Positions 1 to 64,000 of a DNA stretch of 64,000 nucleotides are shown in pieces (within the stretch, counting starts at the first letter, position 1; every line of letters starts with the position of its first letter). The position numbers and the translations under genes are program-made. This DNA is from a virus. The DNA is taken from positions 1 through 64,000 of the IMG/VR virus record IMGVR_UViG_3300016471_001035; one strand, given 5' to 3'. The notes under the pieces were generated by a model. The model was not told the DNA's origin and did not search any database. It was given only the letters and a program-made list of their open reading frames with translations.

Positions 1-109
1 GATTATTTAAAGAGAGAGATTATATTTTAGTTTGCGAGAGAAATAGTCAGGACGATTTTTACGTACATAAAAGATTACTTTAACAAATTATTTTCTACTA
101 AATAATCAT

Positions 110-718
110 ATGGCTGACGTAACAATATCTGGATTAACCTTAAATACTCCCAATAAAGATAGCGCAGTAATCCCTTATTCTGATGGCTCTACGACATATA
201 AGACGAGTCCTAGCGGGATAGTAGCGGCAAGTCCAGGTTGTGTGTTACAGGTACAACAAGCAGTTTATAGTGATCAAATAGATTATAATACGGGAGGCTC
301 AGGAATAACAACTTGGACAGATTTTCCTAATCTATCTGTTTCTATTACTCCAAAAGCACTTAATAGTAAGTTCCTCTTGAATGGAGTTGCTCATTTCTGT
401 ATGAACCCTACAACCTCATGTAATTTTAGATTTGTCAGAAATAACTCTCCTATAGGGGTAGGCTCATCCGGTGCAGGAGGACAAGCATCGTTTCGAAATA
501 GTAATGGCAATTCTCAATGGGCAACATGTGCTTCAAACATATTTCTAGACAACACAATTTTAACAAATCTTAATCCTATAGTGTATAAATTACAATTCCA
601 TCCATTTACAGGAGATCCCAGACAAATTAGACTTAATAACTCTTTTTATATTGCAGGTAATAATACTGATGGATTTAGATGTATATCTACTCTAACAGTA
701 CAAGAAATAGCTGGATAA
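110..718 (+). CDS. MADVTI-family short tail fibre/adhesin, tip class 1
   Basis: N-terminus MADVTISGL..P....IPYSDG.TTYK; C-domain G.VLQV...SVSITP...SKFL...STLTVQEIAG, typical of aquatic phage fibre tips; TAAATA 5 nt before ATG. Confidence 0.7.
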   Translation: MADVTISGLTLNTPNKDSAVIPYSDGSTTYKTSPSGIVAASPGCVLQVQQAVYSDQIDYNTGGSGITTWTDFPNLSVSITPKALNSKFLLNGVAHFCMNPTTSCNFRFVRNNSPIGVGSSGAGGQASFRNSNGNSQWATCASNIFLDNTILTNLNPIVYKLQFHPFTGDPRQIRLNNSFYIAGNNTDGFRCISTLTVQEIAG

Positions 719-726
719 ATACTAAT

Positions 727-1281
727 ATGGCCGATGTAACGATTTCTCAATTACAATCCAATACACCGAATAAGAATACAGCCGTAATCCCTTATTCTGA
801 TGGCACTACGACGTATAAAACCAGTCCTTCGGGTATAGTTGCGGCAAGTCCGGGTTGTGTTTTACAGGTAGTATTTGGTACCAACTCAACTGCTATATCA
901 CATACCTCAACATATGTTAATGTCATTTCACAAAGTATTACTACTATAGGTTCTAATAGTAGGATATTGGTATCTATAAATCAGCATTGTGCCACAGGAC
1001 AAGATGCAGGTATAGGCTTTAGAATATTAAGAGATGCTACAACCCTAATAACATATGGAGGTAATTCCACTCAAGGAGGTATACAGCAAGTAGGAGGAAC
1101 AGTCAATGTACAGATTAATAACCTTCTTAATTTTCAATATTTAGACACCGGACCATTAACTACAGGAACATCCTATACATACTATGGCCAAGCCAATAGG
1201 ATAGCTGGGGGTAATTTTGTTACCACAAACGTGGGAGGTAATAGAATTAGCACAATTTCCTTAATGGAAATAGCTGGATAA
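727..1281 (+). CDS. MADVTI-family short tail fibre/adhesin, tip class 1 (start moved from 679 to 727)
   Basis: Paralog of 110..718; MADVTI begins at 727, 5 nt after a TAAATA that overlaps the upstream stop codon; ends LMEIAG. Confidence 0.7.
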   Translation: MADVTISQLQSNTPNKNTAVIPYSDGTTTYKTSPSGIVAASPGCVLQVVFGTNSTAISHTSTYVNVISQSITTIGSNSRILVSINQHCATGQDAGIGFRILRDATTLITYGGNSTQGGIQQVGGTVNVQINNLLNFQYLDTGPLTTGTSYTYYGQANRIAGGNFVTTNVGGNRISTISLMEIAG

Positions 1282-1374
1282 TTTATTTTGTCTAATAACA
1301 AGAAGGGTTATCCTTTAGCTTTAGCGCACGGTTCAGAATCGAATTTTCCCGTACTTAGACATTAAATATTCAAT

Positions 1375-2007
1375 ATGGCTGACGTAACTATAGGTCAATT
1401 AAACTCGGGAATTCCCAGTAAGAATAGCGCGATAATCCCGTTTTCTGATGGCTCTACGACGTATAAAACAGCTCCAAGTGGGATAGTAGCGGCTAGTCCG
1501 GGATCTGTTCTTAAAGTGGTTAACGCTGTATTAACATCTCCCGTGACAACAACATCTTCTTCATATGTAAGTACCGGTTTATCAGTATCCATTACTCCTA
1601 CCTCTCTAAACAGCAAGATATTGGTGATGTTAACAGGAATAGCAACATCCTCAGATATTGGAGGATCACAAAGCTTGTTTAAAATAATAAGAAATAAACC
1701 TACTGCTAATACAGATGTTGACAATCAAAGTACTCAGTCCCTTGGAGGAGATGTGGCTTGTGCAGTTGTTGAGGGCAACTTACCTGGATATCCAGCCTAT
1801 CCATCCAATAACCCTGGAACTAGTAGTAGAAATAGAGGCAGTATAAATTGTACTTTATTAGATTCACCTAATTCAGCATCTCTGGTAACATATACGCTAA
1901 TGTTTAAAAATTATCAAGGAGCAGCTACAGCATTATTAGGAAGATGGAGTTGGGATACAAACTGGTCTACGCCAACAACGTTAACCTTAATGGAAATAGC
2001 TGGATAA
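1375..2007 (+). CDS. MADVTI-family short tail fibre/adhesin, tip class 1
   Basis: Same N-module and SPSGIVAASPG-like linker; GLSVSITPTS.NSKILV; ends LMEIAG. Confidence 0.7.
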   Translation: MADVTIGQLNSGIPSKNSAIIPFSDGSTTYKTAPSGIVAASPGSVLKVVNAVLTSPVTTTSSSYVSTGLSVSITPTSLNSKILVMLTGIATSSDIGGSQSLFKIIRNKPTANTDVDNQSTQSLGGDVACAVVEGNLPGYPAYPSNNPGTSSRNRGSINCTLLDSPNSASLVTYTLMFKNYQGAATALLGRWSWDTNWSTPTTLTLMEIAG

Positions 2008-2146
2008 ATAGACAAAAAACACATAGAATTTCGGGTTTTTTCAGGGAAAATGCAGGATTTTTAATAGGACTGATAGAGCCGGGCCCCTAGAGCTACAATA
2101 GGTTATAGAAGAAATACAGAAATAATGGGGAAATACCATTAAATGC

Positions 2147-2174
2147 TTGACTATAATACGCGAGCATATACAAT
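2147..2174 (+). promoter_or_regulatory. sigma70-type early promoter, leaderless
   Basis: TTGACT-N16-TACAAT-N6-ATG(2181). Confidence 0.75.
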
Positions 2175-2180
2175 AAGAGA

Positions 2181-2471
2181 ATGATAAATGTAACTAAACC
2201 TGACTTCTGGCCTCAGGAAAGAGTAGGGCTTCCTTTTGAGAAGTACGAAAAGCTCTCCGATGACGCCAAGAACATGTATAATAAGATCTATGATTACTGT
2301 ACCTACTCCTCAGACCCACGTTACCAGACCCTCCATAAATTCCGTAAAGAGATTAATAGCTTTAACGGGCGTGATAAAGCTTTCTTAATTGAATATTTTA
2401 ACTCTGATCCGGCTATTAACTGGCCGGGTATTTCTGACTTACCGTGGAAGTACTACGAGAAACCTTATTAA
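2181..2471 (+). CDS. hypothetical early protein
   Basis: ORF directly downstream of the promoter. Confidence 0.6.
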   Translation: MINVTKPDFWPQERVGLPFEKYEKLSDDAKNMYNKIYDYCTYSSDPRYQTLHKFRKEINSFNGRDKAFLIEYFNSDPAINWPGISDLPWKYYEKPY

Positions 2472-2716
2472 ACCTTTTAGCAAATACACACAAGAATATT
2501 ATACTCATTCCGACGGTGGCAGTTAAACCTTTTAATACAACTAAATTATCACCTATATGTATTATGGCTTCGAACATATATAGAAATATTTAATCAAGTA
2601 TTATCCCTTTTTTTCTATTATACTTGGTTATATTTCAAACAAACTTAAACAACGATTATCCCCGCCCGAGGATAATAGACTTGCCTATTATCCTCCCCCC
2701 TCTATAATAATATCTT

Positions 2717-3040
2717 ATGGCTAGATGGAAGAAAGGTCAATCTATATATACCAAGTTTATCGATAACTTGGTCGAACACGTTTCTACCCATTACGATGAT
2801 ATCATTAACCCCCGGTCCTCAGGAGTCATTGCATATGCAAAGGCCTGTGTACCCGATTTTATAGATGGTCTAACGGTTAAAGACCTCGCCCTCATCCACG
2901 AATACCTTATGTATATAACTGAGATGAGATCCGATATCCGCATACCCACCTACGTGTATATGGGCGGGGACCGGATTATGTCTGTTACCCGGCATATCCA
3001 AAAGAATATAGACCTAGAATTGGCCAAACAATATGCATAA
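2717..3040 (+). CDS. hypothetical early protein
   Basis: ORF; TTGCCT-N16-TATAAT at 2681-2708. Confidence 0.6.
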   Translation: MARWKKGQSIYTKFIDNLVEHVSTHYDDIINPRSSGVIAYAKACVPDFIDGLTVKDLALIHEYLMYITEMRSDIRIPTYVYMGGDRIMSVTRHIQKNIDLELAKQYA

Positions 3041-3290
3041 TTACGAAATGGCTTTAGGCTCTACCCTTATTGTAGAACATATAATAGATGCTTCTAACAA
3101 ACACCTCAACCCTCTTCCTATCTGCTATTTTGGGATTCTAACCTTTACTATCTTTCTTATTGCAATTTCTTACTTTCTCTATTCCCAAATTACTAAAAGG
3201 TAAACTCCAAAAAACCCATATAGAATAAGCTTGACTGCCTTTTCATTTTATATTATAATACCACATCCCCTTCTCTATTTTTTTTATAAA

Positions 3291-3424
3291 GGTTCAGAGC
3301 TCCCCCCTCCGGCCGTAATCTTAAGGTGGTACATATAGTATAATGGAACTAGCAATTCTGTCAATAACAAAATAAAGCTTGTTTCAACCCAAAAAGCCCA
3401 TATAATATAGGTATGTTAAATAAA
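3291..3424. repeat. Divergent-promoter element, copy 1 (copy 2 at ~5534-5670)
   Basis: Shared blocks GTTCAG..CTCCCCCCTCC.GCCGTAA.CTTAAGGTGGTA, GTCAATAACAAAATA and TATAATA....TATGTTAAATAAA. Confidence 0.85.
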
Positions 3425-3643
3425 GCAAAAGTCGAACAACTACATAACCAATACCTACAATTTGAAAAAGCTATTAGTAAGGTTAGCTATAATAAGCTTA
3501 CAGAATTGTTGGATGTTAATGAAAGTAATTTAGATAGTTTTGATAAAGTGTATGGGGATAAGGTTTGTGAATTGTTAGAAGTGTATGCTACTATCAAATC
3601 TATAATTAAGGAACGCAATAAGCTTGCCAAACTAGTTGACTAA
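3413..3643 (+). CDS. hypothetical early protein
   Basis: Leaderless after TTGTTT-N16-TATAAT; ends ..LVD* over the next -35 box. Confidence 0.65.
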   Translation: MLNKAKVEQLHNQYLQFEKAISKVSYNKLTELLDVNESNLDSFDKVYGDKVCELLEVYATIKSIIKERNKLAKLVD

Positions 3644-3663
3644 ATTTTAATTTCAGCCATAAT
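3636..3663 (+). promoter_or_regulatory. sigma70-type early promoter overlapping upstream stop
   Basis: TTGACT-N16-CATAAT-N6-ATG(3670). Confidence 0.8.
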
Positions 3664-3669
3664 ATAAAA

Positions 3670-4011
3670 ATGAAAACAAGTTGTAAAGTGTGTAATAATA
3701 AAGTGGTAGGGGCTAAAATTAGAGAGCTCTTTAAAGAGGGTTGTATAAAGAATGGTGCTACAGTTGAAGATGCCTATTATGCTAATATGCATAATTGTAG
3801 CAGATATAATAATAAGCTAGTAGATGGTTATAAGATTGTCTATAAAAGTTTAAATTATGGAGCATTCAAAATGTTTAAAAATGATCGCATTAATGTGCAA
3901 AAGGTATGGAAGTATGTATTAGAGCATATTAATAAGATTGATAGTGGGTGGGTGTATAGGGAGTATAGTGGAGAGCATTATGGGATTAGTAAGGAGTTTA
4001 GGGTTGACTAA
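3670..4011 (+). CDS. hypothetical early protein (N-terminal CxxC)
   Basis: ORF with its own promoter. Confidence 0.65.
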   Translation: MKTSCKVCNNKVVGAKIRELFKEGCIKNGATVEDAYYANMHNCSRYNNKLVDGYKIVYKSLNYGAFKMFKNDRINVQKVWKYVLEHINKIDSGWVYREYSGEHYGISKEFRVD

Positions 4012-4031
4012 ATCCAAACTTCCAATATAAT
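4004..4031 (+). promoter_or_regulatory. sigma70-type early promoter
   Basis: TTGACT-N16-TATAAT-N6-ATG(4038). Confidence 0.8.
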
Positions 4032-4037
4032 AGGAGT

Positions 4038-4328
4038 ATGATGAAAAGCAAAATTGAAAAAGTAGTTAGGGAGTTGAAAGCTGATTGTGAAACTGAATTT
4101 GAGGATAGTAATTATGAGGATGTAGTAACAGACTTATACCCCTATTTGAAGAGGATTAATGAGATTAGTGGGTTAAATGATAATAAGAAGCAAGATAAGA
4201 TTTATGAGGAGTTGAAGGATTTTTGTGGTGAAGCCTATTTCCATGTTGCTGAATGTATGTGGGCAGATTTTAATGATAGTTATATTGAAAAGACTGTTAA
4301 TAAGATTGAAGAGATTTTGGTTGACTAA
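4038..4328 (+). CDS. acidic hypothetical early protein
   Basis: D/E-rich ORF with its own promoter. Confidence 0.65.
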   Translation: MMKSKIEKVVRELKADCETEFEDSNYEDVVTDLYPYLKRINEISGLNDNKKQDKIYEELKDFCGEAYFHVAECMWADFNDSYIEKTVNKIEEILVD

Positions 4329-4348
4329 ATCTAAAATTCAGCCATAAT
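4321..4348 (+). promoter_or_regulatory. sigma70-type early promoter
   Basis: TTGACT-N16-CATAAT-N7-ATG(4356). Confidence 0.8.
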
Positions 4349-4355
4349 AGGAGGT

Positions 4356-4565
4356 ATGATGAAACTAGAAAGAAAGAAACAAATTAGTGAGCTTATTGAA
4401 GAGACATTCAATAATGTCACCAAACTAAATGACCTACTCAAGAAATCAGATTATGTGTGGGCCAGAAAGAATAGTGAATCTGAAAATGATGATGATTATG
4501 AATTGGCTGAATCCATTCTTGGGGTGGGAGAGAATCTTAAAGATTGGGGGAAGATGTTTGAATGA
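4356..4565 (+). CDS. acidic hypothetical early protein
   Basis: ORF with its own promoter. Confidence 0.6.
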   Translation: MMKLERKKQISELIEETFNNVTKLNDLLKKSDYVWARKNSESENDDDYELAESILGVGENLKDWGKMFE

Positions 4566-4765
4566 AAACAAAAAATAAGAAAAAGACATTTGAAGTTGAT
4601 ATTGCAGTCACTCTCTTTATCACAAAAGAAGTAGAAGCAGAAGATGAAGATGAAGCTCAATCTATTGCAGAGCATTCCATCAAGACAGGAACTGTTATGG
4701 ATGCTTGGCAGAGTGGAGATTGTGAGATTGAAAGTCAAGGATGTACTGAAGTGGAGGTAGAGTGA
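4562..4765 (+). CDS. acidic hypothetical protein (VEAEDEDEA motif)
   Basis: ATGA overlap with upstream gene; motif common in small phage proteins. Confidence 0.6.
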   Translation: MKTKNKKKTFEVDIAVTLFITKEVEAEDEDEAQSIAEHSIKTGTVMDAWQSGDCEIESQGCTEVEVE

Positions 4766-4980
4766 ATACATTCAAACCATACAATCAAACTAATGTGGTA
4801 GACTTCTATAAGGAGTTGGTGAAGAGGTGGGCAGATGATCAGTTAGATCAACTTCATGAATACCCCATCACTAATAGGAAAGAGGCATTAGAAAGGCTTC
4901 TAGATAGTTCTCTTGATGTGTTTAGGGATGATATTACTGAAGAGATCAGAAAAAGAAATTTATCTTTTTTGGTTGACTAA
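4762..4980 (+). CDS. hypothetical early protein
   Basis: GTGA overlap; ends ..LVD* over the next -35 box. Confidence 0.6.
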   Translation: MNTFKPYNQTNVVDFYKELVKRWADDQLDQLHEYPITNRKEALERLLDSSLDVFRDDITEEIRKRNLSFLVD

Positions 4981-5000
4981 AATCCCAATTCAGATATAAT
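4973..5000 (+). promoter_or_regulatory. sigma70-type early promoter
   Basis: TTGACT-N16-TATAAT-N6-ATG(5007). Confidence 0.8.
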
Positions 5001-5006
5001 AGGTGT

Positions 5007-5312
5007 ATGATGAAAAACAAACAACAGTATCTATCAATTGACTTGTATAATGGCAAAAGCAAGTGGATCTCTCAAAAAGACTTCCTTGCATTTACTATTG
5101 GAGATGAATATGATGGTAAAGATAGTAAAGGGTACTATTATGAGTATAAGACTGATGTGGGGAAAACTGAAAAAGAGTACTATAATTGGAGGGACAATTT
5201 TGAAGACATTCAAAAGACTCCTACCCATACCATCTATAAAACTGAAGAGTGTATGTTAATTGACTTCACCAATCATGACTTTAAGGGTAGTTGGTTAAAG
5301 GAGAACAAATGA
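5007..5312 (+). CDS. hypothetical early protein
   Basis: ORF with its own promoter. Confidence 0.65.
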   Translation: MMKNKQQYLSIDLYNGKSKWISQKDFLAFTIGDEYDGKDSKGYYYEYKTDVGKTEKEYYNWRDNFEDIQKTPTHTIYKTEECMLIDFTNHDFKGSWLKENK

Positions 5313-5470
5313 AAATCAATAAAGAACAAAAAGAGAAAGTACTAGAAGTACTAGAACAATTAGCTGAAGATGCAGGTTATGAGAGTTATGAGAGTGGTGG
5401 TATGGAGAATATTGATAATGTAAATCCATACTACAAGAAGATTTGTAGGGTTCTTAAACTCAACTCCTAA
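5309..5470 (+). CDS. small acidic protein (53 aa, not in ORF track)
   Basis: ATGA overlap; MKINKEQKEKVLEVLEQLAEDAGYESYESGG... Confidence 0.55.
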   Translation: MKINKEQKEKVLEVLEQLAEDAGYESYESGGMENIDNVNPYYKKICRVLKLNS

Positions 5471-5483
5471 CCCATCATAATGG

Positions 5484-5521
5484 AAAAGGCTTATTGTAAA
5501 AGATAAGTCTTTTCTGTTTTT
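5484..5521 (+). terminator. putative intrinsic terminator
   Basis: AAAAGGCTTAT-loop-ATAAGTCTTTT followed by CTGTTTTT. Confidence 0.5.
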
Positions 5522-5533
5522 ATATAGAAAAAT

Positions 5534-5670
5534 GTTCAGTCCAGTCCTCCCCCCTCCTGCCGTAACTTAAGGTGGTAGGTATATTGTATAGGGATTTAGG
5601 TTTTGGTCAATAACAAAATAGTATTTGACTTAAACCAAAATTCTACTATAATAGTTGTATGTTAAATAAA
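5534..5670. repeat. Divergent-promoter element, copy 2
   Basis: See copy 1; minus-strand TTGACC-N16-TACAAT (5610-5583) and plus-strand TTGACT-N16-TATAAT (5625-5652). Confidence 0.85.
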
Positions 5671-5847
5671 AACGAATTTGATAGTTTTGAGGAAATTGAA
5701 AAGTTTATTTATGAAATTGGGGATAGAGATTTAGAGATATATTTTGATAATTTGAAGGAAAGTTATGGGGTTAGTGAATGGGGGGAGGAAAGGATTATAG
5801 AGGAGTTTAGTAAGTATGTGGTTAAAAGTGGGATTTATTTTGTTTGA
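5659..5847 (+). CDS. acidic hypothetical early protein
   Basis: Leaderless; starts MLNK like 3413. Confidence 0.6.
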   Translation: MLNKNEFDSFEEIEKFIYEIGDRDLEIYFDNLKESYGVSEWGEERIIEEFSKYVVKSGIYFV

Positions 5848-5877
5848 ATAAAAAGTAATTTCCAATATAATATAAAA

Positions 5878-6129
5878 ATGATGAATAAAGAAGTTAAAAA
5901 TATATATGGTGGTGAATTGGTAAGTGAAAAGGATGTAATTTGGGATGATGATAAGGAGGTGTTTATTTGTAAGAAAGAATTGGAGGAGGGTAAGTATTAT
6001 GGTTATTATTGTGATGTAAGTAATGAGGGGTTTGTATTTTGGAAGAAAGATGGGAAGGTAGATTATGATGTAGGAGATGTGGATGAATATGGTGATTGGA
6101 TTTTAGTAGAGAAAGGAATTGTTAAATGA
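5878..6129 (+). CDS. acidic hypothetical early protein
   Basis: TTGAAT-N16-TATAAT (5844-5871) upstream. Confidence 0.6.
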   Translation: MMNKEVKNIYGGELVSEKDVIWDDDKEVFICKKELEEGKYYGYYCDVSNEGFVFWKKDGKVDYDVGDVDEYGDWILVEKGIVK

Positions 6130-6398
6130 ATAAAGGATTGAAAGTTAATAGAGGAGAGGATATGGATAGTTTGTATGAAAGTATGGAATATGATTTTGAG
6201 AATGGAGCGGGTATTATTGATAGTTTGAAGCGTATTAATAAAGTTCCGAAAAAGGATTGGGTAAAAGTATTAGAAGGGTTTAAGGAGTGGGAGTTAAGGG
6301 AGTTGGGAGAGAATAGTGAATGGGATAAAGATGAAATGGATAAAGAGAGTGTTGAGTTTATAGAGAAGAATAAGATTAAATGGAATTGGATGTATTGA
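6126..6398 (+). CDS. acidic hypothetical early protein
   Basis: ORF track; E/D/K/W-rich. Confidence 0.55.
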   Translation: MNKGLKVNRGEDMDSLYESMEYDFENGAGIIDSLKRINKVPKKDWVKVLEGFKEWELRELGENSEWDKDEMDKESVEFIEKNKIKWNWMY

Positions 6399-6440
6399 TT
6401 TTGGAGTTGACAAAAAAGTAAATTCCCGTATAATAGGAGT

Positions 6441-6656
6441 ATGATGAAGAAAATATATTTGAATATTGATTGGATGAGTAGGAGTGTTAGTGTTAGTGAT
6501 AAAGAGGGATTTGAGGATTGGAAAAAGTATTTGGTGGAAGAGAATAAATGTGGGGAGAATAAGGATGGGAATAGTTTGGAGATTTATAATGAGGATGATG
6601 AAGATGAGGGTGATAGTATGGTAGAGTTAGAGATTGAAGAGAAAGATTTGTATTGA
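6441..6656 (+). CDS. highly acidic early protein
   Basis: TTGACA-N16-TATAAT (6407-6434) upstream; EDDEDEGD tract. Confidence 0.65.
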   Translation: MMKKIYLNIDWMSRSVSVSDKEGFEDWKKYLVEENKCGENKDGNSLEIYNEDDEDEGDSMVELEIEEKDLY

Positions 6657-6686
6657 CCCAAATCTAAATTCCCCTATAATATGTGT

Positions 6687-6881
6687 ATGATAAATGATAC
6701 AGAGAAGAGTGAGAGGGAGTTGTTTATAGCTTATACAATTGAGAACATTATAAATGGGCTCAAATATATTGGCAATGAAGTGGATCCAGAGAATACCCCA
6801 GCCTGGAATAGTATTAGAAAGCAGTTAGAAACTATTGATAATCAGGTTGATAGGCTGGTAAACAGGACTAAATGGAAATGA
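6687..6881 (+). CDS. hypothetical early protein (start probably 6687)
   Basis: TTGACC-N16-TATAAT (6653-6680), then 6 nt to ATG 6687. Confidence 0.6.
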   Translation: MINDTEKSERELFIAYTIENIINGLKYIGNEVDPENTPAWNSIRKQLETIDNQVDRLVNRTKWK

Positions 6882-7105
6882 AGTTCTCTTATAAGAAGCT
6901 GATTGATGAGCATACAAAAGCTCTCAAGTTAAGATGGGGGGATGATTGCCTCTCTAAAGGAAGTAAGACTGCTATCAATTATGGATGGGGGCAGACAGAT
7001 AACTCTATCTGCTCTAAAATTTATTTGGAGAGTGGGCATCAAGTTTTAGATACTTGGTTTGATGAAGAGGATATGATTTACAGGTCAGCACAATCAGATT
7101 ATTGA
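6872..7105 (+). CDS. hypothetical early protein
   Basis: ORF track; overlaps the upstream stop. Confidence 0.55.
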   Translation: MEMKFSYKKLIDEHTKALKLRWGDDCLSKGSKTAINYGWGQTDNSICSKIYLESGHQVLDTWFDEEDMIYRSAQSDY

Positions 7106-7140
7106 GTTGACTAAACTTAAAGTTCTTTCATAATAATAGC

Positions 7141-7278
7141 AGTTCCTTCCGCAGTACGGGTTTGACTAGCCCAATTGATGTACTGAAGCCCCAACGCCCA
7201 GAGTCTGAGGCGGGTAAAGGTGGGTATATTGTCCTAACTACTGTCGACGTTACTAGAGTAGGGGAGTCGGAAGGAGCT
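7141..7278 (+). ncRNA. putative structured non-coding RNA (~138 nt), family not recognised
   Basis: Promoter TTGACT-N16-CATAAT (7107-7134) with no ATG at +1; 5' AGTTCCTTCCG pairs with 3' CGGAAGGAGCT; internal stems; U-tract follows. Confidence 0.7.
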
Positions 7279-7322
7279 ACTTTTTTAGTTGACGCAAACA
7301 GAAGTTCAGCCATAATAGTAGT

Positions 7323-7493
7323 ATGATGAAATTCGAAACACAAAGACAGATTGAATATTGGTTGGAAGAAATGAATAACGGACATTTCGATAATATGTAT
7401 GAGAATTGTTGTGATATGTATGATAGTGAGGTGTTGATTGTTGATGAGTTTAATAATCAAATCAATTTCTTCTTGAGTGAGGCTTGTCCATAA
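7323..7493 (+). CDS. small acidic early protein (56 aa, not in ORF track)
   Basis: TTGACG-N16-CATAAT-N6-ATG; MMKFETQRQIEYWLEEM... Confidence 0.6.
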   Translation: MMKFETQRQIEYWLEEMNNGHFDNMYENCCDMYDSEVLIVDEFNNQINFFLSEACP

Positions 7494-7533
7494 TTTGGCT
7501 TGACCCAAACCTACATTCAGCCATAATAGTAGT

Positions 7534-7701
7534 ATGATGACAATGACGATCAGAGAAGCGGTGAAGAAGTATAAGAAGAAGGATACGTGCAGGTACTTCT
7601 TGAAATGTACCAATAAAGCCACCACCACCATCCCCAGTCCTATTCTGGGTGAGGTGCCTGCTTGTAAGAGCTGTTCAGACTTCTATAAGAGACAATCATG
7701 A
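7534..7701 (+). CDS. small Cys-rich early protein (55 aa, not in ORF track)
   Basis: TTGACC-N16-CATAAT-N6-ATG; C-x5-C...CxxC, possible Zn finger. Confidence 0.6.
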   Translation: MMTMTIREAVKKYKKKDTCRYFLKCTNKATTTIPSPILGEVPACKSCSDFYKRQS

Positions 7702-7925
7702 CATACAGAGTTACTTGGTATTCAATGTGGGCCAGACCTCAGATATATGATGGGCTCACCAAGCAAGAAGCAGATACTTTAGTCTGGCAGGGTAGGGAGA
7801 GTCAGTATAAAGTAAAGGTAGAAGAGTTTGAGATAGATGGTGATAATCGAACTACACTCGAATAACGCCCCCCGAGCTTAAACTTTATAGTTGACCAACC
7901 CCCAAGAAGCACCTACAATAGTAGT

Positions 7926-8246
7926 ATGATGAATAAAGAAGTTACTTACGAGATCTACGATACAATGATTGGTGATTGGCGCAAAGTCTCCGAGCCTGCT
8001 ATCGGAGGTATTAAGTGGGAGAAGCGTGAGCAGATCGGGGATGAGGTCCAATCTGCCTATTACGATAACTCCTTCTACAAGGTACCCTTCTATGGCCCTT
8101 ACGATCAGGGTCGTATCCATCGTGCTCTCAACAATTTATATCCCGCACGATTCAATAAGTTCGGTGGTTATACTACCGTTTCAAGCGTAGAGCAGCTTGA
8201 TGATCAACACATTAAGGTAGAGCTCTGCTACCATATCGGAGACTAA
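7926..8246 (+). CDS. hypothetical early protein
   Basis: TTGACC-N17-TACAAT-N6-ATG. Confidence 0.65.
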   Translation: MMNKEVTYEIYDTMIGDWRKVSEPAIGGIKWEKREQIGDEVQSAYYDNSFYKVPFYGPYDQGRIHRALNNLYPARFNKFGGYTTVSSVEQLDDQHIKVELCYHIGD

Positions 8247-8248
8247 CT

Positions 8249-8467
8249 ATGACAAGTAAGCTCAGAGCATTCGAAGACATCATATTAAACATACCAGAAA
8301 CGTGCGAGCTTAAGGGAGCTCTAAGGGGCGCTATCAACGATAGTGATATTCGTACCGAAGATAAGCGTCGGTTACATATGCACATCAATCAATGTAACAC
8401 TATCAACGACTTACAGAGGTTATTCTACAACGCTTTACTCAAGTATGAAGGACATGGAGTTGTATGA
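8249..8467 (+). CDS. hypothetical protein
   Basis: ORF in operon; ends FYNALLKYEGHGVV. Confidence 0.55.
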   Translation: MTSKLRAFEDIILNIPETCELKGALRGAINDSDIRTEDKRRLHMHINQCNTINDLQRLFYNALLKYEGHGVV

Positions 8468-8760
8468 GTTGGGTGGCTCGTAAGATTTGTATGTCAGATG
8501 ATGTTAATCAAGATCAAGTTATCAAAGAGTACTTTGATAAGAAGGAGATGAAACTACTTGAAGAACAAGAGATTAAGAAGTTCTGGGAAGAGTATGGTGA
8601 TGAATACTATACAGGAGGCGAATAATGGATAAGCTTATACACTTCTGTTTGATGGTGTTAGCTAACCTCATTGCTCTGGCCATCTACGCACTTGTGAGTA
8701 TTACTATCTGGAAGAGCATTTGGTAGTTGCCGTTAACCCAAGTTCCATTATAATAGGAGG

Positions 8761-8988
8761 ATGATGAATAACACAGTAACCGTTGAATTGCCTCGGGCTG
8801 AGAAGGCTGAGGATAGTACAGGAGGTAAGGTAGGCTATTGCATCGGCACCCTTCTTAACCTCAAACAAATGATGCATATCAATTCTGGTAGGGGTGGTGA
8901 GGGAGTGTTCTCTCAGTCTGAGATGCTCCAACAGATCGATAAGGTTATCGACAAGCTAGATCAGATCACTTACCCTTACGCGGTTTAA
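8761..8988 (+). CDS. hypothetical early protein
   Basis: TTGCCG-N16-TATAAT-N6-ATG. Confidence 0.6.
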   Translation: MMNNTVTVELPRAEKAEDSTGGKVGYCIGTLLNLKQMMHINSGRGGEGVFSQSEMLQQIDKVIDKLDQITYPYAV

Positions 8989-9142
8989 ATATGGCTAACC
9001 TAAACAAATACGCGGCTATTGAACAGCTCAAGGGATTGAAGTGTTGGGTGGAGAATAACTCTCTGGTAAAAGATCGCGACAAGAGCATTATTACTAACAA
9101 TATCAAAAACGTGATCACATTACTGGAGCCGGTAACTAATAA

Positions 9143-9373
9143 ATGAAAGAACCATATGATGGAAAGAACGAAGGTCTTACTAGTAGTGAATTGGATTGTA
9201 AAAAGATTAAATGGATGGTCGACCACTCTCCTGAGTGGGATTATGAGAACGTTAGCTTGGAAGATTACCTTGAAACCGTTCCTGACTATCCCACGGACGA
9301 ACAGGTGGAAGGCTACAACCATCTCAGCGTGGCCGTTAAGCCTATCGTTAAGAAAGAGGAGTCTGTCTCATGA
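9143..9373 (+). CDS. hypothetical protein
   Basis: ORF track; overlaps next start. Confidence 0.5.
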   Translation: MKEPYDGKNEGLTSSELDCKKIKWMVDHSPEWDYENVSLEDYLETVPDYPTDEQVEGYNHLSVAVKPIVKKEESVS

Positions 9374-9561
9374 GTAACCAGGACGAACTTCGTGACATCT
9401 TCGCCGCTCTAGCCATGCACGCTTTAATCAACCAAGAGGCAGCTACCCCTAAGTGGGTGGCCCATCAAGCATACAAGTATGCAGACGCCATGTTAATTGA
9501 ACGGATGTCTACCCTTGAAGAATATGACCAAGTCAGCCATAATAAGGAGAGTAAGAAATGA
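9370..9561 (+). CDS. small phage protein, LRD.FAA.AM...AY.YADAML..R family
   Basis: Recognisable widespread phage motif. Confidence 0.7.
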   Translation: MSNQDELRDIFAALAMHALINQEAATPKWVAHQAYKYADAMLIERMSTLEEYDQVSHNKESKK

Positions 9562-10244
9562 GTACTAACATTACCGGAGAGGTGACTCAAAAGCTTGTCG
9601 AGGCATTTGAGTTCTTTAATAAAGAGCTCGACACTAACCTGGATACGCCTGTCTTCACGCTCATCCCCAATCGTGGTCGTCAGAGTTATTATGGATGGTA
9701 TTGGGCGGGACGCTGGAAGGATGGTAAGAAGACGTTACCCGAGATTAATATTACCGCTGATACTCTCAAGCGATCTGTTGAAGACGTCTGTGAGACTCTC
9801 ATCCATGAGATGGCCCATTATAAGAACTCGGTTGAAGAGATCGTTGATTGTAATGTCAATCAGTATCATAACAAGGCATTCAAGAAGAGGGCTGAGGCTT
9901 TTGGTCTTAAAGTCGAACGCATGAAGAACAAAGGCTATGCGAAGACTTCTCTTGATGAGAAGGGTAACAACCTGGTCAAGAAGTATAAGAATAAGTTCTG
10001 TAAAGACGATAAGAATCCGTTTCATGTCTATCGGGTAAGTGAAGAGCGCATCAGTACAGTTAAGTCGAACAAGCGCTTCATTGCTGTAGACAAGAACCTA
10101 GCCGAAGAGGTAGAGCAATTGTATGGTGATCAGTCATTGAGGGCTACTGTTGAGAACTTAATGAGGTCAGCCATCAGTGAGCATCACATCTATGAGTCCA
10201 AGGCTAGTGGCAGTAGGTACTCGGAGTTGGAGCAAATGGCATGA
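9558..10244 (+). CDS. SprT-like zinc metalloprotease
   Basis: ETLIHEMAH zincin motif, YHNKAFKKRA second His, upstream EINI strand. Confidence 0.8.
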   Translation: MSTNITGEVTQKLVEAFEFFNKELDTNLDTPVFTLIPNRGRQSYYGWYWAGRWKDGKKTLPEINITADTLKRSVEDVCETLIHEMAHYKNSVEEIVDCNVNQYHNKAFKKRAEAFGLKVERMKNKGYAKTSLDEKGNNLVKKYKNKFCKDDKNPFHVYRVSEERISTVKSNKRFIAVDKNLAEEVEQLYGDQSLRATVENLMRSAISEHHIYESKASGSRYSELEQMA

Positions 10245-10444
10245 GTATCGATATCTTCTTAGCCCTTGGTGTCACCCTGGTGATGTTGACATTCCTCTTG
10301 ACGTATAGGTTCTAATCATATACAATATGGTAAGTAAGATGGTTAATATGTTTATGAGTTATGGGTTCAATGCTTTGGGCCTAGACAACATGGTAGACTT
10401 ACTCTTCATCTTAATCATTCTAACCCCCCTGGTAACACTATCCT

Positions 10445-10744
10445 ATGACACAAACAATTAACGGTATTGAGTATAAAGTAATCCCCACGGAGTTTAACAA
10501 GAAGGGCTTTCACTACAAGCAAGTCCGTAGAGATGGAATGAAGGCTATCTTTGAGCAGACCCGTAATGGTACCGAGCTAAAGAACTATGAGGTGGTAAAG
10601 CTAGGCAGACATAATGGGTATGTGATGGGTGGTGTGAAGATAGAGCCAGCCGAGACCTATCCAGGTAGTTCATTGTGGGGCATTACGGGATGGACTTGTC
10701 AGAGTATTGATAGAGCTCTCAATCGATACAATCAATTAGACTAA
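10445..10744 (+). CDS. hypothetical phage protein
   Basis: YEVV...E.YPGSS.WG..GWT motif seen in conserved phage hypotheticals. Confidence 0.6.
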   Translation: MTQTINGIEYKVIPTEFNKKGFHYKQVRRDGMKAIFEQTRNGTELKNYEVVKLGRHNGYVMGGVKIEPAETYPGSSLWGITGWTCQSIDRALNRYNQLD

Positions 10745-10751
10745 TCCGATT

Positions 10752-10824
10752 GGGCGTATAGCTCAGCGGTCAGAGCAGGAAACTCATAATTTCTTGGTCC
10801 TAGGTTCAAATCCTAGTACGCCCA
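10752..10824 (+). tRNA. tRNA-Ile2 (CAT, lysidine type); Met not excluded; no encoded CCA
   Basis: Cloverleaf GGGCGTA/TACGCCC, D-arm GCTCAGCGGTCAGAGC, anticodon loop CTCATAA, T-loop TTCAAAT; AGCAGG..ACTCATAAT..CTTGGTC core resembles bacterial tRNA-Ile2. Confidence 0.9.
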
Positions 10825-10850
10825 AGCCCTTTCATATACAATAGATCATA

Positions 10851-11039
10851 ATGGACAATACAGACGTAAAGGTACTATCAGCTATGGAGTACTTCTTAAC
10901 TAGAAAGAAGACTATAGAGCGTTACATTGAAGGTGAACATAAATGGTTTGGTGATGTGACTAGTAGTAAGACTATCACGTATGTGGACGAGCCTAGACCG
11001 TGGTACTTAGAAGAGAGTGGTGTGTCTAAAAACAAGTAG
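10851..11039 (+). CDS. hypothetical protein
   Basis: ORF track. Confidence 0.45.
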   Translation: MDNTDVKVLSAMEYFLTRKKTIERYIEGEHKWFGDVTSSKTITYVDEPRPWYLEESGVSKNK

Positions 11040-11091
11040 TGTGTCTAGAACCCCTTAGTGGGTCTAAAACCCCCCACGGGGATATATCCCC
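11016..11091. repeat. three 19-bp-period repeats plus a perfect palindrome
   Basis: TRGTGKGTCTARAA x3 (11016-11069); GGGGATATATCCCC (11078-11091). Confidence 0.7.
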
Positions 11092-11203
11092 AGTACGGGA
11101 ATTTATAGATATAGAAGAAAAGGTTTGTTTTCTATATAGGTGCATGCCAAAAATTTTTTAGCTAAATCTATATATAACTCTTATTAGGTTTTACATTATT
11201 GTG

Positions 11204-11893
11204 TTATTCGTACATAATGTTTACGCTTCCATTATTAAATTGATCTGTTCCATTAGTAGTAGTTACGCTAACACGATCAAGAGCTTGTCCAAGACTTATT
11301 CTTGACACTATATTGTAAAGAGCAGATGGAGAATCTAGATTGCTTCCTAAACCGGTGCCAATCCATGTGTTGTCAGAAAGATTATTAATTACAATTGTAC
11401 CGGTACGCGTATCTGAGGATGAAGCGCCCCCTATTAAGATTCCTGTAGGAGAAGAAATTGGACTGGCACCAGTATGTGAAGTTCCACCAACATAGCCAGA
11501 TGCAACAATACCGCTACTTGTCCCAACTCTTAATATTACACTTGCAGTTCCATTTGTTCTTAAGCTTGTCCACATAACAGTGATTCGTTTTGCTGTAGAA
11601 GGTATACCGGTAAAAAGAATAGCTGTTCCAGAAGCTGTAACCACACTCCGTTGTGTTATGGTTATATACCTACTATCATTAGTTAGTTGACTTACAGCAG
11701 TAGGTATAGTAGGCCTATTAATTAAATCATTATAACTACCTGTTGTAGCTACGGTGGCCAAACCTAGTGCCGTCTTAATCTGCGCTAATGATGCTTTATA
11801 AGTTGAAGGTGTAGCACCTGTTGTACTAAATGGAAATACATCATTATTAGTAGGCGCCTGTCCAGTTAAATTATTAATCGTTACGTCTGCCAT
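11204..11893 (-). CDS. MADVTI-family fibre/adhesin, tip class 3
   Basis: MADVTI module; ATVATTGSYNDL..RP and SQLTND fibre repeats; TASGT...FTGIPS.AKRITV...GSVNIMYE tip. Confidence 0.7.
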   Translation of the reverse strand: MADVTINNLTGQAPTNNDVFPFSTTGATPSTYKASLAQIKTALGLATVATTGSYNDLINRPTIPTAVSQLTNDSRYITITQRSVVTASGTAILFTGIPSTAKRITVMWTSLRTNGTASVILRVGTSSGIVASGYVGGTSHTGASPISSPTGILIGGASSSDTRTGTIVINNLSDNTWIGTGLGSNLDSPSALYNIVSRISLGQALDRVSVTTTNGTDQFNNGSVNIMYE

Positions 11894-11901
11894 ATTAGTA
11901 T

Positions 11902-12321
11902 TTAATTTCCATATATTACAATATATACAGGATTACAATCATAGTATGCACCTCTTACATTATCATAACCTGCACCGATAACAACAGATTCCACAGTAGG
12001 ACTCTGTGCAAAATATACAGATATACCGGACCCTGTATTTGTATTAGCTGTTACATTTACAACATATTTGTTGTCTCTCATTGGTGTACTAAAGTAGATC
12101 GTGTATATACCGGTTCCATTTCTTACAACACTTTGAACATTATAAGAGGAATTAATTGTAGCCGAAGAGCCATTAAAGCTAACCCATGCCTTAGGTATAA
12201 AAGGTAACGAACTTAGCTGTGCCAACGTTGTTGAAAAAGTAACACCGTCTTTACTAATAGGTAGAATACTAGCAGAGGTAGGTACAGTATTGGTTAATTG
12301 GGATATTGTTACATCGGCCAT
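11902..12321 (-). CDS. MADVTI-family fibre/adhesin, tip class 2
   Basis: PKAWV.FNG....I.SSYNV.SV.R.GTG.Y...F...M.D..Y.V tip. Confidence 0.7.
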   Translation of the reverse strand: MADVTISQLTNTVPTSASILPISKDGVTFSTTLAQLSSLPFIPKAWVSFNGSSATINSSYNVQSVVRNGTGIYTIYFSTPMRDNKYVVNVTANTNTGSGISVYFAQSPTVESVVIGAGYDNVRGAYYDCNPVYIVIYGN

Positions 12322-12326
12322 ATCAA

Positions 12327-12368
12327 ATATTTAATAATCTGAACCGTGCTAATTCACTACGTTCGTAA
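12327..12368 (-). repeat. 42-bp inter-cassette repeat, copy A
   Basis: Minus strand TTACGAACGTAGTGAATTAGCACGGTTCAGATTATTAAATAT; 3 differences from copies B/C. Confidence 0.9.
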
Positions 12369-12369
12369 T

Positions 12370-13002
12370 TTATAATGCTAGCTCAACAGCAATAATATTT
12401 GAAGTTGTGGCGTGTCTATAACCTGATTCCCATCTACCAACGTTTTTGACCCACGGTTGACCACCGTTAGTTGTAGGGTTAATTAACCAGATTGAATAGG
12501 TCACCGGTAGTATGGTATTTGGACTATCTACATACATAAACGTATGTGGTATTTGATATGCATAAAACGAGTGTGACATAGCATTGCCCTCTGCATTTGG
12601 CGTATAAGATGTACTGCCTACTGTATACGGTGTAAGACTGGCAGAATATACACGCTGTCTTGTTTGGTTATCAATAGATCTATAGAGACGTGATACTACA
12701 GAGATATTTTCTGTAGCACCCTTTAGATCATACCAAACTAAAATTTGACTTGCTGTATATTTTGGAGTAATAGTTACAGTCATATTTGTTACCTGATATT
12801 CTGTAGTACCGTTTGCAAAATTAATTACTTGATGATCATTATTTGGTGATTGCACTATGTTAAATAGTGCTCCTAGAGGTATACATGAGGCAGTTAAACT
12901 AGATGCAAGCGTTTTAAAAGTATTGGTACCATTGCTGAAAGGTATTACGTTATCACCACTAGGTGTAGATGTATCTAGTTGCGATATTGTTACGTCTGCC
13001 AT
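12370..13002 (-). CDS. MADVTI-family fibre/adhesin, tip class 1 (divergent)
   Basis: VTITPKYTASQILV...DSPNT..PVTY...IIAVELA. Confidence 0.7.
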   Translation of the reverse strand: MADVTISQLDTSTPSGDNVIPFSNGTNTFKTLASSLTASCIPLGALFNIVQSPNNDHQVINFANGTTEYQVTNMTVTITPKYTASQILVWYDLKGATENISVVSRLYRSIDNQTRQRVYSASLTPYTVGSTSYTPNAEGNAMSHSFYAYQIPHTFMYVDSPNTILPVTYSIWLINPTTNGGQPWVKNVGRWESGYRHATTSNIIAVELAL

Positions 13003-13007
13003 ATTAG

Positions 13008-13049
13008 ATATTTAATAATCTGAACCGTGCTAATTCGCTTCGCTCGTAA
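13008..13049 (-). repeat. 42-bp inter-cassette repeat, copy B
   Basis: Minus strand TTACGAGCGAAGCGAATTAGCACGGTTCAGATTATTAAATAT. Confidence 0.9.
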
Positions 13050-13057
13050 GGATAGCC

Positions 13058-13705
13058 CTACCCGGCAATTTCCATTAATGTAAGGGTAGATGCATATCTA
13101 CCTTCAAAATCATTTGAAGAGCGATTAATATACCAGTTTGTAGCATTGCTAGCAAACTGTACTTTATATATATGCGTGCCTCCCCCGGGTGTATCTAAAA
13201 AATTCATTACATGCGCTCTTGCATGATTACCATCTCCAAAAAATGAACTTGGAGTTGATGCTTGTATTTTACCTGATGCCGCGTCACCCACACATATTGG
13301 TGTACTGCCTCTTACAAGCCTAGAAAATAGAGAACCTGCATTTGACCCACCATTACCGGTGAACATAACTAATACTTTATTATTTGACGAACGCATAGTA
13401 ATAGAGGTGCTTAAACCTATATCTGTAAATGTAAGAGCTCCTGTTGTACCTTGAAATACATCTGTTTTAACACTTGATTGTACTTGTACAACAGAGCCAG
13501 AAGGTAGAGAGGATATATAACCATTAGGGTTTGTTGTACCGTTATAGGGAGTATAACCTAATGCAGTAGTAATCTGTGCTGATGTCATTACTCCACATAC
13601 CTGGCTTAATGTTACCTTTCCTGTTGTAGATCCATCGGTAACCGGTAGAAATAAACCAGTAGAAGGTGCTAGAGGACTTAGATTATTAATCGTTACATCG
13701 GCCAT
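13058..13705 (-). CDS. MADVTI-family fibre/adhesin, tip class 1
   Basis: ITTALGYTPYN.TNPNGYIS linker; GSVVQVQS.VKTD...STLTLMEIAG. Confidence 0.7.
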   Translation of the reverse strand: MADVTINNLSPLAPSTGLFLPVTDGSTTGKVTLSQVCGVMTSAQITTALGYTPYNGTTNPNGYISSLPSGSVVQVQSSVKTDVFQGTTGALTFTDIGLSTSITMRSSNNKVLVMFTGNGGSNAGSLFSRLVRGSTPICVGDAASGKIQASTPSSFFGDGNHARAHVMNFLDTPGGGTHIYKVQFASNATNWYINRSSNDFEGRYASTLTLMEIAG

Positions 13706-13710
13706 ATATT

Positions 13711-13752
13711 ATATTTAATAATCTGAACCGTGCTAATTCGCTTCGCTCGTAA
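13711..13752 (-). repeat. 42-bp inter-cassette repeat, copy C
   Basis: Identical to copy B. Confidence 0.9.
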
Positions 13753-13792
13753 ATTATAACTCTTATTAGGTTCTACTTTACAGTAAAGTTAA

Positions 13793-14644
13793 CTATACTC
13801 TAGATATTGTAACTAATGATGTTGTCCAATAACCAGTAAATGCGTAAGTTGGACTAAAATACGAAGTACTCGAAGCATTAAAATCTATTAAATCTCCTGC
13901 AGTAAAAGAGCCTCCATAAACAAATACACCCGGACACCATCCGTCCCCCGTAGGTGCATACGAACGACGCTGACCAATTGAGCTACCATTTTTATTACAC
14001 TGTATAATAACTCTATCACTATTTGTACCGCCATTTCTTATACTAACATTAAAATTAAATTCTATTACATATGTTCCAGTTGTAGGAATTGTATAACGAT
14101 AATTAGTATTATCCCAAGAGCCCTCTCTAACGTATAAAGGGTTGTTTAATGCACATCTATAAAAAGTGCCAGGTGAGTTATTTGAAAATGTTTGATCTGT
14201 ACCGTTTATTAAAGCAAGCGGATTGATATTTTTACCATATATTCCTACAGATGATATTTTTAACCTTTCTGTTAAAGTATGTGGTACATCTTCTGCCGCA
14301 CAGTATATTTTAATTAAACCACCATCATTTGTAGTGTTGTTTGTATTTTCAGCCTGTATTCTTACTGCAGTATATTGGCCTACAGCAGCTTTTACGTCCA
14401 GATCTAAACTCGGACTTGTACCAGAGCTTCCTGTTTCCGGTGCTATTCTTAAGCCTGCAGTAGTATTACTAGCTATATCTAGTGCGTAAGTAGATGAAGT
14501 TGTTTTGTTAACATTTACATTTTTAGTATTTTGAAATATAGCCGATACCGGAACAGCCAAAGTATTTGAACCGGTACTAAATGGAATAGCTGCATTTCCT
14601 GACGGTGTGCCTTTCGGCAAAGAGGATATCGTTACGTCTGCCAT
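13793..14644 (-). CDS. MADVTI-family fibre with C1q-like C-terminal tip
   Basis: ERLKISS fibre motif; WDNTNYRYTIPTTGTYVIEF...KNG...AGDLIDF matches a C1q/TNF-like jelly roll. Confidence 0.65.
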   Translation of the reverse strand: MADVTISSLPKGTPSGNAAIPFSTGSNTLAVPVSAIFQNTKNVNVNKTTSSTYALDIASNTTAGLRIAPETGSSGTSPSLDLDVKAAVGQYTAVRIQAENTNNTTNDGGLIKIYCAAEDVPHTLTERLKISSVGIYGKNINPLALINGTDQTFSNNSPGTFYRCALNNPLYVREGSWDNTNYRYTIPTTGTYVIEFNFNVSIRNGGTNSDRVIIQCNKNGSSIGQRRSYAPTGDGWCPGVFVYGGSFTAGDLIDFNASSTSYFSPTYAFTGYWTTSLVTISRV

Positions 14645-14653
14645 ATCAATTAT

Positions 14654-15103
14654 TTAGGGGTGAAACACAACAAAGCTTCCAAATATATAATCTTGATATG
14701 CTGCATTAAAGCTCATTGTATAAAAATGAAATGCATCTACGGTAGGTGTCGGCATTGCAACATCAAAGCACGTCCCGCTCTGTACAACTATTAAATGATA
14801 CCCATCACCATTACATGTATTTCTACCTTGACCTAGAACAGTATAATGAACAGATGGCATTGGTGTGTTGAATTCAACCCTATATTTACCTTGTCCCAGG
14901 CGTGTTAGTGTCTTTATGTTATAGCTATTGAGTATCACTGCATTTGGATTAACACTATAATTACAAATAGCCTTTGGTATAAAGGGTAGCGAACTGAGCT
15001 GTGCCAACGTCGTTGATTGGGTAACCCCACCTTGGCTAATTGGTATAATACCGCCAGTATTAGGCGTTGCATTGGCTAATTGTGATATTGTTACATCGGC
15101 CAT
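14654..15103 (-). CDS. MADVTI-family fibre/adhesin, tip class 2
   Basis: STTLAQLSSLPFIPKA linker shared with 11902 and 15109. Confidence 0.7.
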   Translation of the reverse strand: MADVTISQLANATPNTGGIIPISQGGVTQSTTLAQLSSLPFIPKAICNYSVNPNAVILNSYNIKTLTRLGQGKYRVEFNTPMPSVHYTVLGQGRNTCNGDGYHLIVVQSGTCFDVAMPTPTVDAFHFYTMSFNAAYQDYIFGSFVVFHP

Positions 15104-15108
15104 AATCT

Positions 15109-15516
15109 TTACCTATAAATAACTACGTAAACTGAATTTGCATTATAAGCTACTGTCCACGGTAGCCCCGTCGTTATAGTTAAACTGCCTGCTGTTTGGC
15201 CTACTACGGAAGCTACATACTGACTATCACATGAACATGAAACAACATATTTGTTATCTAACATTGATTCACTAAAAAATACTGTATAGCTTCCTTGACT
15301 GTTTTTTGTAACACTAGAAACATTAAAAGAGGAATTTATTGGCGCGCTCCCTACCGCACCAGAACCATTAAAGTTAACCCATGCCTTAGGTATAAAAGGT
15401 AACGAACTTAGCTGTGCCAACGTAGTTGATAGGGTAACACCGTCTTTACTGATAGGCAAAATACTATTAGTAGTAGGTGTTGTGTTAGTTAATTGAGATA
15501 TCGTTACATCGGCCAT
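15109..15516 (-). CDS. MADVTI-family fibre/adhesin, tip class 2
   Basis: PKAWVNFNG...SSFNVSSVT...G.YTV.F; ~48 bp identical to the 11902 gene. Confidence 0.7.
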   Translation of the reverse strand: MADVTISQLTNTTPTTNSILPISKDGVTLSTTLAQLSSLPFIPKAWVNFNGSGAVGSAPINSSFNVSSVTKNSQGSYTVFFSESMLDNKYVVSCSCDSQYVASVVGQTAGSLTITTGLPWTVAYNANSVYVVIYR

Positions 15517-15517
15517 A

Positions 15518-16252
15518 TTACCACCTCAATATTACTACTCCATTTTTACCGGGACCTGATCCCGACGTACCTCCTGATGCACCGCCGGTGCCTACGTTTA
15601 TTGTCAGCACTTGTCCTGGTGTAACTGTTAAAAATCCCATTGCATAACCCCCGCCGGCACCAGCCCATCCTGTATTGCCTCCCGGATTGCCGGGAGTTCC
15701 AATACCGCCCCCTCCATAATATTTGAACCCCAATGGCCTATGTCCTTGACCTCCATATTGATACCAACCTCTACCATCAGTGTTAGACCCGGCCATGATC
15801 CAGCTATTATCCTGATTGCCTGCATTGTATCCAGTATCATTACCATTAATACTTAAAGATACTAAAGCACCGGTGCAGGTACCGCCTATTCCTGGTACGT
15901 TATCTCCGTTGCCTCTACCTCCATTTGCAACTATATCATAGCCGGTTATAGATGATGCGGTACCCGCGACACCTCTATTAAATCTTGCACCCCCGCCCCC
16001 TCCACCTCCTACAAGATGTGCTTCAATGCGAGTTGTATCAGCAGGTACTGTAAATGTACCTGAGGTCTCGAAAATCTGTATACCTCTCATACCGGCATTT
16101 AAAGGTATAGACGGCTTATTTGTCAGGCTATTATAATCTACTTGCAAAGCTGATAATTGTGCTTTACCGGTTGTACTTCCATTTGATATAGGGACATACA
16201 AAGGCCCGGTTGGGCTAAGATCACTTAACTCTGTTATAGATACATCGGCCAT
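15518..16252 (-). CDS. MADV(S)I-family protein with glycine-rich tail domain
   Basis: FETSGTFTVP...VGGGGGGG...GAGGGYA...VTPGQ...VGTGG...GVVILRW. Confidence 0.7.
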   Translation of the reverse strand: MADVSITELSDLSPTGPLYVPISNGSTTGKAQLSALQVDYNSLTNKPSIPLNAGMRGIQIFETSGTFTVPADTTRIEAHLVGGGGGGGARFNRGVAGTASSITGYDIVANGGRGNGDNVPGIGGTCTGALVSLSINGNDTGYNAGNQDNSWIMAGSNTDGRGWYQYGGQGHRPLGFKYYGGGGIGTPGNPGGNTGWAGAGGGYAMGFLTVTPGQVLTINVGTGGASGGTSGSGPGKNGVVILRW

Positions 16253-16289
16253 TTAAATATTTAATATATTGTTACTATAAATATTAATA

Positions 16290-16637
16290 GTGAATAAGGA
16301 CTGTCATTTAATATATGAGGCATATACTAGCCCGGGTACTCCTACAGTACCTACTTCACCGACAACAACTAATATACCTTTAGCACAGGCTGTTAATAAA
16401 CCTACCGGACCGGCTTCACCCTCTACGAAAGCAGAGGAGGCAGAAAAGAAGACAAAAGAAAAATCAATTACTCTAACAGATATAGATTCAGATAGAAAAG
16501 CAATACATGCTGCATACGATATTGTCGAAGCAATTTATAAGACGGTTGACAACTTTGATCGCGCTACTCAAGTTATTGCTGCAATAGCTTCTGTACACCG
16601 TAACGAACGTAAGAGGCAATCTACTCTCAAAAAATGA
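16290..16637 (+). CDS. late hypothetical protein, putative head-internal
   Basis: TATAAATA upstream; N-terminus MNKDCHLIYEAY. Confidence 0.55.
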   Translation: MNKDCHLIYEAYTSPGTPTVPTSPTTTNIPLAQAVNKPTGPASPSTKAEEAEKKTKEKSITLTDIDSDRKAIHAAYDIVEAIYKTVDNFDRATQVIAAIASVHRNERKRQSTLKK

Positions 16638-16810
16638 AATCTTTTAAAGAATATTTTTTGTTAGAAAAAAAGAGTAAACGTAAAAAAAGAAGACGTTATA
16701 AGTTTAAGCCATTGAGGCAATACTATGGATATCCGTTTTGGGGACCCGGTTATTATGCTGATACCCTAGGCGGGTTAGGTGGTGGTGATGGTGGTTCGGG
16801 GGGAGAATAA
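16634..16810 (+). CDS. small basic/Gly-tailed protein (58 aa, not in ORF track)
   Basis: MKSFKEYFLLEKKSKRKKRRRY...GGGDGGSGGE; T4 CTS-like N-terminus. Confidence 0.6.
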   Translation: MKSFKEYFLLEKKSKRKKRRRYKFKPLRQYYGYPFWGPGYYADTLGGLGGGDGGSGGE

Positions 16811-16969
16811 TTAAAAAAACTTCTTACGACGCTTTGTATTTTTATCTGATCGAGTTGCTCTAAAACTTTTATATCCGTGGTCTTCTCTCATTTGCCGGGC
16901 ATGTTCTTTTGAATAACTAACCCAAGGATTGCGACGGTCAAAAGTTTGTCTTGGCTTACTAGTATTCAT
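16811..16969 (-). CDS. basic microprotein with RATRSDK motif (52 aa, not in ORF track)
   Basis: MNTSKPRQTFDRRNPWVSYSKEHARQMREDHGYKSFRATRSDKNTKRRKKFF. Confidence 0.65.
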   Translation of the reverse strand: MNTSKPRQTFDRRNPWVSYSKEHARQMREDHGYKSFRATRSDKNTKRRKKFF

Positions 16970-17160
16970 TTAATGTAAGTGTTCTTTATTTTTACATCTG
17001 TTACTAGCTTATAGATTAGACTTTCGGTAATATTAAACCGGCTATAACCTATATCGCTTGTATTTTGCTCTCTACAAATACGTCTATGCTCACCTAACGC
17101 CTGCCAAAGCTCTTCAAATTCTTCTTTTGTAAGAACTGCATCCTTAACGTGGTATGTCAT
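16966..17160 (-). CDS. hypothetical protein
   Basis: ORF between the two RATRSDK paralogs, with overlapping start/stop. Confidence 0.55.
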   Translation of the reverse strand: MTYHVKDAVLTKEEFEELWQALGEHRRICREQNTSDIGYSRFNITESLIYKLVTDVKIKNTYIK

Positions 17161-17306
17161 TAGTATTTGCTTCTCTTCTTACCTTTATCAGAGCGGGTTG
17201 CACGAATACTTGTACCACACCACTTTCTTGCATATGCAGCATAACTTTTTGTTACGCGGTAGGAAGGATTAGATCTGTTAAAAGATGATTTAACTTTGTA
17301 TGCCAT
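17160..17306 (-). CDS. basic microprotein with RATRSDK motif (48 aa, not in ORF track)
   Basis: MAYKVKSSFNRSNPSYRVTKSYAAYARKWCGTSIRATRSDKGKKRSKY. Confidence 0.65.
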   Translation of the reverse strand: MAYKVKSSFNRSNPSYRVTKSYAAYARKWCGTSIRATRSDKGKKRSKY

Positions 17307-17326
17307 TTAATTATTATAAAGGCAAA

Positions 17327-17491
17327 TTATTCTTTATCAAACTGTTTTTTAACTACTAACTGTTTTTGACGCTCTAACACCTGCTGTACGTATTGACACT
17401 GCAATTGACCGCCTAATTTTGCAATAATATCTTCACACTCTTTTAGAGTGAGTTGATTAACTTTACGACATTTCTTCTTTTTTCCGGCCAT
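17327..17491 (-). CDS. small basic protein (54 aa, not in ORF track)
   Basis: MAGKKKKCRKVNQLTLKECEDII...; TAAATA upstream. Confidence 0.5.
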   Translation of the reverse strand: MAGKKKKCRKVNQLTLKECEDIIAKLGGQLQCQYVQQVLERQKQLVVKKQFDKE

Positions 17492-17499
17492 GTAATTAT

Positions 17500-17832
17500 T
17501 TAGGCAACAGCGTAAATAACTCTATTTAAAACTTTACCGTCTGCAAAATAAATTATTACTTCTGCGTACCCCTCGTTTAATTTAATGAGTTTTTCATCAA
17601 CTTTTATACCTTGTGAAAGGCTGTCGACATAAAGATTAGTAACTAAATCGTTAGCTTGCTCTTGTGTTAAATCAGTTCCATGGGTAACAGTAAATCCGGA
17701 TGCAGAGTGTACTAGGGTATAGCGGGAAGTATCTAGCGTTTCTTTATAAAAAAGAATAACTTCTGTTAGCGCATTATTATTTTGATTGTCTGAATATATA
17801 TTGCTATATTGGTCGTATATATCTACTCTCAT
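17500..17832 (-). CDS. hypothetical late protein
   Basis: ORF with TAAATA upstream. Confidence 0.55.
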   Translation of the reverse strand: MRVDIYDQYSNIYSDNQNNNALTEVILFYKETLDTSRYTLVHSASGFTVTHGTDLTQEQANDLVTNLYVDSLSQGIKVDEKLIKLNEGYAEVIIYFADGKVLNRVIYAVA

Positions 17833-17843
17833 ATTATTATTTA

Positions 17844-20645
17844 TTAATACTTATATATTCTCAAACTATTAAATCTCATATTTTGCAAGTCACCTCCAGA
17901 GGACCCCACGTTCTCAGTATATATTCTAAATTCTTTTAATACTCCTGACTTATTAACTGTGCTTGTTTCAGCACCTCGGGTAACTGTAATCTCTACATTA
18001 TTGGATGAAGTTTGCTTTGCAACTATATCAAACACACTAGTCTGACTGTATCCCCACCCTAGAAGTGATCCATTAAAGTAATAATCATTACTGGTTACAG
18101 AGAAATTAACTAAAAAGTTTCCATTACTATCAAATAAGTTAACACCTTTACCACCATCTCTATATGCTAAGGCTACTTTAATAGATGCAGCATATCCAAC
18201 AGCAAGATTACTACTAAATGGTCTATTAAAGTAACCAGTCCCCGGGTTACTAGACCATATACCGAACGCCTCACCATTGGTGTTAATATCACCAAACCCT
18301 TGTGTAGTAGAACTACCTATATAGCTACCTGCATTTGATGTTGTCACACTCCATGAGTTAAATCCTGTTCCTCCATTATCACCACCACTTATAGCATCGT
18401 CATCATAAGGGGAATTTGAAGCCACGTCCTCACCACCCGGAGACGTTGTTGGTGTGGGTGAGGGTGTCGCTGTTATTGTTACACTAGGGGTAACTGTTGT
18501 AGTTATCGTGGGTGTTTGGGTTACTGTAGGTGTAGGCGTTTCTGAGGCTGTATTTGAAGGTGTAGGTGTATTTGTTGGCGTATTAGTCGGTGTTAAAGAT
18601 TGAGTAGGTGTTTGTGAAGGTACAAATGGTTCATTGGACGGTGTTTGTGTAATCGTGGGTGTTACTGTTGGTGTTATTGTAGGTGTTGGCGTTTCTGAGG
18701 ATGTATTAGATGGTGTTAACGTTGGTGTAGGTGTCTCTGTTTCTGTAGGTGTAACTGTGGGTGTGGGTGTCTCTGTTTCTGTGGGTGTGTATGTAGGCGT
18801 TTCCGTTGGAGTAATAGTAGGTGTAGGTGTTGGTGTTTCTGTCTCAGATGATGTAATAGTAGGCGTAGGTGTTGGTGTATTTGTCGAAGTTACGGTTATT
18901 GAAGGTGTTGGTGTAGGGGTAGGTTGTATAAAAGGATATACCTTAAAGCTATTAAAGTATAAGTTATTCCTATCATCCCCTGCATTGGTATCAGATACAT
19001 AAAGCTTGTGACCGCGAAGAACATTACTAATCGTTGTTATATTATAATCACCATTAGGCCTGCTCACTGTTATTTGCAGTGTATTTGAACCGGTTTGTGC
19101 TACTACTATTTCAAATACAGACGTTTGACTATAAGTCCACCCTTGGTCAACACCGTTAACCTGATATTGATTACTACCTACATTAAAGTTCCAAACTTCA
19201 TTACTATACCCGGTATCACTAAACAGCGAAATACCCTTATTACCATTTCTAAATGCAATTGCAAGGATAGCTGAAAAAGCATAGCCAACAGTTAAATTAG
19301 AGGAGAGATTTCTCCTTAAGTCAATAAAGTTACTACCAGCTGGATTTGCATATGCGCCGAATGCTTTACTATTAGTTGTTATATCTCCAAAGCCTTGTGT
19401 AACGCTATCTGAGCCTATAAATGCACCGGCAGTACCGTTTAAAGCAAAACTCCAATCATCAAATCCCGGCCCTGCGTCAATACCGTTATTAAATCCAGAA
19501 TTATAAACAGAGTTATTTGCATTATCTTCAAATATGGTTTGTGTGGAAGAAGGTGTAACTGTCGGTGTAGGTGTACCGGTTGGGGTTTCCGTAGGTGTAG
19601 GCGATTCAGTAGGTGTAAATGTAGGTGTTTCTGTAGGTGTAGGTGTTACCGTTGGAGTAGAAGTCTCTGTTTCTGTGGGTGTGTATGTAGGTGTTTCCGT
19701 TGGAGTAATAGTAGGCGTAGGTGTTGGTGTTTCTGTCTCAGATGATGTAATAGTAGGCGTAGGTGTTGGTGTTTCTGTCTCAGATGATGTAATAGTTGGT
19801 GTCACTGAAGACGTATTTGTTGGAGTAATAGAAGGTGTATTAGATGGCGTTACTGTTGATGTATTTGTTACAGTCGGCGATGGTGTAGATGTTTGTGTTG
19901 TAGTAGAAGTAGGCGTTGCAGTAGGTGAGCTTGTAGGTGTATTGGATATAGTTGGCGTTGTTGTGGGGGTTTTAGTCACCGTTGGCGTACTCGTTCTGGT
20001 TACTGTAGGTGTAATAGTTTGTGAAGGCGTTATTGACGGGGTAGGTGATGTTGTTGGTGTTACTGAAGGTGTAACTGCAGGCGCTTCTGTTTTTGTTAAA
20101 GTAAATATTGCTGACCCCGTGCTAGAATAAAACCAAGTATAATAAACATTTTGTGATGTTATTAAAGTAGTAGATTCTGAAATAAAGATTTTATCATCAT
20201 TAGTAATTACATTTACTAAATTATATGCAGAAAGATAGCAGCTATTAAAATCATTTATATCAAAATTATTTTCTACCTCAAATGAGAACCCATCACCTTG
20301 AATAGTAAAATATGTTGTAGTGTTTGAAACCGTTACGTTTATAATGTTAGCTGTAGGTAGGATGTTTATTGTTTGACCGGTTGTATTGACATCAAAGCTT
20401 TGTACCGCACCAGCTACATCTCCCGCACAATAACTACCTGCAGATTCTTCTTCTAATTTTGTAAGCTCTACGGCTCTTTGCTCAAACAATATTCTTCTTT
20501 CGAGTTCAGTTTCTGCCATCGAATCAAACAACATTTTCTTTTGAATATTGTTTGGAACCGGTTTATCCCAAGTTGGTTTATCTGGAGGGAAGGTATAGCT
20601 TCTTCCATCCGATAAAGCATCTAAATATTCATCAAACCAGTCCAT
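17844..20645 (-). CDS. large virion-surface protein with two mucin-like Thr/Pro tracts and two related beta-rich domains
   Basis: (TPT/ETPTP)n tracts; duplicated domain D.A.NS.Y...G...G.GF..WS....AG..IG....QGFGDI.TN..AFG...GW.YSQTSVF. Confidence 0.75.
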
Positions 20646-20687
20646 AGGATATATATTATTTATAACTATTTAGATTAAATATTTTAA

Positions 20688-21251
20688 ATGCCCGATATTA
20701 CAATAACAGGATTAGGGGACTTAGCTCCTGCAGCAAATACGTATATACCTATTTCTAACGGAACAGTTACCGGAAAAGTACTATATACTGGAAATGCTAA
20801 CCCTACCGGTTCTATTATAATGTGGCCTACAGAAACCCCGCCAAGCGGGTATTTAGAATGCAATGGTGTTGCTGTCAGCAGAACAACTTATGCTAGCTTA
20901 TTCACCGCTCTAGGTACAAGATACGGCATAGGGGATGGGTCTACAACTTTCAATTTACCTGATTTAAGAGGAGAATTTATTAGAGGGTTTGATAATGGTA
21001 GAGGTATAGATACAGGAAGAGCCTTAGGATCATCACAATTAGATCAATTCCAAGGTCATTACCATGCTAAATCTACAGCTGGATTGCAAGGTGGAACTGC
21101 TACTTTAGGTGCAAACTCCGGAGGAAACATTTACGCGGGGTCAAATGCTGAGATAAGGCAACCCACTACAGACGGAGTCAACGGCGCGCCGAGAACTGGT
21201 ACAGAGACCCGTCCACGTAATATTGCTTTAATGTACTGTATTAAGACTTAG
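20688..21251 (+). CDS. tail-collar domain fibre protein with MADVTI-like N-module (MPDITI)
   Basis: PTGSII.W....PPSGYLECNG.AVSRTTYA.LF..LGT.YG.GDGSTTFNLPDLRGEFIRG...ETRPRNIALMYCIK. Confidence 0.9.
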   Translation: MPDITITGLGDLAPAANTYIPISNGTVTGKVLYTGNANPTGSIIMWPTETPPSGYLECNGVAVSRTTYASLFTALGTRYGIGDGSTTFNLPDLRGEFIRGFDNGRGIDTGRALGSSQLDQFQGHYHAKSTAGLQGGTATLGANSGGNIYAGSNAEIRQPTTDGVNGAPRTGTETRPRNIALMYCIKT

Positions 21252-21435
21252 AAGCCTTACGAGCATTCTTTTCTTCCTGAACGCTCTTACGGGCCTCGCG
21301 AGCAAACTTAATTACTTCCTGAAGTGCCTTTCGAGCACGAGTTCCTGCGGCGTTATTGCCACCGGAGAACTTTTCGTATTCGGCAGTAAAAGTTGCAACA
21401 TGTTCTTGTAATGTAAGAGGATTAATGTTTGACAT
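21241..21435 (-). CDS. histone H1-like (Hc1 family) small DNA-binding protein
   Basis: EKF..GNNAAGTRARKALQE...A.E.RK.VQE.KN. Confidence 0.75.
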   Translation of the reverse strand: MSNINPLTLQEHVATFTAEYEKFSGGNNAAGTRARKALQEVIKFAREARKSVQEEKNARKASKS

Positions 21436-21492
21436 ATACAGATTTTATTATACTTGATTAAGAATGCAACTATATTAAGATTAAATATTAAT

Positions 21493-21654
21493 ATGAAAGC
21501 GGAAAGAAAAAAAATTACCGCCGATCAAATATTAGACCTATACGCTGAGGCTAAGAAAAGTAAAGGTACAAAAAAAGAAGAAATAATGAGAAAGGTAATT
21601 CTTCTCTCTCACTATTTAAATGATTATGTACCTTTAGATAAGATCAGAAGGTAG
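21493..21654 (+). CDS. hypothetical protein (start probably 21493)
   Basis: TAAATA then ATG at 21493. Confidence 0.45.
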   Translation: MKAERKKITADQILDLYAEAKKSKGTKKEEIMRKVILLSHYLNDYVPLDKIRR

Positions 21655-21870
21655 TACTGCAGTTCTTTCTCTTGTTGCAAGCGCGTTAACTGTTTTTTTT
21701 ATTCTTTCAATATTAGTGTCGAATCTATACGCATCACATACCGGGCAAAATATACTTTCTACTAGTACAACTGACTCGCATCCTTCGCATACTTTGTAAT
21801 AATCTGCATTTTCACAGATTCTTTTTGCGGCAGCTTTACGCTTTTTTATAGCATCTGACTCCTCTGCCAT
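21634..21870 (-). CDS. small Zn-ribbon protein
   Basis: CEGC...CPVC. Confidence 0.6.
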   Translation of the reverse strand: MAEESDAIKKRKAAAKRICENADYYKVCEGCESVVLVESIFCPVCDAYRFDTNIERIKKTVNALATRERTAVLPSDLI

Positions 21871-21882
21871 ATAAATATTTAG

Positions 21883-22155
21883 GTGAATAGAGATATAAAA
21901 GCTTTATGTGAGTCATACAATCAAGGTATTAATCATACTACTAGAAATAGTGATTCATATAGTTATAAAGTTAAAGAGTATAGCCAGGTACGTAGCGAGA
22001 GTGAAGAAGAGCATACTCTTAAAAAAAGAATTGCACTTGAATTAAACAACATGACGCAAAGAGCTTCTAGAGGGTTAAAAGATGATCTACACTACATACT
22101 TACCAATCTTAATAAAATAAAAGAGGATGTTACTTCACTTTTAACTAAAATTTGA
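21883..22155 (+). CDS. hypothetical protein, putative head-internal
   Basis: N-terminus MNRDIKALCESY. Confidence 0.5.
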   Translation: MNRDIKALCESYNQGINHTTRNSDSYSYKVKEYSQVRSESEEEHTLKKRIALELNNMTQRASRGLKDDLHYILTNLNKIKEDVTSLLTKI

Positions 22156-22185
22156 ATTTTTTTATTTTTTATTTATAATATAAAA

Positions 22186-22641
22186 ATGAGGCGTGTATCG
22201 CTATCGTGGGCGGATATAGAGCAAGACTGTGCATTATTAGCAGATCAAATAAAATTTTGTGATGTAATATTAGCTCTTGGCCGCGGTGGGCTTGTGCCAA
22301 GTGTTATGTTGTCTCATTTTTTGGATTGCAAAGTAGTTAATTTTGGCTTGAAGAGCTATTTAAATGAGCAGGCAGGCAATATTGCTGTTACTCAGCCACC
22401 AGGAATACATTTTAACTCAAAATTTAGAGACAAAAAAGTATTAGTTGTAGATGATTTATCAGATAAAGGAACTACTCTTGCCTATGTAAGAGAATATTTA
22501 GTTACCCATGAATTTGATTTTTATAGATTTGCAACACTTTACATTAAATCATCTACAAAATTTACTCCTACGTATTATGTTAAAGAATTTGATGACAATA
22601 TTTGGCTTGACTTTCCTTGGGAAATATCTAAAATAGAATAA
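22186..22641 (+). CDS. gpt: purine (xanthine/guanine-type) phosphoribosyltransferase
   Basis: LSW...ALGRGGLVP; PRPP loop VLVVDDLSDKGTTL; C-terminal WLDFPWE. Confidence 0.8.
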   Translation: MRRVSLSWADIEQDCALLADQIKFCDVILALGRGGLVPSVMLSHFLDCKVVNFGLKSYLNEQAGNIAVTQPPGIHFNSKFRDKKVLVVDDLSDKGTTLAYVREYLVTHEFDFYRFATLYIKSSTKFTPTYYVKEFDDNIWLDFPWEISKIE

Positions 22642-22701
22642 ATATAAGAACAATATTTTATTGACCTAAATTAGGTCTTCGCCTTTAAGGCATTTATTTT
22701 T

Positions 22702-23268
22702 ATGAAAACAAACAAACGAATACACAAGCTAGGAATAATAATCACAACACTTCTACTTTCATCAGCATCTATTTGCTTGACAGATTATGCTGATAAAAAG
22801 CTAACTATTAAAGATGTAAAGACAGAGCTTAAAGCTTTGCCTTATTTAGATGAAAAAGCAGCTGCTAAAAAATTAAAAATTAGAGCAGATGGCATAGTAT
22901 ATAAAGATGAATTTATTCCAAAAACTAATAATAGCGGATTTAAAATATTAACAGTCCGATTAACTGTATACTGGGCAAAAGGTGGAGGTACAGACTATTA
23001 TAGTTCTAAGAAAAAGAGCTCTACAGGGTATACATTAAAGCAAGGTGAATCGATAGCAGTTGACCCTAAGATTATACCTTATAAAAAAGAAGTAATTATA
23101 CCTAATATTGGTGTAGTGAAAGCTGTAGATACAGGATCTGCTGTAGTAGCAAAGAGTGCTTCTAGAGGTAAGTTACCCGTTATAGATGTCTTTTTTGAGC
23201 ATAAGAAAGATGCTATAACATTTGCAAATAGATACCCTAAGGTTGTTAAAGTTGCAGTATTAAACTAA
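22702..23268 (+). CDS. 3D-domain (MltA-like) cell-wall protein with N-terminal signal/TM
   Basis: IAVDPKIIP...AVDTGSAV...IDVFF three-Asp motif. Confidence 0.8.
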   Translation: MKTNKRIHKLGIIITTLLLSSASICLTDYADKKLTIKDVKTELKALPYLDEKAAAKKLKIRADGIVYKDEFIPKTNNSGFKILTVRLTVYWAKGGGTDYYSSKKKSSTGYTLKQGESIAVDPKIIPYKKEVIIPNIGVVKAVDTGSAVVAKSASRGKLPVIDVFFEHKKDAITFANRYPKVVKVAVLN

Positions 23269-23283
23269 GGAATAAGTAGAATT

Positions 23284-23946
23284 ATGGATTCTAAGACGTT
23301 AACTAAAAATCTCGAAACTGCGCTTGAGCTAGCAAATGATGATACAAAAAATACGCTTCCTTGGCAAATATTTGCCTTAGAAGGGATGAGCGGTAATAGA
23401 TTTAGACAATTTTTAAACCACTTGCTCAGAATTAACGGTAAAGAGACAAGATATCTTGAGATAGGGATTTGCGGTGGATCAACATCTGTTTCTGCTCTTC
23501 ATAATAATATTAATAATATAGATAAACACTGGCTTATTGATAATTGGGTTTGGTCTAATTTTAATTTGAATTTAATGGATTTGTTTTTACAGAATTTTAG
23601 AACAAACGTTAAACAAGAACCTAATTTTATACAAGCTGATTGTTTTGATCTAGATCTTACTAAAACGGACATAAGCAACGTAAACCTTTATTTTTACGAC
23701 GGCGGTCATAGAAAAGACGAGCAGTTTAGAGCTTTAACTTATTATTATAATGTATTAGCAGATAATTTTATATTTATAGTTGACGATTGGATTGATGCTA
23801 ATGCGAGGGAAGGTACAGATGAAGCTATTAAACAGCTTAATTTAAATGTAGATTATAAGCTTGAAATACATAAACATGATTACGGTAATCAAAGGTTAGA
23901 ATGGTGGGAAGGTGTTGGGTTATTTGTTCTTAGTAAAAATAAATAA
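23284..23946 (+). CDS. class I SAM-dependent methyltransferase (Methyltransf_24-like)
   Basis: YLEIG..GGS; YFYDGGH; FIVDDW. Confidence 0.75.
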   Translation: MDSKTLTKNLETALELANDDTKNTLPWQIFALEGMSGNRFRQFLNHLLRINGKETRYLEIGICGGSTSVSALHNNINNIDKHWLIDNWVWSNFNLNLMDLFLQNFRTNVKQEPNFIQADCFDLDLTKTDISNVNLYFYDGGHRKDEQFRALTYYYNVLADNFIFIVDDWIDANAREGTDEAIKQLNLNVDYKLEIHKHDYGNQRLEWWEGVGLFVLSKNK

Positions 23947-23950
23947 TTTA

Positions 23951-24517
23951 GTGCGCTTTAATAAGCTTGTTAACTATATATTAGAGGTTGTAGCAGATAT
24001 ACCTCCTCCTGCTATTATTCATAAAGCAGAGGACACAAAGCTTACTTTTAATGAAATTTTTGAATTTGTAAAAAATCATGAAGGGTATAAAAATTTAGTT
24101 TATAAGGATAGTCTAGGTATTCCTACTATAGGAATAGGGTTTAACTTAACTAGGCCTGATGCAAAAAATATTATTAGTAGTGTAGGTGCTAACTATTTAA
24201 GTGTTTTAAAAGGTGAGCAAAAATTAACAGACGAACAGATAAGAGAAATATTTAAAATTACTATTCAAATTGCGTACAAAGATGCAAAGAAATGGATTTC
24301 TAATTTTGATGGGCTTCCCAAAAATATAAAATTAGCAATATTAGATTTATCTTTTAACATGGGATATCCTAGATTGAGTAAATTTATAAAGACAAAAGAA
24401 GCAATTATAGTTGGTGATTACAGTAAGGCAGCCGAAGAATTGACAAAGAGCAAGTGGGCCACGCAAGTAGGTAACAGGGCTAAAAGTATTATCGGGCTTT
24501 TTTTAGCTTCTTCTTAA
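23951..24517 (+). CDS. GH24 phage lysozyme (start probably GTG 23951)
   Basis: HEG....YKDSLG.PTIGIGFNL (E-x8-D-x5-T); DLSFNMG; SKWATQVG.RA. Confidence 0.85.
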   Translation: MRFNKLVNYILEVVADIPPPAIIHKAEDTKLTFNEIFEFVKNHEGYKNLVYKDSLGIPTIGIGFNLTRPDAKNIISSVGANYLSVLKGEQKLTDEQIREIFKITIQIAYKDAKKWISNFDGLPKNIKLAILDLSFNMGYPRLSKFIKTKEAIIVGDYSKAAEELTKSKWATQVGNRAKSIIGLFLASS

Positions 24518-24683
24518 TTTTTTTAGGCAGTCTTAATGTTACTGTTTTCTGTTTACTAGGAAATGTATTTTGCTGATCACCGCTAGTTAAACCAATGTCA
24601 GGACCAGTTGACGGAGCTGCTTGCTGTTGAGGGTAAATATTAAAATCTTCTAGGATTTTTTTAAAGCAATCGTCAAATTTCAT
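24489..24683 (-). CDS. small hypothetical protein, putative head-internal
   Basis: MKFDDCFKKILE N-terminus. Confidence 0.5.
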   Translation of the reverse strand: MKFDDCFKKILEDFNIYPQQQAAPSTGPDIGLTSGDQQNTFPSKQKTVTLRLPKKIKKKLKKAR

Positions 24684-25888
24684 CCTTTTAATCGATTATG
24701 TTGCTTTAAAAAATCTACTTCTCTTTTTAATTCTTTAATACTTTCAATTAAAAACGGAATAATTTTAATATAGTTTAATCCCATAAACCCGTCTTCTCTT
24801 GTTTCCACTGCTTCCGGTATTACTAAATTTACTTCTTGTGCAATTAAGCCGTAATCACTTCCCTGTAAATGTGAATACTGAGGATAGTCAGATGCAACAT
24901 TTTTCCAATCGAAAGAATATCCTGTCAACTTAACTATAGTGTCAAGACCTCCTCTTATTGGTTTAATATTTTCCTTTAAATCTTTATCTGAACTAAAAAA
25001 CGCAATAACGTCACCGGTGCTTCTAACAGTGCCCGTTACTGTAGTGTTACCCTGTACATTTAATGTGCCTTGAATAATCGTTGGCGTTTTTAGTGTTATG
25101 GTTGTACCAACGGTAAATTTTGTTGTATCAAGTGCAAATACAGGTGGATTAACTGTCTGATTAATAGTAATACCGTTTTGAGCAGCAAATGTAGCTTCCT
25201 GTAGAATGGTAGAAAAGGAGAAGCATGTTAAATTAGAAGTAGCAGTTCTCCCTAATACCGTGCTTGGTAATACAGCCAGGTCTTGAGGATTATTAGTAAC
25301 GTTTAAAAAATTACATTTAAACGTGTTAGCCGGTACTTCTTGAAGAAATCGATTTTCAACAGAATCTTCTATTAACCCTATTGGTGCATTTAGAGAAGGC
25401 TTGCCGATGGTGTAATTATCGACAACAGCAAAACTTAATTGCCTCGGGCCTACACCTTGATCTTTAATTTGCAGTTGGTCTAAAGTATTATATTCAAGCT
25501 GGGTATCGTTTATTAAAGTAACAAAATCATATTTTACGAATTCTGATGACAAAGGAGGAAATGTATTAACGCTAGTTAAAGAATATAATCCTCTTGTTTC
25601 TTCATCGTAAACAATATCACCGGTAGCCGCTCCTTTATTAAGAATAGCGGTTATAGCTTCAAAGGAAAGTCCGTTTTGATAATTACCAAAAAGGTTATCA
25701 AGTGTTCCTAAATTTTGAATCCCAATAGCATTGCCTCCAGATGTACTGCCATCACCTATATAAAGTCTTTTTGTATCGACACAATAGCCTGGCTCACCAC
25801 TACTAAATACTATACCAGTAAGATTAGCAGTACGTCTTTGAATATCGGTGCCCTGACGAATTAGAATTTTTGTTATTGTATCTGCCAT
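24680..25888 (-). CDS. tail fibre with Mtd-N-like N-terminus and C-terminal S74 intramolecular chaperone
   Basis: KILIRQG...GEPGY..DTKRLYIGDG; SSDKDLKENIKPI...GLIAQEV..V.PEAV...NYIKIIP.LIESIKELK. Confidence 0.85.
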   Translation of the reverse strand: MADTITKILIRQGTDIQRRTANLTGIVFSSGEPGYCVDTKRLYIGDGSTSGGNAIGIQNLGTLDNLFGNYQNGLSFEAITAILNKGAATGDIVYDEETRGLYSLTSVNTFPPLSSEFVKYDFVTLINDTQLEYNTLDQLQIKDQGVGPRQLSFAVVDNYTIGKPSLNAPIGLIEDSVENRFLQEVPANTFKCNFLNVTNNPQDLAVLPSTVLGRTATSNLTCFSFSTILQEATFAAQNGITINQTVNPPVFALDTTKFTVGTTITLKTPTIIQGTLNVQGNTTVTGTVRSTGDVIAFFSSDKDLKENIKPIRGGLDTIVKLTGYSFDWKNVASDYPQYSHLQGSDYGLIAQEVNLVIPEAVETREDGFMGLNYIKIIPFLIESIKELKREVDFLKQHNRLKG

Positions 25889-25939
25889 ATTTTATTATAT
25901 TTATTCTAAAATTATAAATACCAACGATAAATACTTAAT

Positions 25940-26173
25940 ATGGATAAGCTTTATTCTGCTGTTTTAGCGGGAAAAAATACTATAAATGTTTTTGACGTAA
26001 GGAAGGGTATAAAAACCTATTCATTAAATTTAGGCTCTGTTGAAATCGTTAATGGACCAGTGGTTACAAAAGATAAGATGACTATTGTAACAAAAGAAGC
26101 GTCAGGTAAAATGAGGGGGAAAGTTTATAGCTTACCTAAAGGTATTCTATCATATTCTTTTCAAGTAAACTAA
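25940..26173 (+). CDS. hypothetical protein
   Basis: ORF with TAAATA upstream. Confidence 0.55.
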   Translation: MDKLYSAVLAGKNTINVFDVRKGIKTYSLNLGSVEIVNGPVVTKDKMTIVTKEASGKMRGKVYSLPKGILSYSFQVN

Positions 26174-26571
26174 TGGCTAAAAAAAGTTCAACATCTACTC
26201 ATCATTTAAGAAAACTTCAACAGGATGTTGATACAGTTTTTAAGACTGTATATCATGGCAATGGTAAGCCCTCTATTGTAACTCAATTGTCAGGTTTAGA
26301 TCAAAGAATAAAATCACTAGAAAATAATTTTGATACAAAAATTAATTCTTTAGAAAAAGAAATGGAGCTAAAATTTAAGCATATTGCCGACGTAGTAACA
26401 GAGAAATTTAATAATATTTCAACCCAAATTACACATGAATTTGGAAAGAAAAAAATAGATGCAGAAGGTCTCTGGAATTTTAAAACAGCTATTACTACCT
26501 CATTACTAGCTGCATTAACATCCATTTTTATATTATTAGTTAAAGAATTAGTTACGCGTCTAGCTAGTTGA
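26173..26571 (+). CDS. coiled-coil protein with C-terminal TM helix (holin-like?)
   Basis: Heptad region then AITTSLLAALTSIFILLV. Confidence 0.45.
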   Translation: MAKKSSTSTHHLRKLQQDVDTVFKTVYHGNGKPSIVTQLSGLDQRIKSLENNFDTKINSLEKEMELKFKHIADVVTEKFNNISTQITHEFGKKKIDAEGLWNFKTAITTSLLAALTSIFILLVKELVTRLAS

Positions 26572-26601
26572 TATAGATATACTTGTTTATATAATGGGGG
26601 T

Positions 26602-27186
26602 ATGACGATGTTAGATATTAATCTAATAGATGAACCACTAGATATAGATTCTTTTTCTTATCTTAGCGACTTAGATTATCCTTATTGTTTATTAGGATTT
26701 CAATTGAAAAATCTATATGATCAAAAGCGATTAGTAATAAACAAAGATTATTCTCCTAAAGATATTATACATTTAATTCCTGGAGAAACAGTTATGCCTA
26801 AATTTTTTAGAGGTATCAAGCTTTCAGTAAATCCGAGGTTTAATTATTTAATTACAAAGCTAGAATCATTAGGGTCCATACCTTCCAATGAAATAGATAA
26901 AAAATTTTATGTTGAAACATTAAACGAATATGAGTTAAGCTGTAATAATTGTTTTGCGTATTTACGTAAAGGTATTTACCCCATTGATAGTGAACATTTA
27001 GAATATTTTACAGATCTAAAAATTTCGCAAGAAGAATTATATTCAAAAGTTTTAGATTCGAGCAATTTAAATGCTTTTCAATCTTTAGGATATTTTGTTA
27101 TTTATGTTCTAAGTAATAAAAATATATTCAAAAGTACAACAAATAATTTTCTTCATGCAGTGGTAAAAAAATATTCAAAAAGTTAG
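26602..27186 (+). CDS. hypothetical protein
   Basis: ORF with TTGATA..TATAAT upstream. Confidence 0.55.
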   Translation: MTMLDINLIDEPLDIDSFSYLSDLDYPYCLLGFQLKNLYDQKRLVINKDYSPKDIIHLIPGETVMPKFFRGIKLSVNPRFNYLITKLESLGSIPSNEIDKKFYVETLNEYELSCNNCFAYLRKGIYPIDSEHLEYFTDLKISQEELYSKVLDSSNLNAFQSLGYFVIYVLSNKNIFKSTTNNFLHAVVKKYSKS

Positions 27187-27234
27187 TTTTTTTATAAAAA
27201 ATCTTTATAAATATTTTTTTATTTTTTACAAACA

Positions 27235-29490
27235 ATGAGTGCAATTATGGTTAAAAAGAGGGATGGGGAATTAGAGAAATTTAATATAGACAAGATTCAT
27301 AAAGTAATTAACTGGGCCATAGATAGTATTTCAGAGGTAAGTTTGTCCGAAATAGAAATAAATGCCAAGCTTAATATTATAGAAAATATTTCTACAAGAG
27401 AAATACATCAGGTATTAATTGAATCTGCAGCTAATTTAATATCCATAGACAAGCCTAACTATCAATTTGTAGCTAGTAGACTTCTTAATTATCAACTTCG
27501 GAAAGATGTATGGGGTGGAAAGCATGCTCCGAGATTAATTGATGTTATATATCACGGTATTCGTAATAAGGTTTATGACGATCAAATTTTAACAAAATAC
27601 TCAGAAGATGAAATTAATAAGATAGGGGAATTTATTGATCACGATAGGGATTTTAACTTTACTTATGCGGGTATAAAGCAGCTATGCGACAAGTATTTAA
27701 TTAAAAACAGAATAACAAATAAAATTTTTGAAACTCCACAGTTTGCTTATATTTTAATTTCAGCTTACGCTTTTATAAATTATCCAAAAGAAAATAGGCT
27801 TGAGTATGTAAGAAGGTTTTATAATGCTATTTCTAGACATAAAATAAATCTACCTACCCCCATAATGGCAGGTGTAAGGACAAATTCTAAGAGCTATGCA
27901 AGCTGTTGCTTAATTGGAGTTGATGATAATAAGGAATCAATCACCGCATCTGGCACTGCAGTATCGATAGCTACAGCTAGTAGGTGTGGAATAGGCATTG
28001 ACATCTCAAAGATACGTGCAATAGGCTCTTCAGTGAATAACGGTGAAGTCGTGCATACAGGTGTCATACCATTTTTAAAAATATTCGAAGCTTCTGTTAA
28101 AGCTTGGCAGCAAAATGGCCTTAGAGGTGGATCTGCTACAACAAATATTCAGTGGTGGCACTATGAGATAGACGATGTTGTTGTTTTAAAAAATAATGCT
28201 GGTACAGACGACAATAGAGTCAGAAAGCTAGATTATACAGTAGGTATGTCTAAGCTTTTTTATGATAGAGTTATAAAAAATGAGAATGTTACATTGTTTA
28301 GTCCACATGAAGTCCCCCATCTTTATGATGCATGGGGTACGTCTAAATTTAATAAAATATATGAAGAATGTGAAGAAGATAGGAAAATAAAAATAAAGAA
28401 AAAAATTTCTGCAAGAAAATTATTTTCTTTGATAGTAAAAGAAAGAGTAGAAACAGGAAGAATTTATATTCTTAATGTTGATACCGCTAACGAACATACA
28501 TCATGGCAAGATAAAGTTACAATGAGTAATTTATGTACAGAAGTTATACATCCCACTATCCCATTAAAGGATTACCATGATCATGAAGCTGAGATCGGTA
28601 TGTGTATTTTGTCAGCTATTAATATGCTGGAGATTAAAGATTGGAAAGACCTGGAAAAAACTACTGATCTTGCAGTAAGATTTTTAGAGGAAATAATAGA
28701 TATTCAAACTTATTTCAATAAAGCAGCAGAAAATTTTGCTAAAAAAAGACGCAGTTTAGGTATCGGTATTACAAATTTAGCAGCATTTTTAGCAAAAAAT
28801 AATGCTTCTTATAGTTCAAAGCAGGCTTTAAATTTGGTTGATGAGTACATGGAGCATTTTCAATATTACTTACTTTTATCAAGTGTTAATCTTTCAAGAG
28901 AAAAAGGTAAGTGCGAAAAGTTTGATAGAACAAAATATTCTAAAGGAATATTACCTATAGACACCTACAAGAAAAAGGTTGATGAAATAGTAAAAAGAAA
29001 ACTTTCTCTTGATTGGGAGCATTTAAGAGATGAAATTAAAAAACATGGATTAAGACATTCTACACTTTCTTGCTGTATGCCTTGTGAGAGTAGTTCTGTT
29101 ATTCAGAGCTCAACTAACGGTATTGAACCTGTAAGATCACTTATAACTTTTAAAACCTCTAAGATGGGTAAACTACCGGTACTAGTGCCTGGGGTTGGTA
29201 AATACCATGAAAATTATGAATTTGCTTTTGATTTTGAAGATAACGTCGGGATAATAAATCTTAACGCTGTTATTCAAAAGTATATAGACATGGCTATTTC
29301 TACAAATATCTATTACAATTATAATCATTATCAAAGCAATGTTCTGCCCGACTCAAAAGTAATGAAAGAAATTATGTATGCGTATAGCATGGGATTAATC
29401 AGTCTTTATTACAATAATACAGATGATGGAGATAAGGAACAATTAAAAGAAAAAGAACCTGATTGCTCTAGCGGAGCTTGTAAGCTATAA
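27235..29490 (+). CDS. nrdA: ribonucleotide reductase class Ia alpha subunit
   Basis: ATP cone VKKRDG; PTPIMAG; SCCL; SNLCTE; SSTNGIEP; C-terminal CSSGACKL. Confidence 0.97.
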   Translation: MSAIMVKKRDGELEKFNIDKIHKVINWAIDSISEVSLSEIEINAKLNIIENISTREIHQVLIESAANLISIDKPNYQFVASRLLNYQLRKDVWGGKHAPRLIDVIYHGIRNKVYDDQILTKYSEDEINKIGEFIDHDRDFNFTYAGIKQLCDKYLIKNRITNKIFETPQFAYILISAYAFINYPKENRLEYVRRFYNAISRHKINLPTPIMAGVRTNSKSYASCCLIGVDDNKESITASGTAVSIATASRCGIGIDISKIRAIGSSVNNGEVVHTGVIPFLKIFEASVKAWQQNGLRGGSATTNIQWWHYEIDDVVVLKNNAGTDDNRVRKLDYTVGMSKLFYDRVIKNENVTLFSPHEVPHLYDAWGTSKFNKIYEECEEDRKIKIKKKISARKLFSLIVKERVETGRIYILNVDTANEHTSWQDKVTMSNLCTEVIHPTIPLKDYHDHEAEIGMCILSAINMLEIKDWKDLEKTTDLAVRFLEEIIDIQTYFNKAAENFAKKRRSLGIGITNLAAFLAKNNASYSSKQALNLVDEYMEHFQYYLLLSSVNLSREKGKCEKFDRTKYSKGILPIDTYKKKVDEIVKRKLSLDWEHLRDEIKKHGLRHSTLSCCMPCESSSVIQSSTNGIEPVRSLITFKTSKMGKLPVLVPGVGKYHENYEFAFDFEDNVGIINLNAVIQKYIDMAISTNIYYNYNHYQSNVLPDSKVMKEIMYAYSMGLISLYYNNTDDGDKEQLKEKEPDCSSGACKL

Positions 29491-29499
29491 TCACTAGCT

Positions 29500-30564
29500 A
29501 TGAAATCTGTTTTAAATTTAAAATTAGTAGACCATACAAAACAGCCTTTGTTTTTTGGCGAAGATTTAAATTTACAACGATACGATAAATTTAAATACCC
29601 TGTATTTTTTGAATTGTTTAAAAAGCAAGAAGAGTTTTTTTGGTGGCCTCACGAAATAGCTTTAGGGAAAGATAGAAGTGATTATAAAGATCTTTCTAAA
29701 GAAGAAAGATTTGTTTTTGATCAAAATTTAAGATTTCAAACGTTGGGTGATAGTATGTTATCGAGATCAATACATTCATTAAAGGATTATGTTTCTAATC
29801 CGGAATTAGAGATATGTATGAATACTTGGCAGCGATTTGAAGGTATACACAGTTATAGTTATTCATACCTTTTAAATAATGTGCACCCTGATGCGTCCGC
29901 ATTCTTTGATAGCATAATGGAAGACAGGGAAATTGTTAGGAGAGCCGAATTAATACGTGAAAATTATGATAAAATTTTAGGTGATGATGAGAAGAAAGAT
30001 TTGAAGCAAAAAATATTTGACTGCATACTTTCGGTTAATGTTATGGAAGGGTTAGTTTTTTATGTTAGCTTTGCATGTAGCTTTTATTTTGGGTACAGAG
30101 GTAAAATGGAAGGTAATGCAAAGATTATAAAATTTATTCAACGAGATGAGGCTCAACATTTTGCTATTACACAAAATTTAATAAAAATTTTACGTGAAGA
30201 GGAAAAAGAAGGTTTTGTTACAATAGCAAAGAAGAGTGAAGATAAAATATATGCTATATATGAGCAAGCAGTAAAGAATGAAATTGAATGGGCAGAATAT
30301 CTTTTTAGTAAAGGCTCATTGCTCGGTCTTAACGTTGATGTACTTGGAGGCTATGCTAAATGGTTATGTGATAATAGATTAAGATCTCTCGGTTATAAGA
30401 AAATTTATAATCAAAAAACTAATCCAATTTCAGGATGGCTTGACAGTTATTTAGATAGTAGTAAAGTGCAGGTCGCTCCTCAAGAAACAGAGATATCATC
30501 TTATAAAATTGGAGCACGAGATACAAATATCGACGACGAAGCTTTTAGTGATATAAAATTATGA
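29500..30564 (+). CDS. nrdB: ribonucleotide reductase class Ia beta subunit
   Basis: FFWWPHE; EGIHSYSY; EGLVFYVSF; RDEAQH; VAPQETEISSY. Confidence 0.97.
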   Translation: MKSVLNLKLVDHTKQPLFFGEDLNLQRYDKFKYPVFFELFKKQEEFFWWPHEIALGKDRSDYKDLSKEERFVFDQNLRFQTLGDSMLSRSIHSLKDYVSNPELEICMNTWQRFEGIHSYSYSYLLNNVHPDASAFFDSIMEDREIVRRAELIRENYDKILGDDEKKDLKQKIFDCILSVNVMEGLVFYVSFACSFYFGYRGKMEGNAKIIKFIQRDEAQHFAITQNLIKILREEEKEGFVTIAKKSEDKIYAIYEQAVKNEIEWAEYLFSKGSLLGLNVDVLGGYAKWLCDNRLRSLGYKKIYNQKTNPISGWLDSYLDSSKVQVAPQETEISSYKIGARDTNIDDEAFSDIKL

Positions 30565-30785
30565 TATATGAGCAAACATTACGCTCTTTAAGTGAAGAGG
30601 AGCTTTCTATTCTTTTTTTAATATGTGATAAAATGCTAGAGCCTTTAAGTATACGCGCAAAATTTCAATATTTAAAAATGCTAAGATTAAATGTTGTAGG
30701 TAAAATTATAGATGTACTACAAGCTCAAGCTTTAGAAGAAAAAAAAGAAATATTTAATTCACTTAAAAAAAAGCTGTCTGAATAA
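30561..30785 (+). CDS. hypothetical protein
   Basis: ATGA overlap with nrdB. Confidence 0.5.
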   Translation: MIYEQTLRSLSEEELSILFLICDKMLEPLSIRAKFQYLKMLRLNVVGKIIDVLQAQALEEKKEIFNSLKKKLSE

Positions 30786-30820
30786 TATAAATAAATTTTA
30801 GAAGGAGCAAAGCATATTAT

Positions 30821-30868
30821 GCACTAGGGGCGGGACGGTGGGCGCCTTTTGAGGCGACTAGTGTTTTT
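30821..30868 (+). other. GC-rich structured intergenic element (sRNA or terminator)
   Basis: GCACTAG...CTAGTGT outer stem, CGCCT-TTTG-AGGCG inner stem, T-tract; TATAAATA at 30786-30793. Confidence 0.5.
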
Positions 30869-30892
30869 TATAAAAAAAGAATAAATAATAAT

Positions 30893-31090
30893 ATGACGAA
30901 CTCTTTGTCGTCAGCAGATATTGTTTTAAGAAATTCATCTTTATACAGAGATTTCTTAAAAGAGCGTGATGAGATTTTGAGGCATAAATGGTTTATGTCT
31001 GAAAAAGAAGGAAGAGATGTAGGTTTTGAGAGAGCATTGATAGATTGGAACATACACCACAGAACGAAGTGGCGAGGCTATGGTTTTTAA
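30893..31090 (+). CDS. DUF4032-like small protein
   Basis: SSLYRDFLKERDEILRHKWFMSEKEGRDVGFERALIDW. Confidence 0.7.
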   Translation: MTNSLSSADIVLRNSSLYRDFLKERDEILRHKWFMSEKEGRDVGFERALIDWNIHHRTKWRGYGF

Positions 31091-33936
31091 GCTTCTATTG
31101 AGTTAATACTATTCATCTTACCGCCATGTGGTCCGTTGAGTTGAGGATCAGCAGGCATACGTGCAGGGCCAGTTTGTATTACCTTTTCACGCACTTCGCT
31201 TTGTGTATCTTTTTGATCTGTAGCAATCCCGTAATACGTATGCGTATGGGGATAAGATAATATAGAGTTAGGATCTGCGCCAGATCCATATACAATAATA
31301 GGCATTTTTTCTGGATTTTTACCGTCTTTACCAGTATCTGAGCCTTTTACGCTGCCTCTAACAGTACCATTTCTAAGATCATTATCATCCCCAGGTCCTG
31401 ATCCATACACCGGAATATCTTTTGCATCGCTTTGCTCGCCAACGTCAGATGCGTAAACTGTAACATCTCCAACGTTATTTGGATTTTTAGATGCGTAAAT
31501 AGGAATTCTCTCAGAACCTGAACATGGACCGCCTGTGTCAGGCGCAAATATTTTACTGTAATCAGAAGGATTAATATATCCTATAATGTCATTTTGTTTT
31601 AAATATCCTATTTTAGAATTTTTCTTTATTCTACCCCCCACAACAGATGCATCTGTAAACCCTAAATATGGTTCGCCTGTATCCTTAGCTTCACCTTCTT
31701 TAAAGGTTTTATCTTTTGCATCCTTTATAGCAGCATAGTTAGACATTGGAACTGCAAAACCTATTACATAACCATTTTTATTTTGTTCATCAGTATTTGG
31801 TGATGCATAGACGTTTGCCTCTCCTGTTTCATAAGCATCCATTGGTGCAGTTATATGGTTACACGTAAGTTCTCCTTCTACATGAAGCCCGCCTTCTACC
31901 CTGACGTTATGTGTAATGCCTAGCGATCCTTCAACTACAACTTGTTCTTGTTCTCTTTGATTAATTCTAACAACATCACCAGTAATATTAACCACTTTAC
32001 CGCCATCAATATTTACTTCATGCTGACTACCAATATTAACCTGCAGTCCAGTAATGTTTGTCATTGCTCCAGAAATATTAACTACACCAAAGCTTTTCAT
32101 GTTTAACCCCCCAGCTCCTACTAGTATATTGAATTTATTACAAACGTTTAGTGAATATGTTCCTCCAGGTAAATCGTCGACCTGAACTTGCTCGATATAA
32201 GGTGTAGGTTTTCTTGCACTGTAGGCTCCGTATTTTGATACAGCTACTTCTGATATCAACAATCTACCCTCTAGGTCAACTCTTAATGGTGAAAAATCAT
32301 TCATCACTGTACCAATAGTTTCAGTTTTATTTTTTGTAATGTCTATTATCTCGCTTCCTCCTAGTCCCATTTGTCTTTCAAGTTCAGTTAATTCTCCTAT
32401 TTTCGATCGAATTAAATCCGGGATTTGTGATTTTTCAGGTGTTTGTGAGAAATTGCCTCCAGCAGAACTAGGACTCGAGCCACTACCACCGCATGTTTCA
32501 CATGGACTGCCAAATGCATCACCTGGACCTGATATATATGTACTTCCGTCTGCTGTACCGCCAATTGTATCCATCGGGCTTATATAAACTGGTTCTCCCT
32601 GATGTCCTATGCCATTTTCAATATTTGGTGTTAAGCCCCCGGGGCCTGGGCTTTTTAGCCAAGAAGTATTTCCTCTATTAAATGCAGTAGTCCAATTCAT
32701 AACTTGCTTAAAGGCCTGACCGTTACCGCCGCTACCAACTGAAGAATTAACAGTAAATCTTTTTTCAAATGGCTTGTTACAAGATGGACATGTGTCTCTA
32801 CCTGCTCCTGATGCCCTATCAATATTAAACAAAGTTTTTATTTGATTTATAAGAGAAACCTTTTCTTTCCATTGCTGATGTACTTCTGTATCTAGTTTTC
32901 CTATTTTTTTATAAAAATCACCAATTACTATATTATCATAGTCAAAAGCAGTAAATTCATTTCTGTATCCTCTTACTGTTAAATATTGATCTTTTAAAAC
33001 TAATTTCTGATCGTTTCCTGTAGCTAGCTCTATACTTACGCTATTATTAAATTCTTTAAATGACCCCGAATAATGAGTAAATTTTAATACTTCCTTGTTA
33101 TCTGTATTAACAAAAGCTATTGTGCCGCCTTTTTGATTTATAACATACTTATTTCTATATGTTTCGGTATTAATATCTTCTGTTTCATTTTCTTTCTTGG
33201 AAACATTTTCGTAAGTACCTGGATAATCTATACCCTCGTCTAGTTCGCTATTGTCAATAGAATCTTCATCAACTATATCATGTATTCCTTTCCAATCTTC
33301 ACTTCCAAAAGATGCAGCAAATACTACCGGTTTTAAAGGGTCTCCATCATTAAAGAATACCCATACATGCGCTCCAACTCTTATAAGAGGAAATGCTCCC
33401 TTAGCACAATTGCTATAAGCCTCAGGCTTATACATAAATGAAAACTCGTTAGCAGAATTTGCATTTATTTCTGCAGGGTCGCTAAAAGCATCTTTTAATT
33501 TGTAGTAACTTATATCGTAAAGATTGGCAGGCTTTTCCCCTATTCCATCAACATTTTGTGAATCCTCTGTTACTTCGTCTTGATTAGGCTCACATGAGCT
33601 TAGATTAACAAAAGCTGTTTTTATATCATTACTGTCGCTTATTGTTGATGCGTTTTTAGAAGCGTTGAATCTACCACTAGCGCTCTCACCAGCAAGAGGA
33701 GCAGCAAGTTCTGCCCAAGGTAAAATTAATTTTAAATCTTCTAATATTTCAGTAATATCGCTACAAACATTAGCTCCTATAAATTTAAATTTTTTATCCT
33801 TAGATACCTCATTCCATTTATTATAAACTGTTGGTGATATATGGGGTACAAAAACTTTAACTCTACCTCTTTTTGCCGGGTCATTATTTTGAACGACAAT
33901 ACCTAGATAATTCCCGTAATATTTTGGATGATTCAT
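31087..33936 (-). CDS. gp5/VgrG-like baseplate hub-spike protein
   Basis: OB-fold YLGIVVQNNDP.KRGRVKV..P...PWA...VGAHVWVFF.DGDP..PV; beta-helix repeats; C-terminal HTH metal site. Confidence 0.8.
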   Translation of the reverse strand: MNHPKYYGNYLGIVVQNNDPAKRGRVKVFVPHISPTVYNKWNEVSKDKKFKFIGANVCSDITEILEDLKLILPWAELAAPLAGESASGRFNASKNASTISDSNDIKTAFVNLSSCEPNQDEVTEDSQNVDGIGEKPANLYDISYYKLKDAFSDPAEINANSANEFSFMYKPEAYSNCAKGAFPLIRVGAHVWVFFNDGDPLKPVVFAASFGSEDWKGIHDIVDEDSIDNSELDEGIDYPGTYENVSKKENETEDINTETYRNKYVINQKGGTIAFVNTDNKEVLKFTHYSGSFKEFNNSVSIELATGNDQKLVLKDQYLTVRGYRNEFTAFDYDNIVIGDFYKKIGKLDTEVHQQWKEKVSLINQIKTLFNIDRASGAGRDTCPSCNKPFEKRFTVNSSVGSGGNGQAFKQVMNWTTAFNRGNTSWLKSPGPGGLTPNIENGIGHQGEPVYISPMDTIGGTADGSTYISGPGDAFGSPCETCGGSGSSPSSAGGNFSQTPEKSQIPDLIRSKIGELTELERQMGLGGSEIIDITKNKTETIGTVMNDFSPLRVDLEGRLLISEVAVSKYGAYSARKPTPYIEQVQVDDLPGGTYSLNVCNKFNILVGAGGLNMKSFGVVNISGAMTNITGLQVNIGSQHEVNIDGGKVVNITGDVVRINQREQEQVVVEGSLGITHNVRVEGGLHVEGELTCNHITAPMDAYETGEANVYASPNTDEQNKNGYVIGFAVPMSNYAAIKDAKDKTFKEGEAKDTGEPYLGFTDASVVGGRIKKNSKIGYLKQNDIIGYINPSDYSKIFAPDTGGPCSGSERIPIYASKNPNNVGDVTVYASDVGEQSDAKDIPVYGSGPGDDNDLRNGTVRGSVKGSDTGKDGKNPEKMPIIVYGSGADPNSILSYPHTHTYYGIATDQKDTQSEVREKVIQTGPARMPADPQLNGPHGGKMNSINSIEA

Positions 33937-33972
33937 GTTGATCTTATTATTATTTACATTTATAATAGTATT

Positions 33973-34803
33973 ATGCTAATGAAAGTATCCCATGAATCTC
34001 CTGTGTCTATTCTAGAATATTCAAAGGAATATAATGATTTTGACTACTGCTTAGTACATCTATTACATCAAAACGCAGGTTCTCCGCAACAATTAGCATA
34101 TAATAATTATTATTCCCATGCCAGATCACTCTATAATAGAGAGGTATTATTAGATAACTCTATTTTCGAGCTCGGAAAAGCTTTCGATCCAGAACAATTT
34201 TATAAATCTGCAATGCTCATCAAACCGAATATGTTTATTGTTCCCGATGTTTTAGAGGATGCAGACGGTACTGTTGAGAGTTGGAACAATTTTGAAGCTA
34301 AGACCGATGATTTAAAGAAAAGTTTTTATACAAAATCGATAGGAGCTGTGCAAGGTAAAACATGGAAAGACTTAGTAGATTGTTATAAGTTTATGTCAGA
34401 TAACGCTGATATGATTGCTATTAGCTTTGATTTTAGTTATTATCAAGCTATAGGGTATGGTAAAACGGAGCTTGAAAGATTCTGCTCAGGTCGTCAGCGC
34501 TTTATTGCGGATTTAATAAATAGTAATGTATGGGATTGGAATAAGCCTCATCATCTTTTAGGATGTTCCCTAGCTAAAGAATTTAGATATTATGTCGATA
34601 GAAACGTTTACAATATTGTCTCTTGTGATACTAGTAATCCTATTGTATGTGCAATATTCGGATTAAAGTATGATGCAGATTACGGTTTAAGTAATAAACC
34701 GAAAGTTAAGTTAGCTGATCTTATTTCTCACGAATTTACTGATGAGCAACTTGATTTAGTAAAATACAATACATCGATGTTTAAAAAAATTATTAGAAGA
34801 TGA
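33973..34803 (+). CDS. dpdA: DpdA/TGT-like TIM-barrel deazaguanine transglycosylase (start probably 33973)
   Basis: LLDNSIFE, VPDVL, GAVQG, HHLLG and SCDTS mirror the TGT-fold motifs; same operon as queF; promoter TTGATC-N17-TATAAT-N6-ATG. Confidence 0.7.
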   Translation: MLMKVSHESPVSILEYSKEYNDFDYCLVHLLHQNAGSPQQLAYNNYYSHARSLYNREVLLDNSIFELGKAFDPEQFYKSAMLIKPNMFIVPDVLEDADGTVESWNNFEAKTDDLKKSFYTKSIGAVQGKTWKDLVDCYKFMSDNADMIAISFDFSYYQAIGYGKTELERFCSGRQRFIADLINSNVWDWNKPHHLLGCSLAKEFRYYVDRNVYNIVSCDTSNPIVCAIFGLKYDADYGLSNKPKVKLADLISHEFTDEQLDLVKYNTSMFKKIIRR

Positions 34804-35369
34804 GACCCTGGGTAACATTTTTTTCGCAAACTGGTACAGAGATTAATAATTTATGTAATGCTTTAGGTATATATCCGGACGCAATTATTACAAACAAACA
34901 GACTACTGATGATATTAATAAGGATTTTTTAACCATTACAACCTTTAGAACACAAAAGCTTAATAGAACAATTTTGTTCACTCTCCCTCACAAACCTAGC
35001 TTAGAGAATTATTTTGAGGTTTTAAGTAAATTTAATAACCCAGTTATAACGTTACATGGCTATTTGAGAATAATACCTAAAGAGATTTGTGAGAAGTATG
35101 AAATCTATAACCTACATCCCGGTTTAATTGACAAATACCCGTCTTTAAAAGGATTTAATCCTCAAGAGAGAGCTTTTATTGGTGGCTATAAGCATGCAGG
35201 ATGTGTTATTCACAAAGTAGTACCTGAAGTTGATGCGGGTGAAATTCTCTTAAGCCAGGGAACAAGTATAGAGGGGTTGACACTTCCACAAGTATACAGC
35301 AAATTACATAATGTTGCATTTGACTTGTGGAAAAGCTTATTTCAAGGGTATAAAATTTTAGGAAAATAA
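34800..35369 (+). CDS. PurN-like formyltransferase, probable preQ1 formyltransferase (DpdN-like)
   Basis: LHGYLRII; YNLHPGL..KYP.LKG; GCVIHKV..EVDAGEIL; between dpdA and queF. Confidence 0.75.
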   Translation: MRPWVTFFSQTGTEINNLCNALGIYPDAIITNKQTTDDINKDFLTITTFRTQKLNRTILFTLPHKPSLENYFEVLSKFNNPVITLHGYLRIIPKEICEKYEIYNLHPGLIDKYPSLKGFNPQERAFIGGYKHAGCVIHKVVPEVDAGEILLSQGTSIEGLTLPQVYSKLHNVAFDLWKSLFQGYKILGK

Positions 35370-36340
35370 TGGATATATCTTTACATTACGAAAACGTTTT
35401 TTTAAAACCTAATTTTAATAATGTTAAAACTAGGGCAGAGATAAACACTGAAGTAAATTTTTTAGGTAAAGTTTTTCGCTTGCCTGTAATTCCTGCAAAT
35501 ATGAAATGCTGTGTTGATTTTGATATTTGTAACATTTTAGACTCTAGAAATTATTTTTACGTGATGCATCGGTTTGATCATGATATCTTTGGTTTTGTAA
35601 AAGATGCTAATGAAGTGTCATTTAACAATGTTTCAATAAGTGTAGGAATACAAAATAAAGATAAAGCATTAATAACTAATTTAGCTAATAGTAAGTTTAG
35701 AGTAGATTTTATTACTATTGATGTTGCGCACGGTCATCATTCAAAAGTTGCTGATCAAGTAAAATTTATTAAAGATACTCTTCCTAAGACAAGAGTTATT
35801 GCAGGTAATGTTGCTACGCGAAATGGTGTTGAATATTTAGCTGTTGCAGGAGCTGATGCTGTTAAGGTGGGTATTGGTGGGGGGTATGCCTGCACTACAA
35901 AGGATAAAACAGGATTTACCTATCCCATGTTTAGTTGTGTTATGGAATGCGCTAGCACTGAGGCGTCAAATTTTGACATACCTGTTATAGCAGATGGCGG
36001 TGTAAGATGTAACGGAGATATAGCTAAAGCTTTAGTAGCCGGTGCTAAGATGGTTATGTGTGGCTCTATATTTGCAGCCTGCTCTGATAGCCCTGCACCG
36101 GTTGTTAAGGATGTTTCTGGAAGGCGCTTTAAGCAGTACTATGGTTCTGCTAGCGTACATAATAAGATGGATAAAAAGAATATAGAAGGTACAATGAAGC
36201 TTATGGAAACAGATTCATTTACTTATGAAGAAAAAATATTAGAAATAACTCAAGACCTGCAAAGCGCTATAAGTTACGCCGGAGGTTGCAATCTTAATGT
36301 TCTTAATTTAAGTAAAGTTGGTTACGGGGTAAGATTATGA
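35369..36340 (+). CDS. guaC: GMP reductase
   Basis: PVIPANM; YVMHRF; ITIDVAHGH; IAGNVAT; [18 protein letters not shown]; IADGGVR..GDIAKAL; [11 protein letters not shown]. Confidence 0.92.
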
Positions 36341-36684
36341 ATCCAGACGATGTAGTTAAAGCAGTTGAATCAGCTTACCCTGAGACTTGCGAAGAGTTTA
36401 AAAAGATTCAACAAGAGCAATATGAAGTATTTTGTAAAAAACAATTTGACTACGGTCCTCATAATATTAGCTTGGGGTCAGATTTACATAAAAAAGAGGA
36501 CATTAATGCCTCTATTTCAGCAATAGTCGTACGTCTTAATGATAAGATACAGAGATTGATTAACTTAGTTTTGCGCAAAAAAACTTTTGAATCTGCAAAT
36601 GAACCGATTTTTGACGCTTTTGGTGACACATCAGTTTATTGTATTATAGCAGAAATTGTTAAGAGAAAGAAATGGTGTAAGTAA
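36337..36684 (+). CDS. DUF1599 / nucleotide-modification-associated domain 1 (Nmad1)
   Basis: F.KKQ.DYG..NI...VRLNDKI.RL.NL...E...D...D...Y.II. Confidence 0.75.
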   Translation: MNPDDVVKAVESAYPETCEEFKKIQQEQYEVFCKKQFDYGPHNISLGSDLHKKEDINASISAIVVRLNDKIQRLINLVLRKKTFESANEPIFDAFGDTSVYCIIAEIVKRKKWCK

Positions 36685-36830
36685 TGTCGTTATTAGATAT
36701 TTTTAGAAATAAAGTAGATAAAATACGTGAGTTAGAAGAAGAAAATGAAATATTGAGACATGAAGTTTATGTCTTGAAAAACTTACTTTTTAATATAGAA
36801 TTAGATGAGCTAGTTAAGAAGAAAAAATGA
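36684..36830 (+). CDS. small coiled-coil protein (48 aa, not in ORF track)
   Basis: Fills the operon gap, with overlapping start/stop codons. Confidence 0.5.
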   Translation: MSLLDIFRNKVDKIRELEEENEILRHEVYVLKNLLFNIELDELVKKKK

Positions 36831-37411
36831 ATATAACATTTACTGGGCCGCAATGTTCAGGCAAGACTACTTTACTTAAATTAATGAGAAGTAGTGGAGG
36901 TATATTTGATAAGTTTTTTTATATTGACGAAGTTACTAGAAAGATAAGAGATGAATGTAATATACCTATTAATGAAGAGGGTGCAAACGATGTAACCCAA
37001 TTACTAATTATAAACGAGGAACTAAAGAATTTGTTTAATAATAGTAGTATGGATAGTTGGTGTAAAGGTACAGTGCATGATAGGTGTCTGCTAGACGGTT
37101 TAGTTTATACAGAATACTTTTATAGCAAGAAGCTAGTCAGTTATCAGGTTTGGACACAAGCGCACTGGTATTGGCAGAGATTTTTTAGTAAGTATGATAT
37201 AATTTTCTATCCATGTCCTCATGATGTTCAACTAATAGATGATGGTGAAAGAAGTGTTGATACAGAATTTAGAAATTCAATAATTAAACTATATGAGGAT
37301 CACTGGTTAAAACAATTTGAGTGGAAAGATAGGATAACTATTTTAAAGGGAACAGTTGAAGAACGCTTAGAACAGATTAAAATTAAACTACATGAACAAG
37401 GTATTAGATAA
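36827..37411 (+). CDS. P-loop nucleotide kinase-like protein (AAA_28)
   Basis: ITFTGPQCSGKTTL; HDRCLLDGLVY; DDGERS...FR. Confidence 0.8.
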   Translation: MNITFTGPQCSGKTTLLKLMRSSGGIFDKFFYIDEVTRKIRDECNIPINEEGANDVTQLLIINEELKNLFNNSSMDSWCKGTVHDRCLLDGLVYTEYFYSKKLVSYQVWTQAHWYWQRFFSKYDIIFYPCPHDVQLIDDGERSVDTEFRNSIIKLYEDHWLKQFEWKDRITILKGTVEERLEQIKIKLHEQGIR

Positions 37412-38306
37412 CAGTAATATTTCGAAACACTTAGGTAAAGTAACCGGTTATAAGTCAACTTACGACCCTTCTCTTTTAGTCAGAGAACCGAGAATTAATA
37501 ATCGTAAGCATTTAGGTATTACTGATGAAGATGCACCTTTTGGTGGTTATGATATTTGGAACGCATATGAGGTGTCTTGTTTAACAGCTGAAGGTATGCC
37601 TATTGCTGCTATTGCTAAGATTGTATATCCATGCAAAAACCATTATATTGTTGAGTCAAAATCAATTAAACTGTATATGAATTCTTTTAATATGCAAATA
37701 TTTAAAGGTAATATGATTCAAGTATTAAACGAATTACAAAATACTATTGCAAATGACTTATCTAATTTACTTGAAGCTACTGTTAAGGTATATGTAAGGT
37801 CAGCTGCAGCGGTATCAGATGACATATATTATCCTCCAGTCTTTAATAATAAAGACTACCCTACCCTTGAAAATAATATTGATGTTACGATGATACAATC
37901 AAAATCTTACGTAGAGGATCCATCTATTTTATCCGCAATAGAGATCCCTGAAGCTAGGATACAAAGATTTCATTCTGCTTTACTAAAAAGCAATTGTAGA
38001 GTTACATCGCAACCAGATTGGGGCGACGTTTATATACATTATAAAGGTAAGTACGAAATCAATCAAACATCGCTACTACAATATATCGTTTCCTTCAGAG
38101 ACGAATGCCATTTTCATGAAGAGATATGTGAGACCATTTATATGCGCTTATTTAGATTATTTAAGCCTGAAGAGCTTGTTGTAAGTTGTTTATATGTAAG
38201 GCGTGGTGGTATTGATATTAATCCTACTAGAGCTAGTAATTATAGCTTATTAGACAAAGCTCTAATAGATGAGTTTAAATATTTTACTAAGACGGTAAGG
38301 CAGTAA
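37392..38306 (+). CDS. queF: NADPH-dependent preQ0 reductase QueF (two-domain type)
   Basis: YDPSLL..PR..NR; D.WNAYEVS; ESKSIKLYMNSFN; LLKSNCRVTSQPDWG; FHEEICE; Y.RRGGIDINP.R. Confidence 0.95.
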   Translation: MNKVLDNSNISKHLGKVTGYKSTYDPSLLVREPRINNRKHLGITDEDAPFGGYDIWNAYEVSCLTAEGMPIAAIAKIVYPCKNHYIVESKSIKLYMNSFNMQIFKGNMIQVLNELQNTIANDLSNLLEATVKVYVRSAAAVSDDIYYPPVFNNKDYPTLENNIDVTMIQSKSYVEDPSILSAIEIPEARIQRFHSALLKSNCRVTSQPDWGDVYIHYKGKYEINQTSLLQYIVSFRDECHFHEEICETIYMRLFRLFKPEELVVSCLYVRRGGIDINPTRASNYSLLDKALIDEFKYFTKTVRQ

Positions 38307-38672
38307 TTAACCGTTTAAATTCCAGAGTCTCTGTTTTTCAGGGCCTACTGATTCGTAACCATTGAGAGTTAATGTTTGCGCAGTTGTACCGGTATCTACC
38401 GTGAACGTATAGGATGTACCGTCATTTAATAATAATGCCATTACTGTACCATCATAATTATCGGCAACATTTAAATTTGCAGTATTTCCGCCTACTGATA
38501 ATGTAATATTAACATCAGCTAATGTAGGGGTGACAGCATTGAAAAGAACACCCTTTACATTGGTGCTTAATGAATTAGCTGTAACACCGTTATTAACCGT
38601 TGACAGGTTAAATGATGTCGGAAATGTATCAGCCGGATCGGCTACTATATTTGAAAATACTTGTAAAGGCAT
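38307..38672 (-). CDS. putative structural (head decoration-like) protein; start probably 38672
   Basis: Thr/Asn/Val-rich beta protein directly after the MCP; TAAATA upstream of ATG. Confidence 0.45.
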   Translation of the reverse strand: MPLQVFSNIVADPADTFPTSFNLSTVNNGVTANSLSTNVKGVLFNAVTPTLADVNITLSVGGNTANLNVADNYDGTVMALLLNDGTSYTFTVDTGTTAQTLTLNGYESVGPEKQRLWNLNG

Positions 38673-38717
38673 ATAATTATTTATTCTTTGCAGGCAATTT
38701 TTTTGTATGAGAACAAT

Positions 38718-38747
38718 AAAAAAGGGCACCGCAAGATGCCCTTTTTT
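38718..38747 (-). terminator. intrinsic terminator after the major capsid gene (bidirectional form)
   Basis: AAAAAAGGGCA-ccgcaaga-TGCCCTTTTTT. Confidence 0.8.
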
Positions 38748-38806
38748 AAAGATCCTGGGACTTACCAGGTGAAAATTGACTTTCTTTTTGTCATCCGATG
38801 TACTTC

Positions 38807-40330
38807 TTAGAAGTAAACCGACTGTGTTCCAGGAACGAACGGAGTACCGAGGTTCTTGAGAATAATGACGTGGTAGTAAAGATTTGCACCAAAGATGTTG
38901 TCTACTACACCATAACGTGTTAGTAAGCCAACGCGAGGAGCAAAATCATTAGGACCAATTGTTCTCTGAACCATTACCGGGATGTACGGACAATAGATGA
39001 TACCAGTGTCGTAGAATTCCGGGCCCTTGTAACCAAGGAGTGCATACTCGAGGCGTACTTGACGCGAGAAGTTCTGGGTGCCATAAGCTGTTGGCCAGCC
39101 CTGACCCTGGAAATTACCAGGAGGGATGCCACCAGTATTATAAGCTTCAGCCTGAGCTTCTGTGCGAGTATCACGGTAAACGTTGAACCTGCCACCCAGC
39201 GAACCTACTTTTGCAACACCGACGGGCTGTGTATTAACATTACCCTGTACTGGTACCCACTGGAATTCAGGGAGCATTTCTAGGATAGCGCAAACGCGAG
39301 GTGTAGCAACAACGAAGTTGGCAGAACCACGGCGATTACGTACTGCAATACGATTAGCTTCGACGATTAGTCTCTGATAGAAGTCACGATTACGTTCAAC
39401 GAGCCAGCGACCGTCTGCTGATACGGGCGACCAGATTGAATAACCTGTGCCGTAGCCAGCATTGAGTGCTGTCTGGATCATGCGAATGATCATTTCACGG
39501 TCGATTTCGGCCTGTAGCTCATACGACATAGCGTTTGTGAGCTCAGTATCGATATCGATACCGTTCATGTTCTTAAGATCCTGCTCGAGCTCAACTGACC
39601 AGCGAGCGGCGAGACGGCGTGTGCCGGCCTCGACTGCTGTCTTCTCAAAGCTTACAACGACCTGAGGAATGTTTGCATTCAACTCAAACTGGCTGAGTAG
39701 CTGTGCAACACCCTGATCCTGTGTTAGCATTGTGAAGTCGGAATTACCCGACAATTGTGGCTGCTGCGTTCCGGTAAAGCCGGAAGCGAGGAACTGATAC
39801 CCTAGCTCAGGGTTTGTCGACAATGACTGTAAGAACGAGCTAGCATACTTTGTTGTAGAGTTGCTTGCGTCGATCTTGCCATCGGGATTGTAACCTAAGC
39901 TGGTGGGTTCGTACTTATAACGGAGGGCAAAAGCAAGACCTACTGGACCGCTCATGGGCTGAACACCAACGATTTCGTTAGTGATCAACTCAGGGAACGT
40001 ACGGCGAATCATCGGGATGAGGATCTTCGGTAGACGCGCATCGCCTTGGGCGTAAGCAGCATCATTCTGTGAAGGGAACTGGTTACCGTAAGCGCCATTA
40101 TTAATAGAGCCTCCGAATACGCCAGTGTTTCCACCGACTGTGTTGCTAGCCTCAAAGCACCACTTCTCTTGGTTTTCCAAAAGGATAGCGGTGTTTAAGC
40201 GTGTGTGATCGTCTTCGATAGCGCGGACGTTATCGGAAGAGTAATCCAGAACTGGACCCCACTTCTCGAGAAGTACCTTAGCGCGTGACTCATCAATGTA
40301 AGCCTGTGTAGGACGAATTTGTTTAGCCAT
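38807..40330 (-). CDS. g23: T4-like major capsid protein gp23
   Basis: LLEKWGPVL; LIPMIRRTFP.LI.NEIVGVQPMSGPVGLAFALRY; RRLAARWS.EL.QDL; YCPYIP; F.PRVGLLTRYG. Confidence 0.97.
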   Translation of the reverse strand: MAKQIRPTQAYIDESRAKVLLEKWGPVLDYSSDNVRAIEDDHTRLNTAILLENQEKWCFEASNTVGGNTGVFGGSINNGAYGNQFPSQNDAAYAQGDARLPKILIPMIRRTFPELITNEIVGVQPMSGPVGLAFALRYKYEPTSLGYNPDGKIDASNSTTKYASSFLQSLSTNPELGYQFLASGFTGTQQPQLSGNSDFTMLTQDQGVAQLLSQFELNANIPQVVVSFEKTAVEAGTRRLAARWSVELEQDLKNMNGIDIDTELTNAMSYELQAEIDREMIIRMIQTALNAGYGTGYSIWSPVSADGRWLVERNRDFYQRLIVEANRIAVRNRRGSANFVVATPRVCAILEMLPEFQWVPVQGNVNTQPVGVAKVGSLGGRFNVYRDTRTEAQAEAYNTGGIPPGNFQGQGWPTAYGTQNFSRQVRLEYALLGYKGPEFYDTGIIYCPYIPVMVQRTIGPNDFAPRVGLLTRYGVVDNIFGANLYYHVIILKNLGTPFVPGTQSVYF

Positions 40331-40407
40331 ATAAATTATATTTCTCCAATATAATATGTCGACCTTTTATAAACTATTCAGGGGTTAAACCCTCAACAAA
40401 AGCAAAA

Positions 40408-41292
40408 TTAATATTTCGAAAGCTCGCCCATGTAAGTATTAAACATTGGATCTGTTTCATTTACTTCTTGGGGCTGTACAGCTTCTTCAATTACTGGTCT
40501 ATCAACTTGTGCAGATACAGTTTCAGAAACCGCTTCCGTTTTTAATGCTTTTAGCCGCTCTTCTTCTGTCTTTTCAAACAGCTTTAAAGTGTAGTCAAAG
40601 TTCTCTTTAATGAACTCTGCAGACTTACCATTAAGCATTTTCTTCATGTAAGTCTTTTTAGCCTCATCGAGATCAGAAACTTTCTCTTCAAGCATTGCTT
40701 TAGCGGAGAGCTTCTTATTTTCATCGGCGAGTCTTGCTACTTCTTTGGTAGCGGCTTCAAGCTGGCTAGCAGCTTCATCTAGTCTTGTCTTCCCGTCTAC
40801 TACAGCTTCGCGAATATTATCTTTCGCTAAAGCCATATCAACAGAAAGAACTTGGCGTAAATTCTCTAATAGAGAAATAGCCTTTTTATTTTGTACAGCT
40901 TCATTTACAGAAGCTGTTGGTAGTTTTTCTTCTAGATATATATCTAGATATTTACTAATTTCATCAACTAGTGTATTTTTGAAAGATGCTGCTTCGTTAT
41001 TCAACTCTGCTTCATACTTTTCAACTACCGTTTTTAATTTAGCAGCGCGATCAGTATCAATTGCTTCAACAACCTTTTTGAGCTTGTTGGTATGATCTGT
41101 ATCGATTGCTTCAATTAAAGTCTCTAATTTCTTGGAATAATCTGCATCTTGTTCAGCAAGAGCTTTTTCAACATGAATCTGTACCTTTTCATTTACAGAT
41201 GATTCAAATGCTGATTCTAATTCCTTAAGAACGTCCTCAGTTAGGATATCCTTTGTTGCTTCCTTAAGGGTCTTGCTTATGTTTGTTTCCAT
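40408..41292 (-). CDS. g22: prohead core scaffold gp22
   Basis: Acidic coiled coil; AFES.V.EKV; LVDEISKYLD; position before g23. Confidence 0.85.
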   Translation of the reverse strand: METNISKTLKEATKDILTEDVLKELESAFESSVNEKVQIHVEKALAEQDADYSKKLETLIEAIDTDHTNKLKKVVEAIDTDRAAKLKTVVEKYEAELNNEAASFKNTLVDEISKYLDIYLEEKLPTASVNEAVQNKKAISLLENLRQVLSVDMALAKDNIREAVVDGKTRLDEAASQLEAATKEVARLADENKKLSAKAMLEEKVSDLDEAKKTYMKKMLNGKSAEFIKENFDYTLKLFEKTEEERLKALKTEAVSETVSAQVDRPVIEEAVQPQEVNETDPMFNTYMGELSKY

Positions 41293-41295
41293 AAA

Positions 41296-41466
41296 TTAAA
41301 AAATTTTTTCTTTTAGAGAATCATTGATCTTTGATTTAATCTTAGAGTCAATGACGCTCTGTAAGTATTTATTAGCTTCAGAATAATTTTTCTGAGAAAT
41401 TGACTTTAAAAACCCAATAATTTCTTTATTTTCATTTATTTTTGAGTTTTTGTTAGCCTTTGTCAT
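41296..41466 (-). CDS. small prohead core protein (gp67/68-like); start probably 41466
   Basis: FLKSI..KNYSEA...L; position within the head module. Confidence 0.45.
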   Translation of the reverse strand: MTKANKNSKINENKEIIGFLKSISQKNYSEANKYLQSVIDSKIKSKINDSLKEKIF

Positions 41467-41513
41467 AGAATTATTTATTTTGCTCTTGTTATTTTTTTTA
41501 ATACTTTTCATAA

Positions 41514-42185
41514 TTAAGCACTTCTTAGAAACTTAAAAAACGACAAAATTTGCTCTTTGAGATAGGATTGAACGTCCTTTCTAGGAAGATTTTTAATTGA
41601 GTTTTCGAATGCATCAAATATTTCTTCAAGCTCACCCCTAGTATTAAGAATAAATTGCTTGCTCTCAAGAATTCCATTTACAAAAGCCTTTGGACACGAC
41701 GGATCAGCTACACAATCAATAGCTATTAATCTCATATCTGTTACTCTATTAACACCATTATTCTCTTCATTTAACTTACCTAAAGCTCTGCTTGACATAC
41801 CAACCTTTACACCGTCATTGATAAGATTGCGAACTATTTGACCCATGGGGGTCGAGAGAACTTGTGATTTACCAAATACGTGGTTACCTTCGAATTTAAG
41901 ATTTGTTACTAAATGGCATGCTCTTTCGAGATTAACTTCTGCTGATGTAGGATGATTTAACTCTCCCATAGCTCTATTTGTTGTGACCATTTCTTTTACA
42001 TATCTATCGACTTCACGGTGCATATCTTCTTTTTCATAGATGCGTTGATTTTTATTAACTTCATTACAAACCATATACGGGCCTTGAATAAAAAGCTTTG
42101 CAGGTTCTTTAGGGTTTTTTTCCTCTAAAATATATTCAAACTGCTCCTCAGAAGCAGGTGTTTCGACTAAAAGACGAAGCGCCAT
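41514..42185 (-). CDS. g21: prohead protease gp21
   Basis: IQGPYM....NKNQRIY; RAMGELNHP; GMSSRALG; D.VADPS...AFVNGILE. Confidence 0.95.
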   Translation of the reverse strand: MALRLLVETPASEEQFEYILEEKNPKEPAKLFIQGPYMVCNEVNKNQRIYEKEDMHREVDRYVKEMVTTNRAMGELNHPTSAEVNLERACHLVTNLKFEGNHVFGKSQVLSTPMGQIVRNLINDGVKVGMSSRALGKLNEENNGVNRVTDMRLIAIDCVADPSCPKAFVNGILESKQFILNTRGELEEIFDAFENSIKNLPRKDVQSYLKEQILSFFKFLRSA

Positions 42186-42186
42186 A

Positions 42187-42648
42187 TTAATATTTATTTA
42201 GACCAAGTTCTTTTTCTGTTAATATTAAGAACTTATAATTCCTTTGGTCGCACCATTTTTTAGCAGCAGCCCACTTAGCCATATTTTGTATATATCTCTT
42301 GTTTTCGTAAATTAAAGTACTATTTTTCTTTTTTCCTGGAACCGGTGCAACTACTTGTGTTGATGGTTTAATTTCTATTATATATTTGTTTATATTATTA
42401 TTTTCTTTAATTGCAATAATACCATCTGTATAGTATCTATGAACTTTGCTATCAAGAGGGTTTAAATACGGGATTACCACAGCTTCGCTTGCCCATTCAA
42501 CTACATTTTCATTTTCATCGCACCATCTAAAAAATCTCAGCTCCCACCCAGATCTATAAACCGGTGGAGTTCTCCCAACATATTTGTTACTATTTCTTGG
42601 ACGAAACAACCCTTGTCTAAATTTATCGTTTTTATTGAGAGGTATCAT
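42187..42648 (-). CDS. g4: head completion nuclease gp4 (TnsA-like)
   Basis: QG.F.P.N..KY.G....YRSGWE..F..WCD.N..V..WASE...IPY..P.D...HRYY.D; EIKP; N.AKW.AA. Confidence 0.9.
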   Translation of the reverse strand: MIPLNKNDKFRQGLFRPRNSNKYVGRTPPVYRSGWELRFFRWCDENENVVEWASEAVVIPYLNPLDSKVHRYYTDGIIAIKENNNINKYIIEIKPSTQVVAPVPGKKKNSTLIYENKRYIQNMAKWAAAKKWCDQRNYKFLILTEKELGLNKY

Positions 42649-43724
42649 TATCCAACAAAGAACTGTGGAGGGGCAGCATCACCGAACCCAGGTGCACTTT
42701 CGTATAATTTTTTTTCTAGTTCTTCTTTTTCTCTCAATCCTTGGGAGAGCAAATCATTATAGTTTATAGAACCACCACCAAACATTGTTGTCCCCGTATA
42801 TTTACCTCTAACGTTACCTATAGCTATTTTACTTAAAGCTAAAGCATATTGATAGACCCAAGGCTCTTTAATAATATCTTTAAGTCGTTTTTCTACGTAA
42901 CAGCCAATGATACCATAAAATCTTGATCCTGAACCCGGAGTGCGGGGTTGGGGGTAAAAGGTTAGGTATTGAGTTCTATCGTCGAACGTAAAGTATCTTC
43001 TAATAGCTAAAAGCTTTTCTCTTGTTTCTAGCCAATCTTTAAGCACATACCAGCTTATTAAATCAAACCCATAATTACCCATTGCATAGCTAAAATATGT
43101 TTGTTGAGCTAATGTTTGCTCGATAGTGAATAGCGTGTTAACACCGGTAGAGGAGCCTTCTTCAAAATCAATTATGTCTACTACTTTTCTATAATCCATT
43201 ACATCGTAATCAAAACTATTATTAAATTTTACCTGTGAATTAGAAGATGGTTTAAAATAATCACCTAAAACACCATTAAAATTAATAACTGAAAGATAAT
43301 TTGTTTGTGTTAATATTTGATTTTCAAAAATACCATCTTTATATGTTGATGACAGGGTTGTCGATGTTGTAAAGTAGCTAGAGGGTATAGATGATGTTGC
43401 AACAAAAACGGTTGGTGAAGGTTCAATTGTTTTATTAAAATACGGTGTAATAGTATAAAGCAGATCTAATTTTAAGCCTTTGTTAGATTCATACAAATCA
43501 GAATCAAATACAAGATATTCTTCTGTATACCCTGCAAATTTAGCAAACATTTCACAGGCTATAGAAATATTTTCAAATAGTTGATCATGATGAATTTCTA
43601 AATTCACCATTGGTGCACCTAGTGCTCTAGAAATTCTATCACCTAATCTATTGAATGAATCTATTTTACTGTTAAGATTAGTGCTTTGAAAAGCTGTAAT
43701 TGGTGTTATAGCAGAGCAATCCAT
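42648..43724 (-). CDS. g13: neck protein gp13
   Basis: RALGAPMVNLEI...Q; WVYQYALAL.K...G..RGKY.G....GG..INY. Confidence 0.85.
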   Translation of the reverse strand: MDCSAITPITAFQSTNLNSKIDSFNRLGDRISRALGAPMVNLEIHHDQLFENISIACEMFAKFAGYTEEYLVFDSDLYESNKGLKLDLLYTITPYFNKTIEPSPTVFVATSSIPSSYFTTSTTLSSTYKDGIFENQILTQTNYLSVINFNGVLGDYFKPSSNSQVKFNNSFDYDVMDYRKVVDIIDFEEGSSTGVNTLFTIEQTLAQQTYFSYAMGNYGFDLISWYVLKDWLETREKLLAIRRYFTFDDRTQYLTFYPQPRTPGSGSRFYGIIGCYVEKRLKDIIKEPWVYQYALALSKIAIGNVRGKYTGTTMFGGGSINYNDLLSQGLREKEELEKKLYESAPGFGDAAPPQFFVG

Positions 43725-43749
43725 AATAATATTTATGTTATGCTGCTAA

Positions 43750-45552
43750 TTAAGCTGCAGGTGCAGCTCCGGCGGCACCTCCTTGAGCTGGCGTACCGCC
43801 TGCGGTGGCTTCACCGCCCCCGGCGGCAGGGGCTTCAGCAGCACCACCTCCAGCCGCAGCAGGGCCTGGGCCAAACTCCGGAGGAGTTCTAGTAGCAGAA
43901 GCACCACCACCCATACCACCTCCGCCCCCAGCTTCTTGACCGGCTGCTCCTGGTGTTGTCGCGCCAAGCTCTCTCCAATTTGGCCCATTATTAGTAATTT
44001 GATCTAATTCCCATAAAAATTCTCTATCTTTTCTTAAAAATTGTCTATTAGCCATAATATCTACCTCTGACCAGCCAAGATATTTCTTCTGTGCGAACGT
44101 TTTTGAAACTAAATCACTCTGAGTAATGTTATTAAAGTTCTCTGCTTTAAGCTGGAATTTTTGATTTTCTCTTAATTCATAGAAATTAGTAGGTACATTA
44201 AACATTAAATCAATGTCTGTTTCGCGGAGCTTATATTCTTCCCAAATTTTTCTTAATTTAAGATGAGTAATAAATCCATTTTTTAATCCAGCCGCAAAAC
44301 GTTGCTGCTGGCGAATTATAAATCTTGCAAATTTAAGCTCTTCTCTAAGAATATCTGCACCATCTTTAAATACGTCTTCAACATTTAATCGGGTAACTGG
44401 AACTTTTAAAGACTTATAAAGCTTTTGTACAAAGTACATAAGGTCGGTTAGCTCGCCCAAATTTTGACCTCCAGGTAATTGAACCACTTCAGTACCGGTA
44501 GAGCCGGTGCGCTTTGCAAACCAAAAACTATCTAACATACTTTGAGGATTAAATTTTTGTACAGAAGCACCTTGGTCTGCATCATAAGTTCTTCGTGACC
44601 AATAATTTTGCATTAGCTTACGGAGGTATGCTTCTGCTTTAGGAGGAGCCATATTACCAACATCAACATTGAATACAAGTCTTTCTGGGGCTCTTACAAG
44701 CCTATAAATAACAATTGCATCTTCTATTAGAGATAGTTGTCTGTAAGCTCTACGAGCGTTTTCAATAAAAGGTAATCTGACTGTTTTTGTTTCATTCCAA
44801 ATACCAGAGTTAATATAAGTAACTTGATTTATATCCATCGGAACTAATTCAACCTTAGCAATTTTTCCAGGATTCTTAGCATCATAAATATTTTTTCTTA
44901 AAAGATAACCTCTTACAATTTGATTTTGTACATTTTCAAAAACAGGGTCTATAACATCTGAAGGAACAGTTACCACACCTAAAATACCTTCTTCAGGATA
45001 TTTTTTATGAATAATATGTTCCCAATATAGCTCAGCATCAACTAATAATTGTCTAAGATATTCCCACCCTTTGTTTTCTAAATCAAAAAAGCCAATATAT
45101 TTTTGAAATTCTTTTTTTAATTTCTCTTTTTGATCTTCTGATATTGTAGCGGTTTTAAAAAATATTTTTACTATATCACCATTATCATCTTTATTAATAA
45201 ATTCATCGCAAATCTCATCCAACGCATCAGCTACTTCAGCAAACGCAGCCATTACTCTATAGTCCATTAACCTACGGCCTTTATCAGGCTGAAGATTAGC
45301 GTACATAAAGTTGTGGTAATCTTTATTTTGCACTACATTAGCATAAAGATCATCAGTAAAGCTTAAAGATGAAGAAACCGACTGACGAGCAAGGGCCTCT
45401 TCTCTTTGTGTTCCTTTATTAAAGAATTCAGCGTACTTAGGATTAAGCTTGTTTATTTGATCTTCAATACCAAGAGACTGGTAAGGCAGTTTTGAAGATA
45501 TAAACTTTACCAGCTCTCTTCCGAACGTACTCTCTCTATTTGGGTCTGCCAT
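43750..45552 (-). CDS. g20: portal protein gp20
   Basis: YR.MA...EV..ALDEI; QL.LIEDAIVIYRLVRAPERLVFNVDVGNM...KAEAYL; LPGGQNLGE; LREELKF.RFI.R. Confidence 0.97.
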   Translation of the reverse strand: MADPNRESTFGRELVKFISSKLPYQSLGIEDQINKLNPKYAEFFNKGTQREEALARQSVSSSLSFTDDLYANVVQNKDYHNFMYANLQPDKGRRLMDYRVMAAFAEVADALDEICDEFINKDDNGDIVKIFFKTATISEDQKEKLKKEFQKYIGFFDLENKGWEYLRQLLVDAELYWEHIIHKKYPEEGILGVVTVPSDVIDPVFENVQNQIVRGYLLRKNIYDAKNPGKIAKVELVPMDINQVTYINSGIWNETKTVRLPFIENARRAYRQLSLIEDAIVIYRLVRAPERLVFNVDVGNMAPPKAEAYLRKLMQNYWSRRTYDADQGASVQKFNPQSMLDSFWFAKRTGSTGTEVVQLPGGQNLGELTDLMYFVQKLYKSLKVPVTRLNVEDVFKDGADILREELKFARFIIRQQQRFAAGLKNGFITHLKLRKIWEEYKLRETDIDLMFNVPTNFYELRENQKFQLKAENFNNITQSDLVSKTFAQKKYLGWSEVDIMANRQFLRKDREFLWELDQITNNGPNWRELGATTPGAAGQEAGGGGGMGGGASATRTPPEFGPGPAAAGGGAAEAPAAGGGEATAGGTPAQGGAAGAAPAA

Positions 45553-45566
45553 AAATTAATAATTAT

Positions 45567-46379
45567 TTACAAATCACTATTAGTATAATCTACATTAGTT
45601 ATTTGAGGATTGCCTGAAAGTGATATTGTCTCTATTTCTGTAATTAACCCAGTACTGACAGGCCAAGAGTACGTGTTGTCAGAAAGTGAATCGTAAGTTG
45701 TTATTAACGAAGATGCAATAAAGTTTGCATCTATATAATAGATATTACCAGCAGGGTTTTGAACATATGGAAATAACCATCCCTTAATAACAAAGCTAGT
45801 ATCTCCTACTATTCTGTATTTTTCAGTCGCCCCTATATCAGTTGGATAGCTTAGCGCGATATTGCCATCCCATAATACTTCGCTCCTTATTTCTTGTAAA
45901 GGCGAAAATGGGCCAGAAGCGAGATCTTCAGGAATTTTCCATGAAATAATTATATATGGGTTAGTATAAGGTACAAAATTAGAAATAATTTGATCCATGT
46001 CTGTTTGAAATTTTGTTAAAATAGACATAGATACATTGATGTTAACGGGAACAGGAGTTCTATAAAAATCTGAATAAAGTCTATAATTATTTTCCTTACC
46101 CCCTCTTGTTATATAAAATCCTGCGTTTTTATTAAAAACTCTTGTCTCGTCTCTGCCTACACCCGTTATGTTAACGGCTACGCAAGGTACTGTTAAGTTC
46201 TGCGCTTTATTAACCAAATCATATATGACCCTTTGTTTTGGGGCATAAACATACCTAACTTGTACTCTATTTTGCGGTACTCTATTTTTATCATATCTTT
46301 TAATAATAATATTATCAAACGCTGCTACAAATTGCGTTAGAACATCTTTTATTTCAAAGTGAAACGTTTGATTCTTCAC
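45567..46379 (-). CDS. g15: tail sheath stabiliser/terminator gp15 (start probably GTG 46379)
   Basis: F.AAFDNI.I.R; V...YAPKQR; PVPVNI...MSI.TK...D..QI...F.PY. Confidence 0.8.
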   Translation of the reverse strand: MKNQTFHFEIKDVLTQFVAAFDNIIIKRYDKNRVPQNRVQVRYVYAPKQRVIYDLVNKAQNLTVPCVAVNITGVGRDETRVFNKNAGFYITRGGKENNYRLYSDFYRTPVPVNINVSMSILTKFQTDMDQIISNFVPYTNPYIIISWKIPEDLASGPFSPLQEIRSEVLWDGNIALSYPTDIGATEKYRIVGDTSFVIKGWLFPYVQNPAGNIYYIDANFIASSLITTYDSLSDNTYSWPVSTGLITEIETISLSGNPQITNVDYTNSDL

Positions 46380-46390
46380 TATATTATTTA

Positions 46391-48019
46391 TTAGCAAATA
46401 CGCTCAATAAAAGATTTTGGAAGCTTATCTTTTGTTCTCTTTAAAACGCTAACTACATTGCCATCAAGAATGTAGGTTGTAGAAAAGTCATTCTTACTTC
46501 TAGTTGCTCTACCGCATGCTTGTACTAAAGCATTTAACATTTTATTTTCATACCAATTTTTATCATTCTCAAACATTTTTTTAACCCGCTTATTAGATAA
46601 AGATGGGTAAGGAAGCTTTACAATAACTTGAAATCTTGCTAGGTGATCTTTTAAATCAACACCGAATGCAAGAGAAGGTGATACTAAGACACTTGGTGCA
46701 TCGGTATCATAATGCTCTTTTAATATATCTTCATTATTGAATAATTCGTCTCTAAATAAAAACCTACTATCTGATAGTTTATTTTTTAAAAATTTTGTAA
46801 TTTCGTTTGAATGGGTATGAATAATTCCCTTTTCAGTTTTATGATGTTCAGCAATAGTTTTTATTTGTTCACAAATATAAGGCAGCACATTAGTTTGGTT
46901 TTTATAGTTTAACTTATTTTTTGATGAGACGTAGATGGGTGACTTTTGTGGGTCGAAATCGCTATCTACTTCAACATATTCATAATCTTTAATACCTAAA
47001 GTCTTTGCAAAGTTTTTATGATCAATAATCGTTGCAGACATCAATAATACGTTATCTGCGTAATCAAAAATAAATTTTGTTAATTTTTCAGCTTTAAGAG
47101 GTGTAAGGATTACTTTTTTAGAGTCTTTATCAGTTACATACTCCACATCTCTCCACAAACCATCAACAGACGTTAGTGAGTTGTGCATTGTCTTAAGATA
47201 CTGCATCTTTATCTTTTCAGGCTGTGATAACGTTCTATGTTTTTTATTTGCTCTGTTTATTAGAGTGTTTATTTGCTCGCTTATATTAAACAATAATTCA
47301 TACATCCATGCACGAATTTTCGTACGATCCTCCGTTAGTAATGTCTTACACTCTACCCCGTAATTACGGAGTTTATCGTATGTAATTTCTGCAGAAAATC
47401 TTTTAATCAGTTCATCTTCTAATTCTGACGCCTCGTCACAAATGATAAAATTCTTACGCTTGACATGGCTTGGTAACGACATAAACATCTTATAATTTAA
47501 AACTGCAAATTTTGAAAGCAGTGATTTGTTACGCGCATTATAGTATGGACATCTATTTTTCTCCCAACAATCATCTTTTATTTTTGAAACTAAAACACAA
47601 GGAGCCGTTTCAACATCAAAATTATTGTCTATGTCGCACAAATAATTTGTTTTGCCTTTAAGAATATCTGTGTCTGGAAAGAGATTTAAGTATTGATCTT
47701 GTAATGATTTTGTTATAGTTAGAGCAAAGGTACCAAACGGCGGCTGTGATAAACAATCAACTTCATTTATATAGTTGCCAGCGAAATCTTGCTTATAAGC
47801 AGCATACGTATCAATATTATGTTTAAATCGTTCAGTAGGCCCAGAGCTTAAACCAGATAGTGTTTTTGCAAGAAAACTTTTACCGGTACCGGTAGGCGCG
47901 CAGCAAATAACAAATTTCTTTCCATTATTAAATGCTCTCTCGACACCCTTTATAAGTTTAACTTGCTGATTACTAGGATTATATTCTTTTGGAAAATGCG
48001 ATAAATATCTACTAAACAC
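46391..48019 (-). CDS. DinG/XPD-like SF2 helicase
   Basis: APTGTGKS; KGKTNYLC..C..C..CPYY (Fe-S-like); ICDEA; MSATI; GVDL; K.PYP; QACGRATR. Confidence 0.85.
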   Translation of the reverse strand: MFSRYLSHFPKEYNPSNQQVKLIKGVERAFNNGKKFVICCAPTGTGKSFLAKTLSGLSSGPTERFKHNIDTYAAYKQDFAGNYINEVDCLSQPPFGTFALTITKSLQDQYLNLFPDTDILKGKTNYLCDIDNNFDVETAPCVLVSKIKDDCWEKNRCPYYNARNKSLLSKFAVLNYKMFMSLPSHVKRKNFIICDEASELEDELIKRFSAEITYDKLRNYGVECKTLLTEDRTKIRAWMYELLFNISEQINTLINRANKKHRTLSQPEKIKMQYLKTMHNSLTSVDGLWRDVEYVTDKDSKKVILTPLKAEKLTKFIFDYADNVLLMSATIIDHKNFAKTLGIKDYEYVEVDSDFDPQKSPIYVSSKNKLNYKNQTNVLPYICEQIKTIAEHHKTEKGIIHTHSNEITKFLKNKLSDSRFLFRDELFNNEDILKEHYDTDAPSVLVSPSLAFGVDLKDHLARFQVIVKLPYPSLSNKRVKKMFENDKNWYENKMLNALVQACGRATRSKNDFSTTYILDGNVVSVLKRTKDKLPKSFIERIC

Positions 48020-48048
48020 AGCTATATTATAATATCTTTTTTGTAAAT

Positions 48049-48396
48049 TTAAAGCGGTGTCAGTGTTATTTTTTTATTAAAAATTTTGGCCGGTTTTTTA
48101 AGCGCTAATTTGTTTATTGGTTTGCTCAATTCGTTGTTTAATTTACAAAATGTGTTTATTGTGTAGTCAAAAATCAGTTTGTCGTTGTTTATATGTAAGT
48201 CAAACGGGTAAGGTATTTCATAAACTATTTTTTTATTTTTCTTTTCTTCACAGAGAAGAGTAAAAACGCAAAAAAAGTCTTTTATACAAAACAAAATTAG
48301 CTTACCTTTCTTTAAAATTTTTGCTTCAATAGAAAAAGTAATCGTTTTTTGAAGATGAGCACTTATAGCCTTTTCTATCTCTAATGGTGATGTCAT
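48049..48396 (-). CDS. hypothetical protein
   Basis: ORF in operon. Confidence 0.55.
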   Translation of the reverse strand: MTSPLEIEKAISAHLQKTITFSIEAKILKKGKLILFCIKDFFCVFTLLCEEKKNKKIVYEIPYPFDLHINNDKLIFDYTINTFCKLNNELSKPINKLALKKPAKIFNKKITLTPL

Positions 48397-48767
48397 GAAT
48401 TCATAAACCTCGTTTTTTCATTAGCTGACATAAGAGCTAAACGTTGATTAAAAAAATTCCAAAACTGCTTTACAGGAATTACGCTTATTAAATCACACGC
48501 AGCCATATTAATACACCTGTAATCTTGCATTAATATATCCCAAGTAATTAAAACGTTTTTTGCCTCAGGATTAAATTTAGGTCTATTAATAGCTCTCTTG
48601 TAATTTAATGCTATTCTCCCTTCCGGGCTATTTAGCAGCGGTAAAGAGTTTGTACATAGCATTCGTCTGGTAGGAGGCAGCCCAGGCTTGGGTCTTTTCC
48701 TAATAAACTTAATTTCCGCCACGTTGTTTAGAAGAAGATTTTTTAATGTGGCTAGCGACGCTTTCAT
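48393..48767 (-). CDS. SH3/WYL_2-like (DUF2693-type) protein
   Basis: L...VAEIKF.....R.M.CT...V..WDI....YR.I. Confidence 0.6.
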   Translation of the reverse strand: MKASLATLKNLLLNNVAEIKFIRKRPKPGLPPTRRMLCTNSLPLLNSPEGRIALNYKRAINRPKFNPEAKNVLITWDILMQDYRCINMAACDLISVIPVKQFWNFFNQRLALMSANEKTRFMNS

Positions 48768-49170
48768 TATCTTTTCTTAATGAGCAAATACCAAAAATAC
48801 GCTGCTCATTTAAAAATAATCCCTTTTTAAGTGTTCCATAACCATCTATATCTAAATTTGCTACCGGCACGCCTAAATTATTTGGAAAGCAAACATAATC
48901 GCCTTTTTTAACATGCTTAGCTGTTGGTCCGCATAAAATTACCTCTCCTATTCTCCAAGCACGTGTATCTGCATTAATAGGTACTACTATACCATTTCTT
49001 ACTATAGAAGAGCCATCCTCCGTTTCATCAACATACTTTACTAACAAAACATCATCTAATACTGTTTTTAAATTATAACCAAAAAAAACAGAATTAAATG
49101 AGTTTTTTGGTAGTTCTGATAAATCAATTAAGCTTTTTTGTGTCGGCAGAGTATCTATATCTAGAGGCAT
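48709..49170 (-). CDS. GroES-like co-chaperonin (gp31-like)
   Basis: DDVLLVK...GIVVP...GEVILCGP....VKKGDYV.F...LNEQRIFG. Confidence 0.75.
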   Translation of the reverse strand: MPLDIDTLPTQKSLIDLSELPKNSFNSVFFGYNLKTVLDDVLLVKYVDETEDGSSIVRNGIVVPINADTRAWRIGEVILCGPTAKHVKKGDYVCFPNNLGVPVANLDIDGYGTLKKGLFLNEQRIFGICSLRKDNESVASHIKKSSSKQRGGN

Positions 49171-49182
49171 GTAGTAATTTAA

Positions 49183-49551
49183 TTACCTGTTTAACGTTTT
49201 CAATGTCTCTATATTCTCTAATATTTCACGCTTAGATATTTCTTTAGATTTTGCTAGAAGATCAATGTTTGATTCATTCTCCTTTTCATCTACTTTTTTG
49301 CGTTTGAAATATGTTATTTTTTTATTTGGCACTTTCGGAAAAACAGCTACAAATAAATTATAAAGATCTTTTTTTGATTCAAAAACCGATAGGTATTTGT
49401 TTATTGTGTTACATGCTTGAATTAAAGAGGGTGAGTACATACTTGCCCATCTATTAACTAGATAAGGAGAGAACTCAGATTCCTCCTCTACAGTATTAAG
49501 AGTCTTTTTTTTTGTGTATAAAATACTGCCTATAAAATCAAATATTGTCAT
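49183..49551 (-). CDS. g62: clamp loader small subunit gp62
   Basis: IFDFI.SI...KK...FSPYLVNRW.S...N. Confidence 0.75.
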   Translation of the reverse strand: MTIFDFIGSILYTKKKTLNTVEEESEFSPYLVNRWASMYSPSLIQACNTINKYLSVFESKKDLYNLFVAVFPKVPNKKITYFKRKKVDEKENESNIDLLAKSKEISKREILENIETLKTLNR

Positions 49552-50138
49552 TTACAAATTACTTTTGATGTAGCAATAAAAATATTATCATTCATTGCAT
49601 AGAATAAATTAATTACATCCTTCATAAATTCTTCTGCATCCTTATCAGAGAGATTTGTAGAATATGCAAAAGCAGGAGCTTTTTTACCTGCGATGATATT
49701 AATACCGGTATGGCCTAAAGCAATACCGTTATTCGTATATGTAATGCTAACAGAACATTTACCTTTTGTTTGAGTAATACCCCCCTGATTATGTTCCTTA
49801 TGAACAATGAGATCATCGCCATCAACCTCAATAGGAGACTTTAAATATTTTGAACTTAAAATATTGGCAATTTGTGTATTAAAAAGCCTTTGCCAGGCTA
49901 CTGCTCCAAATGGATCAAGATAAGGTATTTCCCAGCAAAAATTAATTGCATCCTCGCTATATATAAAGTCGTTGTTTATAATATCTTCACTGTCTATCAT
50001 GCCTGCTGCCTCCACTTTCATAGGGGCGCGAAAAGCAACAATATTGCCAATAGGAAGTGTTCTTTCTTTAAAAAATTTGTATGCAAAGCGTGAATGAATT
50101 AGATCGCCGTCATAAACTTTAATATCTTTTAAAATCAT
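49548..50138 (-). CDS. DUF366 family protein (BPL/LplA ligase-like fold)
   Basis: YDG..I...FAY...G..IVAFR.P..V...M.D.ED...I.S.D..NF..E; QRLF; DGDDL; K.SVSI; H.GINI. Confidence 0.7.
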   Translation of the reverse strand: MILKDIKVYDGDLIHSRFAYKFFKERTLPIGNIVAFRAPMKVEAAGMIDSEDIINNDFIYSEDAINFCWEIPYLDPFGAVAWQRLFNTQIANILSSKYLKSPIEVDGDDLIVHKEHNQGGITQTKGKCSVSITYTNNGIALGHTGINIIAGKKAPAFAYSTNLSDKDAEEFMKDVINLFYAMNDNIFIATSKVICK

Positions 50139-50156
50139 TAAGTAATTATATATTAA

Positions 50157-51041
50157 CTAAATATTAGTTCCAGAGATTATTCTAAGCAAATATTTACATC
50201 TCTCATCATACGTATGCTTACTCAAAGCTGTTTTATGCCCGTGCTCCTCAATTTCTTTTCGTTTGACGGGGTTGTCTAAATAATATTTTATTTTTTCTTT
50301 TAATTCCGGAATGCTATCCCACGTAACCAAGTCTTTATCTATCTCAAATAATTTTTCTAAGCCTGGTGTGTTGCTGGTAATTAAAAATGTCTTACATCCT
50401 AATGTTTCGAAATTTCTATAGTTAATATCTTTGTTTACATCGCTCCAACTTCTATTAAAATGAATTTTATATGAATTTATAGCCTTGACCATATCATTAC
50501 CCAAAACAAAACTATCTATTTTTGGATTAAATTCTTTAAGGTGATTTGTTAATATGTCTACTCTTTCTGGATGCATATTACCGCAAAACCCTAAATCGTA
50601 TTTTTTCTCAACATTATCTATCGGCTGAATAAGGTCTTTTGGATATGCGTTTGGAAACCAATATAAATATTTCGAAAATTCATTAAAATAAGGAAGATAA
50701 AATTCTGTAGAATTTAAATGAATATGAGGCTTAATAGATTTGTTTAGTCCAATATGGTGTGGTAAAGTGCAGTGACTGTCTATACTCCAATATATTTTAA
50801 TTTTTTTACTGTTTAATATTTTTTCTACTGGCAACCAATTAAATGAATAGTTTTCTAGAACAAAAATGACATCGGCCCATTTTTCTAATTCATCGAACTC
50901 ATCAAATAAAGGATAATTTAATCCCCACACTTCTGCAGAATGACCGTCAATTCTGTTCATTGCATTTTTTAGACAAAGATTTTCTCTAAATAACCTATTT
51001 TCGCCATGCGCACCAGCTTCTTGAATAAACAAAAAATTCAT
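50157..51041 (-). CDS. glycosyltransferase, CgeB/GT-B type
   Basis: YDLGFCG; YKIHFNRS...INYRNFETLGC..FL; EL.EKI.YYL....R..I...G....HTY..R. Confidence 0.8.
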   Translation of the reverse strand: MNFLFIQEAGAHGENRLFRENLCLKNAMNRIDGHSAEVWGLNYPLFDEFDELEKWADVIFVLENYSFNWLPVEKILNSKKIKIYWSIDSHCTLPHHIGLNKSIKPHIHLNSTEFYLPYFNEFSKYLYWFPNAYPKDLIQPIDNVEKKYDLGFCGNMHPERVDILTNHLKEFNPKIDSFVLGNDMVKAINSYKIHFNRSWSDVNKDINYRNFETLGCKTFLITSNTPGLEKLFEIDKDLVTWDSIPELKEKIKYYLDNPVKRKEIEEHGHKTALSKHTYDERCKYLLRIISGTNI

Positions 51042-51077
51042 TTAGAAACTATTTATTGTGTTTAAATTATTTTCAAC

Positions 51078-51878
51078 TTATGCTAACCAATAGCTTTTAG
51101 TATCATCATAGTCATTGAAATTTCTAAGATATTGGTATACACCGTTATTATTTCCACGGTAGTAGACCGCCCAAATACCACAATTACCTGAATGTGTTAA
51201 AATAGAATTTGTTTTGCTAATAATATTACTTACAGCTAAAATATTAATACCCAATTCTTCGCGTTGACTTGGATCAATACAGTGATGAATAACTTTACTT
51301 CTATCATCATTTACTGTAGGTAATTCCTCAAAATAAAAGGAATTTTTAAATGTTGAAGAAAAAATGTCTCGAAATTCACGAGTATCAGTTTGTATAAAGA
51401 ACTTTTTATCCTTTATGGTATCTGCTTTTCTTAAAAAATCTTCATAGCTTCCTATACGCGTTTCTCTTATTTTATCTAACCCACGGTAGTAGATTGATAC
51501 AGTATTTTCAAAGTCTATCTTGTATGTATCATTAAAAAAAGCTATCTTTTCCATAACTCTATCACTAGGAGAAAAATATTTTTTTATAAAAGGTGCTACG
51601 CCCTCAAAATCTAAAGTTTTATAGTCATGTACTTGATACTCATGACAAGCTCGTACGTCACGCACATAAGGTATGTCACCATCAAGAGTTTTAAAAAAAA
51701 TAGAGGTAACATCTGTATGTGTAGTCTTATACCCCCAAAACTGTGATGTAGCGTCTATACTTTTAGGTAAGCGCTTGTACGTATTAAAGAAGCTAACAAT
51801 GTTATCTAGCTTTACGGAGCAGCAAGAAAAAAAGCCCGCATCATGCTCTATTATTAAGTTATCTTCTACAACTTGCAT
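51078..51878 (-). CDS. fucosyltransferase-like (NodZ/GT23-like) glycosyltransferase
   Basis: AGFFS; SIYYRGLDK..E; FFIQTD; ..SGN. Confidence 0.6.
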   Translation of the reverse strand: MQVVEDNLIIEHDAGFFSCCSVKLDNIVSFFNTYKRLPKSIDATSQFWGYKTTHTDVTSIFFKTLDGDIPYVRDVRACHEYQVHDYKTLDFEGVAPFIKKYFSPSDRVMEKIAFFNDTYKIDFENTVSIYYRGLDKIRETRIGSYEDFLRKADTIKDKKFFIQTDTREFRDIFSSTFKNSFYFEELPTVNDDRSKVIHHCIDPSQREELGINILAVSNIISKTNSILTHSGNCGIWAVYYRGNNNGVYQYLRNFNDYDDTKSYWLA

Positions 51879-51879
51879 T

Positions 51880-52560
51880 TTAATATTTATTTTTCTTGAG
51901 ATGATCGTTTAAAATTTTTAAATGATCAGCATGAATAGGCTTATCATTCTCATCATACTGACACCCTACAAATTTTAATCCGTCTCTCTTGACAGGAAAA
52001 GGTTTCATCTCAAAAAATTCATCATGAACGAACATATCATTTAAAAATAGAGGATAGATTTGTTGTGTTATTATAACTTGATCTGTTCCCCATTTATCGT
52101 ATTTTGGATATTTAAAAATAATATCTTGTATATTTCTTAACTTAGATGCCTTTATACCCCACATTCCGCCTAGCATCATTGCATAAGGGCTAGGACCATG
52201 CCAAGGATGATCTCTCATTATATGAAGACTCTTGCCACTTTTTACCCATTCGTTCACCGCAGCAGCTTCGCGTACATCTACTCGCGAATCAGTATCTCTA
52301 AATATGGCGTATTCAACCTCACTATCTGCGCAAGGAAAATAACGATAATTCATAAAAAAAGCGGAATCATTATCATCAACGTACATTACTTTTGCTCCTA
52401 AGTTTTTTAATTCACGAGCTATATCTTTTTCTATAGAAGGTGAAAGATAAAACCAAGGCTTCCAATCAGGATAAACAGTTTTACAAAGCTCTGCATTTTT
52501 AAGTGCACCGACCTTATAAAAGTTTTTAGTACCGTATAGGCAAAAGCTTATTACTTTCAT
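51880..52560 (-). CDS. putative glycosyltransferase (GT-A-like)
   Basis: KVISFCLYG; FRDTDSR...RE..AV.EW; HIMRDHPWH; GGMWG; DQ. Confidence 0.65.
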   Translation of the reverse strand: MKVISFCLYGTKNFYKVGALKNAELCKTVYPDWKPWFYLSPSIEKDIARELKNLGAKVMYVDDNDSAFFMNYRYFPCADSEVEYAIFRDTDSRVDVREAAAVNEWVKSGKSLHIMRDHPWHGPSPYAMMLGGMWGIKASKLRNIQDIIFKYPKYDKWGTDQVIITQQIYPLFLNDMFVHDEFFEMKPFPVKRDGLKFVGCQYDENDKPIHADHLKILNDHLKKNKY

Positions 52561-53294
52561 GAAGTTATTTTAGTTCTATCACATTTTATTCCTAAGATAT
52601 TTTCCCACATGTCTGCTTCTTTTAAGCGCTCGTCTTTAAGCTTAGGCCACAGCAAATCAGAATTTTCTTTATCTTTACCTTCGTGTTCGCGTAGTTGGCT
52701 GGCTACTCTATCGAATTTACTAGCACCAAATACCCAGTGATTATGTGTTATAGTAATATCTTCTCTATAAACTTTTCTATTAAATGCAGAGTACATATTA
52801 TCAAGCCATTGATCAATCCAATTTCTAGAAAATTCTTCTCTCATAAAATATCCAGTCTTTTCCATGTAAAACCTATGAATAAATAACCAAGACGCGAATT
52901 TATCTTGCCTATGCCCATCAAAGCCACAGACAAGCTTAAATTTATCCGAACAGTTTTTAAACTCTTCAATAATCTTTTCATCCCAATTATCTGTAGTAAA
53001 TACCATATCGTCGCCTAGCATTGAAATAATCTCTTCACTACTATTTCTAGCTAAAGTATTCCAAAAATATCCTAAGCTAAATTTACCAGTCGGATTAGGA
53101 GGTATGATTGTAATTTTTAAATTATTAAAACCTTTAGCAATAGTTTCACATCTTGCGAGAGTAGGATCATCAGGATCTAAACCTAAATACAGGGTATAGT
53201 TTTTAGGATCCTTACATCTCGCAAGTGCTGACATTATAAAACTAATTTTATTATTTAACCGTTCACGGGTAGGTAAAAGTAGGGCTATTTTCAT
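52557..53294 (-). CDS. GT2-family glycosyltransferase
   Basis: IALLLPTR.R; D.DD; WN.LA; LGDDM; W.D.W. Confidence 0.75.
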   Translation of the reverse strand: MKIALLLPTRERLNNKISFIMSALARCKDPKNYTLYLGLDPDDPTLARCETIAKGFNNLKITIIPPNPTGKFSLGYFWNTLARNSSEEIISMLGDDMVFTTDNWDEKIIEEFKNCSDKFKLVCGFDGHRQDKFASWLFIHRFYMEKTGYFMREEFSRNWIDQWLDNMYSAFNRKVYREDITITHNHWVFGASKFDRVASQLREHEGKDKENSDLLWPKLKDERLKEADMWENILGIKCDRTKITS

Positions 53295-54088
53295 GGTTTA
53301 ATTTCTTTTAAAAAGCTTATTATATCTTCTTGCTTCGTATCAGGCACGGCACCTTGCCATGCTGGTGAATAAACATGCTTCTTTTTAAATAATTCAGCGC
53401 CTTTAATAATATTATCTCGCCAGTCCTCTCTAGGTCTAATAGAACTACTGTTTTCTGAGCATTCTATTTCTTCTAAAAGCTCGTAGCTGTTAGCTAAATC
53501 CGGCCAATTCCAGTAAGGAGTACAAAGTTTGGCTTTTGAAATTCTATAGCTGTGTTCAACATGCTCAAATGCATTAAGAAAATCTTCATCTATTAAGCCT
53601 ACTTTTTGTAGTGCGTTTTTTGAATAGTAACAAAAAGCCCCAACACTATTGGCATTAAAAGCAATTTTTAGTTTTTTGTAATCAATAATAAACCTAGGTG
53701 TTGGCTCGCCTTTGGAAATGCCTCCTCTATTTGCAGGCCCGTGATAACCAAAACAAAAATGCTCTAAACCGGTTAACTTGCTTGCTTCAATATATTTTTT
53801 AAAAACATTCTTATCTTTTACTATAATATCATCCTCTATAATAAAAATATGATCACAATTATTATCTAGCAAATACCTAAACAAAATGTTTTTTGATTTG
53901 CCGACACCTAAATTCATTTTATTGTGAAAATATTGAAACTCTCTTTTTGACTTAAGCTTATCTATATCTTCAAAATCCGAACCATCATTAACAACAACCA
54001 ATAGATAATCTTCAGGTATTGAGTCAAAACACTTTAAAAAGAATTTAGGTCTATTACATGTAACTATACCTATGCCTATTTTATCCAT
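53291..54088 (-). CDS. GT2-family glycosyltransferase
   Basis: IGIVTCNR; VVNDGS; N.GVGKSKN; IEDD; VG..DE.F..A.EH.E.SYR. Confidence 0.85.
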   Translation of the reverse strand: MDKIGIGIVTCNRPKFFLKCFDSIPEDYLLVVVNDGSDFEDIDKLKSKREFQYFHNKMNLGVGKSKNILFRYLLDNNCDHIFIIEDDIIVKDKNVFKKYIEASKLTGLEHFCFGYHGPANRGGISKGEPTPRFIIDYKKLKIAFNANSVGAFCYYSKNALQKVGLIDEDFLNAFEHVEHSYRISKAKLCTPYWNWPDLANSYELLEEIECSENSSSIRPREDWRDNIIKGAELFKKKHVYSPAWQGAVPDTKQEDIISFLKEIKP

Positions 54089-54120
54089 ATAATTTTAATA
54101 TTTTAATATAAATAATAACG

Positions 54121-54822
54121 ATGGCAATTAATACATCCAATAGCAACTACGTAAATATTAGCAATTTACCTCAAATTCAGCAAGTTTTTGAGGAAGATTT
54201 ACTTTTAGTACAAACAGAAAACGGTACAACCACTATTACTTTTGATAATTTTAATGTTGTTAAAACTGATGCTGCGGGTAATGCAACTGTTGTAGGTAAT
54301 ATTTCAGGAGCAGGTACATCACAATTTACTACACTATCTGCATCAGATGATGTAAGAGCTGTAAATTATTTTGCAAACGGTGTAAAGGGTTATTATGGTG
54401 CAAATAATTTTTATAATAAGTTTACTCTTAATGGCGGATTAGTTACTACAGCGTCTTATGTTTTAGGTTCGCCTGAATATGTTAATATTACACAAACGCT
54501 TCTACCGAACTTAACATCATGGCAAAATACACAATACAAGAGAATTTTTGATATTGATGGTACTAGTACTATTGATTTAGGAACTCCTTATAAGGTTGTT
54601 ATTTTTAGTAATTTTTATCAAACAAATACGCAATTTAACTCATCATCATTAAGACCTATACATTTCCTTTGCACCGCTACATCACGCGTTTCTTCCGCTC
54701 CATTTGTTTCAGATATTAATGTAGATAGAACTTCAAGCAATGATCTTTCATTTAGAGTAAATTTAGGATATAATGTGCCGGTAGCTACTATTATTAACTG
54801 GCGAATACTTTATACGTATTAA
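54121..54822 (+). CDS. putative tail/baseplate structural protein
   Basis: TATAAATA upstream; VNISNLP...DLLLV...GT..ITF resembles the MADVTI module; T/S/N-rich. Confidence 0.5.
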   Translation: MAINTSNSNYVNISNLPQIQQVFEEDLLLVQTENGTTTITFDNFNVVKTDAAGNATVVGNISGAGTSQFTTLSASDDVRAVNYFANGVKGYYGANNFYNKFTLNGGLVTTASYVLGSPEYVNITQTLLPNLTSWQNTQYKRIFDIDGTSTIDLGTPYKVVIFSNFYQTNTQFNSSSLRPIHFLCTATSRVSSAPFVSDINVDRTSSNDLSFRVNLGYNVPVATIINWRILYTY

Positions 54823-55028
54823 CGTACGTGAAACATTAAAGCTTTATTAATTCTTGCTAAAGCTAATTTAGGGTGTAACCCTTCACCAACTAATCTCTTA
54901 TATTCTGATTTAAATGATTTTACAAACTCTTCAGATAGTTTAAAATTTTTAGGATAAAATTCCTTTTTAACAGTTCTTAAATAACCAAAGCTTTCTAAAA
55001 CTTTGTCGTATTCGTTATTAAATCTCAT
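54819..55028 (-). CDS. small hypothetical protein, putative head-internal
   Basis: MRFNNEYDKVLES N-terminus. Confidence 0.5.
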   Translation of the reverse strand: MRFNNEYDKVLESFGYLRTVKKEFYPKNFKLSEEFVKSFKSEYKRLVGEGLHPKLALARINKALMFHVR

Positions 55029-55039
55029 TACATTATTAT

Positions 55040-55777
55040 TTATTTGCCTGTAATGATTTTTTTACGTATACGATCCTCCTGTTTTTCTTCAAACAATGCA
55101 CTTTTCTGTGCTTTTAAAAGTCTTTCCATATCATCTAGATTTTCTTGATCTAAAACACTAGTCTCATCTTCGATTAATTCACCTTTATCATTTAAGTAAA
55201 ATTTTATCATTTCAATTCTTTGCTCGGGATTACCAAAAATTTCTATAATAGGAGGTCTATCATCTTTAGCTAGAAAAGGGCATATACCATTTCTCATAAG
55301 ATTTTTTTCTATTACTTTAAAAATGTTATCTATTTCTTGAATAAACAATATGTCTATTTCACGGCTTTTCTTTTCTTCTATTTTAACAGGTGCAACTTTT
55401 GTAATAGGTAAGAAAAAAACAATATCAATCGATTTCATACTTTCCTGAACTAAAGGAATGCATTTTTCTATAAATTTTTTATCAATATCTGAAGAACCTT
55501 TTTCTTCAGCCCAAAGAGAATATACCAGGTTATCTAGGGGACATCTATCAAAAATAATTTTATCTCCTTTTTGTGTGCTTTGAATATCATCAATAAGGCA
55601 GTTTAAAATCTTCCATTGACTTTCTTGATCAACCTCCTTATTAATTTTTATATTTTCTTCTTTAATAAGCTTTCTATATGATTCATTTGATCTGCTATAT
55701 GTAGGCCAGTATTTTAAAAAATCTTTTACTAGAGTGGTTTTACCTTGACAAGCACTACCAGAAATAGCTATTCTCAT
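55040..55777 (-). CDS. P-loop nucleotide kinase-like protein (AAA_28); start probably 55777
   Basis: MRIAISGSACQGKTTL; FDRCPLDNLVY; directly downstream of queE. Confidence 0.8.
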   Translation of the reverse strand: MRIAISGSACQGKTTLVKDFLKYWPTYSRSNESYRKLIKEENIKINKEVDQESQWKILNCLIDDIQSTQKGDKIIFDRCPLDNLVYSLWAEEKGSSDIDKKFIEKCIPLVQESMKSIDIVFFLPITKVAPVKIEEKKSREIDILFIQEIDNIFKVIEKNLMRNGICPFLAKDDRPPIIEIFGNPEQRIEMIKFYLNDKGELIEDETSVLDQENLDDMERLLKAQKSALFEEKQEDRIRKKIITGK

Positions 55778-55778
55778 A

Positions 55779-56522
55779 TTATACTTTAAGCGCTTTATCC
55801 CAAATAACAAGCTGTAACCTAGGGCTAAACTTTAAACAATGTTTTTTAGCTAACTCTGCTACAAACGATGCTTTTTCAACATGCTCGGCTCTACTACCAC
55901 AGCATGGCATAAGCCATACTCTTTCACGAGGTACTTGTATATCTTTATTATTAATATACTTTGTAAAAACTTCTTCTAAGTCACGCTCTTCATTTATGAC
56001 AAATTTAAATCCAGAATTGTTTTTAACATGCCATTTTAAAACTTCTGGCTTATATCTTTTTTCTTCCGGGTCACCATTATTAGAAAGTTTAGGTGACGTT
56101 GTAAAAGTTGCTTTCCAGTCTAACCACTGAAAATCAGGAATAATAGTAGCGTTGGTTTCGAAGTCTATCCTCGGAACAAAGCCAAATCTAAAAATAAATT
56201 GATCAACAAGCTCGAGTAGCGCTTTTTGCTGTATTAGCGGTTCACCGCCTGTAATTTTCCATATTGCTCCGTCCTTTAGATTACAGTTAAAACTATTTTG
56301 CGCCATATATTCAAAAATCTGTTCATATGTCATTCTATTTTTAACCGACCAGCTGATAAAGCTATCACAACCATGAGGTGAATCTGATGAAGCAAAACCT
56401 TTACATGTTAAATTACACATAGAAAGACGCATAAAAACAGAGGGGCAGCCAACGTATTCCCCTTCGCCTTCGATTGTATAAAAAATCTTATCATCACTAA
56501 GAAATATAGTTTTTTCACTCAT
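55779..56522 (-). CDS. queE: 7-carboxy-7-deazaguanine synthase (radical SAM); start probably 56522
   Basis: FYTIEGEG...G.PSVFMRL..CNLTC...CDS; ITGGEP; ETN; SPKL; KFVI; V.LMP; FSPRLQ. Confidence 0.93.
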   Translation of the reverse strand: MSEKTIFLSDDKIFYTIEGEGEYVGCPSVFMRLSMCNLTCKGFASSDSPHGCDSFISWSVKNRMTYEQIFEYMAQNSFNCNLKDGAIWKITGGEPLIQQKALLELVDQFIFRFGFVPRIDFETNATIIPDFQWLDWKATFTTSPKLSNNGDPEEKRYKPEVLKWHVKNNSGFKFVINEERDLEEVFTKYINNKDIQVPRERVWLMPCCGSRAEHVEKASFVAELAKKHCLKFSPRLQLVIWDKALKV

Positions 56523-56575
56523 AAAAGTATTATTATATGACATAATTTAGTATATTCAAGAATAAATATTAATAG

Positions 56576-57313
56576 ATGTCTAAGAAAGACAGACAGCTAA
56601 AAAAGGCTGCCAGAGACAATAAAGAGCTAATTAAATCTGATATTTTTCTCAATTTTAAAGTAGAGCAGAAATTTCATTTTAACGAGCATCATAAAGCTTT
56701 TGTCGATAAAGCATTTGAAGATAATTCCCATATAATATTTTGTGACGGCCCTGCAGGTTCATCAAAAACCTACTGCGCAACATATGTTGCTCTGTCCATG
56801 TTAAGAGATAAAAAAATAGATGAAATAATCTATATAAGAAGTATTGTAGAGTCTGCTACGCGTAAGCTGGGAAGCCTTCCCGGTGAAGTAGATGATAAAT
56901 TTAAGCCTTGGAGTATCCCATTAATAGAAAAATGTGATGAGTTAGTTGGTAAACAAATAACAAATATGTTATTTGAGAATGAATATCTAAAATGCACACC
57001 TGTCAATTTTCTTAGAGGCGCAACTTTTTCAAATAGCGTTGTAATAGTAGATGAAGCTCAAAACCTAGAGCATAGTGAATTAGTTACTATTTTAACCAGA
57101 TTTGGAAGAAACTGTAAGCTGTTTGTAATAGGTGATTCTTTGCAATCTGACATTCAAAAATCCGGGTTTAAAAATATAATGGGTGGTTTTGATTCACAAG
57201 ACAGTAAAGATCACGGAATAAGCGTTTTTCATTTTACTGAAGATGATATTACGAGAAGTAAGTTACTTAAGTTTATCGTTAAGGTTATTGCTACTATTAA
57301 GCCTAAGCTTTGA
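56576..57313 (+). CDS. phoH: PhoH-like ATPase
   Basis: GPAGSSKT; LG.LPG...DK; FLRGATF; VDEAQN; LTRFG; GD..QSD; DITRS. Confidence 0.92.
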   Translation: MSKKDRQLKKAARDNKELIKSDIFLNFKVEQKFHFNEHHKAFVDKAFEDNSHIIFCDGPAGSSKTYCATYVALSMLRDKKIDEIIYIRSIVESATRKLGSLPGEVDDKFKPWSIPLIEKCDELVGKQITNMLFENEYLKCTPVNFLRGATFSNSVVIVDEAQNLEHSELVTILTRFGRNCKLFVIGDSLQSDIQKSGFKNIMGGFDSQDSKDHGISVFHFTEDDITRSKLLKFIVKVIATIKPKL

Positions 57314-57436
57314 CTTTAAAATGCGGTCGTAAATATCACCTAACGAAGGTCTGTTTTCTTTTTTTATTTCCTTGTAATAGTCAGAAATTTCACCACCATA
57401 AAGCTGCTGCCTTATTTCTGGATGATTTTTGTCCAA

Positions 57437-58090
57437 TTATGACCCCCAGCTTGTACCGCCAAACAAATTCGAATAGCCTTCAGACTTCGGGCTCTTTAGG
57501 GGTGCGGGCCTCGCACCAGCTTGTGTATTACTCACTGGTATTTGTTTTAAAACATTTGATATAGGTATACCTGTTTCCTTTTCAATTTCATTTATTGTTT
57601 CTCTTATTGGGTTAACCGGTGGTTGAAAAGAAGGGCCTGGTGTTGAGGATGTCTCTACAGTTACTATGCCAGAATTCTTTTCATGCTCCCATACTTCAAC
57701 TCTTTCTACCCAACATCTCTCATTTGTAAGTTTTCTAATGTAAGAGTCTGCTGCATTAAAACACCACTCTGCAGTTTTCTCAATACCCACACCTTCTGGC
57801 ATTATTCTTAAATCACAACCACCGGCTGTATGTAGCGTTTTAAACCCTTCTAGTAAAGGGTCATCACCTGCAACACATAATGTATGATCAAACTGTTTTT
57901 CTAATATATTCTTTAAATCTTTTAAACCACCGAAATCAACAACCCAATTACGCTCGTCTAATGAATGACATGCAAACCAGAATTTAGCTATTAATCTATA
58001 ACCGTGAATAAATTTGCAATGGCTATCAGCTTTCCATTGTCTAAATGCACAAGAACCTAATTCAATAATTTTAGTACTTTTATACGTCAT
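57437..58090 (-). CDS. queD: 6-carboxy-tetrahydropterin synthase QueD with C-terminal extension
   Basis: AFRQWKA.SHC.FIHGY; WVVDFGGLK; FDHT; E.TAE; VEVWEH..NS. Confidence 0.9.
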   Translation of the reverse strand: MTYKSTKIIELGSCAFRQWKADSHCKFIHGYRLIAKFWFACHSLDERNWVVDFGGLKDLKNILEKQFDHTLCVAGDDPLLEGFKTLHTAGGCDLRIMPEGVGIEKTAEWCFNAADSYIRKLTNERCWVERVEVWEHEKNSGIVTVETSSTPGPSFQPPVNPIRETINEIEKETGIPISNVLKQIPVSNTQAGARPAPLKSPKSEGYSNLFGGTSWGS

Positions 58091-58314
58091 ATTTCTGGTA
58101 GTAATCTTTTCTATTACCTAAAATATTATAAGGTTTAATTTTTAAAAATCAACTAGTTATTTTACTATTCCGTCAATTTTTTCTTTTTTAATATATTTTT
58201 CTGCTTCTTCTTTTGATTTAAAAAATATGATATTGCCTGATGAATCGGTATAAGCAGTATTATTCTCTAATAAAATATAGTTAAGCGGTTTTTTTATTTT
58301 GTCGATTGCTGACA

Positions 58315-58515
58315 TTATTCAGAAGGCTTAAAGTATTCAGAAAGTATACTATTTACCGTGTCATTAAAAGATTCTTTTTTAAGAAACTTTTTAATTTCTT
58401 TTTTAGGCATCTCTTTGGCGGCTTTTTTTGCTGCGCCAGTTACACTTTTTTGACCTTTTTTAGCGCCCATTACTGCGCCAAAGAATCTTTTCTGTTTTTC
58501 GGATTTTGCAGGCAT
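58315..58515 (-). CDS. DUF3008-like small basic protein; start probably 58515
   Basis: MPAKSEKQKRFFGAV...A.EM...IK.F. Confidence 0.65.
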   Translation of the reverse strand: MPAKSEKQKRFFGAVMGAKKGQKSVTGAAKKAAKEMPKKEIKKFLKKESFNDTVNSILSEYFKPSE

Positions 58516-58543
58516 ATAGTTATTTATTAAACTGTTATTGTTT

Positions 58544-59737
58544 TTAAACCTGAAACGCGTAAACTGTATCATTATCTACAGCAGATATCTTATATTTTTT
58601 AATTTTGCCATACCTATCTTCAATATTAAATACATCATTTACCTTAGGTGCAACATTAGCAGCGGAGGGTTGTGAAGGAGTAGGTGCACCTGCTGTTGTA
58701 GGAGCAGTTGTAGCAGCTGATGCCGTACCTGAAGCACTAGCCGGGGTTGCGGTGCCACCGGTAACAGCACCTGGAGCTGAAACCGTACCTGAAGCTGGGG
58801 TACCCGGAGCAGGAGGTGCTGTAGGTGTAACTGTGGTTTGTTGTGCTTGTTGTTGCTGTGCTGCCATTTTTTGCATAGCTTGCTTAACCTTAGCAAGACT
58901 AAACTCTTCAATACCAGGTGGTTCTTTATCAGTAATTTTCCATCCATTTACTTTATTACTATAGTTTAAAACTGCAGCTGAAGGTAATCCTAGAGCTCTA
59001 CCATCAACTTTTTGATTATTTTGATCAAAATAATAAAGCTGTACATTAGGATCCTTAGGATCACCAACACCTACTTTTATTAAACCTATATTTCTATTAT
59101 TATTAATTTGTACATCATATATTGTCATGTTCTGGAATTTTGATGTTTTACCAAATTTAGTTCCCACATTACCGGAAACAGGTATTTTTATACCTACCCC
59201 TGCAGTAGGGTTGCGACCTATTTCAATAGAAAGATTATCACCAGACTTTGGATTTTCTGTTCTTAGCCCTAAAGACTTAGCTGTTCTATCTTGCATTTTT
59301 TTATCAATACCTGCTTGTAACTTACCCAATGCACCAGCAATTTGCTGACTCGGCCTGTCGCCGGTGAAGAAATCTGTTACACCGCGTATTGCCCCCGGTG
59401 CTGCTGCAAGGGCCCCTGGTATTTTTGTAGCTGCTTTACCTATGCCTCTAGCTGCAGCTCCTGCAGCTCCTAAAGCAGCACCTCCCAGTACATCTGCGCC
59501 TTTAGCAACTCCTTTTGCTGCTCCGGTAACTGCAGCTTTAGCAACTTTTTCAGGATCATTAATAATATCCCTTCCAAGCTTTCGGGCTCCAATTCTCGCT
59601 TTTTGTACAGCTCTTTTTAAGGGTTTACCCGCTTTTTGTTTAGCTGTTTGTGCTAGTTTCATAGCATCTTTCATATAATCAGAAAACAGCTTTTCGTTTA
59701 AAGCAAGGTTAGCTAAATTATCAAAATTATTCATCAT
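58544..59737 (-). CDS. low-complexity Ala/Gly/Thr/Pro-rich protein, putative head-internal/ejected
   Basis: NNFDNLANLALNE N-terminus; GA-rich amphipathic repeats; PAT-rich tail. Confidence 0.55.
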   Translation of the reverse strand: MMNNFDNLANLALNEKLFSDYMKDAMKLAQTAKQKAGKPLKRAVQKARIGARKLGRDIINDPEKVAKAAVTGAAKGVAKGADVLGGAALGAAGAAARGIGKAATKIPGALAAAPGAIRGVTDFFTGDRPSQQIAGALGKLQAGIDKKMQDRTAKSLGLRTENPKSGDNLSIEIGRNPTAGVGIKIPVSGNVGTKFGKTSKFQNMTIYDVQINNNRNIGLIKVGVGDPKDPNVQLYYFDQNNQKVDGRALGLPSAAVLNYSNKVNGWKITDKEPPGIEEFSLAKVKQAMQKMAAQQQQAQQTTVTPTAPPAPGTPASGTVSAPGAVTGGTATPASASGTASAATTAPTTAGAPTPSQPSAANVAPKVNDVFNIEDRYGKIKKYKISAVDNDTVYAFQV

Positions 59738-60161
59738 TAGTAATAAAGTTTTTATACAGATCTGCCAGTCTATCCCCTGTATATCCTTTTTGATTAATTA
59801 TTCTCTCAATATCGTTTAAACAATTACTGTTAGATATTTGAAATAAAATAGGATCATTTTCGACAACACCATCTTTTAAGAGAGTTTTAACAACATATTC
59901 TTTTAAACTACAAAATGAATCATAATCTGCTTCATCTGCTATAGCTTCAATAAATTCAATAGGTATATCCTCTATACCCAATTCAGGGTTTATAACTAAA
60001 ATCTTTAAATGACCTTTACCCTCTTCTAGAACATAACCTTCATAACCATCACACTTTGAAAAATCAGCCTCTTTAGTCACTAGAGCAGGATCGACCTTTA
60101 TTCTAATACGCTTTAAAGCTGTTTTTTTTAAGCTTTCTAGAACTAAGTCATTATACTTCAC
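59727..60161 (-). CDS. hypothetical protein; start probably GTG 60161
   Basis: TAAATA upstream of GTG; VKYNDLVLES; RIKVDP...YEGYVLEE. Confidence 0.55.
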   Translation of the reverse strand: MKYNDLVLESLKKTALKRIRIKVDPALVTKEADFSKCDGYEGYVLEEGKGHLKILVINPELGIEDIPIEFIEAIADEADYDSFCSLKEYVVKTLLKDGVVENDPILFQISNSNCLNDIERIINQKGYTGDRLADLYKNFITNDE

Positions 60162-60209
60162 ACTATTATTTATGTTGATCTCGTTACATCTTATCATATA
60201 ATAGTTAAT

Positions 60210-60863
60210 ATGTTTAAGAAGAAGTTAGCTTTTGCAAATCATAATCACCCTCATACTCAAGAAGAAAGAGAACAAATAATTGAACGGGCAGCTAAAGCAT
60301 ATGAAGCTTACATGGATGCTTTAGGATATGATTGGAGAAACGATCCTAATAGTGATAATACCCCGCATAGAGTTGCTAAGGCGTTTGTAGAGGATTTTGC
60401 TTGGGGCTGCTATAGTAATCCACCTAAAGTAACAGCTTTTGATAATGTAGATAAGTATGATGGAATTGTAGCGCAGACTAATATTAAAGTTACTTCACTT
60501 TGCTCGCATCACCATGCTCCATTTATGGGGTTTGCTCATGTCGCATATATACCTTCTAAGGATGGAAAGGTCATTGGTCTAAGTAAGCTCAATCGAATTG
60601 TTGATTGGTTTGCTCGCCGTCCGCAGGTTCAAGAAAACCTTACAATGCAGATTCACAAGTATATTGATGAGGTCTGTGAAAAGAATAAGGGTGTTGCCGT
60701 AATGATTGAAGCCGCACATACTTGTTGTTCAAATCGTGGTATTAGACATGATTCAACAATGCGTACCGCTAGAATGTCCGGTGCATTTTTAGATGATAAA
60801 GATAATTCTAGAAACGAGTTTTATAAGTTCATTGAGTTTGCGCAAAATAGAAAACTTATTTAA
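60210..60863 (+). CDS. folE: GTP cyclohydrolase I
   Basis: TPHRVAK; SLCSHHHAPF.G.AHVAYIP; GLSKLNRIV..FARRPQVQE.LT; A.H.C...RG. Confidence 0.97.
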   Translation: MFKKKLAFANHNHPHTQEEREQIIERAAKAYEAYMDALGYDWRNDPNSDNTPHRVAKAFVEDFAWGCYSNPPKVTAFDNVDKYDGIVAQTNIKVTSLCSHHHAPFMGFAHVAYIPSKDGKVIGLSKLNRIVDWFARRPQVQENLTMQIHKYIDEVCEKNKGVAVMIEAAHTCCSNRGIRHDSTMRTARMSGAFLDDKDNSRNEFYKFIEFAQNRKLI

Positions 60864-60881
60864 AAACGACTAAATATTTAT

Positions 60882-61205
60882 GTGAGTCGGTCGCTATTAA
60901 TAAATGGCGATTTAATTAACCCTCCGTCATCAATATCGTGCGTGAGGGATATAACTTTTATTGCACATGAATATCTTGATTTAGACGTAATAATTGAATG
61001 TATAGCTGAGAAAGATTTTTATCATCGTTATCTTAAAAACTTCGGTGCTATGGATTACATAGATGAGTTAACAGCATTCGGTGAAGAGGAAGGTATGAGA
61101 ATTGATAACGACTTTCATTATGACCCAACAATCTATGTTACCGATATAATTGATGCAAGAAACGTACAGTTAATTTTGAGGTGTATTGGGTTCAGAGGAT
61201 TCTGA
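60882..61205 (+). CDS. hypothetical protein
   Basis: ORF track. Confidence 0.5.
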   Translation: MSRSLLINGDLINPPSSISCVRDITFIAHEYLDLDVIIECIAEKDFYHRYLKNFGAMDYIDELTAFGEEEGMRIDNDFHYDPTIYVTDIIDARNVQLILRCIGFRGF

Positions 61206-61604
61206 GTTTTTATTAACATCGATAACTGCATTTAATTTCTTAAGAAACGGCTCTCCAACTAAAATAGGATCTTCATTCTCTGTTCTATCTGCTATACTAA
61301 AAGTGACACCGCTATATTGTTTACCATCAACTTTAATATCAAATTCAACAGTTGGCCTTTCTTCTTTTACACCACTTCCAATATGTATCGTAATTGAACC
61401 AGTCTTTGGTTTTGTTATTCTCTTATCGTTAACAGTCGTAAAAGTAACATTTTCACCTTCCTCAGATATATTTACCCCATGTAAAACATTGTAAGCCTCA
61501 TTACCACTATCTACCTTTGCCTTTATTTTGCCAATACCATCTATTTCGATGAGTTCATTTACTCCGAATACTGGTTTATTATAAAAATCTTTGAACGATT
61601 GCAC
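61170..61604 (-). CDS. retropepsin-like protease (RimK/LysX-associated 'ATP-dependent Zn protease' family)
   Basis: AKVDSG...LH; ERPTV...; FSIADR.....PILVG..FL. Confidence 0.8.
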   Translation of the reverse strand: MQSFKDFYNKPVFGVNELIEIDGIGKIKAKVDSGNEAYNVLHGVNISEEGENVTFTTVNDKRITKPKTGSITIHIGSGVKEERPTVEFDIKVDGKQYSGVTFSIADRTENEDPILVGEPFLKKLNAVIDVNKNSESSEPNTPQN

Positions 61605-61649
61605 AAAGATATTTATTGATTAATAAGAGGTTTTCATGATAATAGTATT

Positions 61650-62057
61650 ATGGATAACCTATTTAGAAAGTGTACCGAAATTTCTTATGCTTTACTAAAA
61701 AAGCATGGTAATTATCGTTGTAAGCATTTCTCTTTTATTTTTCATAAAAATCGGCTTATTTCTATAGGTATTAATAATCCGAATAAAACACATCCAAAAA
61801 ATTTAGAAATAGGGTTTTATAATAGGCGCGGTGAAGACATATCTCATACAATAGGTGTTCATTCTGAGCTTTCAGCAATACTAAAACTCGGAGAAGAAGA
61901 TTGTTCTAAATTTACACTAGTCAATACACGTATTAACCGTAATCACCAATTAGATTTATCTAAGCCTTGTGACGGCTGTACTTCGTTGTTAGAACAGCTT
62001 AATTTTAAAAAAGTTTACTATTCAACAATTAAAGGTTACCAGTTCTTACAGCTATAA
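61650..62057 (+). CDS. zinc-dependent cytidine/dCMP deaminase-like protein
   Basis: HSE...PCDGC; KH......K...ISIG.N; KKVYYS. Confidence 0.8.
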   Translation: MDNLFRKCTEISYALLKKHGNYRCKHFSFIFHKNRLISIGINNPNKTHPKNLEIGFYNRRGEDISHTIGVHSELSAILKLGEEDCSKFTLVNTRINRNHQLDLSKPCDGCTSLLEQLNFKKVYYSTIKGYQFLQL

Positions 62058-62323
62058 TATTTTGCAGTACCGGGTTTTGCAGAAGAGCATTTATGGCGGG
62101 CTCTAAACGATTTACGTTTTTTAGGGTTAGATTTTTTTATTCTTAAATTTGGATCTCCGTAATGTACACGTTTTAACTTACCATCAACTTTAGCACAACG
62201 CATATATTTTTTATCTGATCTAGTAGAGGCTTGCTGCCCGGTAACTTTAGTACAGCGAGAACCTTTCTTTTCTTCAATTATATCTTGTTCTAATGCATTT
62301 AAAAACGCTTGTTCGAATAACAT
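62036..62323 (-). CDS. conserved basic protein of T4-like phages
   Basis: KKY....GK.K.VHYGDPNL.IK..NP..RKSFRARHKC.......YYSCKNW. Confidence 0.7.
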   Translation of the reverse strand: MLFEQAFLNALEQDIIEEKKGSRCTKVTGQQASTRSDKKYMRCAKVDGKLKRVHYGDPNLRIKKSNPKKRKSFRARHKCSSAKPGTAKYYSCKNW

Positions 62324-62354
62324 AAAATTATTTATATTTTGAATAAATATTTAT

Positions 62355-62924
62355 ATGTTCGCTAAGGACTATCATTTACTAAATGAAATTTATTCTCAAA
62401 AAATAAATGAGATGAATATAGGTCCAAAAGGTGATAATGAAGGAGTTACACCTACACCAAATCAAATTACAAGAGTTCAATTACCTCCTAAAAGAAAGTG
62501 CGGTGAACAAGCAGAAGAGCCTTCTGAAGATTGTGAAGGACATAACCCCGAAACTTATGACAGTAACGGTACTATGTCTAGACAGCTACTGTTTAGAATT
62601 TTTAAACTTTCAGCAATGCTACATGATATTTTAAATGGTAAAGACAATGTTGAAGCTTGGGTTTTGAGTAAAATAACCAATGCACATGATCAATTAGAAT
62701 CTGTTTTCGGTTATGAAGATTATGAAGCTGCAAAAAACCCTGCACATGGAGCTTGCGGTGCTAATAACTTCGAAGAAAGCAATGAGGAAGACATTTATTC
62801 AGCTATTGCAAAGGGTGGGGATGATATTTTACATCATATTCAAAAAATATTACGTAGAGAATCAAAAGACACTTTAGAAAAAGTTCTGCTTGAAACTATT
62901 TCTTTATTAGAGAAGAAAAATTAA
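62355..62924 (+). CDS. hypothetical protein, putative head-internal
   Basis: MFAKDYHLLNEIY; M...L......L..IL.....EAWV.SKIT.A.D.L..V motif. Confidence 0.55.
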   Translation: MFAKDYHLLNEIYSQKINEMNIGPKGDNEGVTPTPNQITRVQLPPKRKCGEQAEEPSEDCEGHNPETYDSNGTMSRQLLFRIFKLSAMLHDILNGKDNVEAWVLSKITNAHDQLESVFGYEDYEAAKNPAHGACGANNFEESNEEDIYSAIAKGGDDILHHIQKILRRESKDTLEKVLLETISLLEKKN

Positions 62925-63577
62925 CCTAATTTTTTATTAAACAAATTATAGATACTCTCGTCATATTTACCTAACACCTGTGTAATAATTTGTTTTCTTT
63001 TTTCTGGAGTACTAGTTTTGTACAAATTTCTAAGTTCAGATGCACTAGTAATGTTTTTACCCCCTACACTAAATTTAATAGTACCAGGAGAATAAATGTA
63101 GCCGTGACCTCCTTCTTCTTTGAAAGGCTGCAATTCATTTAAACTCTTAAATGGTTGAAAATATGTTGGTGTACCTTTTTTTGTCATACCAAAAGCAAAT
63201 CTTGGATCATCTTTCATATCTTTTTCACCGACAATATAAATTACCTTTGCAACGTTTTGATCGTAATTTTGTAAAATTTCTACAGGTTTGTACGGCTGCC
63301 TTACCAAAGCAATCTCTTTTTCTGGTATACCCGCAGCTAGCATAATTTGTTTTTTCTCATTATAATTAAAAGGATATCTTTCCGGTTCTTTTAAAGATGC
63401 TTTTTCAGGTATATCGGATGTTGCTATAAAAAAATCTGCACCTGGAAATTTTCTTTTAGCTAAATCGAAAAACTCTTTATGACCTTTATGAAACGGTTGA
63501 AACCGTCCTGGAAAAATAACAATTAAGTTATTTTTTTGCGGCATTAAAATTTCATTTACTAGATCGTCAAATCTCAT
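62921..63577 (-). CDS. cytidylyltransferase-like nucleotidyltransferase (HxGH)
   Basis: FPGRFQPFHKGH; IVGEKD; SASELR. Confidence 0.8.
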   Translation of the reverse strand: MRFDDLVNEILMPQKNNLIVIFPGRFQPFHKGHKEFFDLAKRKFPGADFFIATSDIPEKASLKEPERYPFNYNEKKQIMLAAGIPEKEIALVRQPYKPVEILQNYDQNVAKVIYIVGEKDMKDDPRFAFGMTKKGTPTYFQPFKSLNELQPFKEEGGHGYIYSPGTIKFSVGGKNITSASELRNLYKTSTPEKRKQIITQVLGKYDESIYNLFNKKLG

Positions 63578-64000
63578 AACTGTACTCCAGGAGTTTGCAT
63601 TAATTTAGCACCTTCCTTACCATAGGGAGGGTTCGTCTCATAATTATTTGTATTATTAACACGGTTGACATTATTTAAAAATCCCTTAATACCCTCTTCG
63701 TTTTCTTGTTTTCTGAACTTACTTGCCTCTTTACCAGTTATAAAACTACCAGTTATTTTAACAGGATTGCTAGATAAAGAAGGATCTCTTATAACAATAC
63801 CTTCTTGTGTAGTAAGAGACCCTAAAACAGACGATGCTACGTTTTTAATTGCATCACCCATTAAAATTGTAGCTTGATAAAAAACAGCTCCATTGATTGC
63901 TTTTTCTATATCTTTTTTATTATTACCTAAATAATGATCCATAGGAACACCTGCAGAAATATTTTTAAAATTTTCTAGACTCATAGCGCTTATAGTTTTT
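63574..64000 (-). CDS. C-terminal part of a protein with a ligase-like EG.V.R motif (runs off the window)
   Basis: LG......EGIVIRD....PVKITGSF; frame stays open to the window end. Confidence 0.5.
   Translation of the reverse strand, partial: KTISAMSLENFKNISAGVPMDHYLGNNKKDIEKAINGAVFYQATILMGDAIKNVASSVLGSLTTQEGIVIRDPSLSSNPVKITGSFITGKEASKFRKQENEEGIKGFLNNVNRVNNTNNYETNPPYGKEGAKLMQTPGVQL

Follow-up and report, generated by a model that had tools for sequence, protein, structure and literature searches.

We found that the guanine transglycosylase DpdA3 of an uncultured T4-like phage is accompanied by a P-loop kinase, and that four kinds of kinase adjoin DpdA3 across phages. The DpdA3/DpdN system of this phage very probably swaps most or all genomic G for formyl-preQ1. 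Because DpdA3 is so consistently paired with a kinase of one of these four kinds, a swap at the nucleotide level is favoured, and we lean towards the view that the modified base is built before replication, on free nucleotides and not on finished DNA. Chances are about even for the wider proposal that DpdA3 has moved to free dG/dGMP and, with the kinase, forms a widespread pre-replicative pathway replacing every G.

The operon and the predicted modification

The window is a stretch of 64,000 nucleotides from this phage, whose contig is 66% complete and encodes a PolB identified by profile match (74669-77257 in G000). At 33973-38306, seven ORFs on the + strand overlap successively by 4, 1, 4, 1, 4 and 20 nt, in the order DpdA3, DpdN, GuaC, Nmad1, a 48-aa ORF, an AAA_28 kinase and QueF. 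An earlier note had described seven tightly coupled, overlapping genes here, and all seven ORFs are real. Its 48-aa ORF (36684..36830, +), coiled-coil-like, is conserved in 7 relatives as homologs of 35-58% identity, while the slot is variable and occupied by other ORFs elsewhere.

The note also placed the operon under one promoter. One sigma-70-like site (TTGATC-17-TATAAT, 10/12 match) lies at 33938..33966 on the + strand, and a similar -10 element occurs upstream of the operon in 36/42 relatives; on the other hand, the region holds no excess of sites of this type (21, versus 25.6 in shuffles). The DpdA3 ATG follows the -10 box after 6 nt, so the operon mRNA may be leaderless. A look at palindrome avoidance gave no information (median 6-mer ratio 1.02).

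The gene described as divergent DpdA/TGT-like (33973..34803, +) encodes a TGT-fold DpdA3 of 276 aa, as judged by homology and fold comparison. It is 42-43% identical to the Firehammervirus proteins, matches DpdA3 of phiST at a pairwise E of 2e-6 and is nested within the DpdA3 tree, the homologs numbering 3,334 at 90% clustering. The structure model (pLDDT 92.7) displays a bare TGT-type TIM barrel, with Z scores of 18.2 to arcTGT, 17.7 to DpdA (7UI4) and 16.4 to TGT. Residues D61, D92, R174, H194, G197, D219 and N266 are invariant, the invariance of D61, D92, H194 and D219 having been assessed over 137 sequences; a weak mapping by motif position places these four on TGT residues, the catalytic aspartates among them. 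DpdA3 has no CxCxxC motif, that is, the Zn site is lost, which does not serve as a DpdA3 marker, since phage DpdA1 also lacks the site. Nor does the acidity of DpdA3 imply a lack of DNA binding, DNA-acting phage DpdA1 being acidic too (median pI 5.9 versus 5.6). To our knowledge, all characterised DpdA3 relatives act on nucleic acids or, in the case of Cap10, on protein, which tells against the nucleotide-level route proposed below.

[quoted passage not shown] QueF (37392..38306, +) is recovered by Pfam as a bimodular preQ0 reductase (PF14819 and PF14489; TIGR03138 265 bits). The genes that the note had placed at 55-61 kb are all located there: QueE (55779..56543, -; QueE models, score below cut-off), with a second kinase behind it, QueD (57437..58090, -; PF01242 E 1e-15) and FolE (60210..60863, +; PF01227 E 1e-48). 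QueC lies outside the window (78765-79535 in G000; TIGR00364, above cut-off). The supposed PurN-like formyltransferase (34800..35369, +; PF00551 E 7e-16) is DpdN, a short PF00551 protein co-encoded with DpdA and QueF; its Asn-His-Asp triad N104/H106/D145 is invariant, and its N-terminal SxxG loop aligns to the SGxGSN loop of GAR transformylase. Thus FolE, QueD, QueE, QueC, QueF, DpdA3 and DpdN, the gene set of the fdPreQ1 system, are all encoded in one genome. The Flavobacterium phage immuto_2-6A, which has formyl-preQ1 in place of every G (Cui 2023, 10.1101/2023.04.13.536721), carries this gene set, so the predicted modification is already known, and the heavy or complete substitution put forward in the note is supported.

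A kinase partner for DpdA3

The P-loop nucleoside/nucleotide kinase of the operon, Kin1 (36827..37411, +; AAA_28, phrog_2107), has NadR ribosylnicotinamide kinase, thymidylate kinase and deoxynucleoside kinase as its nearest solved structures. Among 50,697 phage records, Kin1 matches only Firehammervirus-type Campylobacter phages and immuto. The second kinase, Kin2 (55040..55777, -), is a Kin1 paralog directly behind queE.

Gene-neighbourhood statistics, a check proposed in the note, support a functional connection of DpdA3 with a nucleotide kinase, consistent with an exchange on (d)GMP or a nucleoside. Of 129 DpdA3 loci, 104 of which come from one large clade, 117 have a kinase no more than 3 kb away (14/15 clusters, drawn at 60% identity), compared with 1/85 loci (1/12 clusters) for the DNA-acting DpdA1 used as control (Fisher p 1e-5). 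The sole DpdA1 locus with a kinase is a weak match that disappears at E 0.01, and no Kin1-family gene was found in 5 whole DpdA1 genomes. Beside DpdA in those genomes sit genes for a sliding clamp, ParB or a polymerase; in the T4-like phage nt-1, the DpdA2 gene was not located. Counting against the nucleotide-level reading, there is no nearby kinase at the DpdA3 loci L071, L072 and L120, which are fragments (13-20% complete), or at L251, L254 and L255.

The adjoining kinase is of the AAA_28 kind in the window, immuto, CP220 and L051, of the AAA_18 kind in phiST (CGPG_00066) and a phrog_761 thymidylate kinase in Bacillus phage BSP7. At L117 and L126 the neighbour is DUF3310, which has been connected with the T7 gp1.7 nucleotide kinase (PMC9339283). 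L246 (AAA_28) branches in the tree as sister to L117/L126 (DUF3310) with support of 99/100, and the two kinds occupy one and the same DpdN-x-QueF slot. That unrelated kinases replace one another suggests that DpdA3 and the kinase are tied through metabolism and not by physical contact.

The link is also independent of QueF: phiST, BSP7 and L051 keep the kinase with QueF absent from the cluster, CP220 keeps it with QueF not near DpdA3, and the reverse is seen in phiSM, a DpdA1 phage with QueF (Cui 2023) and no kinase beside DpdA1. A point against the nucleotide-level reading is that, where DpdA3 is relocated, the kinase remains with DpdN-QueF. The minimal core over 97 loci is DpdA3-kinase-QueF, with no nuclease in it. 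We take Kin1 as a core partner of DpdA3 and a candidate for the kinase step on the modified nucleotide.

Exchange on nucleotides or on DNA

The analysis establishes what the genes are, the DpdA3 fold, the catalytic residues that are kept and which genes occur together; from these we propose the following route. DpdA3 would perform the TGT double displacement on free dGMP or deoxyguanosine, yielding dPreQ1(-MP) and guanine, and DpdN would formylate the aminomethyl group on the nucleotide, like PurN on GAR. Kin1, with Kin2 and/or a host NDP kinase, would then produce the dNTP for incorporation by the phage PolB. The exchange itself would drain dGMP, hence dGTP. As accessory steps, released guanine could be converted by a PRTase into GMP/GTP for FolE, or by way of GuaC into IMP/adenine nucleotides.

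The note had cast GuaC and Nmad1 as core parts that deplete G, and neither role is supported. GuaC (35369..36340, +; 323 aa) matches GMP reductase models best, as the note had named it, and is of the Bacillus type (PRK05458 319 bits, cut-off 344, versus 164 for IMPDH), with a catalytic Cys loop and no CBS domains. It occurs in 19/97 DpdA3 loci and was not found in the fully modified phages immuto, CP220 and phiST. Nmad1 (36337..36684, +), present in 42/97 loci, is likewise accessory. Its assignment to Nmad1/DUF1599 comes through homologs, 30/51 of which match PF07659, the window protein itself having no Pfam match to PF07659; the atlas value is 0.96, and its BFVD neighbours are Nmad1. The protein is helical, with D69, E89, D93 and D97 invariant. 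No link to a pyrophosphatase was found: a monomer fold search of the PDB gave unrelated helical bundles (best Z 7.1), a profile search of the PDB was empty, and hhalign probabilities to MazG and gp1.7 were below 1% with shallow profiles, so that MazG-like and gp1.7-like readings gained no support, although the monomer search and the shallow profiles carry little information. L064 and the P0146 contig have both Nmad1 and MazG, so Nmad1 is not a simple MazG substitute. A fusion of DpdA3 with Nmad1 in P0247 is no more than a hint (pairwise E 0.04).

MazG/PRA-PH pyrophosphatases adjoin DpdA3 in phiST, immuto, L064, L249, L252, L259 and the P0146 contig; this recurrence in other lineages supports the nucleotide-level route. 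As a point against that route, the 66% complete contig of the window phage yielded neither a MazG nor an HD enzyme. It does encode a xanthine/guanine PRTase-like protein (22186..22641, +; PF00156, PRK09177 best), a possible means of recycling the guanine that DpdA3 would release.

The pre-replicative idea is not new in outline: a route through modified dGTP had been suggested earlier for Campylobacter phages (PMC6884629), and Cui 2023 later set it aside and concluded that 7-deazaguanine insertion is post-replicative. In that study, and in favour of the nucleotide-level route, replacement reached 100% only in DpdA3 phages (complete in all three tested) and at most 30% in others, and ADG nucleoside was found in the cytoplasm of CP220-infected cells; DpdA3 could not be tested in E. 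coli, and its activity was never demonstrated. The post-replicative claim for DpdA3 rests on homology to TGT. In the published model, DpdA3 would swap G for preQ1 in replicated DNA, where DpdN would formylate it; the roles of the kinase, GuaC and PRTase would be limited to ordinary dNTP supply and guanine recycling. We consider this model possible, at rather low odds. Besides the conclusion of Cui 2023, the action of DpdA1 and bacterial DpdA on DNA (PMC10164549) speaks for it, as do the TGT fold and catalytic residues kept by DpdA3, which count against the route proposed here. What it leaves unexplained is the kinase with DpdA3 but not DpdA1, the refilling of one slot by unrelated kinases, and how 100% replacement arises without a sequence motif. 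Crippen 2019 reportedly found the nucleotide pools of Campylobacter to be free of dADG phosphates during infection, which favours the published model and counts against a nucleotide-level swap.

In a hybrid scheme, DpdA3 would act on DNA or oligonucleotides, modified dNMPs would be set free by nucleases or proofreading, and the kinase would recycle these, bringing substitution close to 100%; small pools could then evade such detection. This scheme accommodates both the nucleic-acid-acting fold and the kinase link, but it is indirect and costly and the minimal core lacks a nuclease; we judge it improbable. Less probable still is an entry through the PRTase, in which preQ1 and PRPP would give a ribonucleotide for the kinase and ribonucleotide reductase, and DpdA3 would destroy dGMP or have a side role. 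The window PRTase does lie 4.6 kb from a class Ia RNR, PRTases occur in or near the DpdA3 clusters of immuto, L073, L246, L249 and L259, and both immuto and phiST encode one. None was found in the fully modified CP220 or in BSP7, and one is near DpdA3 in just 2/97 loci, which weakens the PRTase as a universal entry; the constant gene is DpdA3, its catalytic residues kept. A queuosine-like tRNA modification, of host or phage, with virion DNA unmodified or lightly modified, is very improbable: although the TGT fold and Que genes could serve tRNA, DNA replacement was complete in every DpdA3 phage tested, and DpdA3 lacks the Zn site and the insertions used by TGTs on tRNA.

The DpdA3-kinase link names a missing partner for 100% guanine replacement and might account for the failure to demonstrate DpdA3 activity in E. 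coli. The cultured phages BSP7, phiST and immuto offer a test system. If true, pre-replicative exchange would represent a new TGT activity, would offer a way to make 7-deaza-dGTP analogues and fully substituted, nuclease-resistant DNA with enzymes, and would overturn the published position that 7-deazaguanines always enter DNA after replication.

Relation to known systems

The closest system is immuto_2-6A, whose gene order, DpdA3 (41%), DpdN (43%), AAA_28 kinase (30%) and QueF (46%), is that of our phage and which likewise has FolE, QueD, QueE, QueC and a PRTase; the word 'kinase' has 0 occurrences in the text of Cui 2023. The window phage differs in its T4-like PolB (PolA in immuto), in the addition of GuaC, Nmad1, the 48-aa ORF and a second kinase, in the spread of the pathway over three loci, and in that PRA-PH/MazG was not found here. 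In Firehammervirus CP220, DpdA3 (42%) is directly followed by an AAA_28 kinase (31%), and there are two kinase paralogs as here; however, neither DpdN nor QueF lies near DpdA3, an HD/P-loop gene is upstream, and the base differs, with complete dADG replacement. Cellulophaga phage phiST, with complete 7-deazaguanine replacement, also has DpdA3 and an adjacent P-loop kinase-like gene beside pathway genes, but the kinase is AAA_18, MazG and DpdL are present, and the cluster lacks QueC and QueF.

The DpdA1/DpdA2 systems (9g, CAjan, Rosebush, phiSM, nt-1) share a TGT-fold enzyme and the Que pathway. In contrast, their substitution is partial (at most 30%), tied to sequence motifs and post-replicative, and DpdA1 has no kinase neighbour. 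Unlike the Z-genome (PurZ/MazZ/DatZ), with which there are no shared genes, entry here would be by TGT-fold base exchange, and a dGTP-destroying enzyme was not found on the 66% complete contig. By analogy only, the proposed logic resembles that of the Z-genome and dU-DNA, making a modified dNTP and removing the canonical one (PMC12697855), and would provide the G counterpart of the Z-genome.

Operon layout and the first gene

The window spans 64 kb at the start of a linear virus record of 139.6 kb (33.5% GC, 66% complete by CheckV). The record is from a T4-like phage and has a major capsid gene, baseplate genes, a B-family polymerase and a class Ia ribonucleotide reductase. The seven-gene operon claimed in the earlier note was confirmed at 33973–38306, where all ORFs lie on the plus strand and neighbours overlap by 1–20 nt. 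It is flanked by a divergent baseplate-like gene on the 5' side and by a convergent ORF abutting the queF stop on the 3' side. A sigma-70-like site locates upstream (33938–33966), at a frequency of such sites not above that of shuffles, and among 42 relatives 36 retain a similar −10 element upstream. A gap of 6 nt separates the −10 box from the ATG (33938–33975), and no Shine-Dalgarno motif is evident before the first gene. The sequence suggests that the operon mRNA is possibly leaderless, a feature conserved in relatives.

On the minus strand, queD and queE with the second kinase are found at 55–58 kb; folE is on the plus strand at 60 kb, and QueC lies beyond the window at contig positions 78765–79535. 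In other DpdA3 loci (L007, L008, L010, L012, L014, L015 and L047), extra ORFs of 330–441 aa, perhaps mobile endonucleases, are inserted in the operon and separate Nmad1 from the kinase or the kinase from QueF. Elsewhere in the window, a short-ORF region at 4001–8000 has a strong G skew (+0.40), and a 933-aa protein (17844–20645, minus strand) has two similar globular parts flanking long Pro/Thr repeat tracts.

The first operon gene has no match in Pfam or NCBIfam. It shares 41% identity with a protein of Flavobacterium phage immuto_2-6A, a DNA guanine transglycosylase, and 42–43% with Firehammervirus proteins; these belong to the DpdA3 subfamily (Cui et al., 2023). Its predicted structure (pLDDT 92.7) matches archaeosine TGT with a Z of 18.2 (239 residues aligned at rmsd 2.9), and reaches Z 17.7 against bacterial DpdA and 16.4 against TGT. 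D61, D92, R174, H194, G197, D219 and N266 are invariant across 137 diverse members, and the Zn motif occurs in 0 of 150 sequences. The acid/base and nucleophile aspartates of DpdA are Asp95 and Asp256 (PMC10164549), whose counterparts, by motif position, would be D61 and D219. Judged from sequence and model, DpdA3 appears to be a stripped-down transglycosylase with its catalytic residues intact.

Fusions of DpdA3 with DpdN and with QueF were found. Among the fused homologs (P0131, P0186, P0271–P0273, P0146, P0135 and P0247), further partners are an uncharacterised N-terminal domain of 317 aa, a C-terminal domain, likewise uncharacterised, and a possible Nmad1-like tail. Two other features, charge as a sign of a non-DNA-acting DpdA3 and the missing Zn site as a DpdA3 marker, both failed the control with DpdA1, the DNA-acting subfamily.

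Core genes and the kinase link

Over the 97 DpdA3 loci having enough downstream DNA, the AAA_28 kinase and QueF each occur in 87, DpdN in 51, Nmad1 in 42, GuaC in 19 and a DUF3310 protein in three; DpdA3-kinase-QueF is the most frequent arrangement. GuaC was sought but not found in immuto, CP220 and phiST, and is also present in phages without a DpdA3 match. Because of these locus counts and the GuaC distribution, we regard GuaC, Nmad1 and the 48-aa ORF as accessory and the kinase as core, so the equal weight given earlier to kinase, GuaC and Nmad1 does not hold. The family assignment of Nmad1 stands, with invariant acidic and basic residues, but no link to pyrophosphatases, the role suggested for it, was found.

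Two loci differ in their gene content. In L127 (DpdA3-GNAT-kinase-QueF), a GNAT acetyltransferase (6782–7354; PF00583, just above cut-off) takes the usual DpdN place, and the system is a candidate for making acetyl-preQ1, a DNA base not described so far. In the DpdA3 cluster of L116, a Vut_1 transporter (PF02592; 9378–10085) directly follows QueC; this family includes queuosine-precursor transporters.

Searched against 50,697 phage records, the operon kinase (Kin1) matches only immuto and Firehammervirus-type Campylobacter phages. When both groups were judged alike, 117 of 129 DpdA3 loci, most of them from one clade, had a kinase no more than 3 kb away, versus 1 of 85 loci in the DpdA1 control, mostly small siphoviruses. 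By identity clusters, the link is found in 14/15 DpdA3 versus 1/12 DpdA1 at 60% (Fisher p 1e-5) and in 22/27 versus 1/33 at 70%; the sole DpdA1 locus with a kinase is a weak match, lost at E 0.01. Small phages also show the link (BSP7, 55 kb; phiST, 79 kb), and where DpdA3 is solitary the same contig usually carries the kinase at another place (five contigs; L250). Three fragments of 28–42 kb (L071, L072, L120) carry DpdA3 with neither a Que gene nor a kinase nearby and are possible exceptions to the kinase link.

The kinase beside DpdA3 varies, with other kinds serving distant lineages. Directly upstream of phiST DpdA3 lies a kinase-like P-loop protein (CGPG_00066, L049:16382–16861; AAA_18 above cut-off), listed as unassigned and without homologs (Cui et al., 2023). 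Bacillus phage BSP7 (MH707430) has a phrog_761 thymidylate kinase instead of AAA_28; QueC, QueD, QueE, FolE, this kinase-like gene, a DpdA3-like gene and PolA form one run (L048:2207–9644). Its relatives are BSTP5/8/10/12, BSP19 and Weizmannia phage Youna2. For BSP7, cultured on B. subtilis, we predict heavy or complete G replacement.

T7 gp1.7 phosphorylates dTMP and dGMP and is, to our knowledge, the only DUF3310 protein with demonstrated kinase activity. DUF3310 has been linked to this nucleotide kinase (PMC9339283), and a DUF3310 protein occupies the DpdN-x-QueF slot in six loci and lies directly upstream of DpdA3 in L252. In the DpdA3 tree, L246, whose kinase is of the AAA_28 type, forms a sister group to L117/L126, which have DUF3310 (support 99/100); the slot has therefore been exchanged between unrelated proteins. 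Such swapping is expected if the pathway requires phosphorylation.

Level of the base exchange

The best matches of the Kin1 profile (E about 1e-5) are NadR ribosylnicotinamide kinase, thymidylate kinase and deoxynucleoside kinases. Kin1 has a NadR-like ExxR after the P-loop and also a DR motif, so its substrate may be either a nucleoside or a monophosphate. The gp1.7 swap favours a dNMP as the kinase substrate. DpdN retains a loop aligning with the PurN loop that binds the GAR phosphate; this fits a monophosphate substrate and is compatible with DNA too. The ADG nucleoside was observed in infected cells (Cui et al., 2023), and two kinase paralogs are present both here and in CP220, which would allow a two-step route starting from the nucleoside.

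MazG or PRA-PH genes adjoin DpdA3 in seven other loci, and neither was found on this 66% complete contig. Such an enzyme would act on dGTP and yield dGMP, on which DpdA3 is proposed to act. GuaC and a PRTase (22186–22641) are best read as handling guanine released by the exchange, which is compatible with either mechanism. Near folE, we also notice a deaminase-fold protein (61650–62057, plus strand; PF00383, just under cut-off). Another protein, at 62921–63577 on the minus strand, bears an HxGH motif, which we take to be that of cytidylyltransferase-like enzymes.

We lean towards base exchange at the nucleotide or nucleoside level, as the earlier note had proposed for nucleotides. Against exchange on nucleotides, all characterised TGT/DpdA enzymes known to us act on polymers, dADG phosphates were reportedly not detected in pools in the 2019 work of Crippen, and some DpdA3 fragments lack a kinase. 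Post-replicative exchange, proposed for all DpdA types in a study in which DpdA3 could not be tested in E. coli and whose text contains no occurrence of 'kinase' (Cui et al., 2023), is a less likely reading, and swapping of the kinase slot is unexpected if bases are exchanged in finished DNA. A hybrid of the two mechanisms is improbable, entry of the modified base through the PRTase still more so, and a tRNA role of the cluster is the least plausible.

Comparison with known DpdA3 phages

A modified-dGTP route was suggested earlier for Campylobacter phages (PMC6884629), and a search of mainly openly accessible literature found no paper deciding between nucleotide and DNA as the exchange site. 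G was completely replaced in all three DpdA3 phages tested, by formyl-preQ1 in immuto, ADG in CP220 and 7-deazaguanine in phiST, versus no more than 30% replacement with the remaining DpdA types (Cui et al., 2023). The DpdA3/DpdN system here very probably yields formyl-preQ1 with heavy or complete G substitution. The DpdA3-DpdN-kinase-QueF order of immuto is that of the window operon, and since immuto, with this order, has formyl-preQ1, the base predicted here is already known.
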